Below, in pieces: positions 1 through 32,000 of a stretch of 32,000 nucleotides of DNA. The DNA is from Pseudomonadota bacterium. GTDB lineage: Bacteria > Bdellovibrionota_B > Oligoflexia > Silvanigrellales > Silvanigrellaceae. The translations under genes were made by a program, and so were the position numbers. Location of the stretch: positions 83,535-115,534 of the forward strand of contig JBDLRP010000029.1 of assembly GCA_039799905.1 (NCBI GenBank). The letters are read 5' to 3'. The notes beneath the pieces were generated by a model. That model was given only the letters and a program-made list of their open reading frames with translations. It did no database searches and was not told the DNA's origin. Each line of letters begins with the position of its first letter. Within the stretch, counting starts at the first letter, position 1.

Positions 1-477
1 ATCAACCTGAAAGGGCTGCGAACGATCCGACGAAAACCGACCGTCAGCGAACATGCGCAAGCTGGCGATTCCGAGCCCTTCGGAACGTCCGTGAACCTGA
101 CCTGTCCCGGCTTCTGTGAACGCCCATCGGCCACCGGCACCGGCGTCCAGAAGAACACTCACAACAACGAGATCAATGTGTCGGCGTGTCTTTTCAAGAG
201 AATCCAAATTGTTCCATGCAGCCTCAAGTTGACGATGCCTTTCGATTCCTCCCGCTTCAAAATGCCGCCAGCGACTGTGAAAAGGGATGTCGAGTGTCGG
301 ATAATCATGCCTGATTAATTCGAAGATGTAGTCCGCAACGGCCGGAAGACAATCCTCATGCACACTGAAATGGCGGAGTTTATCTTGCTCAGCAAGACTG
401 TATAAGCGCGCACACTGACTGCGGACTGTGGCAAGTTGCCGAAGACCTGACAATGAAAATTGTTGCCCGCCGCTCAT
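1..477 (-). CDS. DUF1688-family protein (URC4/urg3-like, uracil catabolism), truncated by window edge
   Basis: Translated by hand from the ATG at 477-475, overlapping the TGA of the upstream gene (TGATG). Gives MSGGQQFSLSGLRQLATVRSQCARLYSLAEQDKLRHFSVHEDCLPAVADYIFELIRHDYPTLDIPFHSRWRHFEAGGIERHRQ...DLVVVSVLLDAGAGGRWAFTEAGTGQVHGRSEGLGIASLRMFADGRFSSD. The PFHSRWRHFEAGG, DLVVVSVLLDAGAG and RSEGLxxASLxMF strings are typical of DUF1688. Confidence 0.88.
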   Translation of the reverse strand, partial: MSGGQQFSLSGLRQLATVRSQCARLYSLAEQDKLRHFSVHEDCLPAVADYIFELIRHDYPTLDIPFHSRWRHFEAGGIERHRQLEAAWNNLDSLEKTRRHIDLVVVSVLLDAGAGGRWAFTEAGTGQVHGRSEGLGIASLRMFADGRFSSDRSQPFQVD

Positions 478-1727
478 CACAATTCCCGTCCCTTCTTCTT
501 TTTCAACTCGCTCTCGTCGGGAACATGATCGGTGAAGTAACCAGCGGCTTTTTTCGCATCCATTTCGACCTGCGCATCAGCTGGAATCAGATCGTCGGGA
601 ATCTCAAATCGATCGTGAACAACGATGCCTGAATTCACGATTGCATTGTATTTCATGTTGCTCATTGATACGAGTCGATCGATGCGTGTGACGCCAAGCC
701 AATGCAAAACATCGGGCATCAGCTCCTGAAAACGCATGTCCTGAACACCCGCGACACACTCCGTGCGCGCAAAATATTTATCCGCGCGATCGCCTCCCTC
801 TTGTCTCTTGCGCGCATTATAAACAAGGAACTTGGTGACTTCGCCGAGGGCCCGACCTTCTTTGCGACAGTACACAATGATGCCGAGTCCGCCCTCTTGC
901 GCGGCCTGCGCGCACACCTCGATGCCGTGTGTCAGATAAGGTCTGCAAGTGCAGATGTCAGAACCAAAAACGTCCGAACCGTTGCATTCATCATGAATAC
1001 GCACAGCAACCGGTTTTGACGGATCATCAATCGCCGACATGTCGCCGAAGATATAGATGCTGTATCCGCCGATCGGCGGCAAAAAGACAGAAAAGTCGGG
1101 CCGCGTGATCAACTCCGGATACATGCCGCCGGTTTGCTCGAACAGAGTTCTGCGCAGAGTCCCCTCATCGATTCCGCAGCGTTTGGCAACTCCGGGAAGG
1201 TACCAAACTGGTTCGATGGCGGCTTTGGTTACACTGCAGATCCCCTCTTCGGAGACAATCTCTCCGTCGGGTTTAAGTCGTCCCTTCACTACAGCTTCGG
1301 AGATTTCCGGCATGTGGATATGAGCCTTCGTGACAGCGATGGACGGACGAATGTCATAGCCTTTTTCAAGAAGGTCTTTATAGGTGTCAGCAACCAGCGC
1401 GCCCCAAGGATCCAGAGACACAATTTTGTCGGGATCAGACCAGCTTGGAAAAGGTCCAACCGATACTGCTGGAGCTGTGTTTGTCAGATCAGGCTTGTGC
1501 ATCGATTGCAAAGATCCCGTCGCAATCGCAAGCGCCCGATAAATGGCATATGAGCCTGAGTGAGTACCAATGGCATTTCGATGCGCCTGATTGGCAACCG
1601 TGGCAATGACCGGACCACGCGCAATCGGATCGCGATCGCCCCATTGAATACTTGGAGGCTTCGGGCCGAAATGATTCGGATGAGAAGTCAGAACAATATG
1701 CTGAGAACCCTGTCGTTGCTGAGTCAC
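477..1727 (-). CDS. GTP cyclohydrolase II-like protein of the URC1 (uracil catabolism) type
   Basis: 416 aa. GCHII-like zinc ligands in CNGSDVFGSDICTC and a variant RKEGRALGEVTKFLVYNARKR in place of the riboflavin-type REGRGIGL. Also AGVQDMRFQELMPDVLHWLG and SMSNMKYNAIVNSGI. Adjacent to a DUF1688 gene. Confidence 0.88.
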   Translation of the reverse strand: MTQQRQGSQHIVLTSHPNHFGPKPPSIQWGDRDPIARGPVIATVANQAHRNAIGTHSGSYAIYRALAIATGSLQSMHKPDLTNTAPAVSVGPFPSWSDPDKIVSLDPWGALVADTYKDLLEKGYDIRPSIAVTKAHIHMPEISEAVVKGRLKPDGEIVSEEGICSVTKAAIEPVWYLPGVAKRCGIDEGTLRRTLFEQTGGMYPELITRPDFSVFLPPIGGYSIYIFGDMSAIDDPSKPVAVRIHDECNGSDVFGSDICTCRPYLTHGIEVCAQAAQEGGLGIIVYCRKEGRALGEVTKFLVYNARKRQEGGDRADKYFARTECVAGVQDMRFQELMPDVLHWLGVTRIDRLVSMSNMKYNAIVNSGIVVHDRFEIPDDLIPADAQVEMDAKKAAGYFTDHVPDESELKKKKGREL

Positions 1728-1745
1728 TGCTGAACCCTCTGTATA

Positions 1746-3254
1746 TTAAGTCGTATGAAGTAAGAACTGACCGGCATTTGAATCAGATGATTTTAGTGCT
1801 GGCCAGGTTGTTGTGATCTTCTTGAGGTCCGACCAAAAATCCAATCCGCTCCGGCCGGTGATGTCACCATGTCCAAAACGAGATTGCTTGGTTCCACCGA
1901 AAGAGAAGGGTTCACGTGGAACAGGCACACCGATGTTGATACCAATCATCCCGGCGGTAGAACCCGACGCCACAAACTGTGCGACGTCGCCGCGTGTGGT
2001 GAAAACCGCCGCGGCATTTCCGTAGGGTGATGCGTTGGAGATTGACAGAGCCTCTTCGAGACTTGAGCAGCGGATCACTGTCAACACCGGACCAAAGATC
2101 TCCATCTGTGCGCATTCCATTGAAGGCTTTGCCTGATCGATGATGGTTGCGCCAAGCCAATTTCCTGCTTCGCTACCGGCAGCCGCCGATTTTTTTCCTC
2201 GGCCATCGAGAAGGAGACGCGCCCCCTGTTTCTCGGCATTGGCGACCGCGCCCTCAATACGGTTCAGCGACGCGCGATCGATGATGGCACCCATCTCCGA
2301 GCCCAGCACCTGACGCGACGCCAGATTGACTACTTTTTCAATCACGTGATCTACATCACCCACAGCGAGAAGCACGCTGGCCGCCATGCAGCGCTGTCCC
2401 GCACAACCGGTAAACGAAGACAAAATTCCACGCGCAGAGGATTCCGGCTCGCAGTCGGGCATCAATATTATGTGATTTTTAGCGCCACCCAATGCAAGGA
2501 CGCGCTTACCTGCGGCGGTTCCCATTTTGTAGACATGCGACGCCACCGCCGTTGAACCGACAAAACCGACCGCCTGTACATCCCGATGGGAGGCAAGCGC
2601 ATCCACGACTTCAGCGCCTCCGTTGACAATTGAAAACACCCCTGCAGGCAGTCCGGCCTTCATCAGAAGGTCGCCGAGAATCTGCGATGTCAGCGGTACC
2701 TTCTCCGAGGGTTTCAGAATGAAGGAATTCCCGACAATGAGCGCCAGAGGAATCATCCACAAGGGAACCATGGCCGGAAAATTGAACGGAGTGATGCCTG
2801 CGACGACCCCCAACGGTTCGCGCCGGAACTGACAATAAACTCCTTGGCTGACCTCAGCGGCGATCATCTGTTCACTGTTGGGCAGGCTCACGGCAAACTC
2901 GATAATCTCCATTCCCTTCTGCAGTCCGGCCTCGGCCTCGACTCTTGTTTTGCCGGACTCGAGTGCCACTGAATTTATCAGAACCGGCATGGAATCAATC
3001 ATAAGATTTCTGAATTTTGATAAGATTTCTGCGCGATTCCGCAGGGGCATCTGCCGCCACAGAGGCCATGCGGCATGCGCAGCGCGAACAGCATCATCAA
3101 CGTGCTTGGCTGTCGAAAGAGGGACTCTGCCGAGCAGTTTTCCGTTGTAGGGACTCAGGATATCGCGCAGCGGAAGATTGGCCGGATCCTGCCATACCCC
3201 GCCGATGAGATTTCCGCACTGAACGGGTTGCGCGGGAAAGTTGAGACTGGTCAT
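1746..3254 (-). CDS. mmsA: CoA-acylating methylmalonate-semialdehyde/malonate-semialdehyde dehydrogenase family protein
   Basis: 502 aa aldehyde dehydrogenase with VAGITPFNFPAMVPLWMIPLAL, GFVGSTAVASHVY, GGAKNHIILMPDC and catalytic Cys in SSFTGCAGQRCMAASV, the MmsA/IolA pattern. Confidence 0.88.
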   Translation of the reverse strand: MTSLNFPAQPVQCGNLIGGVWQDPANLPLRDILSPYNGKLLGRVPLSTAKHVDDAVRAAHAAWPLWRQMPLRNRAEILSKFRNLMIDSMPVLINSVALESGKTRVEAEAGLQKGMEIIEFAVSLPNSEQMIAAEVSQGVYCQFRREPLGVVAGITPFNFPAMVPLWMIPLALIVGNSFILKPSEKVPLTSQILGDLLMKAGLPAGVFSIVNGGAEVVDALASHRDVQAVGFVGSTAVASHVYKMGTAAGKRVLALGGAKNHIILMPDCEPESSARGILSSFTGCAGQRCMAASVLLAVGDVDHVIEKVVNLASRQVLGSEMGAIIDRASLNRIEGAVANAEKQGARLLLDGRGKKSAAAGSEAGNWLGATIIDQAKPSMECAQMEIFGPVLTVIRCSSLEEALSISNASPYGNAAAVFTTRGDVAQFVASGSTAGMIGINIGVPVPREPFSFGGTKQSRFGHGDITGRSGLDFWSDLKKITTTWPALKSSDSNAGQFLLHTT

Positions 3255-3484
3255 GAATATCTTGCCCTCTGGTAATCTGTACTATGACGGCTGTGAGCCA
3301 GACTCATGAGTGTAGCAAGCCCGAGGCCGGGGATCGAGTTCTGCACTTTTTCAGTTGGGGCAGTTGACTCATTTAAAATTTCGTGTCGCGCATCTTTACG
3401 GATTTTTTCCTCAAGGCACATCTTGTCAGTTTTAAACTTGCGCTGTAAGGTCACAGACAGGTATTCAAGAAAGGAACACCGCGC

Positions 3485-3829
3485 ATGAAAAAGCCTACTA
3501 CAGTTTCTACCAGCCAGTTGATCTCTGCCGTTGCAAGCAAGCACGACGAACTGCCAAAGAAAGTAACGAAGGAACTCATCGTTGAGTTTCTCGCTGAAAT
3601 CGAGTCAGAACTCGTCAGCCGCCAATCCAAGATCCGTCTCGACAAAGTCGGCATCATTCAGGTCAAAGAGCGCGCTGCTCGCAAAGGCCGCAACCCACAG
3701 ACAGGCGAAGAAATTCGCATTCCTGCTTCCAAGAAAGTTGCTTTCCGCGCTGCCAAGTCTCTGAAAGAGGCTGTCGGCATCAAGAAGAAGGCTACAGCTG
3801 CGAAGAAGGCCCCTGCACGCAAGAAGTAA
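3485..3829 (+). CDS. HU/IHF-family DNA-binding protein with short Lys/Ala-rich C-terminal tail
   Basis: 114 aa with KIRLDKVGIIQVKERAARKGRNPQTGEEIRIPASKKVAFRAAKSLKEAV (HU signature), followed by KKKATAAKKAPARKK. Confidence 0.93.
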   Translation: MKKPTTVSTSQLISAVASKHDELPKKVTKELIVEFLAEIESELVSRQSKIRLDKVGIIQVKERAARKGRNPQTGEEIRIPASKKVAFRAAKSLKEAVGIKKKATAAKKAPARKK

Positions 3830-3881
3830 TTTCTGCTGCAGCTGCATACGTCCCACTCAATTTGAGTGCGATACTGCCTTG

Positions 3882-3909
3882 AAAACCACCCCATGCGGGT
3901 GGTTTTTGT
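3882..3909 (+). terminator. Rho-independent terminator downstream of the HU-like gene
   Basis: AAAACCACCC-catgc-GGGTGGTTTTtgttttcc: 10-bp perfect stem followed by a T-rich run. Confidence 0.85.
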
Positions 3910-3913
3910 TTTC

Positions 3914-3943
3914 CCGACATAACAACGTTTGAAATTATATAAT
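3914..3943 (+). promoter_or_regulatory. Candidate sigma70-like promoter for the protease gene
   Basis: TATAAT at 3938-3943 with a weak -35-like CCGACA 18 bp upstream. It lies between a terminator and the next ORF. Confidence 0.4.
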
Positions 3944-3971
3944 TCACGCGCGAACATCACGCATTCAACCT

Positions 3972-4799
3972 GTGCATGCGGATACCGATATGTTTGTCGT
4001 GCCTTTTATCGTGCCCCATTCAGAGCTGGCGCTGCCAAAGGCAGTGGCGATTGTCCGTCACATCTCAGGAACGCAGCAGTTCTTTTGCAGCGGTGTACCA
4101 CTCACCGAGAGAGTCATTCTCACGGCAGCTCACTGTGTTCACCGATCGCTGTCTACGACAAACGCAAGCGCGGCGGGAGACATCACACTGAGAAAACCGA
4201 ACGACCCCAGCAGTCAGTTCAAGGTGCTCCGCATTCTCATTCATCCCGACTACGACGCAAAGGGCCCGTCGGCAAAACAGGAAGATTTCGATCTTGCATT
4301 GGTTGAATCCGAAAGTTTACTCACAAAGGGTGCCATTGAATCGTCGGCCAGCAGAGACTTCGAACCACCGAATCATTTTCCAAACACCGAATTCTGGCTA
4401 GCGGGATTCAGTCCAGTCAGGCTTGGCTCGAATGACCCCAATCATCTCACAAAATCGCCCACGGCATGGGCTCCCTTAAAAATAAAGCATCTGATCGCGC
4501 AAGAAGGCAAATTTCTTGCGCGCGCTGTAGAAACCAACTCCGCAGCAGCGTGTGCCGGAGATTCGGGTGCACCGGTATGGCAGTTCAAACAAGAGCAAAG
4601 CGCCCTGATTGGAATCGTTGTGCAAGGCAACTGCCTGAAGGGCGACGCAAAGATCGTCAATCTGAAGAAATATGCTGCTTGGATTGACGAAGCTTCGGAA
4701 CGTCTCAATGCAATTCATCAAGTTGCATGGGCAACGTGGAAAAACGTCCTTTGGCGTCAAGCTGAAGCCGCCCGCATGGTACATCGGGATCGTGAGTGA
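3972..4799 (+). CDS. Trypsin-like serine protease (family S1)
   Basis: Triad motifs LTAAHCVH, EDFDLALVES and CAGDSGAPVWQF. The start codon is uncertain (GTG at 3972 or the downstream ATG). Confidence 0.9.
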   Translation: MHADTDMFVVPFIVPHSELALPKAVAIVRHISGTQQFFCSGVPLTERVILTAAHCVHRSLSTTNASAAGDITLRKPNDPSSQFKVLRILIHPDYDAKGPSAKQEDFDLALVESESLLTKGAIESSASRDFEPPNHFPNTEFWLAGFSPVRLGSNDPNHLTKSPTAWAPLKIKHLIAQEGKFLARAVETNSAAACAGDSGAPVWQFKQEQSALIGIVVQGNCLKGDAKIVNLKKYAAWIDEASERLNAIHQVAWATWKNVLWRQAEAARMVHRDRE

Positions 4800-5556
4800 A
4801 AAACAACATTCCTCCACGCGGCGCCAAGGCTTCCAAAAGACCTTTTTTCTCGTCAATGACCAACTCGGGATACCGATCGTAGCCCATGCTGATGGGCACA
4901 TGGACCCACGGAGCTCCAGGGATGAGGTCTGAAGTAAAAACCAGCGGACCCAGAGATGTTTTGATCTCAGCCATCATCAATCCGGGGGTGTGACCATCAG
5001 AAAAATGAAAACTGACGAAGTCAGCGATTGCGGGATGAGCTTCGCGATCAATGAGGCAAAGTCGTCCGCTCTCAGTTAAAAGACGATTGAGGTCAGGTAC
5101 AAAGGACGCCCTGTCTCGCGAATGCGGAGCGTTTGATCGTTGCCAGTTTTTAGCCGAGGCATGAATTCGTGCACGCGGGAAAATCAGTTTGAGCGGACCG
5201 TCTTCGTAACGGCTCAATACACCGCCGGCGTGATCAAAGTGCAGGTGGGAGAGAACAACGTCGTCAATGTCATCGGGGCTAAAACCAAGGGTTTTCAGAC
5301 TTTGCACAAGCACATGCTCGCTCTCGACAACGCCGAACCTCTCGCGCATTTTCGGTTCAAAAAACGCACCAATTCCGGCTTCAAAGAGTACCTTTTGACC
5401 TTGATCGGTCACCACGAGCAAACTGCGGCAGGCAAGTGAAATGCGGTTCAACTCATCGGGCGGCGACCACTTTTCCCACATTGCGCGTGGAGCGTTGCCA
5501 TACATCGCACCACCATCGAGCTTCTGCGTATTTCCTTCAACCGAATAAAATTTCAT
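4705..5556 (-). CDS. MBL-fold metallo-hydrolase
   Basis: 283 aa with VVLSHLHFDHAGG, FTSDLIPGAPWVH and FFTHDPDVPCG. Confidence 0.9.
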   Translation of the reverse strand: MKFYSVEGNTQKLDGGAMYGNAPRAMWEKWSPPDELNRISLACRSLLVVTDQGQKVLFEAGIGAFFEPKMRERFGVVESEHVLVQSLKTLGFSPDDIDDVVLSHLHFDHAGGVLSRYEDGPLKLIFPRARIHASAKNWQRSNAPHSRDRASFVPDLNRLLTESGRLCLIDREAHPAIADFVSFHFSDGHTPGLMMAEIKTSLGPLVFTSDLIPGAPWVHVPISMGYDRYPELVIDEKKGLLEALAPRGGMLFFTHDPDVPCGRLQLDAKGRFSTLPMQLDELH

Positions 5557-7052
5557 TCCTGTTCACTCCATCCGAGCCGGTAAACCGTTTCAGTATGCCA
5601 ATGCTCGTTCTTTTTAACCCATGGTTTAGTCTCTGCAAGACGGGATGTCGAGTGGGGAACTCCCATCCAGGCACTCATCACCGCGTTGAGAAAATCGAAT
5701 TGCTGCTTCAAGACTGAGCGGCGGATCTGCTCCTCCTCAGGAGGTTTCGACGATGAAGACAGAGAATTGACCAAAACGCCGGAGCCTGAATCCTGATAGA
5801 CAATTTCAGCACCCCACAACTCTGAACCGAGCGCCTTCTTTCCAAGAACCTCACGGACGCGACTCACAAAAACATCACCGGCTGAACTGTTGAAAAAATC
5901 TTCAAGCCACGACGCTCCGTCGATGCTGCTGGTGCTCAAAACACCCAGCGTCTGCTCAACTTTACGGGCAAGGACATTTTGATTTAATAAAACACCGGCT
6001 GAACTGACGTTGCCTGTGCTCACACCTTTTGCGAATCTGCGCAGCTGATGTCCATCGACATATCGTTGCGATTCCGACATGGCCAAGCCTCCGCCGCATT
6101 CGTCAGAGACTCCGGAGTGCAAGAGAGTCAACAGACAATCGCGATTGTTCGACCAAAGCAAATGCTGTCCGCGCAGAGTCCAAAAAACGCTCAACTGAAT
6201 CTGAAAGTTCTCGCTGAGAGCGAGAAGCGGACTCAAGGGATTTTCAACGGGATCGACGTCAGAACAGTAATCGTCAGAAAGATTTTCCAAGTCACATAAC
6301 CGGCCGAACAATTCGGCGAGCTCTCGCCCCCCCAAGTCGACAAACGCCTCCCGAACAAATGGCTCGCCGCTTTGAATTTCAGCTTGAGCGCGGGGAATTG
6401 CATCGAGCCAGCTCGGCAAATCGGCGCCGTCGCTGCGGACGATGAGACCCTCTATCAAAGAGTCAAAAATGTACGGCGAAAACTGCGACTGGGCGGCAGC
6501 AACCAACCATCCCGAGAACGGCTTCGCCCAAATCGGAAAATCGAAATAAGCGGAACCCGCAAGTGCAATAAAACCGGACTTCCAGACGTCGGTAAAAAAA
6601 TCAGCGAAAGCCAAGTCATATGGATCGCGTTCGAAATAGCCTTCGTTTTCATCCTGAGCACCGTCGAATCCTTCACCCTCCTCAGGCGGCACAGGAACAG
6701 GAGGCAATACGTGAGGTTCATCCTGAGCCGCCGCATCTGTCTCCTCAAGAATCAGCAGATACTCCTGAAGCCAATCATCGAAATGTGCGAACGCTCTCTG
6801 AGCGTGTGCAGGATTCAACCACAGCGACACAGATACCCTCTGCAGCTCCTTGGAGGAGCCCTTGTCGTCGACGGTCGGGAATTGAATCCAGAGACTCACG
6901 GGCGCTTCTTTTGAGAAGGCATTGACCGTGTAAAAATTTTTACCGCGGGATGTGGCAAACCAAAGAATCATACCGCCAAGGGCAAAAGCCACAGTGGCGA
7001 CAAAAATGCCGGTGAAAAGAATTTTCAAAACTCTTGTCATGAAATTCCCCAC
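5553..7052 (-). CDS. Uncharacterised protein with an N-terminal TM/signal anchor
   Basis: 499-aa ORF with hydrophobic N-terminus (ILFTGIFVATVAFALGGMILWFA) and an ATGA-type 4-bp overlap with the MBL gene. I recognise no family. Confidence 0.75.
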   Translation of the reverse strand: MGNFMTRVLKILFTGIFVATVAFALGGMILWFATSRGKNFYTVNAFSKEAPVSLWIQFPTVDDKGSSKELQRVSVSLWLNPAHAQRAFAHFDDWLQEYLLILEETDAAAQDEPHVLPPVPVPPEEGEGFDGAQDENEGYFERDPYDLAFADFFTDVWKSGFIALAGSAYFDFPIWAKPFSGWLVAAAQSQFSPYIFDSLIEGLIVRSDGADLPSWLDAIPRAQAEIQSGEPFVREAFVDLGGRELAELFGRLCDLENLSDDYCSDVDPVENPLSPLLALSENFQIQLSVFWTLRGQHLLWSNNRDCLLTLLHSGVSDECGGGLAMSESQRYVDGHQLRRFAKGVSTGNVSSAGVLLNQNVLARKVEQTLGVLSTSSIDGASWLEDFFNSSAGDVFVSRVREVLGKKALGSELWGAEIVYQDSGSGVLVNSLSSSSKPPEEEQIRRSVLKQQFDFLNAVMSAWMGVPHSTSRLAETKPWVKKNEHWHTETVYRLGWSEQE

Positions 7053-7061
7053 AACCGCGGT

Positions 7062-9083
7062 CTAACGGAACAATTCAAACAGCCGCTTCGCAGCTTCAAT
7101 GCGCTGTGCCTCCTCGGCATCGGGATCGGTTTGGCTCAGTACAAGCTGATCGGCCGCAACTTCCGAGAGAAAGCGCGACGGTTCAACTCCGTCACCGCGG
7201 ACACTCCGATTGCCTCTGGCGCGAAAGCCGCAGTGACTCAGAAATAAATATTTCTGTGCACGCGTCAGCGCGACGTAAAACAGTCTGCGCTCCTCCTCAA
7301 CTCCCGCAGGCGTCTCCATGCTGCGTTCGTGAGGAAGACGCTTTTCTTCAACACCAACAACAAACACACAGGGAAACTCGAGTCCCTTGGACGCGTGAAT
7401 CGTCATCATCTGCACCCGATCGCCCGCCTCCTTCCGCGAAGAAAAACTGCTGTCGTCTAGATGCAGAGCGTCTGTCACATCTCCGAGCGAAAATGAATCT
7501 ATGTCCAGTTTCTCAATCAGACTCAGCATTTTTTCGACAAGGTTAATACGCCAATTCGCAATCTGCATGCTCTTGGAGGTTGCCAGAACGTCCTGCTTGA
7601 GCCCGAGGCCCTCAAAACACCCGCGGAGCGATTGTGCCACATCCGCCTTGCTGCCGGCCGCACGGAATTTTTCGAAAACAGGAATGAACTGGTCCAAAAA
7701 CAGACTGACGGCCGGAAATTGTTCCCTAACCGAAAGCAAATAACTCATAAACGACAGCCTGCGGTCGGACGAATGCGCAACCTCATAACCATCACGCAGT
7801 GTCTCAAGGGTTTTCAGACCAATTCCGCGGGCCGGAATGTTGATCACCCGGAAAAGTGAATTGACATCAAAAGGGTTGTTGACGAACTTGAGATAGGAGA
7901 GCAGGTCACGGATTTCTTTTTTATCAAAAAATTCACTCCCACCGTGGACGAAATATGGTACTTTTCGCTCGATGAATACCTGCTCGATAATATCGGTCTG
8001 CGCATTGCTCCTGACGAGAATGGTGAACGACGACCACGGCAACCCGTCCTCGCGGCGCAGTTTTTGTATCTGATCGGCAACAAAAATAGCCTCATCACGC
8101 TCATTCTCCGCAGAATGCAGCCGCACGGGCACTCGCTCGTCCTTGCGGCTCCAGAGAGTTTTTCCAAGCCGGGTGAGATTTGTCGCAATCACTGAATTCG
8201 CGACCGCAAGAATCTGGCTGCTGCAACGGTAATTCTGCTCAAGCGTCACACGCCGAGTTTCCGGAAACACCTCAAGGAAATCGAACAGTACTTTCGGTTT
8301 TGCACCACGCCATGCGTAAATGCTCTGATCATCGTCTCCCACGGCACAGACGTTGCGGTGCGTTTCTCCGAGCAGCCGGACAAGTTCGAACTGCGCGTTG
8401 CTGGTGTCCTGAAATTCATCGACCAAAAAATGCCGATAGCGCTCTGTCAGCTGCTCCCTTATCGCGGGATGCTGCCTCATCATAAGCACAGTGCGATATA
8501 CAATGTCGTTGAAGTCCACCAGGTTGAACAGTCGCAGACGGCGCTCGTAGTCTTCAAAAAGTTTTTTGACCAACAGGCGATTGACCAGATGGGAAGCCTT
8601 TGACAAATCCTGCGGCAGCAGCAAATCGTCTTTGCACGTGCCGATGATTTCCGAAGCCTTCGCAAGAGAAAAGATTTCCTGCAGCTTGTGGGCCTGTAAA
8701 CTCTCCTTCAACAAATCGCGACTTGTTCCCTCATCAGCAATCGAAAAGCCCGAACGCAATCCGGCGTGCTCGGGAAATTCCCTCAGAATGCGCAGACAGA
8801 ACGAATGAAAAGTTGACAACACCGAACGTTTTTGAATTTGCTTGCCAACCATGTGAGCGAGTCGCTCGCCCATCTCACGCGCTGCCTTGTTGGTAAAACT
8901 GACAGCGACAATCTGTTCAGGTCGCACGCCGCTGGCAATCAAGTTGGCAATCCGTGACGTAATCACTTTGGTCTTGCCCGTTCCTGCACCTGCAAGGACA
9001 AGCAATGGCCCCTGTAGTGTTTCAACCGCACTGCGCTGTTCGGGATTCAGCGATTTGAGTACATCGCCCATTGCTTGAACCAT
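7062..9083 (-). CDS. UvrD/Rep/PcrA-family ATP-dependent DNA helicase
   Basis: SLNPEQRSAV, Walker A GAGTGKTKVITSRI, QDTSNAQFELVRLL, VGDDDQSIYAWRGA, LEQNYRCS, TIHASKGLEFPCVFVVG and EERRLFYVALTRA. Translation may start at the internal Met (9071). Confidence 0.95.
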   Translation of the reverse strand: MVQAMGDVLKSLNPEQRSAVETLQGPLLVLAGAGTGKTKVITSRIANLIASGVRPEQIVAVSFTNKAAREMGERLAHMVGKQIQKRSVLSTFHSFCLRILREFPEHAGLRSGFSIADEGTSRDLLKESLQAHKLQEIFSLAKASEIIGTCKDDLLLPQDLSKASHLVNRLLVKKLFEDYERRLRLFNLVDFNDIVYRTVLMMRQHPAIREQLTERYRHFLVDEFQDTSNAQFELVRLLGETHRNVCAVGDDDQSIYAWRGAKPKVLFDFLEVFPETRRVTLEQNYRCSSQILAVANSVIATNLTRLGKTLWSRKDERVPVRLHSAENERDEAIFVADQIQKLRREDGLPWSSFTILVRSNAQTDIIEQVFIERKVPYFVHGGSEFFDKKEIRDLLSYLKFVNNPFDVNSLFRVINIPARGIGLKTLETLRDGYEVAHSSDRRLSFMSYLLSVREQFPAVSLFLDQFIPVFEKFRAAGSKADVAQSLRGCFEGLGLKQDVLATSKSMQIANWRINLVEKMLSLIEKLDIDSFSLGDVTDALHLDDSSFSSRKEAGDRVQMMTIHASKGLEFPCVFVVGVEEKRLPHERSMETPAGVEEERRLFYVALTRAQKYLFLSHCGFRARGNRSVRGDGVEPSRFLSEVAADQLVLSQTDPDAEEAQRIEAAKRLFELFR

Positions 9084-9100
9084 GTGTTCACCTGTGCCTG

Positions 9101-9979
9101 TCAGACTTCCTCAAAAAACAGGCTGAGAATGTAGGGTTGCCATAAGCAGACGATCAAGGCGGCGGCAGCTAAAAAAGGGCCAAAAGGCAGACTGGTCTGC
9201 AATCCCTCTTTCCTTGCAACACCGAGCCCGATACCGACAAGGCTGCCGAGTATGCTCGCCAGTCCAAGGACAATCAAGACTCCCTGCCAACCCACCACGG
9301 CGCCGATGAGGGCCATGTACTTAACGTCGCCAAAACCAAGTCCTTCGCGTCCACGCAAGACTTCATAGGTTTTTGCAATGAAAAAAAGCATTCCAAAGCC
9401 CAATAAAGAACCAAACAAAGCACCCTTCCAACCCAGAGCAACGTTCGCAGTTCCGAGTGCCAGTGCTGGAAGTGTCCCGCCGATGGTGATGACATCCGGC
9501 AAAATCCTCCAGCGCAGGTCTATTAGACTCAAGGGGATGGCGGTATAAAATAGAAACAGGCGGGTCAGCATAGAGATGATGGGCTGAAAGCGCATACTTC
9601 CCAATTGAGTTGCGTAGGGACCATCCGACCATATGGCTCCAATGAATTGCACCGGTGTGAGTGCAGAAAAGAACAGATAAACCGTTCCCACCGCAGTGAG
9701 AAGTTCAATCAGCGGATATTGCCAAGACACCGGCGCACCGCATGCCGCACAGCGCCGCCTGACAAGAAAAAAACCAACAATCGGGACAAGTCCGTGCACA
9801 GGTACAGGCGTCTTGCAGGCAACGCAGTGCGAAGGGGGCTGAACCACCGACAGACCAAGCGGCAGGCGGTAGGCAACCACATTCAAAAAACTGCCGATGC
9901 AGCCCCCCAGAAGAAAGAGAAACAGGGCAAACGCCGCGTTCAATGTTGATTCGTCCAGCAGCATGCTGCTTGCCCTCAT
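9101..9979 (-). CDS. pilD: Prepilin peptidase (A24 family)
   Basis: GGCIGSFLNVVAYRLP, two CxxC pairs (CVACK, CAACG), GFGDVKYMALIGAVVGWQG. The ORF extends to 10141, but the Met at 9979 begins the expected N-terminus and reduces overlap with smpB. Confidence 0.92.
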   Translation of the reverse strand: MRASSMLLDESTLNAAFALFLFLLGGCIGSFLNVVAYRLPLGLSVVQPPSHCVACKTPVPVHGLVPIVGFFLVRRRCAACGAPVSWQYPLIELLTAVGTVYLFFSALTPVQFIGAIWSDGPYATQLGSMRFQPIISMLTRLFLFYTAIPLSLIDLRWRILPDVITIGGTLPALALGTANVALGWKGALFGSLLGFGMLFFIAKTYEVLRGREGLGFGDVKYMALIGAVVGWQGVLIVLGLASILGSLVGIGLGVARKEGLQTSLPFGPFLAAAALIVCLWQPYILSLFFEEV

Positions 9980-10046
9980 GTATGAAAAAACATATCCATT
10001 TAGGAGAGCTTGAGTGTGCCACAAGCTGCTGGGCAGGGCCAATACG

Positions 10047-10490
10047 ATGAAATCGATTTCAAAAAACAGACGCGCGTTCCACGAATACGCAATCGAGGAT
10101 AAATATGAAGCGGGAATTGCGCTGCGTGGCTCGGAGGTCAAGATACTCCGCGAAGCTTCACCCAGTCTCGCAGAGAGTTATGCGATGATTCGTGAAGGAC
10201 AGGCATGGCTCATGAACCTCACCATTCCGACGCTCAAGCAGGCATCCTATCTCAACCACGCCGAGCGTCGTGATCGCCGCTTGCTGCTCAAGCGAAGTGA
10301 AATCAAAAAACTCGACGAAGCAACTCGACAAAAGGGATACACGCTGATTCCACTCGAGCTTTATTTCAACGATGACAACCGAGTAAAAATTGAACTTGCA
10401 CTGGCAAAAGGCAAGGCTGGCCACGACAAGCGTCAGTCGCAGAAAGAAAAAGACGCCAAGCGGGAAATGGATCGGGCCATCCGCCGCTGA
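10047..10490 (+). CDS. smpB: SsrA-binding protein
   Basis: NRRAFHEYAIEDKYEAGIALRGSEVKILREASPSLAESYAMI...IPLELYFNDDNRVKIELALAKGKAGHDKR...KREMDRAIRR. The Met at 10047 aligns with the canonical start. Confidence 0.96.
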   Translation: MKSISKNRRAFHEYAIEDKYEAGIALRGSEVKILREASPSLAESYAMIREGQAWLMNLTIPTLKQASYLNHAERRDRRLLLKRSEIKKLDEATRQKGYTLIPLELYFNDDNRVKIELALAKGKAGHDKRQSQKEKDAKREMDRAIRR

Positions 10491-10695
10491 GTATCCGACG
10501 GTTCCCGGCTATCGGGAAATTCTTTCGGTTCATGTTCAAGAAAGTAAAAAGTAAGGCCCGCACCGTTACAGCTGTGTAAAATCTGTATGCAGGTAAAAAA
10601 AGAAAAAAAACTGTTTTCCCACATTAAATATCGTGGCACGTCATTTGCTACCCTTCCGCACTGAGGCTGTCTGTCTCGCACTTGCGGGGGTTACG

Positions 10696-11490
10696 ATGAA
10701 GAGTCTGAATTTGCTCCCGACCTTAATCACCGCTTCACTGCTGCTCGCCAGCTGTGGACAAAACACTGCAGATAAATCCGAAAGCTTCAGCAATTCGAAC
10801 ACCGACACTCCGTTCGTGCTGATTGGTGCAATGCCAACATTCTTGAAAAAAACTCCGGATGATTCATCGAAGCTCAACAGCGGAAGCGGAAAATGTGCGA
10901 TTTCCGCGGGCACGAAACTTTTACTGCAATCAGATCCGACGACTGATGGTGCACATCTGATCGTCAACACCGAGCAGGTGCTCGCGGGCTGCGGATTTAG
11001 CAAAGGATACATTTATCGTCCGCATGTCGAGCGGAGTTCCGTCAAGCTTCTTTTTTCACCGACTGTAAGTGCGTTTCTCGACACAATCGGCTACGCCGAA
11101 GGAACCGGAGATCGCTACGACTACATATACACTCACAAAGTTTTTTTCAGCTACAATGGTCATCCCCGTGACCTACAATGCTCTGCAGGGCTCTGCTCGG
11201 ATGCGGCAGGCCGCTATCAATTTTTGTCGACAACTTGGGATGGCATTCGCAAAAGACTTGGACTCAGCGATTTTTCACCGCCCAGTCAGGACCGAGCAGC
11301 GGTGCAACTCATGAAAGATGTAGGCTGCTACAAATTCGTTGAGAATATTAATGGACCGGAAACCTTTTCCCGAGCGGCCAGTTGTGTTTCGGGTCAGTGG
11401 GCGTCGTTCCCCAGTTCCCAATATGGACAGAAAAAATATTCTTCTTCTCATCTGTATGAAAAGTTCAGAAAATTCATGGAGCGCTACTGA
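10696..11490 (+). CDS. Lipoprotein with phage-lambda-R-like (GH104) muralytic domain
   Basis: Lipobox LLLASCGQ. C-terminal half: VSAFLDTIGYAEGTGDRYDYIYTHKVFFSYNGHPRDL...AAGRYQFLSTTWDGIRKRLGLSDFSPPSQDRAAVQLMKDVG...QWASFPSSQYGQ. This parallels lambda endolysin R (EGT, HPRKL, GAGRYQLLSRWWDAYRKQLGLKDFSPKSQD, IWASLPGAGYGQ). Confidence 0.9.
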   Translation: MKSLNLLPTLITASLLLASCGQNTADKSESFSNSNTDTPFVLIGAMPTFLKKTPDDSSKLNSGSGKCAISAGTKLLLQSDPTTDGAHLIVNTEQVLAGCGFSKGYIYRPHVERSSVKLLFSPTVSAFLDTIGYAEGTGDRYDYIYTHKVFFSYNGHPRDLQCSAGLCSDAAGRYQFLSTTWDGIRKRLGLSDFSPPSQDRAAVQLMKDVGCYKFVENINGPETFSRAASCVSGQWASFPSSQYGQKKYSSSHLYEKFRKFMERY

Positions 11491-11535
11491 GCCTTGTGAA
11501 CAACTCTCAACTCTTCAAATGATTCTTTCGGGCAT

Positions 11536-12516
11536 TTAATCGACGTGTGCCTGAAAGACGAACCCGGTTTGTCCGACTTTTGCAAATTCGCAGCCAGACA
11601 AAGGCTCGGCAAGTCGAACGCGAAAATGACCAGATTCGCCTCTCCCACCATTGAGAATAAAAACCTTCATCGCCTGACCGGTCACAAGTGAACATTTTTG
11701 TTGTGCAGAGAGCTCTGCAGATTGAGCCGTCGAGGTTTTAAACCAGCTGTCATGCCGCAATTTGATTGAAACCGCGCTGCCTTCAGGCGGAGGCTCCGAC
11801 CAAACAACGCCTTCAGAGCCCCTCGGAGTCTTTCCAACTTCAGGTTGTGGCTCTTCATCACCACGCGGCTGAATTCTACGAATGCGATACCAAATTTCAG
11901 CAATGCCGCGTGCATCATCGGTAGTCAGCGAATTTGCTGCATTGCGCAGATTGGCCTGCATCACGGCTCCGCTCACATTGCTGTGGTGAAGGCCGAAAGC
12001 GTGCCCCAGTTCATGAAGAACGGTTTTTCGTCCGCCGCTCGAATCGCGTTTGGGATTCGTGACACCGGCCATGTTCAGGTACAAACTCCCAGCTCCAATC
12101 AGATAAGCACCTAGAGTGGGGCTTGTTGTCTGCGAAATCTCGCGCTGAAATCGACCTTCGTCATAGTGGAGTATGACTCGCAGCTCACCTGCCGAAACAT
12201 CGCCTCCACACGTTCCAAGAAGAAAGCGAACTTCTGGATTCACCTGAATGACACGCATCCATTCAAGGATTGCGAATTTGACGACTGATGCAAACTGACC
12301 GGCGTCTTTTTCGTAACGAACGGAGTCGACCGAACCTTCAGACTCCATACAAATCAGCAAGGGACGCCCCTGATGGACCGCCACAAGAAGATTTGCGGCG
12401 GGCTGCGCCCACCAATCACCCGTTACAAAGGCCGGCTGGGAATCTGTGGAAGAGGTCGGCAATTTGCATCCACAGAGCTGCAGACTAAAAAGACTGAGCA
12501 ACACATTCCGCAGCAT
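11536..12516 (-). CDS. Metzincin-like zinc metalloprotease lipoprotein
   Basis: Signal/lipobox LFSLQLCGCKLP. Zinc motif TVLHELGHAFGLHHSNVSGAVMQ (HExxHxxGxxH plus a candidate Met-turn). The ORF reaches 12540; the Met at 12516 gives a clean signal peptide. Confidence 0.85.
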   Translation of the reverse strand: MLRNVLLSLFSLQLCGCKLPTSSTDSQPAFVTGDWWAQPAANLLVAVHQGRPLLICMESEGSVDSVRYEKDAGQFASVVKFAILEWMRVIQVNPEVRFLLGTCGGDVSAGELRVILHYDEGRFQREISQTTSPTLGAYLIGAGSLYLNMAGVTNPKRDSSGGRKTVLHELGHAFGLHHSNVSGAVMQANLRNAANSLTTDDARGIAEIWYRIRRIQPRGDEEPQPEVGKTPRGSEGVVWSEPPPEGSAVSIKLRHDSWFKTSTAQSAELSAQQKCSLVTGQAMKVFILNGGRGESGHFRVRLAEPLSGCEFAKVGQTGFVFQAHVD

Positions 12517-12540
12517 GAAAACCACCTCAACAGAACACAA

Positions 12541-13539
12541 CTACAAATCCACAACCCGGCTTTCTTGCGGCCTCAGCGGGGCGTACATCGGAGTATCGGT
12601 AGAACTGCCATCCGACTTAAATACCCGCAGCAGGTAGTTCACAGGTGGCAAGTAGCGGAGATCATAGCCACCATTTTTAACATCACCAATCGCTTCGGCC
12701 CGGTCGCATGAACTTGTGGTGTCAAACACATTCGCAACATTCACCGCTCCAGCAGGCAAATGACGCTGAAATTGCCCCACAGGCTCAAACTGCTTTACGT
12801 TCAACTTGTTGTGACGTCTTGATCCTCCCAAAATGTATGCGCAAATTCGTGTCACAGAAGGGTCGCCGACAGAGCCGTAAATACGCGCGGCAATTTTGCT
12901 TGGAACGACGTGAATCATCGGTTTCATCGCATAACGTCCGTCGGGTAGTTTAATCACAGAACGACGCAAATCGACGTGGATGATAATTTCGTTTTCGGAA
13001 TCCTCCTCAACGTCAAACTCCTCAATAATCGTGAATTCTTTTTGACCAAACGGACCGACGGGAAAATCTAGCCTGACGCGTTCGCCGGTCGACTTGCTCA
13101 CACCCTCAACCTCACTGTCCTGCGTCATAAAGAGTCTGAGACCTTCATAGGTACCTGCGGGAAGATTGGCTGCGAACGGCAAGACCTGGGTTTTTCCATC
13201 CGAGAGGGACAGCAGATCGACCTCTGTTTCTTTGTTCAAATCAAAATAGTAAAGCGACGAATCGGCGCAGGAACTGCGCGGATCTCTCAAACAGCGTCCT
13301 GTTCCCCCAGGGGCAAACGCAACAGCACGCACTGTCACATACAGGTTCGAAAAATCATCCACGGGTGCATCAGCCAGAGCCACCGTTACATTGCCCGGCT
13401 TGATAGGTTTTGTGGTTTGGGGATTGCCAGCCTGAACACGACAGCCGGATTCGCCCTGCATAAGAAACAACAGCAGCAAGAAAGTATATATTCTGCTGCG
13501 AAAGGCCGCGCCACTCTGAATTCCCAGCCGTTTTTTCAC
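12541..13539 (-). CDS. DUF4382-domain lipoprotein
   Basis: N-terminus FLLLLFLMQGESGCRV (lipobox-like). VTVALADAPVDDFSNLYVTVRAVAFAP...GTYEGLRLFM is DUF4382-like. Confidence 0.8.
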   Translation of the reverse strand: MKKRLGIQSGAAFRSRIYTFLLLLFLMQGESGCRVQAGNPQTTKPIKPGNVTVALADAPVDDFSNLYVTVRAVAFAPGGTGRCLRDPRSSCADSSLYYFDLNKETEVDLLSLSDGKTQVLPFAANLPAGTYEGLRLFMTQDSEVEGVSKSTGERVRLDFPVGPFGQKEFTIIEEFDVEEDSENEIIIHVDLRRSVIKLPDGRYAMKPMIHVVPSKIAARIYGSVGDPSVTRICAYILGGSRRHNKLNVKQFEPVGQFQRHLPAGAVNVANVFDTTSSCDRAEAIGDVKNGGYDLRYLPPVNYLLRVFKSDGSSTDTPMYAPLRPQESRVVDL

Positions 13540-14414
13540 TTCTTACCCCCCGCCGCCTTCGTTAACGGAAAGATCTGCATGGAAATCTGGACCACCCGGC
13601 TGCCATCCTGAGTTTCAGCGGGAGGATGATCTTGATAAATCCGTTGTGAGAAGTCTTGAATCTTCTCTTTAAGTCCATCAAATTGTTCTTGAGAAAGCGT
13701 AAGCACCAGAGAGTTAATGTCCCTCTCTTCGGCCGGGCAGTCGACGACCGCAGCACGTGCCAAATCCAAAAGCGTCTGATGATAGCGAACCATCGCCACT
13801 CCGGCGACCTCGGGACCTGTCGCCACGTCATTCTGCAGCGCAACGTAACGCTTCTGACTACCATCCAGTTTCGCATAACCAATCCTGCACAGCAGCTCCA
13901 GTCCACTGTTGATTTCGTCGAGAGTAATCTTCGGACGAATCCGTTCCTGAAACCACTGCGGATCATCTGTGCTACCAGCAAAGCTCATCAACTCGAGCAA
14001 GACGGCATGTGACCAGTGACTAAAAAACTCTAACTGCCACTTATCGAGCTCGTTGACGACAAGACTTCCCTTCAACGCAACCAGTTTGCGGAAAACCGAT
14101 TCACGAATGACCGGATCGCGTTCGTAGCTGTGCTCCACCAGCAATTCGAAATACTGACGCTCACGTCCGACGAGCCCCAGGCCGGCAATCATTCTTTTGC
14201 AAGTCTTTATAGTCAGCGGACGGCGGCCACGAATGAGGGCATTCATCAGGTTGTTGCGGCCGAGGCCTGCATCGAAGGCAAAATCGAAGTATGTGTATTC
14301 GGGCTCGGCATTTTTAAGACCAACGAACAGCGCCTCCAAATACACCCGGTAATCGAGGTACTCCGATGGACGGACGACTTCGTTGCAAATCTTTTTGATT
14401 TTTGCCTTGTCCAC
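13536..14414 (-). CDS. TIGR02147-family protein
   Basis: EYLDYRVYLEALFVGLKNAEPEYTYFDFAFDAGLGRNNLMNALIRGRRPLTIKTCKRMIAGLGLVGRERQYFELLVEHSY, the TIGR02147 pattern common in Bdellovibrionota/Fibrobacter-type genomes. Confidence 0.8.
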   Translation of the reverse strand: MDKAKIKKICNEVVRPSEYLDYRVYLEALFVGLKNAEPEYTYFDFAFDAGLGRNNLMNALIRGRRPLTIKTCKRMIAGLGLVGRERQYFELLVEHSYERDPVIRESVFRKLVALKGSLVVNELDKWQLEFFSHWSHAVLLELMSFAGSTDDPQWFQERIRPKITLDEINSGLELLCRIGYAKLDGSQKRYVALQNDVATGPEVAGVAMVRYHQTLLDLARAAVVDCPAEERDINSLVLTLSQEQFDGLKEKIQDFSQRIYQDHPPAETQDGSRVVQISMQIFPLTKAAGGKK

Positions 14415-14552
14415 GCCCCTCGTTTCCTCCTGATAATCATATCGACATTTTGTCCATCTGATTAAACAAAAAGCACAAGGAACTTAAAAGGATAAGCTTT
14501 TTGACATGAAACCGCATGAGCGTGAATTGTCCCAGGACAATTCATCTCCTGA

Positions 14553-16232
14553 CTACAGTGGCCGCGCCCCCATATATGCTCCGAGACCAGCGGAAATCAC
14601 CGAACGCTCCAATTCACTCATTCTCACCCTGACAAACTGCTCCTCAAGCATACGAGCAATTTTAACCTTGGATGCAATGTCAGATGGCTTTGCCGAGGCA
14701 TCGGCAATGGGACTCAGCAACGCTCTGAGTTCTGCCTGCAAATCGGGAGGAAGCGAACGTGCCATGGAGGGTTTGGTGTTCTTCATATGCGTTGCCGCAT
14801 TGCGTAAACCGTTCATCGCCAGCTTGAATTTCTCCCAAGCAGCGCCTCCCTTGGTGTTCAACTGCGTGATGATCTCTTTTTTTGTCAGTGCGTTTTTTGG
14901 CGCAATCTTCAATAGATTACGCCAGGCCTGCGGATTGAGAACATTGCCGACAATCGACTTGCTGGTGCTCAATGCGCGCGCGGTATGAAAAATACCCTTG
15001 CGTGCTACGTTGTAAACGTCTGCCGCAATCATCGTATAGTAGGCCGTCTGCATCGCAACTTTCAAAGGACTCATCGGCAAATCCTCGATCCAGCGACTCA
15101 GCGGAATGCTCACCGCCGTGAAGACACCGCCCGCCGCAACGGCAACTGCAAACGCACTTGAGGCCATGACTGTCGCCGCACTTCCGGCCGAGGTAATGCC
15201 CGCAGCAACAGCCGCCGAAGAGGATGCACCTGCCGTAAAATATCCGACTGTTCCTGCTGTTGCAGTCCACATGGAACCCATTGCTGCTCCAAGCGCAGGA
15301 AGCGACACGACACTGATGGCAATTGCAGCACCCACTCCGACCACAACCTTGCGCGCGCCGTCGACTTGCTGCTTCAACCAGACTTTTGAGAACTCCTCCA
15401 AGTCCAACGGACCCTTTTCCTCATCGGGAATTCCCAGCATTTGTTTTGCTATGCTCTGCTCATCGGAAGCTTCTTTACCTTCAAAAAACCGATCAGAAGG
15501 AAGAGGCGCCGGAAAGGCAACCTCATTAGCCCACGAATCCGGGCGATGGGTCACCATGACTGTGCGCGCGAGAGGCTTACGCCTGATGAAAATTGCAGAC
15601 AACTCCTGCCAGTTGCCTGTCACACGAATCGCCTGATAGAGCTTGCCGTCCGCTCCGCGGACAAAAACAAATTCAAACTGCCGGGTGTCGCCAAGGATAG
15701 TTGAACCCCAATTGGGGTCGGTTGTGAAACCTGAGCAGTCTTTTGGGTTGCTTGTACCCGTCCCATTTTGCCCCAGCAATGTATTCGGATCGCCCAAGGC
15801 AGGGGTAATCCTGCAACCAAAAAAACGCAGAGTGCTTGCGTCGTTCCCGCCTTCAGCAGCAATTTTCATCTCATTGAGCAGCGCGCCGACTTCCGAAGAC
15901 GGGAGAAACTCCTCGAACTGGCTTTTCTTTTGCCGCACCTGAACTTTGACCTTGCCGTTGCGCGCCCCCTCCAAATTTACCGCAAGCATATGCATCGCAG
16001 AACAGTCGGCCTTCAACTGATCTTCCGTATCAGGATCCAGCAGGCCAGCTTCATCTTCCGGTGAGCAGGCCTCACTGATTTTTTTCATCGTCTCGGGATC
16101 CAGGTTGTCGCGATCTTCAATACCATACGAACGGCTGTTCGACTTCTGCTTGATGCATCCCGACAGAGTGCCTGCAAGCACTGCAGACGTTGCAACACAA
16201 ATGAGAGCTCTTCTCCATATATGAAAGCTCAT
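14553..16232 (-). CDS. Large lipoprotein of unknown function with Gly/Ala-rich hydrophobic segment
   Basis: 559 aa with lipobox AGTLSGC. Aa ~296-378 is a long G/A/S/V-rich hydrophobic stretch. Starts 46 bp after the FliF/FliG-like gene on the same strand. Confidence 0.78.
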   Translation of the reverse strand: MSFHIWRRALICVATSAVLAGTLSGCIKQKSNSRSYGIEDRDNLDPETMKKISEACSPEDEAGLLDPDTEDQLKADCSAMHMLAVNLEGARNGKVKVQVRQKKSQFEEFLPSSEVGALLNEMKIAAEGGNDASTLRFFGCRITPALGDPNTLLGQNGTGTSNPKDCSGFTTDPNWGSTILGDTRQFEFVFVRGADGKLYQAIRVTGNWQELSAIFIRRKPLARTVMVTHRPDSWANEVAFPAPLPSDRFFEGKEASDEQSIAKQMLGIPDEEKGPLDLEEFSKVWLKQQVDGARKVVVGVGAAIAISVVSLPALGAAMGSMWTATAGTVGYFTAGASSSAAVAAGITSAGSAATVMASSAFAVAVAAGGVFTAVSIPLSRWIEDLPMSPLKVAMQTAYYTMIAADVYNVARKGIFHTARALSTSKSIVGNVLNPQAWRNLLKIAPKNALTKKEIITQLNTKGGAAWEKFKLAMNGLRNAATHMKNTKPSMARSLPPDLQAELRALLSPIADASAKPSDIASKVKIARMLEEQFVRVRMSELERSVISAGLGAYMGARPL

Positions 16233-16278
16233 CTTGCCTCCTCATTCTGCAGTCCCTGCAGAAAATCAGCCCATGCCC

Positions 16279-18825
16279 TCATGCGACAACGGGGCTTGAA
16301 ATTTTAAAGCGCCTACTCATGTCTTTGATCGCGGTATCAGCCTCACTTGGCGAAACACGCGGGTACATCACTTCATTTATCTCGCTCAGATTGATTAATC
16401 CGCTCGCAGCAAAAGACCTGATTTTCGACAACACCTGCATCTCTGCCAGACGGAATGACTCACTGTCCAACCCGCGGATGTTTGAAGCGCTCTCGTTCCA
16501 GTCGTCGGCAATCTCATCGGGAGCTTTGCGCAGAACAAGTTGTCTTATTTTGTCTCGTGTGCCGGCAAGGAATGTCACCATCACCTGAGGTTCGAGTGCC
16601 AGGAATATTTCCAAAAGAAGCCCGTCGCTCAAATAGGCAAGGGTTTCCACACTGACAAAGCGGCTTCTCACCTGACGAGCAAGTTCTGGATTGGTGCGAT
16701 CCAGATTCTCAAGCATTTCAAGCTGGGAATCGCGTTCGCTCCGTTCCACAAGATCGATGATTACATCAGCGCCGCCAAGCATTTCTCCTCCGGCTGCTCC
16801 CATTTTTTCAATCTTTCTCTTGAGTGCCATAGCTACATTGAACAGGTATTCGCGCGGCAGCGTTTCCTTGATGCAGAGCTCGCGCAAGAGTGCGGACTTT
16901 AGACTGCCTTCAAACAACTCAAACACAGCCCTGCGCTTGTCTGTCGGTAATTGAGTCAGCACAACAGCCTGCGACCGCGCACTCTCATCGCAAATCAAAT
17001 CATAAATCTGTCTTCCTGAGAACGATTTCAAGAAGTCAAATGTATCCTGAGCACGTTGAGTCATCTGCCTGATTTTTCCGGCAGTCAGCTTGAGTTTGAG
17101 ACTTCTCAAAACCGAAAGCTGTTCACTGTCGCCGACAATTGGAGCGTTCACATGAATGTATTCAGCGAGCAGGGCGACTTCTTTTTTTACGTCATCATCG
17201 CCCAGCAAATCAAAGACCATTATCTCGCCAAGCACGGATACACATTTAGCCGAGAATTCAATTCCATCTTCCCTAAGAATGCGCGAAAAGACATCTCGTG
17301 CAATCTTCGGCTGAGAAATAAACATCTGAGTCAGCTCATCGCGCAGTGATTGGATATTCATGCGCTGGGCAACTTCATCGTTGATTCCACCGGCAGGAAT
17401 CACAACGGCACGCGGGCGAATCGGAAGTGCTGCAGGAACAGTTGTTACCGGAGGGCTTGCCCCAAATGCGGACTGACCAATCTCTGTGGCAGCAGGTATG
17501 GCAACATCATCTCTGAAGTCCGCCTGCGGAGCGTGAACACCACGCCCCTCGGAAATGAGATGCTGTACCTGTTTGCTGCTCAAAACATAACGGAGCCCAA
17601 GCGCTCCAACCAACAGAAGAACGGCAAAGACGCCTGCAAACAAAAGGACCCTGTCTTTTGTCCAAAAGTCCTGAAGTCCGTTCTCGCTGAGCGTTTTTTG
17701 GGTATCCGACAACTCCTTGGTCTGTGAGGACTCCACAGACTGCGAAGAATTGCTCTTCTCCGAAAGTGACTCTCTGTTCCGCTCGCGCTCCTTCTCACTT
17801 TGCCTTTCCCGCTCACTCTCGCGGCTGATACTGTCGCGCTCGCGGATTACTTCTTTTGTATTTGCGAATTCGCGGAATATTCTCAGTGAACGGCCCAATC
17901 TTTCCAGACCCCAAGGATCGTTGCGCAATTCGTCGGAATCCTTTTGCAACTCGGAGGCAGCCTTTGGCATTGAGGTCAGTTTGACGTTCAAGATTCCCTG
18001 ACCATAGTTGTCGAGGTGATCACGCAAGAGATTTTCAATCTGCAGCCGGCGGTTGTCTTCCATCTCGGATGCAAGAGTCAGACTCGCAGTAACACCCGAA
18101 ACCACGAGCGCATGCTTGCTTTCACGAATGACAACAGCACGTCGCATCAGTGATGACTGGGCGTCCTCAAGAGGAATCCGCACCGTTTTAACCTCAAGCG
18201 TCTGCAATCTGCATTCAAGCGGACAAAAATCAGATAAAATTCTTTCAATGGAACTCTTCACTAAGCTGACTGCCTCCGATTTAGCCTCTGCCTCTGCCCG
18301 GATGACGTGAGGAGGGTCTGGAAGTGCGGCATTTGTGAATTCAATTTCTAACGGAACACCATAGCGTCGTGACGCTCGGAGCAGGACATCGCGTATCCGC
18401 TCGATATTGCTCTTTCCCAGTCTGTTATCAATCAAAACCTCGGCAACCGCACTGCTCACCAAAAAAGTTCTTGGTACGACTGTTGCGCTTTCGAAACCAA
18501 GTGAAGCCGAATTTGTGTCAAAGAGCTCGCGGCTTTCAACATCCACACCCAAAATCGTACAACCATCCGGACAATACTTCGTCACGTCCGACTGGAGTTT
18601 TGTTCGAATGCGCTGAATTGTTTCTTCGTCGAATCTGAGCTTTTCAGGGTCGGCGGGGGCCATGGATTGGAACGCCTGAATTTGCTGCGATGCAAAAGCG
18701 GTTTGATAGAGCGAAAGTTGCGTCATGAGGGCAACAAGCGAGGCACAAAAAAAGCTAGCCACGGAGAGTGTAGAACTCCTCCCCATCACTTTCGCCTTTT
18801 TATATGCAACTCGACAAATCATCAC
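16279..18825 (-). CDS. FliF-like/FliG-like fusion protein (candidate non-flagellar rotor)
   Basis: 848 aa. Signal peptide, then two tandem domains (aa ~65-172 and ~187-290), each with a Cys pair (CPDGC, CPLEC) followed by a FliF ring-building-like segment. Then an R/E/S-rich linker, one TM (aa ~393-415), a FliF-tail-like segment (LRDELTQMFISQPKIARDVFSRILRED), FliG-middle-like (FDFLKSFSGRQIYDLICDESARSQAVVLTQLP) and FliG-C-like (GGADVIIDLVERSERDSQLEMLENLDRTNPELARQVRSRFVSVETLAYL...FRLAEMQVLSKIRSFAASGLI). Confidence 0.8.
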   Translation of the reverse strand: MMICRVAYKKAKVMGRSSTLSVASFFCASLVALMTQLSLYQTAFASQQIQAFQSMAPADPEKLRFDEETIQRIRTKLQSDVTKYCPDGCTILGVDVESRELFDTNSASLGFESATVVPRTFLVSSAVAEVLIDNRLGKSNIERIRDVLLRASRRYGVPLEIEFTNAALPDPPHVIRAEAEAKSEAVSLVKSSIERILSDFCPLECRLQTLEVKTVRIPLEDAQSSLMRRAVVIRESKHALVVSGVTASLTLASEMEDNRRLQIENLLRDHLDNYGQGILNVKLTSMPKAASELQKDSDELRNDPWGLERLGRSLRIFREFANTKEVIRERDSISRESERERQSEKERERNRESLSEKSNSSQSVESSQTKELSDTQKTLSENGLQDFWTKDRVLLFAGVFAVLLLVGALGLRYVLSSKQVQHLISEGRGVHAPQADFRDDVAIPAATEIGQSAFGASPPVTTVPAALPIRPRAVVIPAGGINDEVAQRMNIQSLRDELTQMFISQPKIARDVFSRILREDGIEFSAKCVSVLGEIMVFDLLGDDDVKKEVALLAEYIHVNAPIVGDSEQLSVLRSLKLKLTAGKIRQMTQRAQDTFDFLKSFSGRQIYDLICDESARSQAVVLTQLPTDKRRAVFELFEGSLKSALLRELCIKETLPREYLFNVAMALKRKIEKMGAAGGEMLGGADVIIDLVERSERDSQLEMLENLDRTNPELARQVRSRFVSVETLAYLSDGLLLEIFLALEPQVMVTFLAGTRDKIRQLVLRKAPDEIADDWNESASNIRGLDSESFRLAEMQVLSKIRSFAASGLINLSEINEVMYPRVSPSEADTAIKDMSRRFKISSPVVA

Positions 18826-19478
18826 TGATAAACCCTTATAACAACCCTTCTGTTTGCCGCGCGTGCCTGTTCAAGTGCATCGCCCGCTTTTCCACTGATG
18901 GAAATTTTGGGCCTCGAAGAACCAAATCCTGCAACGCTCATCCTTTCCTGCGGGACCTTGAGTTCACGCATTTTGTTCAGCAGTGCGACTCCGCGCGCGC
19001 TGCTGAGCGCCCAATTCACCTCATCATTCCCGACATCGTCAGTATGTCCCTCAAAACTGAGGAAATATTTGCGATCTGTCTTTTGGAGAATCTGCAAAAT
19101 TGGCATTGCTTCCTTTGCCGCAAAGTCACTTAACTCATCGCTTCCCTGACGAAACAGAACACCACCTAAAAACTCAACCATCAGACCTGACATTCCCAGC
19201 TCGGTGACGACCGAGCTCTGCAAGCCCCTGTTGGCAATCTCGAAATCAATCTGTTTTTTCAATTCATCAAGACTGTCGGTCCGCTGGCGGGTCATCACCT
19301 GTGATACGACATCAAATTTCTGCGCGCTGACCTGCGACATCGACAGCATCAACACGAAGAGTGCGAGCATATTTGTTGTCAGGTCGGCATATGAGGTCAG
19401 CCACAATGAGTCTTTGTTTTTCTTTTTGCTGCGCTTTGAAATTCCGGCGACAGAATTGAAGAATGATTCCTGAGTCAT
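18822..19478 (-). CDS. motB: MotB-family stator protein with OmpA-like peptidoglycan-binding domain
   Basis: LWLTSYADLTTNMLALFVLMLSMS with Asp at residue 32, and FEGHTDDVGNDEVNWALSSARGVALLNKM...VAGFG...ANRRVVIRV. Confidence 0.92.
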   Translation of the reverse strand: MTQESFFNSVAGISKRSKKKNKDSLWLTSYADLTTNMLALFVLMLSMSQVSAQKFDVVSQVMTRQRTDSLDELKKQIDFEIANRGLQSSVVTELGMSGLMVEFLGGVLFRQGSDELSDFAAKEAMPILQILQKTDRKYFLSFEGHTDDVGNDEVNWALSSARGVALLNKMRELKVPQERMSVAGFGSSRPKISISGKAGDALEQARAANRRVVIRVYQ

Positions 19479-19484
19479 TTTTCG

Positions 19485-20315
19485 CTACCCTCCCTGAGAC
19501 GCGCGGGTGCGCGGCGGGAGATCGCGATTGCCTTCACTCTGGGAGAGACCGGCCGCAGTGCGACCCTGTGTTTGTTCCTGCGAGTAGGTGCTCAAAACAT
19601 CTCTCAGGTGTGCTTGGGATTTCTTTTCCTTGAGCAGGAGGACTCCCTCAAGAATCATCAAATCAAGCTGCAAAGTCTTTTCCGCATAAATCGCGATTTT
19701 TTCAGAGATGGGTGTGTACACAACGGTACCGAGAATTATTCCATAGAGGGTTGTCAGCAGGGCTATCGCCATAGATGGGCCGAGTTTGGCTGGCTCCGAC
19801 ATGTGTGAGAGCATTTGGACAAGTCCAACGATCGTTCCGAGAAGTCCCATGCCGGGACACAGTTTTCCCAAACTTTCAAAAAGACTCACCGCATGGGAAA
19901 ACTGAGTTTGCTTGGTATTTATTTTTGCAGTCAGGTTGTGCCTGATTTCGTCGGCTGTAAAGCTCGATAGAATGAGCGTCACGCCATCCCTGAAGAGCTG
20001 ATTGCTGATTTGCGGTTTGTATTTTGCGAGAATTCCTATTCCCTCTGTCCGCACTGCGTAACTGAGCGTCGACAGCTGATTTGAAATTTGGTTCATTTCT
20101 TTTTTTTGATTCAGGAACGCAAGACTCAACAGTGTGCGAAGCCCTGAAAAGAAATCGATGAAACTGTGCGACATAAGCATTACGGCAATCGGCGCGACTC
20201 CGAGCAGGACGGCCGAGGCCGGCTCCCAGAAGCCTTCGAAATTTTCGCCGCCATGAAAAATCAGATACCAAAGTGACCACGCAAAGGCTGTAAGGCCGAC
20301 AAGAATGCTGATCAT
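19485..20315 (-). CDS. motA: MotA-family stator protein
   Basis: 276 aa, four predicted TM segments, LGKLCPGMGLLGTIVGLVQML and LGPSMAIALLTTLYGIILGTVVYTPIS. Confidence 0.92.
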   Translation of the reverse strand: MISILVGLTAFAWSLWYLIFHGGENFEGFWEPASAVLLGVAPIAVMLMSHSFIDFFSGLRTLLSLAFLNQKKEMNQISNQLSTLSYAVRTEGIGILAKYKPQISNQLFRDGVTLILSSFTADEIRHNLTAKINTKQTQFSHAVSLFESLGKLCPGMGLLGTIVGLVQMLSHMSEPAKLGPSMAIALLTTLYGIILGTVVYTPISEKIAIYAEKTLQLDLMILEGVLLLKEKKSQAHLRDVLSTYSQEQTQGRTAAGLSQSEGNRDLPPRTRASQGG

Positions 20316-21088
20316 GGCACCCTCCCGTCGACTGCCTTTGTGCTCTGCGCAGGTTGATCGATCCTCTTTTGCCGGAGACCTTCGCGGCTTGAAATAACTC
20401 TTCGCAGTTGCTCGATCTGCGCGAGCAGCCGAGGATTCGGCTCGAGGTCAAACGCCTTTTCATACGCGGAAAGCGACAAATCTGACTGACTCAGTCTGAG
20501 ATGAAGAGTCCCCTTCATGGTCCAAAGCAATGCTGATTTGGAGAAATGCAGCAGCAGTTCGTTTGTCTCAACAAGAGCATCCTCGTAACGTTTTGATGAA
20601 AACAGCTGACGTATTTTTTTTGTTGATTCAGTGAAGCTCGGGCTGAGCGGTCTTCCGTCCTCCTCGCTGACTCCCAAAACCCGATCAAAATCTCCAAGCC
20701 TTTTCTCGAATTCACCGGCACCGCTCACGCCTGCGATTTCGGCGTCCGTTCTTTGCAAGCGAGCTCTCTCGCGGGATTGTGCAATGGGATCGCCTGTCAC
20801 ATCTCCCGGCTCAAGTCCCATCACAGATGCGGGTAGTTTGACCTCAGTAAGATCCGAACCTCGTTCTCCGGTGAGCACCTGCTCGACAGTTTCCCGTTGA
20901 GCACGTTCGCTTGCTTCCCGCGAGGCAGGAGGGGGTGCAATTCGAAATTCCGTTGCTGGATTTTTGTTGTCCTGCAACACGCGCTGCTGTTGCGCTGCCG
21001 GTGTTTCCGCAGGCGTCGACGTACACGAGAAATGTGCGACTCCCACAAACAGGAGGCACAGTTTAAAACTGGAGGCCGAAGGCAACAT
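20312..21088 (-). CDS. TPR-containing lipoprotein
   Basis: From the Met at 21088: MLPSASSFKLCLLFVGVAHFSCTST (lipobox). C-terminus has TPR-like YEDALVETNELLLHFSKSALLWTMKGTLHLRLSQSDLSLSAYEKAFDLEPNPRLLAQIEQL. ATGA overlap with motA. Confidence 0.82.
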   Translation of the reverse strand: MLPSASSFKLCLLFVGVAHFSCTSTPAETPAAQQQRVLQDNKNPATEFRIAPPPASREASERAQRETVEQVLTGERGSDLTEVKLPASVMGLEPGDVTGDPIAQSRERARLQRTDAEIAGVSGAGEFEKRLGDFDRVLGVSEEDGRPLSPSFTESTKKIRQLFSSKRYEDALVETNELLLHFSKSALLWTMKGTLHLRLSQSDLSLSAYEKAFDLEPNPRLLAQIEQLRRVISSREGLRQKRIDQPAQSTKAVDGRVP

Positions 21089-22271
21089 CAGCAGCCAATC
21101 CTCCAGGCGTTGTGTATTTATATCGATTGCGAACACTGATGGTCGTCGGAAGGCTGTATCCAACACCGGCGTCAATTAGAAATCGCTGACCCAAACGCAT
21201 TGTTGCGCCGCCTCTCAACGAAAAGCAGGCATATCCTTTGGAGACAATCGTTCCAGCACCCAATTCCAGACCGGTGACGGTGCCATCAACGCTGGAGGAA
21301 TCCTTCGAAAAGAAGTGTCCATAAATCGCGTAAAGTCCCAAAGCTCGCGTGAAGGGGAGAATGATTTCCGTGTTGCTGCCTTCTTTGAATTCAGCACTGG
21401 AAGCAGGGTCGCCGACAATCTCCGGATAGTCGGAAATCAGCACAGATGGCGCTAAAATCCCGCTCAGTCTTGTGCCAACTTCATCCCGCCCAGCATTGAA
21501 TTTTTCAGAAAACCGCAGATTGATTCCAAGCATGTTCGCGCTGTCTTTGACATTCGGAACAAGATGCCAACCGATTGTCGTGGCAAAGAGATATTTCGAT
21601 TTTTTGGCTGTTTCGACTTCAATCTGCTGCTTGGTTTCGGAGTCGCGCTGCTCCATCTTCTGCCTGTAGATATTTTCAGTGTTGTAAAGCTTGCTCCAGA
21701 GCAACTCTTTGGACTTGGAATCGAACACATGGAATCCCAAAATCATGCTTGTTTCTTGATAAATCAGCGTCATATCAACCCAAGCTTCAACCCCGAGCTG
21801 ACTTGCGATTGCGTCCAGTTCCTGCGGATTGTTTATGGGCGTGGTCATTACCAGCCGTCCGTTTTCAACGACCGTTCGACGCACCCGACAATTGGTGCAC
21901 TGCAAAACCTTGGTGCCGCTGTGCTTGCGGAATGCATCCGAGATCTGTGTTTCAAGATAGCTCTCATATGTGCGCGGTATGCCCTCGCCCAAGGCAACAC
22001 GACGGATCGCCACGTTTCGCAGAGAATTTAGTGCTTTGGCCCGTAGATCAAATGAAAACTCGTTCACAAGATCTTGCAGAACTTCATTGAAACTCTTCAC
22101 CTGCTCGCCTTGACCTTGCGTCATCAAAGCGGCTTGTGACTTTGCGGGTGGCGATTCGACGGCAAATGCATACGTCGTCGGTGCGAGCACGACAGTGAGC
22201 GCAAACGCGTGAGCGAGCGCCCGAAAAACGAGCTGTGCTCTCCTTATTTTCTGCCGAAAAATGTCAGGCAT
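21063..22271 (-). CDS. Outer-membrane beta-barrel-like protein with FlgO/CsgG-like N-terminal domain
   Basis: Signal-peptide-like N-terminus. NVAIRRVALGEGIPRTYESYLETQISDAFRKHSGTKVLQC...LDAIASQLGVEAWVDMTLIYQETSMILGFHVFDSKSKELLWSKLY, then alternating beta segments ending in a terminal Phe (VAFGLQF). Confidence 0.7.
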   Translation of the reverse strand: MPDIFRQKIRRAQLVFRALAHAFALTVVLAPTTYAFAVESPPAKSQAALMTQGQGEQVKSFNEVLQDLVNEFSFDLRAKALNSLRNVAIRRVALGEGIPRTYESYLETQISDAFRKHSGTKVLQCTNCRVRRTVVENGRLVMTTPINNPQELDAIASQLGVEAWVDMTLIYQETSMILGFHVFDSKSKELLWSKLYNTENIYRQKMEQRDSETKQQIEVETAKKSKYLFATTIGWHLVPNVKDSANMLGINLRFSEKFNAGRDEVGTRLSGILAPSVLISDYPEIVGDPASSAEFKEGSNTEIILPFTRALGLYAIYGHFFSKDSSSVDGTVTGLELGAGTIVSKGYACFSLRGGATMRLGQRFLIDAGVGYSLPTTISVRNRYKYTTPGGLAADVAFGLQF

Positions 22272-22272
22272 G

Positions 22273-22305
22273 AAAAAACCCCACAGAAGTCCTCGGTGGG
22301 GTTTT
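22273..22305 (-). terminator. Rho-independent terminator between the 22376-23017 gene and the motor gene cluster
   Basis: + strand AAAACCCCAC(22275-22284)...GTGGGGTTTT(22296-22305): 10-bp stem. On the minus strand it is followed by TTTTTT, directly before the ATG at 22271. Confidence 0.8.
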
Positions 22306-22375
22306 CGGCTTTACTGATTCTGCGACTGATGCACTTCTTGCCGTGCTTCCAATCGTCTGACGGGACGTCCTCGCC

Positions 22376-23017
22376 TCAGAGCGAGTAGGTCAGCTTCGCA
22401 AGAGACTCTTTGCCGGTTGCGACAACGAGTTCCCAAGATTTGCGCGCTTCGTCGCCCTGAAAATCTTCGTCGTAAGTTTCGAGCAAGTCCTGAATTCCCT
22501 CTGCATCTTCAAGAAGGCTCAGGGCGTTGACAGCCGAGCGGAAATAACGCGCAGCTTCGTTCGGGTGACGCTTCACTTTGAGGCTGAGACGTCCCATTTC
22601 TTCATACCACTGCGCCTTCTCTTCGGGAGTCGCAACTTCGCCCGTCTCGCCCAGCATATATATGTAGGTGTTCAACGCACGAGTGTTGTCTTTGGAAGCC
22701 ATCAGCTCGGAAATCTTGGGCAGGAGAGTTTGAATCGTCTTGCGGGCCTTAGCTTGTTCTTTGCGTTTGTCCTCGAGGCTCTCGGATGAGTGCTTTTCGA
22801 GAATTCTCTCACAATGGGCGCGCAGTAGACGCAGGTCTTCGGGAAGAACCTGATCGCGCTCTGTTTCGAGTGTGGGGTTGATTTGGCGAAACAGAGACAA
22901 GAGTTCCGCCGGAGAAACGTGAAGGTAGCCGGCGAGAATCTGAATTGCCCACGGGCGATCGTCGGGCCAAATCCGCTCTGCACGTTCCATCTGCCGAATC
23001 AACTCATGCATATCCAT
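22376..23017 (-). CDS. Uncharacterised helical-repeat (TPR-like) protein
   Basis: 213 aa, helix-rich: LNTYIYMLGETGEVATPEEKAQWYEEMGRLSLKVKRHPNEAARYFRSAVNALSLLED. No firm family. Confidence 0.72.
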   Translation of the reverse strand: MDMHELIRQMERAERIWPDDRPWAIQILAGYLHVSPAELLSLFRQINPTLETERDQVLPEDLRLLRAHCERILEKHSSESLEDKRKEQAKARKTIQTLLPKISELMASKDNTRALNTYIYMLGETGEVATPEEKAQWYEEMGRLSLKVKRHPNEAARYFRSAVNALSLLEDAEGIQDLLETYDEDFQGDEARKSWELVVATGKESLAKLTYSL

Positions 23018-23137
23018 GTGCTCTCCTCAGTCTGCGCTTCAGTACGCACGTCGAGCACTCCTCCCAAAGAAGAATGCCGGACCATCACAGGTTTTTCAGT
23101 ACCCCCTTCATTCTACGACAGGCGCGCTGGGTCAAGA

Positions 23138-24016
23138 TCAATTTTGAGACCCAGTAAAATTCTTTCGAAGTCGCAGGAAAAACCTGATTAAATGGTAGCA
23201 GAGCAGCAGAAGGACCACCAGCCAAACAGCGGAAAGCGGGCCCTGATCCAAAAAACTGACTGGTTGGCTTGACAAATAATTTCTTTCCCTGTTGACTAGA
23301 CGGCCCGCTGCGAGAGCCTCACCCTCTTGAGCCGCTTTGCGCACATCCCCGAGCAGGTTGTTCCAGAAAACTTCAAACCCGGCCGAAGCGAATTCTACCG
23401 GACCATTCTGATACGCAAGCAGCTCACCGTCTCGGTCGAGCAGAAAAAAAGCCGGGTGCGCGACCACAGACAAGCGCTCACTTAGAACTCCCTGAGGATC
23501 CCAAATAATACCCTTCAGGCTCCTCAGGCCCGTCGCCCGATACTCCAAGCCCAACTCAGGAAGCGTGGGCCAATCGCTCACAACTATGCGCGCACAGACC
23601 GTTGGCGCCAACGCACCCGCGACTGGAGGATGCGCTTCCTGCAAACGCTCAAGCGCCCGGGCACCTGCACGACAATTTTCACACTCAGGCAAGGTAAAAT
23701 AGAGCGCAGTGAGGTCGGCAGGGCGCCCTCCCTCCTTGTCACAAAACAACGACTCAGGCGCAGGCGCAGCGTCGGCATCTCGCTCACCGACAACAGGGAA
23801 TTCAAAATTTGGAACGAACACCTTGCTATCGAGGGTGTGCAGTCCGGAGGCCTTGGCCATCTGAGAGAGAGTTGTTAATCCCATACCGTCTCCAAAATGA
23901 GACACATACCCTTCGAGGTGATGCTTTCCTGAGACACTAGCTATCCCCCCTTCTCTGAGTAATTGCAACGGATGTTCCAAATCATAGGCTCTGTCGCCGA
24001 ATTTTAAAATTGGCAC
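23138..24016 (-). CDS. Membrane-anchored thioredoxin-like protein (start uncertain)
   Basis: PADLTALYFTLPECENCRAGARALERLQ (CxxC), cis-Pro-type HPAFFLLDRDGELLAYQNGP, C-terminal TM VWLVVLLLLCYHLIRFFL. The ORF is open to 24274, but its 5' part overlaps a better-supported plus-strand ORF. Candidate starts are GTG 24016 or ATG 23884. Confidence 0.65.
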   Translation of the reverse strand: MPILKFGDRAYDLEHPLQLLREGGIASVSGKHHLEGYVSHFGDGMGLTTLSQMAKASGLHTLDSKVFVPNFEFPVVGERDADAAPAPESLFCDKEGGRPADLTALYFTLPECENCRAGARALERLQEAHPPVAGALAPTVCARIVVSDWPTLPELGLEYRATGLRSLKGIIWDPQGVLSERLSVVAHPAFFLLDRDGELLAYQNGPVEFASAGFEVFWNNLLGDVRKAAQEGEALAAGRLVNRERNYLSSQPVSFLDQGPLSAVWLVVLLLLCYHLIRFFLRLRKNFTGSQN

Positions 24017-24070
24017 GGTATTTGCTTTGAGACTTCCGAAATCGAACGCACTGTCATAGGAGAGAGAACG

Positions 24071-24325
24071 ATGGAAACACTCGTGAACACAATGAACGCT
24101 ATCCGACAGCAGGCTGCACAGAGCACTCAACCACTGAATAACAAGGTTCTCGCAGAAAATCTTTTCCGTGACCTTCGCCTTCAGGGACTGAAAGACAAAG
24201 ACATCGTCAGTCTGTCTTCCGAACTGATTGCTCAACTCACAAACGACATCAAAGTCAGAGCAGAAAAAGTTCACACCGGTGAAACTCCTGCCATCAGCTC
24301 CGAAAAGCTCACCCGCACTCGCTAA
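24071..24325 (+). CDS. Small uncharacterised helical protein (84 aa)
   Basis: Good Shine-Dalgarno (AGGAGAGAGAACG-ATG, 24058-24073) and soluble helical composition (NKVLAENLFRDLRLQGLKDKDIVSLSSELIAQLTNDIKVRAEK). Confidence 0.6.
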   Translation: METLVNTMNAIRQQAAQSTQPLNNKVLAENLFRDLRLQGLKDKDIVSLSSELIAQLTNDIKVRAEKVHTGETPAISSEKLTRTR

Positions 24326-24333
24326 TCAATATT

Positions 24334-24360
24334 AAAAAAAAACCCGCCCAACGGGCGGGT
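24334..24360 (-). terminator. Rho-independent terminator for the histone H1-like gene
   Basis: ACCCGCCC-aac-GGGCGGGT (24342-24360) with an A-run at 24334-24342, which is a U-tract on the minus transcript. Confidence 0.88.
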
Positions 24361-24362
24361 CG

Positions 24363-24380
24363 ACTCATCGAGTGATGAGT
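24363..24380. repeat. Second inverted repeat next to the terminator
   Basis: ACTCATC-gagt-GATGAGT: 7-bp perfect stem, 4-nt loop. Confidence 0.7.
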
Positions 24381-24387
24381 GGCTGAC

Positions 24388-24801
24388 TTAGCCTGCCTTG
24401 TGCAGGGGTGTGACCTTAGCCACAACCTTGCGAGCTTTGCGAGCTGCAGGCTTCTTGGCTTTCTTTGCCTTCTTCTTAGCAGCTGGCTTCTTAGCGGCAG
24501 CCTTCTTAGCTGTAGCCTTCTTAGCCTTCTTCTTGGCAGCTGGCTTCTTGGTAACAGCCTTCTTGGCGGTTGCCTTCTTAGCCTTGCGCTTAGCTGGCTT
24601 CTTAGCAGCAGCCTTCTTAGCGGTAGCTTTCTTGGCAGTAGCCTTCTTAGCCTTCTTCTTCGCAGCTGGCTTCTTAGCCTTTGCAGCAACTTTCTTCTTC
24701 GCCTTGCCGCCTACTTTTTTCTTAGCTGCGCGGACTGTCTTCTTCTTCTTTGCACGCTTCGGTTTTGCGTGCGATACTTCAGCTTTAGTTTCAACTGTCA
24801 T
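24388..24801 (-). CDS. Histone H1-like Lys/Ala-rich protein
   Basis: 137 aa with repeated KKPAAKKKAKKATAKKAAA-type units and a basic N-terminal region. Confidence 0.88.
   Translation of the reverse strand: MTVETKAEVSHAKPKRAKKKKTVRAAKKKVGGKAKKKVAAKAKKPAAKKKAKKATAKKATAKKAAAKKPAKRKAKKATAKKAVTKKPAAKKKAKKATAKKAAAKKPAAKKKAKKAKKPAARKARKVVAKVTPLHKAG
24430..24720. repeat. Degenerate tandem coding repeat (~57-bp superunit, ~4 copies)
   Basis: Recurring AKKPAAKKKAKKATAKKA(T/A/V) peptide units; + strand DNA shows recurrent ccttcttagc(c/g)...cttcttagcagc strings. Confidence 0.75.
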
Positions 24802-25118
24802 TTAGACGTTCCCTTCTTCAGACTGCGACGCTCGGAGACAAAGCTTGTGTCCCCACGCCTGAATTGTGAAACCAATTCACTCGACCGCAACGTCTCCCGA
24901 CGTGACCAGCGACAGCGTCTTCCCGACGCAGAGCACCGCACATTCATGCGATACCAATTTTTCGTCATGTCTCAGTATAACTTGAGTCGAAGTTCAGCTT
25001 TTTTTAGCACGTCACTTTTTTGGAGCTTCTGGTGAACTTTTTGACACAACACACAACTTTTTCACCTCTCATCGCACAACTCGGATCGCAGAGTTTTGAG
25101 CTCCAGGCGCGAACAAAT

Positions 25119-25673
25119 ATGAATTCCGGAAACTCCGTCGACGGTTCTTTTCCAACTCTGCTCGCGATCGTTCTGGTCACTTTCGTTCTCGTCCTTTTCC
25201 TTATGGCGACCCTTTGGCCGAGAGAAAAGTCCGACTCCATACATTCACGGCAGAGACAATTCGGACGGGTCGACGGACTGTTCTTCAAAATCCAGACAGC
25301 GCTTCTCGACAGCGAAGAATCCAGCAGATATCTCGCAGGACAACTCTCGAGTCCCGCTCTTTTGCAAGGGATTCTCCTCATGAAAAGTCAGTCCCTGACA
25401 CTGGTGTCTTTGAGCGTCGGCGGCTGTGCCTTTGTCTCGCCCACGCCACTGAAGAAAGGTTCAGTGCTTCTTCTCCAACTCGGCTCACTGCCCGACTTTC
25501 CCAAAGAAAATCTCATTGTTGCATGCAAAGTTGTGTGGTCGCGGCACGACAAGGGAAAGCACGGCGGAGTGGAGAGTGCCGGTTGTAAATTTGTTTTTCC
25601 GCAGGGAGCCGCAGGTCCCGACGAGCCCCTCAAAAACTACATCACATTCCTGATGGATGAACCGGTGAGCTAG
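25119..25673 (+). CDS. PilZ-domain-like membrane protein
   Basis: TM near the N-terminus (TLLAIVLVTFVLVLFLMATLWP), then LTLVSLSVGGCAFVSPTPLKKGSVLLLQLG...NLIVACKVVWSR...GVESAGCKFVF. This matches the PilZ D/NxSxxG pattern only in degenerate form. Start set at the internal Met. Confidence 0.65.
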   Translation: MNSGNSVDGSFPTLLAIVLVTFVLVLFLMATLWPREKSDSIHSRQRQFGRVDGLFFKIQTALLDSEESSRYLAGQLSSPALLQGILLMKSQSLTLVSLSVGGCAFVSPTPLKKGSVLLLQLGSLPDFPKENLIVACKVVWSRHDKGKHGGVESAGCKFVFPQGAAGPDEPLKNYITFLMDEPVS

Positions 25674-26603
25674 ATGGATGAAAAAGGAGTCACATCGTCA
25701 ACGGACGGAACGACGCAGCTACTTGTGCTGCTTGGCAAAGACCTAAGCCGGTCGCCTTCGCCGGCCACACACACCCAATGGGCGCAGATCCGCAAACTCA
25801 ACTTCCACTACAACGCGATGTCCACAAACAGCGAGGCGGAATTTATTTCACTCGCTGAGAGTTTGATGCGCTCGCAGCACTTTGCGGGCGGCAACATCAC
25901 CAATCCTTTCAAATCCGCTGCGCTGAAGCTCGACGGTGTCAGCGTGGATGCAGCGGCGCTGCGCTGCGGCGCTGCCAACACACTCTATCGAAGAGAAGAG
26001 TTTTCGACTGTCTCGTGGCATCTCACCAATACCGACCTATTGGGATGTTCGGAATCGATTCAAAAAATCATGAGCTCAATCGGCCCCGATTCATCCATCG
26101 TTGACCTCATTGTTCTGGGACGCGGCGCAATGGCGAGAACCGTCTTACGTGCTGTCGAAGATTTTTCCGCATTGTCCGGGGTCGAGTTCGATGCATTGAT
26201 TGGCGGTAGAGACAGCCTCCCTATCGACCCACTTCCTAAATTTAACCTCAACAGTTTCAGATACTTTAATTTAAACGACGAGGCCTTGGTGACCAACGTT
26301 GCCGAGAACTTGCCCACGAACCGCCACCTGCTTTGCATCAACACACTTCCCGGAGGCACGAACACCGAAGCTGAAACGACGATTCACAACACCCTGCGCA
26401 CGCTAAGCAACTCCGGACATTGGCAACAAAGAAAATTTTTCTGCGTGAGTTACGCCGAGCAAACTTGGCACTCAACGGCCCGACAGCTCGGTTGGGATGT
26501 TATCAATGGAGATTTGCTGTTCGAGATTCAGGCGCGCGCAGCGTTCAAACTCTGGACGGGCGTTGACGCGCCCAATCATCCAACCGCTCTGCTGCGTTCC
26601 TGA
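25674..26603 (+). CDS. Divergent shikimate dehydrogenase-like (AroE-like) protein
   Basis: SRSPSPATHTQW, GGNITNPFKSAAL, CGAANTLYRR, LTNTDLLGC, LIVLGRGAMARTVLRAV: AroE substrate motifs plus a Rossmann-like segment. Confidence 0.78.
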   Translation: MDEKGVTSSTDGTTQLLVLLGKDLSRSPSPATHTQWAQIRKLNFHYNAMSTNSEAEFISLAESLMRSQHFAGGNITNPFKSAALKLDGVSVDAAALRCGAANTLYRREEFSTVSWHLTNTDLLGCSESIQKIMSSIGPDSSIVDLIVLGRGAMARTVLRAVEDFSALSGVEFDALIGGRDSLPIDPLPKFNLNSFRYFNLNDEALVTNVAENLPTNRHLLCINTLPGGTNTEAETTIHNTLRTLSNSGHWQQRKFFCVSYAEQTWHSTARQLGWDVINGDLLFEIQARAAFKLWTGVDAPNHPTALLRS

Positions 26604-27774
26604 GGGTTTGATCGGATTTGCAGAATGCAAAACGCAGCCAGTTGAGCCGGCGCGGCGGCTGACTCCCATAATAGAAGACTGATGGAGGAATGGCCGCAAC
26701 ACGTGCCTCAGCTATCAGTCGCTTTGCAAACTCAACGTCACGAACAGCTGCACCCTCCACATGGGCATCGTAGCCGCCCATCAAAAAATAGCTGCCCTGC
26801 GCTCTTTGCACCCGAAAGCCAGCCTTGCGCAAACTGTCTTCAAGAAAGTTTTGCTTCGCACCATAAATGGCAGGAAGTGTCTTCAGATAGTCATTCACCC
26901 AGTCATCTTGTGCAATCATCGTGGCAAGCCCGCGCTGGGTTGCAGGGTTGGTACAAAAAACGACCCCCTGATGCACCAGACGCACGTCGCGAGTGAGTTC
27001 TGCAGATGCAGTCACCCAACCAACCTTAAAACCCGTAAAACCAAACGTCTTTGCAGACGAACTGATCCGCACCACTCTTGAACGCATATCAGGCATGGAC
27101 ACGGGAGAGGTTGCGCCTGCTTCCGAGTACACAAGGTATTCATAAACCTCATCGGACATCAAAACAGCATCGTGCTCGCGAACCGCTTCACAAATTTTCT
27201 CAAGCTCTGCAGACGTGAAAACTTTGCCGGTCGGGTTGTGAGGTGTGTTGAGAATCATCAGTGCGAAGCCAGTGGACGTTGCCGCTTTGAACTCATCCCA
27301 GTCGACCGCCCAGCCGCGCGCGGAGACTCCGGCGGGAGTGTCGGGAGCGTGCAGGCGCACCGGCACCAACACTCCACCAGCATTTGCGATGGCCTGCGCA
27401 TAACTGTCGTAACAAGGTTCGAACACGACGACTCTGTCACCCGGATTTACGAATGCGTTGATCACAGAGTAAATAGCTTCAGTTGCGCCTGTGGTGATTG
27501 TCACCTCTTGATCGGGGCAATACTCGACTCCGGTGCGCGCACGCACCAATGCACTCACGGCTGCGCGCAATGAAGCCTCACCGATCGCCGGAGCATACTG
27601 ATTGTGACAGTGCAGTGTTTCATGAGCGACTTGCCGGAGTACTTCCTCGGGGCCTGAAAAATCAGGAAAACCCTGCGCAAGATTGACAGCCTGATTTGCG
27701 TTTGCAAGCTGGGTCATCTCGGTGAAGATACTTGTTCCGAATGCGGACCATCTGTGCGCCAGTTTCATCGACAT
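26545..27774 (-). CDS. Pyridoxal phosphate-dependent aminotransferase (class I/II)
   Basis: VNLAQGFPDFSGPEEV, TGATEAIYSVINAFVNPGDRVVVFEPCYDSY, LILNTPHNPTGKVF, SDEVYEYLVY, PLP-Lys motif SSSAKTFGFTGFKVGW. ATG at 27774 is preceded by AGGGGA. Confidence 0.93.
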   Translation of the reverse strand: MSMKLAHRWSAFGTSIFTEMTQLANANQAVNLAQGFPDFSGPEEVLRQVAHETLHCHNQYAPAIGEASLRAAVSALVRARTGVEYCPDQEVTITTGATEAIYSVINAFVNPGDRVVVFEPCYDSYAQAIANAGGVLVPVRLHAPDTPAGVSARGWAVDWDEFKAATSTGFALMILNTPHNPTGKVFTSAELEKICEAVREHDAVLMSDEVYEYLVYSEAGATSPVSMPDMRSRVVRISSSAKTFGFTGFKVGWVTASAELTRDVRLVHQGVVFCTNPATQRGLATMIAQDDWVNDYLKTLPAIYGAKQNFLEDSLRKAGFRVQRAQGSYFLMGGYDAHVEGAAVRDVEFAKRLIAEARVAAIPPSVFYYGSQPPRRLNWLRFAFCKSDQTLRNAAERLDDWARQRPSRV

Positions 27775-27791
27775 AATATTGATTCCCCTGT

Positions 27792-28670
27792 TCAACCGCG
27801 GCTTGAACGCGGATCGAGAGCGTCCCGCAGGCTGTCGCCTAACACGTTGAGACAGAAAACGGTAAGGAAAATTGCCGCCCCCGGAAAAACCAGAGTCCAC
27901 CAAGCCTGATAAAAGTCGGCCTTACCTTCAGCGAGCATCGCACCCCACTCGGGTGTCGGAGGCCGGACACCCAAACCAAGAAAGCTAAGGCCAGCCGACT
28001 CGAGCAAGGCACTGGCAAAACTCATCGTTGCGACAACAACGACGGAATTCAAAATATTTGGCAAGACGTGCTTGAATAAAATACGGCTAAGCGAAGCGCC
28101 ATTGGCATGAGCCGAGGTAACGTATTCTTTGCTGCGCTCTCCCAAGGTTGCGCTGCGTGCCACACGGGCGAAAGTTGGAGCGTAAGCCAATCCTACGGCT
28201 ATCATCAAATTAACAATCCCCTGTCCCAGGAAGGCGACAAGGATAAGTGCCAAGAGGATCGCTGGAAAAGCTAGAAGACAGTCATTGAGCCGCATAAGAA
28301 ATTCATCGGTCCGGCCTCCCAGATAGCCGGACAACAGGCCGAGCGGAACTCCCAAACCTGCTCCAAGCGCGACTGGCAAAAAACCGAGAACCAACGAGAT
28401 GCGTCCGCCGTGAAGTACCCGCGAGAAAACATCCCGACCAGAACCGTCGGTGCCAAACGGATGCAGCCAACTTCCGCCTTCGGAAAAGAACGGAGGAATG
28501 AAGCGGGCTGATTCCAGATTAAGTGTCAGAGGGTCGTGTTGGGCCAACCATGGCGCGCCCAGTGAGCACACGATAAGGAAGAATAAAACTGCAACCGCCC
28601 ACTGTGCGCTGCGGTTCGAGCGGATTTCACGCAACAGACTGCGCCAGACTGTCGGACGGGCGGTCGTCAT
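27792..28670 (-). CDS. ABC transporter permease, Dpp/OppC type
   Basis: HPFGTDGSGRDVFSRVLHGGRISLVLGFLPVALGAGLGVPLGLLSGYLGG...ANGASLSRILFKHVLPNILNSVVV. ATGA overlap with the upstream permease. Confidence 0.93.
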   Translation of the reverse strand: MTTARPTVWRSLLREIRSNRSAQWAVAVLFFLIVCSLGAPWLAQHDPLTLNLESARFIPPFFSEGGSWLHPFGTDGSGRDVFSRVLHGGRISLVLGFLPVALGAGLGVPLGLLSGYLGGRTDEFLMRLNDCLLAFPAILLALILVAFLGQGIVNLMIAVGLAYAPTFARVARSATLGERSKEYVTSAHANGASLSRILFKHVLPNILNSVVVVATMSFASALLESAGLSFLGLGVRPPTPEWGAMLAEGKADFYQAWWTLVFPGAAIFLTVFCLNVLGDSLRDALDPRSSRG

Positions 28671-29725
28671 CAATTTGCTCCTCCGCCAGAGCGTCCCTGC
28701 TTTGTTCGTGGATCCAACCATCCAACTGTCAGGTCGCCCAGCAAATTGAACAAAACAAAAACGGCACCGACGAACAGTGTTCCGGACTGAACCATGGGAA
28801 AATCCCGGCTGCTAATGCTTTCAACCAACAGTTTTCCCAACCCCGGCCAGGCAAACATCGTCTCGGTGATCACTGCTCCACCAAAAAGAGCTCCGGCTTG
28901 CAGGAAGAGTACGGTGACAACGGGCAGAGCTGCATTTCTCGCTGCGTGTTTTAAAACCACCTTGTACTGCGGAACACCTTTCGCGCGTGCAGTGCGGATA
29001 TAATCTTGTTGCAAAACATCAAGCATTGCAGAGCGGGTCATTCGGCAAATATGTGCCATCGGGATCGTCGAAAGTGCAATTGCAGGCAGGGTCAGATATC
29101 GCAGTGCTGATAAAAACACATCCCAGCCCCCGCCGCTGACACCAAGCCAAATTCCATCGACGGTGTACATTCTAAATAGTGAGTCGGTTGCCGAATCAAA
29201 AACCACTTCGTCAGACAGGCGGCCCGATGTCGGGAGCCACCCCAGATTCAGACTAAAAAACCACATCAGGAGCAACGCAAGCCAGAAGATCGGCATGCTG
29301 ACACCAGTCAGTGAAATGAAACTTGCAAGCCTGTCCCACCATGTGCGCCGGGCAACCGCAGACACAACACCCAAAAAAAGTCCGACAGGAATAGCGATGA
29401 GCAGAGCCGCCGAAGCAAGCTCGACTGTTGCGGGAATTGCCGTGGCAAACAGATTAGAAATCGCCTGATCGTGAAATAAGCTGTGCCCGAGGTCACCCTC
29501 AAGTATGAGCCTCTTGAGATAGAGGCCATACTGAACCCACCAAGGGTCATCTAGTCGCAGCGAAGCTCGGATATATGCAACACGCTCGGGAGTTGCGCGC
29601 TCGCCAGCCATGACGAGAGCAATATCCCCCGGAATGAGCTTGAGCGCCCAGAACAACAACAGCGTCAGAAAGAGTAGAACAGGAACTGACTGCGCAAATC
29701 TGCGCAGGGCTTGACGTGCGAACAT
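28670..29725 (-). CDS. ABC transporter permease, Dpp/OppB type
   Basis: 351 aa with LDDPWWVQYGLYLKRLILEGDLGHSL, DYIRTARAKGVPQYKVVLKHAARNAALPVVTVL and GGAVITETMFAWPGLGKLLV. Confidence 0.94.
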   Translation of the reverse strand: MFARQALRRFAQSVPVLLFLTLLLFWALKLIPGDIALVMAGERATPERVAYIRASLRLDDPWWVQYGLYLKRLILEGDLGHSLFHDQAISNLFATAIPATVELASAALLIAIPVGLFLGVVSAVARRTWWDRLASFISLTGVSMPIFWLALLLMWFFSLNLGWLPTSGRLSDEVVFDSATDSLFRMYTVDGIWLGVSGGGWDVFLSALRYLTLPAIALSTIPMAHICRMTRSAMLDVLQQDYIRTARAKGVPQYKVVLKHAARNAALPVVTVLFLQAGALFGGAVITETMFAWPGLGKLLVESISSRDFPMVQSGTLFVGAVFVLFNLLGDLTVGWLDPRTKQGRSGGGAN

Positions 29726-29731
29726 TACGAC

Positions 29732-31324
29732 TCACTTAGCGTTCAGGCTGACCTTGAAAAAACGACGCGAGCCATTGGGCTGCAAAATAAAACCCTGCAC
29801 CCGAGGATCCATCGGCATTGCGACGCGTGAGTGTGCCAGCGGAATCCAGGGCGCATCCTGATGAATCAACTGCTGAGCCTGCTTGTACATCTCGGCACGC
29901 TTCTTCTGAACAGTGACCTTTTGCGCGTCGCGCAGAATCTGCGTGACTTTGGCGTTGTCATAGAAGGCAATATTTGATGCCGGCGCCTTGGCGTTGTCGC
30001 CGCTCAACAGAACGCTGAGAAAGTTGTCCGGATCACCGTTGTCTCCCGTCCAACCAAGCAATGCCATCGGGTGCTCGCCCTTTTTTGTCTTATCCAGATA
30101 AACGGCCCATTCGTGTGTCGTGAGTTGAACCTTGACACCGACAGCCCTGAAATCAGCCTGAATCGCTTCGGCGACTCGTTTGGCATCCGGCATATAGGGC
30201 CTCGACACAGGCGGAAAATAAAGTTCAGATTCAAAACCGTTGGGATAGCCGGCTTCTGCCAAAAGTTGACGAGCCTTGGCTTGGTTGAACTGGTATGCCG
30301 CAATCGAAGAATTGTATCCCCACAACGAGGGCGGAATCGGGTTCACTGCTGGAATTCCCATGCCCGCATACACACCTTTGATAATGGCCTCTTTGTTGAC
30401 CGCCATATTCAACGCGCGGCGCACCTTGGGATTGGAGAAGGGCCCCTTGCCGGTATTAAAGGCAAGATACGCAACGTTCATCGCAGGTTCTTCCGTGATC
30501 TTTGCCTCAGGGCGCTTCTGCCGAATAGTGTTCACCTGATCGGGAGTTGGCAGATTCATCATATGAATTTCTTTGGCTAAAAACGCATTCAAGCGCGTTG
30601 CGGCATCTGGATAAGCGCGGAAGATAACCCTTGCAAGCTTGGGTTGACCAGCCCAGAAGCCTTTGTTCGCATCTAAAACTATTTTCTCGTTCTTGGTCCA
30701 GCTGACGAATTTGAACGGGCCCGTTCCAACGGGATTCCGGGCAAACTCGGCCTTGAACTTTCGGACCGCGGTCGGGCTCACGACTGAAGCAAAACTCATC
30801 GCGAGATTTGCGAGGAATGGGGCACTCGGTGTGCGCAAGGTCATACGGACCGTCTTTTCGTCGACGGCATCGATGGCGGACACAAGCTTGTCCATACCCA
30901 TGTCCTGCCAATAGGACCAAACCTGAGCGTACTTATAGGCCTCATGTTTGGGATCGTGCTGACGCATCAAACTGAAGACTACCGCCTCGGCATTCATTGG
31001 TGTGCCATCATGAAAACTGACGTTCGGGCGCAAGCGGAATGTGTAACGGAGCCCGTCAGGACTCACATCCCAACTCTGTGCGAGCGCAGGCTCAATCTCA
31101 GTGGTTCCGTCTTTGAATTGAACGAGTGTGTCGAAAATATTGTCGCAAACGTTCAAACTCTCGCCGTCAGTTTCCTTGGCCGGATCGAGTGACACGGAAT
31201 CTCCGCCACGTCCGTAGATGAGGACCTGTTTGGAATCTGCCGTCGCCGGCTGTTCAAAAGTTGCAAGACCGAGCATAAAAACGCTAAGTGCGGTCAGAGA
31301 GCGGCTTTTGATGGTCATGACCAT
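29732..31324 (-). CDS. ABC transporter substrate-binding protein, family 5 (peptide/nickel/opine type)
   Basis: Signal peptide, GGDSVSLDPAKETDGESLNVCDNIFDTLVQF, PALAQSWDVSPDGLRYTFRLRPNVSFHDGTPMNAEAVVFSLMR, MAYNTGKGPFSNPKVRRALN-type segment (NVAYLAFNTGKGPFSNPKVRRALNMAVNKEAI). Confidence 0.95.
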   Translation of the reverse strand: MVMTIKSRSLTALSVFMLGLATFEQPATADSKQVLIYGRGGDSVSLDPAKETDGESLNVCDNIFDTLVQFKDGTTEIEPALAQSWDVSPDGLRYTFRLRPNVSFHDGTPMNAEAVVFSLMRQHDPKHEAYKYAQVWSYWQDMGMDKLVSAIDAVDEKTVRMTLRTPSAPFLANLAMSFASVVSPTAVRKFKAEFARNPVGTGPFKFVSWTKNEKIVLDANKGFWAGQPKLARVIFRAYPDAATRLNAFLAKEIHMMNLPTPDQVNTIRQKRPEAKITEEPAMNVAYLAFNTGKGPFSNPKVRRALNMAVNKEAIIKGVYAGMGIPAVNPIPPSLWGYNSSIAAYQFNQAKARQLLAEAGYPNGFESELYFPPVSRPYMPDAKRVAEAIQADFRAVGVKVQLTTHEWAVYLDKTKKGEHPMALLGWTGDNGDPDNFLSVLLSGDNAKAPASNIAFYDNAKVTQILRDAQKVTVQKKRAEMYKQAQQLIHQDAPWIPLAHSRVAMPMDPRVQGFILQPNGSRRFFKVSLNAK

Positions 31325-31405
31325 GGGGGGTTATCTCCGCGTCAGAGTTCGTTTTGACAGGACATAAGAGTCGGGCGGTTTTAGCTCAGGCGGGGTTGAA
31401 AGGCA

Positions 31406-32000
31406 ATGCGGCTCGAACGGGCGGAATTCGAAATTCTTCAACAGCTACGGCTGATTCCACACCTCACAAAGGGCGTCTGTGCTGTTCATGTACTGGTTTC
31501 CGGTGGAAAAGACAGCGTCGCGCTTCTTCAACTTCTGTCCAGCATCCAAAATCTGCCGAGTGCCTGGAGCAAAGTTTCCATCCGATTGTTCGTGCACCAC
31601 TTCAACCACAGACAACGCGGCGCGGAGTCGGACGGTGACGAGGAACTTTGCATCGACCTCGCGCGACGATCGGGCACCCCGATAAAAGTTTGGCAATGGC
31701 CCGTCGAGCTCACCCAGCGTGTGGAAAACGGCGAAAACTTTCAAAATCTTGCACGACACTGGCGATACTCCTCAGTGCGCGAATTCGCTAAAGAATACAG
31801 TCAACACTCGAGCACGGACGACTGGCTGATCGCAACTGCCCACCACCGAAGGGATCATGCAGAGACAGTCTTGCACAACCTCACCCGCGGCTGCGGCATG
31901 CAGGGAATGCTGGGTCTCACTCCGTGGACCGAAAAAGAAAAACTACTGCGACCTCTCCTTTGGCTGAGCGCTGCGTTGTCGGACAATTACATAGCAAACA
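31406..32000 (+). CDS. tilS: tRNA(Ile)-lysidine synthase, N-terminal part (truncated by window edge)
   Basis: Hand translation: MRLERAEFEILQQLRLIPHLTKGVCAVHVLVSGGKDSVALLQLLSS...RLFVHHFNHRQRGAESDGDEELCIDLARR...LIATAHHRRDHAETVLHNLTRGCGMQGMLGL. Confidence 0.93.
   Translation, partial: MRLERAEFEILQQLRLIPHLTKGVCAVHVLVSGGKDSVALLQLLSSIQNLPSAWSKVSIRLFVHHFNHRQRGAESDGDEELCIDLARRSGTPIKVWQWPVELTQRVENGENFQNLARHWRYSSVREFAKEYSQHSSTDDWLIATAHHRRDHAETVLHNLTRGCGMQGMLGLTPWTEKEKLLRPLLWLSAALSDNYIAN

What the first reader, a model, noticed from the sequence alone, without database searches (positions are those of the whole stretch)
16279..22271. Candidate non-flagellar rotary machine: OMP, TPR lipoprotein, MotA, MotB, FliF/FliG-like fusion
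Five consecutive minus-strand genes are packed with 4-bp ATGA overlaps (20312-20315, 18822-18825), a ~26-bp overlap and a 6-bp gap. Together they encode an ion-driven stator (MotA/MotB), a plausible rotor in one chain, an outer-membrane beta-barrel-like protein and an OM-type lipoprotein. No FliM/N, export apparatus, rod, hook or filament gene lies nearby. The set resembles a self-sufficient stator-rotor-outer membrane device. It could drive gliding, surface adhesin movement, envelope remodelling or cargo movement. Function is inference; gene content and coupling are directly visible.
Basis: partly seen in the sequence, partly recalled or inferred. Interest (0 to 1): 0.93.

Follow-up and report, generated by a model that had tools for sequence, protein, structure and literature searches.

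The report
Stator plus fused FliG rotor module
Five tightly packed genes encode a flagellar-type ion-driven stator, a single protein that joins a ring-building periplasmic domain to the flagellar rotor protein FliG, and two outer-membrane proteins. This set is conserved only in the little-studied class Oligoflexia, with no other flagellar genes nearby, so it may be an undescribed motor that works apart from the flagellum.

Summary
Five minus-strand genes (16279-22271) are translationally coupled. They encode an OM protein with an 8-stranded barrel, a lipoprotein with one weak TPR, MotA, MotB, and an 848-aa protein. That protein has a signal peptide, two RBM-like domains, one TM helix and a FliG-like cytoplasmic region.

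Minor corrections: the MotB/fusion junction reads GTGATG, not ATGA. FliF likeness is fold-level only.

The fusion family has about 100 clusters at 50% identity. Every named member is an Oligoflexia MAG. All five genes recur in Silvanigrellales. They recur in a distant subgroup in a different order (OMP-TPR-fusion-MotA-MotB), which argues for a functional module. A third subgroup carries the fusion alone.

The FliM-binding EHPQR motif is lost. FliG R281 is replaced by Glu/Asp family-wide. The partner MotA keeps the R90 equivalent but replaces the E98 equivalent with Ala flanked by Lys/Arg, which suggests a private, charge-swapped stator-rotor interface.

No flagellar gene lies within 10 kb in any context examined. 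I could not check whether the same genome holds canonical fliF/fliG. Rotation and output are inferred. No paper describes the system. The closest natural precedent is the stator-less Chlamydiaceae FliF-FliG fusion.

The parts
21063..22271 (-). Outer-membrane protein (402 aa): signal peptide, conserved periplasmic domain (~60-225, invariant CTNC at C125/C128), C-terminal 8-stranded beta-barrel (~226-402) ending in Phe
   Evidence: Foldseek hits to OmpA TM domain, Ail, NspA and OmpX at E 1e-4 to 2e-3; model pLDDT 63. No Pfam, NCBIfam or PDB sequence hit. Family HMM finds orthologues in L022, L023 and distant L024 (4.6e-48).
20312..21088 (-). Lipoprotein (258 aa from the conserved Met at 21088) with one weak C-terminal TPR; conserved middle motif KLPASVMGL...DPI..SRE
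   Evidence: Lipobox A-[AVT]-[AG]-C conserved in 10 of 12 orthologues. TPR_1 E=0.0044, below the cut-off. The same weak TPR sits at the same place in the distant L024 orthologue. HMM hit to L024 at 1.9e-18. 26-bp overlap with the OMP gene.
19485..20315 (-). MotA/PomA-type stator A subunit (276 aa)
   Evidence: PF01618 2.8e-21. NF006527 PomA 1.1e-41, below the equivalog cut-off. Full-length match to solved MotA1 and PomA at 1e-33 to 2e-31. The R90 equivalent (R89) is kept. The E98 equivalent is Ala96 flanked by K97/K99. The P173 and P222 equivalents are kept. ATGA overlap with the upstream gene.
18822..19478 (-). MotB-type stator B subunit (218 aa): TM with the conserved Asp (YADL), plug, OmpA-like peptidoglycan-binding domain
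   Evidence: MotB_plug 1.6e-15 and OmpA 5.3e-13. MotD and MotB equivalog models hit at 5e-24 and 1e-21 but below their cut-offs. PDB MotB hits. The Asp32 equivalent is conserved in all orthologues, including group B.
16279..18825 (-). 848-aa fusion: signal peptide, two RBM-like domains, conserved helix, acidic linker, one TM helix, FliG-like N/M/C region
17974..18648 (-). Periplasmic tandem alpha-beta-beta-alpha-beta (ring-building-motif-like) domains, aa 60-166 and 172-284, each with an invariant C-P-x-x-C after helix 1
   Evidence: AF2 secondary-structure order H-E-E-H-E twice, with block pLDDT mostly 76-90 but 60-63 at aa ~101-120 and ~221-230. Foldseek FliF MS-ring 6scn_A 5.1e-4 and 8z5v_A 3.1e-3, PrgK 2y9j_Y 2.4e-2. 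No sequence or profile hit to FliF or the PDB. Cys invariants listed.
17773..17958 (-). Most conserved periplasmic segment: helix with DPWGLEKLGRALKVFREFANTKEI (aa 290-351)
   Evidence: Invariant columns R301-E329. The related motif DPYGLEKLR..FR.LAGTKEI is present in group C members.
17578..17658 (-). Single transmembrane helix (aa 390-416, VLLFAGVFAVLLLVGALGLRYVL)
   Evidence: Direct reading; AF2 helix 390-416.
16318..17385 (-). Cytoplasmic FliG-like region (aa 481-836): FliG_N-like helices, FliG_M (605-677), Gly-Gly linker (G684/G685), FliG_C (706-813) with reversed torque-helix charges
   Evidence: Pfam above gathering scores. PDB profile hit 3hjl 3.9e-16 over FliG residues 117-327. Foldseek alignment to full-length FliG of 323 columns at 2.2e-8. 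Residue mapping.

Best explanation
This is a self-contained stator-rotor module specific to the class Oligoflexia and derived from flagellar motor parts. It operates apart from the flagellum.

Shown: MotA/MotB are flagellar-type stator subunits with the proton/sodium-binding Asp, the plug and a peptidoglycan anchor. The 848-aa protein is exported by a signal peptide and carries two RBM-type periplasmic domains. It crosses the inner membrane once and ends in a FliG N/M/C-like region. These three genes, together with an OM lipoprotein and an OM barrel protein, are inherited as a set.

Inferred: the fusion oligomerises through its RBM and FliG parts into an inner-membrane ring. MotA5B2-type units, fixed to peptidoglycan, push on its FliG_C domain through a private electrostatic interface and turn the ring or apply torque to it. 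That interface has an acidic rotor helix (Glu/Asp at the R281 position, Asp at the R297 position) facing a MotA loop that keeps Arg89 and has Lys in place of the canonical Glu.

The lipoprotein and the barrel protein complete a trans-envelope assembly. They act either as an OM-anchored scaffold that positions the stators, as PflA/PflB, FlgP and MotX/Y do in elaborated flagellar motors, or as the load that is driven.

The output is not known. My best guess is that it energises an envelope or cell-surface process such as surface motility. It is probably under cyclic-nucleotide control: a cNMP-binding protein is encoded in or beside the cluster in other subgroups, and a PilZ protein is encoded nearby here.
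For: - **Component identities:**
- **Translational coupling:**
- **Family spread:** the N-terminal domain profile found 100 clusters at 50% identity in 1.84 billion proteins. Most full-length hits are 680-990 aa; roughly a third of the listed hits are shorter (94-585 aa), probably fragments. All ten tested carry FliG_M and FliG_C.
- **Taxonomy:** every named member is from Silvanigrellales or Oligoflexales, or is a mislabelled MAG.
- **Module conservation:** group A loci L001-L014, L022, L023 and the P0065 context have OMP-TPR-MotA-MotB-fusion. In distant group B, L024 holds all five in the order OMP-TPR-fusion-MotA-MotB, confirmed by family HMMs at 4.6e-48, 1.9e-18, 2.9e-30 and 1.8e-29. The P0136 and P0127 contexts are similar.
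- **No flagellar neighbours:** none in the window or in any of these contexts.
- **Loss of the FliM-binding motif:** EHPQR becomes E-S-[AP]-R...E.
- **Charge reversal on the rotor:** R281 is Glu/Asp in 49 of 50 members. R297 is Asp/Glu in groups A and C. The A. aeolicus HMMER alignment gives the same register.
- **Matching change on the stator:** MotA keeps the Arg but lacks the Glu, which is Ala flanked by Lys/Arg, in three independent alignments. The canonical pairs R90/D288-D289 and E98/R281 are stated in PMC12505986 and PMC7564593.
- **Order-level flagella:** cultured Silvanigrellales are motile and carry flagellar gene sets. Spirobacillus has all structural flagellar genes. Silvanigrella aquatica has multiple motA copies (PMC7386786, PMC12321486, PMC8067016).
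- **Fusions can work:** engineered FliF-FliG fusions give working motors (cited in PMC4768692).
Against: - No experiment of any kind has been done. All members come from uncultured MAGs.
- Ring formation was not modelled, because no multimer prediction was available.
- The AF2 model has moderate confidence (mean pLDDT 66, pTM 0.29).
- FliF-likeness has no sequence support.
- I could not verify that the genome of this window also holds canonical fliF, fliG and fliM.
- Group C members (Oligoflexales MAGs) have the fusion with no MotAB, OMP or TPR gene within 10 kb. The partnership is therefore not obligatory in cis.
- The charge-swap argument rests on alignments at 15-20% identity. In group B it is less clear: K264 is kept, and the MotA loop of L024 aligns ambiguously.
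- No driven load has been identified.
Confidence: 0.55

Rival explanations
1. It is part of a true flagellum. In these lineages the fusion replaces or duplicates FliF+FliG as the MS-ring/rotor of a second or modified flagellar motor. The other flagellar genes lie elsewhere, and the OMP and TPR proteins are motor accessories such as FlgO/FlgP or PflA/PflB.
For: FliG_M and FliG_C are above Pfam thresholds, and the stator is flagellar-type and full length. Engineered FliF-FliG fusions rotate (PMC4768692). Flagellar genes are often scattered. TPR and OM accessory proteins are known in elaborated motors (own knowledge). JGI annotates members as FliG.
Against: Only two RBM-like domains are present, with no RBM3 or beta-collar to hold the rod or export gate. 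The EHPQR FliM-binding motif is lost. The torque-helix charges are reversed, which would not match a canonical MotA. TIGR00207 scores 42.9 against a cut-off of 226.7. No flagellar gene is adjacent in more than 8 independent contexts. The order is reported to have complete canonical flagellar sets.
Confidence: 0.15
2. It is not a rotary machine. The MotAB-like channel and the FliG-like domain form a PMF-dependent transducer or regulator. It might be a trans-envelope energiser or sensor acting as Tol-Pal or TonB do, or a decoy or brake that titrates stator units under cyclic-nucleotide control, without continuous rotation of a ring.
For: All non-flagellar 5:2 motors known so far (ExbBD, TolQR, GldLM, AglRQS, ZorAB) act on non-FliG partners and mostly energise OM processes (own knowledge; PMC12505986). 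OM lipoprotein and OM barrel partners recall Pal/OmpA-type envelope systems. cNMP-binding and PilZ neighbours suggest regulation. Group C has the fusion without a nearby stator.
Against: The stator has the full flagellar-type cytoplasmic domain rather than the condensed TolQ/ExbB type: PomA 1e-41 against TolQ 2e-5. The torque-helix region of FliG_C is among the most conserved parts, with invariant K767, A768, P769, W776, D787 and AEMQV 794-798. RBM-type domains are typical of ring formers. PADLOC finds no ZorA.
Confidence: 0.2
3. The five genes are neighbours only by inherited synteny in one clade and do not work together.
For: Wider synteny around the cluster is also conserved in Silvanigrellales: PilZ, the 213-aa gene, prepilin peptidase and UvrD. 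Adjacency within that order alone is therefore weak evidence.
Against: Overlapping or nearly abutting reading frames. The same five families are found together after rearrangement in distant group B. The OMP and fusion families appear to be confined to the same narrow set of MAG and metagenome sources (taxonomy of fusion loci).
Confidence: 0.05

Closest known systems
Bacterial flagellar motor core (MotA5B2 stator, FliG rotor on the FliF MS-ring)
   Same: Flagellar-type MotA/PomA with its full cytoplasmic domain. MotB with Asp, plug and peptidoglycan-binding domain. FliG M and C domains with the Gly-Gly linker. Periplasmic RBM-type domains on the membrane partner.
   Different: Rotor and membrane ring are one polypeptide with a single TM helix and a cleavable signal peptide. 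Only two RBM-like domains are present, with no RBM3 or beta-collar. The EHPQR motif is lost. R281 and R297 are acidic, and MotA E98 is replaced by Ala flanked by Lys. No FliM/FliN, export gate, rod, hook or filament genes are nearby. The genes sit with an OM barrel protein and an OM lipoprotein.
Chlamydiaceae FliF-FliG fusion (Bergeron 2016, PMC4768692)
   Same: A natural fusion of a shortened FliF-like periplasmic region (two RBMs) to a FliG-like cytoplasmic domain, found outside a complete flagellar system.
   Different: The chlamydial protein is about 330 aa, keeps two TM helices and has only the FliG M region. No MotAB accompanies it, and it is proposed to relate to the injectisome. The Oligoflexia protein has FliG N/M/C-like parts, including the torque domain, and a dedicated stator.
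Engineered FliF-FliG fusions of Salmonella and Vibrio (PDB 8z4d/8z4g; Francis 1992 and Thomas 2001 as cited in PMC4768692)
   Same: They show that a covalent FliF-FliG chain can assemble a ring and rotate. 8z4d is hit by the family profile at 3.2e-6.
   Different: They are laboratory constructs of canonical proteins inside complete flagella.
SctJ/PrgK/EscJ inner-membrane ring of injectisomes
   Same: Secreted N-terminus, two RBM domains, one C-terminal TM helix. Weak Foldseek hit to 2y9j_Y.
   Different: SctJ is lipidated, has no cytoplasmic FliG domain, is not driven by a stator, and encloses an export gate.
Stator scaffolds of elaborated flagellar motors (Campylobacter PflA/PflB TPR proteins and the FlgP disk; Vibrio MotX/MotY, FlgO/FlgP/FlgT) - own knowledge
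   Same: TPR and OM-anchored proteins encoded with, or acting on, MotB-type stators.
   Different: No detectable sequence relationship was found or tested here. Those proteins decorate a complete flagellum.
Non-flagellar 5:2 motors (ExbBD-TonB, TolQR-Pal, GldLM, AglRQS-Glt, ZorAB)
   Same: An ion-driven stator-like unit coupled to envelope or OM components outside the flagellum.
   Different: None of them uses a FliG-type partner. Their A subunits lack the flagellar torque-generating cytoplasmic domain (PMC12505986). ZorA models do not match.

Membership tests
Flagellar stator A subunit (MotA/PomA) | MotA_ExbB channel domain and full-length similarity including the cytoplasmic torque-generating domain | tested here: met
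   PF01618 2.8e-21. Aligns over residues 2-248 to solved MotA1 and 5-247 to PomA.
Flagellar stator A subunit (MotA/PomA) | Conserved charged pair facing FliG (E. coli R90 and E98) | tested here: not met
   The Arg is kept (R89). The Glu position is Ala96, with K97 and K99 nearby, in all group A orthologues.
Flagellar stator A subunit (MotA/PomA) | Conserved prolines (E. coli P173, P222) | tested here: met
   Both align to Pro in the window. The P222 equivalent is Ser in L013 and L014.
Flagellar stator A subunit (MotA/PomA) | Score above an NCBIfam equivalog cut-off | tested here: not met
   The best model is PomA NF006527 at 142.9 bits against a cut-off of 341.
Flagellar stator B subunit (MotB/PomB) | TM helix with the ion-binding Asp (E. 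coli D32), plug, OmpA-like peptidoglycan-binding domain | tested here: met
   YADL is conserved. MotB_plug 1.6e-15 and OmpA 5.3e-13. Equivalog cut-offs are not reached.
FliG | FliG middle and C-terminal domains | tested here: met
   PF14841 32.4 bits (cut-off 25) and PF01706 31.6 bits (cut-off 23.3). 3hjl 3.9e-16. Foldseek 2.2e-8.
FliG | FliG N-terminal domain that binds the FliF C-terminus | tested here: inconclusive
   No FliG_N hit was listed for this protein in the Pfam scan. The Foldseek alignment to full-length FliG spans 323 columns of a 321-residue target, and aa 481-590 is helical and the most conserved region family-wide.
FliG | EHPQR motif (FliM binding) | tested here: not met
   E614 is kept. 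H is replaced by S, P by A or P, Q by R, and R160 by E.
FliG | Torque-helix charges K264, R281, D288, D289, R297 | tested here: not met
   In the window these positions are A, E, E, S and D. R281 is acidic in 49 of 50 family members.
FliG | Equivalog score (TIGR00207) | tested here: not met
   42.9 bits against a cut-off of 226.7.
FliF (MS-ring protein) | Sequence or profile similarity to FliF/YscJ | tested here: not met
   No Pfam or NCBIfam hit on aa 1-480. PDB profile search with the N-terminal domain gave 0 hits at E<=10. hhalign against E. coli FliF gave probability 0.6%.
FliF (MS-ring protein) | RBM (alpha-beta-beta-alpha-beta) ring-building domains | tested here: inconclusive
FliF (MS-ring protein) | Third RBM with beta-collar, and two TM helices | tested here: not met
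   Only two units, then a long helix. The N-terminal hydrophobic segment is followed by A-x-A sites, so it is probably a cleaved signal peptide (direct reading).
Ring-forming rotor (functional class) | Oligomerises into a ring that stators engage | not testable with these tools
Zorya anti-phage system | ZorA plus ZorB with ZorC/D or ZorE | tested here: not met
   Only generic ZorB (MotB-like) hits appear. There is no ZorA or other Zor hit.
TPR lipoprotein | Lipobox Cys and TPR repeats | tested here: inconclusive
   The lipobox is conserved in 10 of 12 orthologues. The single TPR is below the Pfam cut-off in the window (E=0.0044) and in L024 (E=0.0007).
Small OM beta-barrel (OmpA-TM/OmpX/Ail class) | 8 antiparallel strands, C-terminal aromatic residue, signal peptide | tested here: met
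   Strands span 226-401. Foldseek E values of 1.3e-4 to 2e-3. The protein ends ...AFGLQF. Model confidence is moderate.
Non-flagellar status | The same genome has a separate canonical fliF/fliG/fliM set | not testable with these tools
Order-level literature supports it.

The most novel reading that the evidence does not exclude
This is a previously unrecognised, flagellum-independent rotary nanomachine of Oligoflexia. A ring of RBM-TM-FliG fusion subunits is turned by its own charge-swapped MotAB stators. The ring is coupled through the periplasm to an OM lipoprotein and an OM barrel protein, and it powers an envelope or cell-surface process. It would be the first FliG-type rotor known outside the flagellum.
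Probability: 0.4. Interest if true: 0.92.

Novelty: new variant of a known kind. Interest (0 to 1): 0.8.

Why it matters
FliG is known as a torque-receiving rotor only in the flagellum. Every other ion-driven 5:2 motor described acts on a different partner.

A conserved module would show that the flagellar torque-generating core has been reused on its own. The module pairs flagellar-type MotAB with a FliG domain fused to a ring-building periplasmic domain, alongside outer-membrane partners. It lacks a switch complex, export apparatus and axial structure.

It offers a minimal natural stator-rotor system for structural and biophysical study. The natural counterpart of the charge-reversal changes (FliG R281 acidic, MotA E98 lost) bears on how stator-rotor specificity evolves and how paralogous motors avoid cross-talk. 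It may also uncover an unknown envelope function or motility mode in Silvanigrellales and Oligoflexales. That group includes a Daphnia pathogen and human wound isolates.

Tried and rejected
- **FliF homology by sequence:** the PDB profile search with the whole protein hit only FliG. The search with the N-terminal domain alone found nothing. hhalign against E. coli FliF gave probability 0.6%. I therefore claim only fold-level RBM likeness.
- **MotA-MotB fusion artefact:** I briefly saw a 494-aa MotA-MotB fused ORF in L007, L009 and L011. Direct translation shows a stop codon in each. It was an artefact of my ORF-extension script and is withdrawn.
- **Zorya or other defence system:** rejected.
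- **The 213-aa, 559-aa and 378-aa neighbours as core parts:** not supported. They are absent from group B, and the 559-aa gene is absent from distant group A loci.
- **OMP and 213-aa protein against PDB sequences:** nothing found.
- **Rfam and tRNA scans of the window:** nothing found.
- **Promoter and terminator scan:** not above shuffled expectation, apart from one strong terminator at 24361-24341, outside the cluster.
- **Literature:** searches for a described natural MotAB plus FliG-fusion system found none.
- **Organism names for distant members:** mostly unavailable.

Full report
**Observation**

The five minus-strand ORFs are present as described. I read the junctions directly.
- The lipoprotein stop and the motA start share ATGA at 20315-20312.
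- motA ends in TAG, followed by 6 nt and the motB ATG, with GGAGG upstream.
- The OMP stop (21065-21063) lies 26 bp inside the lipoprotein gene when that gene starts at the conserved Met codon at 21088.
- The motB stop and the start of the large gene read GTGATG. The overlap is GTGA (GTG at 18825) or a single base (ATG at 18822, which gives the 847-aa protein NCBI annotates). It is not ATGA.
- No terminator-like site stronger than chance lies inside the cluster.

**What the five proteins are**

- **MotA (276 aa).** It has the MotA_ExbB domain (2.8e-21). It is far closer to flagellar PomA, MotP and MotA models (1e-41 to 8e-34) than to TolQ (2e-5) or ExbB (0.013), but it sits below every equivalog cut-off. 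It aligns end to end with solved MotA1 and PomA (1e-33 to 2e-31).
- **MotB (218 aa).** It has the plug, the OmpA-like domain and the channel Asp.
- **The 848-aa protein.** It carries FliG_M and FliG_C above Pfam gathering scores. It matches Aquifex FliG residues 117-327 at 3.9e-16 with the family profile.
- **AF2 model of the 848-aa protein.** Built from 24 homologues, mean pLDDT 66. It shows an N-terminal hydrophobic helix and then two alpha-beta-beta-alpha-beta units (aa 60-166 and 172-284, block pLDDT mostly 76-90, with dips to 60-63 in two inter-strand loops). These are followed by a long conserved helix, a disordered acidic/Ser-rich linker, one TM helix (390-416), a variable linker and an all-helical region (481-836).
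- **Fold matches for that model.** Foldseek aligns the helical region to full-length FliG (323 columns, 2.2e-8). It aligns the periplasmic part weakly to the FliF MS-ring (6scn_A 5.1e-4, 8z5v_A 3.1e-3) and to PrgK (2.4e-2).
- **No sequence link to FliF.** None was found by Pfam/NCBIfam, by PDB profile search or by hhalign. The N-terminal hydrophobic segment is followed by A-x-A sites across the family. It is therefore probably a cleaved signal peptide, and the mature protein is single-pass. In layout it resembles SctJ more than FliF.
- **The 402-aa protein.** It has a signal peptide and a highly conserved periplasmic domain with an invariant CTNC. Its C-terminal region is predicted as eight strands ending in Phe, and it matches the OmpA TM domain, Ail, NspA and OmpX at about 1e-4.
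- **The lipoprotein.** It has a conserved lipobox and one sub-threshold TPR.

**Distribution and context**

The word-indexed search found only 29 close relatives of the fusion. Fourteen genome loci were found. Those carrying an informative name are Silvanigrellales or Oligoflexia MAGs, and the rest carry only broad or mislabelled MAG names.

A profile of the periplasmic domain alone was run against 1.84 billion representatives. It found 100 clusters at 50% identity. Most full-length hits are 680-990 aa; about a third of the listed hits are shorter fragments. All ten that I scanned carry FliG_M and FliG_C. The fusion architecture is therefore the family, not an accident of one genome.

Named members of the more distant branch are Oligoflexales MAGs, and NCBI calls one of them 'FliG C-terminal domain-containing protein'. 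I distinguish three context types; the labels are mine.
- **Group A.** Silvanigrellales, including L022, L023 and the P0065 contig. The order is (213-aa gene)-OMP-lipoprotein-MotA-MotB-fusion.
- **Group B.** L024, P0136 and P0127. The order is OMP-lipoprotein-fusion-(cNMP-binding protein)-MotA-MotB. Family HMMs built from group A recognise the L024 proteins at 4.6e-48 (OMP), 1.9e-18 (lipoprotein), 2.9e-30 (MotA) and 1.8e-29 (MotB).
- **Group C.** Oligoflexales MAGs, loci L017-L021. The fusion has no MotAB, OMP or lipoprotein gene within 10 kb. It often sits next to a DsbA-like gene and/or a cNMP-binding gene.

Keeping the same five families together through a rearrangement is the strongest evidence that they work together. 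No flagellar gene is adjacent in any of these contexts or in the window.

**Interface residues**

I aligned the family with E. coli FliG, fetched from MG1655.
- The EHPQR FliM-binding motif is reduced to its Glu.
- K264 becomes Ala and D289 becomes Ser.
- R281 becomes Glu/Asp and R297 becomes Asp.
- Across 50 members of all three groups, the R281 position is acidic in 49.
- The HMMER alignment to Aquifex FliG gives the same register.

In the partner MotA, the R90 equivalent is invariant. The E98 equivalent is Ala with Lys/Arg on both sides, and this holds in the HMMER alignments to MotA1 and PomA and in two MAFFT alignments.

The canonical contacts are R90 with D288/D289 and E98 with R281 (PMC12505986; PMC7564593). 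The natural pattern therefore looks like a compensated charge swap. Such a swap would make this stator-rotor pair private and poorly compatible with canonical flagellar partners. This is an inference from low-identity alignments. In group B it is less clean.

**Mechanism**

- **Shown:** the component identities, the topology elements, the operon-like packing, the conserved module, the loss of the FliM-binding motif and the altered charges.
- **Inferred:**
  - The fusion forms an inner-membrane ring through its RBM-like and FliG-like parts.
  - Peptidoglycan-anchored MotA5B2 units apply torque to its FliG_C.
  - The lipoprotein and barrel protein either scaffold the stators from the outer membrane or are the driven load.
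  - Cyclic-nucleotide binding proteins modulate the system (cNMP-binding in groups B and C, PilZ near the window cluster).
- **Possible redox dependence:** conserved Cys motifs occur in the fusion (two CPxxC) and in the OMP (CTNC). DsbA-like or thioredoxin-like genes are nearby. Together these suggest that assembly depends on disulfides.
- **Unknown:** the physiological output.

**Comparison with what is known**

No paper in the library describes this system.
- The nearest natural precedent is the Chlamydiaceae FliF-FliG fusion (PMC4768692). It is much smaller, has only the FliG M region and has no stator.
- Engineered FliF-FliG fusions show that such chains can rotate.
- Silvanigrellales isolates are motile and have flagellar genes. 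Spirobacillus has all structural flagellar genes. Silvanigrella aquatica has multiple motA copies. All of this is consistent with an extra, separate stator-rotor set, but I could not verify it in this genome.

**Verdict**

I file the system as a new variant of a known kind: a flagellar torque core redeployed without the flagellum. There is a substantial chance (about 0.4) that it is a truly new rotary machine.

**Limits**

- The structure models have moderate confidence.
- No multimer modelling was possible.
- No whole-genome census was possible.
- All members are uncultured.
- One analysis artefact, an apparent MotA-MotB fusion, was caught and withdrawn.

Noticed in passing
window 22376-23017 (-): A 213-aa ORF lies 104 nt upstream of the OMP gene. 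It is 98% identical in protein to orthologues in genomes whose MotA, MotB and fusion proteins are only 55-75% identical, and it is still 90% and 83% identical in the most distant Silvanigrellales loci. Third codon positions are only ~55% identical, so this is extreme purifying selection rather than recent transfer. There is no Pfam, NCBIfam or PDB match. It is adjacent to the cluster throughout group A but absent from group B.
   Followed up: partly
window 23138-24274 (-); L017:8837-9841; L018:8864-9841: Only the C-terminal ~248 aa of the 378-aa ORF (about 23138-23884) is conserved as a reading frame in other loci. That part has a G-C-E-N-C motif with a marginal Thioredoxin_8 hint (E=0.21) and a C-terminal TM helix. 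In group C a clear DsbA-like gene sits immediately upstream of the fusion gene. The fusion has two invariant CPxxC motifs and the OMP has an invariant CTNC. Together these suggest disulfide-dependent assembly.
   Followed up: partly
L021:12284-12862; L017:12196-12714; P0136 contig; window 25020-25673 (+): A small cNMP-binding protein is encoded directly after the fusion gene, or between it and motA, in groups B and C. In the window and in group A a PilZ-domain protein is conserved a few genes away on the other strand (also in L013 and L023). These are possible second-messenger regulators of the module.
   Followed up: partly
window 14553-16232 (-): A 559-aa predicted lipoprotein (LSGC lipobox) has an Ala/Gly-rich hydrophobic central region and lies 46 nt downstream of the fusion gene. 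It is 65-80% identical in close relatives but absent next to the cluster in L013, L022, L023 and L024. It has no family match.
   Followed up: partly
window 19479-19487; L007:9270-9420; L009:2714-2864; L011:6704-6854: motA and motB are in the same reading frame, separated only by a stop codon and a few codons. An apparent read-through fusion ORF in three loci was an artefact of my script; each has a stop codon.
   Followed up: yes
window 24388-24801 (-) and 24341-24361: A 137-aa Lys/Ala-rich repeat protein (KKAAAKK-type, reminiscent of H1/AlgP-like proteins) is followed by the only strong intrinsic-terminator-like hairpin in the region.
   Followed up: no
window 13536-14414 (-): A member of the TIGR02147 ('Fsuc_second') / DUF4423 paralogous family (1e-55), conserved in synteny downstream of the cluster in close relatives.
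   Followed up: no
window 4705-10141; L023:10488-14312: Prepilin peptidase (A24), a UvrD helicase and a metallo-beta-lactamase-fold gene lie near the cluster both in the window and in the distant group A locus L023. Large-scale synteny around the module is therefore old. In L017 a pilMNOPQ cluster lies about 2.5 kb from the stand-alone fusion.
   Followed up: no

Follow-up and report, generated by a model that had tools for sequence, protein, structure and literature searches.

A FliF/FliG-like fusion protein encoded beside a MotA/MotB-like pair in the Silvanigrellales: candidate rotor of a small ion-driven machine probably separate from the flagellum

A natural FliF-FliG fusion is already known from the Chlamydiaceae (CT719-type; Bergeron 2016, PeerJ, PMC4768692). 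As described, this protein of ∼330 amino acids combines a signal sequence/transmembrane (TM) segment, two ring-building-motif-like domains, a TM segment, and a FliG-like cytosolic domain, of which only a FliG_M-like region is reported. It is found outside a complete flagellar gene set, has no MotAB among its few listed flagellar genes, and is thought to communicate with the injectisome (PMC4768692). In the flagellum itself, FliF and FliG together pass from a TM segment through periplasmic ring-building motifs and a second TM segment into the cytoplasm, as do the engineered fusions of the two (Vibrio 8z4d/8z4g; Salmonella). Flagellar FliF assembles into a ring of ∼34 subunits, in which the type III export gate is housed. 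Engineered or spontaneous FliF-FliG fusions form rings and have been used in structural work (8z4d; PMC11481574). The flagellar stators, PomAB and MotAB, are 5:2 ion-driven rotary motors, and ion-driven stator-like units also do non-filament work with envelope partners in AglRQS gliding, GldLM, TolQR, ExbBD, and ZorAB. To our knowledge, none of these latter systems uses a FliG-like rotor ring.

Here we analyze a 32-kb window, i.e., the whole stretch of DNA under study, in which one gene encodes an 848-amino-acid (aa) protein with FliF-like and FliG-like parts, next to genes for a MotA/MotB-like pair (Table 1). We found no account of this fusion family in the literature. When set against the published description of the Chlamydiaceae architecture, the protein shares the order of elements given above and the location outside a complete flagellar gene set. 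In contrast to the Chlamydiaceae fusion, it has FliG_M, FliG_C, and a further N-like domain, its CxxxC pairs are invariant, and it is accompanied by what looks like a dedicated stator. We propose that a small ion-driven machine, probably separate from the flagellum, could have the 848-aa protein as its rotor and the MotA/MotB-like pair as its dedicated stator, and we give this reading about even odds (a probability of roughly 0.5).

Table 1. Coordinates of the fusion gene, its domains, and its neighbors in the window
Feature	Position	Strand	Evidence or remark
848-aa FliF/FliG-like fusion gene	16279..18825	(-)	start GTG 18825 or ATG 18822; overlaps motB-like stop codon
Residues 17-45: N-terminal hydrophobic segment, signal peptide (AFA/SQ-like site) or first TM anchor	18691..18777	(-)	hydropathy
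Residues 59-170: first α-β-β-α-β (ring-building-motif-like) domain, invariant C85-x3-C89	18316..18651	(-)	HHalign, AlphaFold, Foldseek
Residues 172-287: second, homologous α-β-β-α-β domain, invariant C201-x3-C205	17965..18312	(-)	HHalign, AlphaFold, Foldseek
Residues 300-331: DPWGLxxLGxxLxxFREFANTKExIxE, predicted helical	17833..17928	(-)	invariant alignment columns, models
Residues 392-414: transmembrane helix	17584..17652	(-)	hydropathy up to 2.8, model
Residues 483-591: conserved helical cytoplasmic domain at FliG_N position	17053..17379	(-)	model, Foldseek, profile searches
Residues 605-677: FliG middle domain	16795..17013	(-)	Pfam, PDB profile
Residues 706-813: FliG C-terminal (torque) domain, all-acidic torque helix	16387..16710	(-)	Pfam, PDB profile
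MotB-like stator B subunit: plug, channel Asp (SYADLTT), OmpA-like peptidoglycan-binding domain	18822..19478	(-)	translation, Pfam, NCBIfam
MotA/PomA-like stator A subunit	19485..20315	(-)	Pfam, NCBIfam, PDB profile
TPR protein, probably periplasmic; translation probably starts inside the ORF	20312..21175	(-)	Pfam, synteny
402-aa secreted protein, no known family, outer-membrane-like from sequence alone	21063..22271	(-)	signal-peptide-like N terminus
559-aa predicted lipoprotein (LSGC lipobox), Gly/Ala-rich hydrophobic segments, no known family	14553..16232	(-)	sequence, synteny

The reading frame has no internal stops over its 848 aa, and its architecture is genuine. All 29 full-length homologs, drawn from independent NCBI, JGI, ENA, and Logan assemblies, have it in common, and the periplasmic profile used alone as a query retrieved 102 representatives; FliG_M and FliG_C were both present in 10 of the 10 that we sampled. 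Because these 29 close homologs and the ∼100 cluster representatives share one architecture, a frameshift artifact is ruled out, and the continuity of the frame that the sequence-only reading had assumed is borne out. From the N terminus, a signal or TM segment and two α-β-β-α-β domains are followed by a conserved helix and a TM helix; past the membrane come a disordered linker, a helical domain, FliG_M, and FliG_C. Two hydrophobic segments (residues 17 to 40 and 392 to 414), which appear as hydropathy peaks and as helices in the model, flank the periplasmic region, and the C terminus is cytoplasmic. This agrees with the FliF-like topology proposed earlier, and the TM helix (∼17584 to 17652) is essentially where it had been placed (17581 to 17649), as are the motifs quoted at that time. 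The full-length AlphaFold model has a pLDDT of 68 and a pTM of 0.28; the domain arrangement in it is therefore unreliable. Source annotations label family members as "FliG" or as hypothetical proteins.

The periplasmic half contains two copies of one domain. Profile-profile comparison of residues 56 to 178 with residues 179 to 300 gave a probability of 97% (E 1e-10) with 25 sequences, and HHalign of the two domains with 88 family members gave 99.4% (E 2e-21, 113 columns), which confirms the internal duplication suspected from the sequence. The cysteines of the protein (residues 85, 89, 201, and 205) form one pair per copy, again as suspected, and all four are kept in 87 to 88 of the 88 full-length members. 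The highest conservation anywhere in the periplasmic part lies in residues 300 to 331, after which a Glu/Arg/Ser-rich linker of variable length reaches to about residue 385; the N-terminal hydrophobic segment is poorly conserved in the family alignment.

How FliF-like is this half? Monomer models of the full-length protein and of the periplasmic part only (pLDDT 80) both contain two α-β-β-α-β domains. In a Foldseek search of the PDB, the periplasmic model was matched best by FliF MS-ring chains, 8zds_A (3e-6) and 8t8p_A (4e-6), with further MS-ring matches among the top entries (8z5v_A and 8z4g_1); the Foldseek search that matched FliG also gave 6scn_A (5e-4). The TM-scores of the FliF matches are low (0.23 to 0.28), and PrgK, PrgH, and MxiJ are among the fold matches as well. 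The 848-aa protein has no Pfam YscJ_FliF or YscJ_FliF_C match at E ≤ 0.1, a PDB profile search with the periplasmic part gave no sequence match at E ≤ 10, and HHalign of this part with E. coli FliF was not significant (E 0.099, probability 0.6%). These searches gave no sequence link to FliF or SctJ, and the similarity that is left is one of fold. The models also lack a third ring-building motif or β-collar (FliF RBM3), with two domains and then helices. The earlier label of FliF-like is thus supported at the level of the predicted fold only; it does not extend to the sequence, to the number of ring-building motifs (two, not three), or to the β-collar.

The cytoplasmic half is related to FliG. 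Pfam identified FliG_M (PF14841; 32.4 bits versus a gathering cutoff of 25) and FliG_C (PF01706; 31.6 bits versus 23.3), a PDB profile search matched A. aeolicus FliG (3hjl, residues 117 to 327, E 1e-15), and the top Foldseek matches are full-length FliG chains, aligned over 315 to 333 columns, which supports the view that one chain carries FliG-like M and C domains. Ahead of these domains, a disordered linker (residues 427 to 481) leads into the helical domain. Pfam found no FliG_N match in the 848-aa protein, a profile of residues 483 to 600 gave chance matches only in the PDB, and HHalign of these residues with the E. coli FliG N domain gave nothing significant. The segment LRDELTQMFISQPKIARDVFSRILRED, which had been thought to resemble the FliF tail that binds FliG, falls inside this helical domain, where full-length FliG carries its N domain. 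This resemblance did not hold up: residues 483 to 600 align to E. coli FliF 494 to 530 with an HHalign E of 0.52, which is not significant, and given the chance-level PDB matches we reject it as a demonstrated resemblance. A positional analogy of residues 483 to 600 to the FliF tail is possible.

Compared with flagellar FliG, the M and C domains have diverged. The TIGR00207 fliG equivalog model scores 42.9 bits, far under its cutoff of 226.7. The EHPQR FliM-binding motif is lost, with only Glu (E614) retained and H, P, and Q replaced by S, A/P, and R; because this motif is absent, a switch complex would not be expected. The position of FliG R160 is E649. In the torque helix, E. coli FliG K264, R281, D288, D289, and R297 correspond to A754, E771, E778, S779, and D787, so that three basic residues have become A, E, and D. 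The R281 position is E or D in 85 of 88 members. The acidic residues of the helix are D770, E771, D774, D775, E778, and D787, and the net charge of the segment is -4 versus +1 in E. coli.

The neighboring pair shares with PomAB and MotAB the MotA_ExbB fold, a long cytoplasmic loop, a MotB plug (MotB_plug E 1.6e-15 in Pfam), a channel Asp visible in the SYADLTT motif of the MotB-like translation, and an OmpA-like peptidoglycan anchor (OmpA E 5e-13). In the PDB, the best match of the MotA-like profile is PomA (8bri, E 6e-42). Among NCBIfam models, the A subunit scores highest with PomA, MotP, and MotA (PomA 143 bits versus a cutoff of 341; TolQ 24 bits) and the B subunit with MotD and MotB (MotD 85 bits versus 283), and neither subunit reaches an equivalog cutoff. 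Judged by sequence, this is a flagellar-type stator, nearer to PomA/MotA than to TolQ/ExbB, which places it in the flagellar branch, unlike the Tol/Exb-like systems. It differs from PomAB and MotAB in these low scores, in its location outside any flagellar or chemotaxis locus, and at the rotor contact. The MotA-like R89 (PomA R88; the R88/R90 equivalent) does not vary among members, and in place of the acidic patch at PomA E96/E97 (MotA E98) stand Y99 and an invariant K100. The rotor-stator charge pattern appears to be swapped on both partners, in a comparison that depends on the alignment across an indel-prone MotA loop. An in-frame MotA-MotB fusion considered for three loci (L007, L009, and L011) was ruled out by a stop codon between the two genes.

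In the Silvanigrellales, the fusion gene and the stator pair belong to a tight cluster of six genes, the other three of which encode a TPR protein, a lipoprotein, and a protein read as outer-membrane-like. The TPR and MotA-like genes overlap by 4 nt, as do the MotB-like and 848-aa genes, and the gaps are 6 nt between MotA and MotB and 46 nt from the 848-aa gene to the 559-aa gene. In this order, the 848-aa gene is predicted to be translationally coupled to the MotB-like gene. The gene order is kept in 14 loci, down to 43 to 45% identity; since the synteny of these loci extends far past the cluster, it argues only weakly for functional linkage. The 402-aa gene is syntenic across all Silvanigrellales loci, and its product is read as outer-membrane-like because of its signal-peptide-like N terminus and C-terminal Phe. 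The 559-aa gene, downstream of the fusion gene, is missing from the two most divergent loci. A TPR homolog lies directly upstream of one distant family member (E 8e-11). The 559-, 402-, and 213-aa neighbor proteins had no sequence relatives in Pfam, NCBIfam, or the PDB, and promoter and terminator scans did no better than on shuffled sequence. A conserved PilZ-domain gene is found 4.7 kb away in the window.

Could the 848-aa protein be the organism's real flagellar MS-ring/C-ring, with FliF and FliG fused and the adjacent MotAB serving as the flagellar stator? The folds nearest to its two halves are those of flagellar FliF and FliG, it shares the M and C domains with FliG, it adjoins a stator of the PomA/MotA type, and FliF-FliG fusions do build rings. 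In addition, cultured Silvanigrellaceae are motile (PMC7386786). However, no other flagellar genes were found in the 32-kb window, including export-gate, rod, hook, and switch genes (e.g., fliPQR, flhAB, and fliE), unlike flagellar loci, and a ring of two motifs would lack the RBM3 or β-collar for holding a rod. Moreover, an Oligoflexales metagenome-assembled genome (MAG; locus L019) encodes a canonical FliG of 331 aa at a distance of 1.5 kb from its family member; in another locus (L018), flagellin genes are near the family member. Silvanigrellales relatives are also reported with complete flagellar gene sets (PMC12321486; PMC7386786). A search with canonical FliG found many matches that are 75 to 84% identical, compared with 21 to 42% identity among distant members of the fusion family. 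Among the few organism-labeled FliG matches (Oligoflexales, "Proteobacteria," and "Deltaproteobacteria" MAGs), none is labeled Silvanigrellales, so the case for coexistence is drawn from L019 and the published genome descriptions. Because canonical FliG coexists with the family in this one relative genome, the 848-aa protein is probably not "the" flagellar rotor. Together with the loss of EHPQR, the shortfall from the TIGR00207 cutoff, and the lack of flagellar genes in the window, this makes a non-flagellar role probable and the flagellar rotor quite improbable.

The wider family comprises ∼100 cluster representatives, so far all from the Oligoflexia. Adjacent MotAB was present in 0 of the 6 contexts examined in the wider family (Oligoflexales and other lineages), so a dedicated stator is shown for the Silvanigrellales only. 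Genes for cNMP-binding proteins abut distant family members. The missing MotAB in these distant members would also fit a static membrane scaffold, in which a ring like that of SctJ, fitted with a FliG-like adaptor, organizes a secretion or envelope complex without rotating, and MotAB energizes something else in a Tol/Ton-like manner. A similar scaffold role has been proposed for the Chlamydia FliF-FliG protein, and ring-building motifs are found mostly in non-rotating rings, e.g., SctJ, SctD, and SpoIIIAG (PMC4768692). The fold matches to PrgK, PrgH, and MxiJ and the secreted and lipoprotein partners encoded in the cluster point the same way. Several features speak against a static ring: the complete FliG_C torque domain in all 10 of the sampled members, a flagellar-type stator with a plug instead of a Tol/Exb type, complementary charge changes in MotA and FliG_C, and translational coupling of MotB to the 848-aa gene. 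We regard the scaffold as unlikely.

Another option is that the protein regulates the flagellum as a decoy, i.e., a membrane-tethered FliG-like platform that sequesters stator units or signaling proteins and so tunes flagellar torque, possibly under the control of cyclic-nucleotide or c-di-GMP sensors encoded nearby. PilZ brakes (YcgR) target FliG and MotA, which counts in favor of this idea, as do the PilZ-domain gene in the window and the cNMP-binding genes beside distant family members. Against it, the adjacent stator has diverged from the flagellar equivalogs, as its PomA score shows, and so fits better as a private partner, and a decoy would need neither large, conserved, Cys-stabilized periplasmic domains nor envelope partners. 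We find a decoy role very doubtful.

We return to the reading of the 848-aa protein as the rotor of its own small machine. Its own MotA/MotB-type motor in the operon, with no other flagellar genes nearby, gives it the look of a rotary machine of freshwater Oligoflexia that is probably flagellum-independent. In such a machine, the two periplasmic ring-building-motif domains, each probably stabilized by its CxxxC disulfide, would oligomerize into a membrane-anchored ring, like FliF and SctJ. The ring would place a covalently attached FliG-like N/M/C ring beneath the inner membrane. Stator units would be held to the peptidoglycan via the OmpA-like domain, ions would pass via the conserved MotB Asp, and the basic MotA cytoplasmic patch would push against the FliG_C torque helix with its acidic residues. 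The work may then be handed to periplasmic and outer-membrane partners from the same cluster, namely, the TPR protein, the 402-aa secreted protein, and the 559-aa lipoprotein, with surface movement, envelope remodeling, and transport as candidate outputs. A stronger version, which we offer only tentatively and believe less readily, is that this is an autonomous minimal rotary motor that runs without a type III export apparatus, rod, hook, or switch complex, in which one protein serves as both MS-ring and torque ring, has its own coevolved stator, and drives a periplasmic or outer-membrane output.

These proteins matter for how genomes are read, as the "FliG" annotations and a stator that scores best on flagellar models could inflate the flagellar capacity inferred for carrier genomes. 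A machine of one rotor gene and two stator genes, without the ∼30 other flagellar proteins, would also make a small system for studies of ring symmetry, of torque generation, and of how charges are matched between rotor and stator. One question in flagellar evolution is how a rotor-stator pair joined a secretion apparatus. If our reading is true, no known relative of the flagellar motor core would be simpler than this natural module, which has only a FliF-like ring, a complete FliG-like torque domain, and its private MotAB-type stator. If the stronger version holds, the FliF/FliG/MotAB rotor-stator module would be able to exist and work alone, and it could either derive from a flagellum and have been put to a new use or descend from a relative of the state that preceded flagella.

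The fusion gene encodes 848 residues in a single unbroken frame. In a word-indexed search, 29 full-length homologues (43-100% identity) from NCBI, JGI, ENA and Logan assemblies aligned with the protein end to end, and their varied sources rule out an assembly artefact; the single-chain ORF described in the sequence-only reading thus stands. Hydropathy gives an N-terminal hydrophobic segment (residues 17-40) with an AFA|SQ-like cleavage site after it, and a strong TM helix (392-414). Pfam identifies FliG_M (605-677) and FliG_C (706-813), both above gathering scores, and finds no match in the N-terminal half. An exhaustive HMMER search with the periplasmic profile alone (residues 59-331) yielded 102 cluster representatives, mostly 720-990 aa, with 81 at E < 1e-10. 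All 10 representatives sampled carry C-terminal FliG_M and FliG_C, so the fused architecture is the family's ancestral state and not an accident. The extreme C-terminus (ISSPVVA, residues 841-848) is strongly conserved: close homologues never vary at V847 or A848, and at least 70% of the 88 members keep the final Ala.

The periplasmic part is an internal duplication, as had been proposed. In profile-profile comparison, residues 56-178 match 179-300 with 97% probability (E 1e-10) using close homologues, and the same two repeats match with 99.4% probability (E 2e-21 over 113 columns) using 88 full-length members. The only periplasmic cysteines, C85, C89, C201 and C205, are present in 87-88 of the 88, and in the models each repeat carries its CxxxC pair where helix 1 ends, directly before strand 1. 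A disulfide in each repeat is plausible and gains weak support from two distant lineages (loci L015 and L020), where a DsbA/thioredoxin-like gene lies immediately upstream of the family member, in keeping with the invariant pairs. The most conserved periplasmic stretch follows the repeats (DPWGLxxLGxxLxxFREFANTKE, then a long helix). Between this conserved helical stretch and the TM lies a low-complexity Glu/Arg/Ser-rich linker (residues 332-360) of very variable length (columns ~495-540 of homologue alignment A1), with large ER-repeat expansions in homologues P0010, P0012 and P0013. Long Asn/Thr-rich N-terminal extensions occur in several distant members (P0029-P0034).

Is the periplasmic part related to FliF? 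Using the family alignment, AlphaFold2 modelled the whole chain with a mean pLDDT of 68, with the repeats and FliG_C in the 80s and residues 427-481 disordered; the pTM of 0.28 makes the relative domain arrangement unreliable. Modelled alone, the periplasmic part reaches pLDDT 80, and each repeat has the alpha-beta-beta-alpha-beta topology of a ring-building motif (RBM). Its top Foldseek matches in the PDB are FliF chains of the flagellar MS-ring (8zds_A, E 3e-6; 8t8p_A, E 4e-6; 8z5v_A and 8z4g_1, E about 2.6e-4), ranking above OsmC-like and ribosomal alpha/beta proteins. TM-scores against these chains stay low (0.23-0.28), the two domains being oriented differently, so the likeness is evidence of local fold only. 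No sequence link to FliF appeared in Pfam or in a PDB profile search of the periplasmic part, and HHalign against E. coli FliF was negative (E 0.099, probability 0.6%). The suggested FliF-like character therefore holds for fold but not for sequence. Injectisome PrgK and PrgH were matched at E about 4e-3 to 1e-2. A static scaffold resembling SctJ and carrying a FliG adaptor, the model put forward for the chlamydial protein, seems to us an unlikely reading.

The cytoplasmic half is clearly FliG-like. The family profile matches A. aeolicus FliG (3hjl) residues 117-327 at E 1e-15 and, in a four-sequence search, E. coli FliG 108-321 at E 1e-17. Foldseek aligned the full model to full-length FliG chains (3hjl, 8wiw, 8wo5, 9n49, 8umx) over 315-333 columns, which implies that the modelled helices 483-591 may occupy the place of FliG_N. 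For this helical domain, neither profile search nor HHalign gave a significant sequence match to FliG_N, and the claimed resemblance to the FliF C-terminal tail was likewise not upheld in sequence, although its first two helices might mimic that tail in structure. The protein scores 43 bits against the NCBIfam fliG equivalog cutoff of 227. Of the EHPQR motif, Glu alone is retained (E614), and R160 is E649. The torque helix has lost all three basic residues of E. coli FliG (K264 to A754, R281 to E771, R297 to D787), and the D288 position is still acidic (E778); 85 of 88 members have E/D at the R281 position, and the segment's mean net charge is -4 versus +1 in E. coli FliG. The protein is thus no ordinary FliG, and the reading of it as the true flagellar rotor is improbable.

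The stator-type genes directly upstream are packed with the fusion gene as an operon (see table). The best match of the MotA-like profile is Vibrio PomA (8bri, E 6e-42); among NCBIfam models PomA, MotP and MotA score highest and TolQ trails by a wide margin, with every score below its equivalog cutoff. This is a divergent stator belonging to the flagellar branch. When aligned with PomA, invariant R89 corresponds to PomA R88, and acidic E96/E97 align with Y99 and invariant K100, adjoined by K/R98. The rotor would thus have become acidic and the stator basic, a complementary change that relies on the alignment of an indel-containing loop. From these charge changes on both partners, and with the same reliance on that loop, we read the fusion protein and MotAB-like proteins as a putative private rotor-stator pair. 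A further rival, a regulator that binds the stator, we consider improbable.

Features of the window and of distant loci
Feature	Coordinates	Strand	Remarks
DUF4423 gene	13536-14414	-	after 559-aa gene; syntenic in most loci
559-aa predicted lipoprotein	14553..16232	-	Gly/Ala-rich hydrophobic segments; after fusion gene
Fusion gene	16279..18825	-	848 aa
C-terminal motif	16279-16302	-
Linker	17746-17832	-
MotB-like gene	18822..19478	-	plug, SYADLTT channel Asp, OmpA domain; stop codon overlaps fusion gene start
MotA-like gene	19485..20315	-	profile closest to PomA
TPR protein	20312..21175	-	overlaps motA by 4 nt
402-aa secreted protein	21063..22271	-	C-terminal Phe; tightly packed with cluster
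213-aa cytoplasmic protein	22376-23017	-	just upstream of cluster
218-aa/PilZ gene pair	24379-25673	+	genes overlap
PilZ-domain gene	25020-25673	+
L015 DsbA-like gene	8837-9841
L020 DsbA-like gene	8903-9886
L015 cNMP-binding gene	12196-12714
L018 cNMP-binding gene	12160-12675
L019 canonical FliG	13911-14906	-	331 aa; N, M, C domains

The 402-aa, TPR and 559-aa proteins belong to no known family, and the 32-kb window holds no further flagellar gene. The 213-aa protein, likewise without a known family, keeps 98% identity between loci that share 55-80% identity in their other proteins; about 95-110 synonymous versus 3-5 nonsynonymous codon differences indicate extreme purifying selection. The PilZ-domain gene and its upstream 218-aa partner (no known family) form a divergently oriented pair about 4.7 kb from motA, and their synteny holds in every long Silvanigrellales locus. 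Since PilZ proteins are known to brake MotA/FliG, a regulatory link to the cluster is conceivable.

Scanning species-representative genomes gave 14 loci. Every one comes from a freshwater MAG, under the labels Silvanigrella, Silvanigrellaceae, Silvanigrellales, Oligoflexia or unclassified "Proteobacteria." All contigs of sufficient length retain the order 402-aa gene, TPR, MotA, MotB, fusion, down to 43-45% identity, and the 559-aa gene is missing from the two most divergent loci. Because synteny in these related genomes reaches well past the cluster, conserved order carries little weight by itself. An Oligoflexales MAG (L019) also belongs to the wider family. Among six contexts of distant members, none had adjoining MotAB; recurrent neighbours are the DsbA-like gene and a cNMP-binding gene (~170 aa) that abuts or overlaps the member's 3' end, and L018 encodes a TPR lipoprotein that is a homologue of the TPR protein in the window (E 8e-11).

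Several relatives also carry flagellar genes. L019 encodes a canonical FliG 1.5 kb from the fusion gene, with no further flagellar genes called in its 22 kb, an unusual placement for fliG; L018 has two flagellin genes near the family member; and the published genomes of Silvanigrella, Fluviispira and Spirobacillus are described as having flagellar genes (PMC7386786, PMC12321486). The group's canonical FliG is 75-84% conserved, versus only 21-42% mutual identity among distant fusion members. Together, this evidence from relatives' genomes argues that the fusion protein may belong to a paralogous, separate system.

A natural covalent rotor fusion is not a new idea, given the FliF-FliG fusion of Chlamydiaceae (about 330 aa, two RBMs; PMC4768692) and the rings formed by engineered fusions (8z4d; PMC11481574). 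The chlamydial protein, however, has FliG_M only. New per the searchable literature are full M and C domains of FliG type together with a domain in the N position, a putative dedicated, charge-matched flagellar-type stator, invariant Cys pairs, loss of the switch-binding motif and an Oligoflexia-wide family. The best-supported reading, to which we give a probability of about 0.5, is the ring of a dedicated ion-driven machine. The analysis establishes the type of stator, the packing of the operon, the domain content, the duplication and its conservation across the family, while disulfides, ring formation, rotation and output are inferred. RBM-mediated oligomerisation would build a membrane ring carrying a covalent FliG-like torque ring, on whose acidic helix peptidoglycan-anchored MotAB-like units would act; the switch complex would not be bound, and the output may be passed to the cluster's periplasmic or outer-membrane partners.
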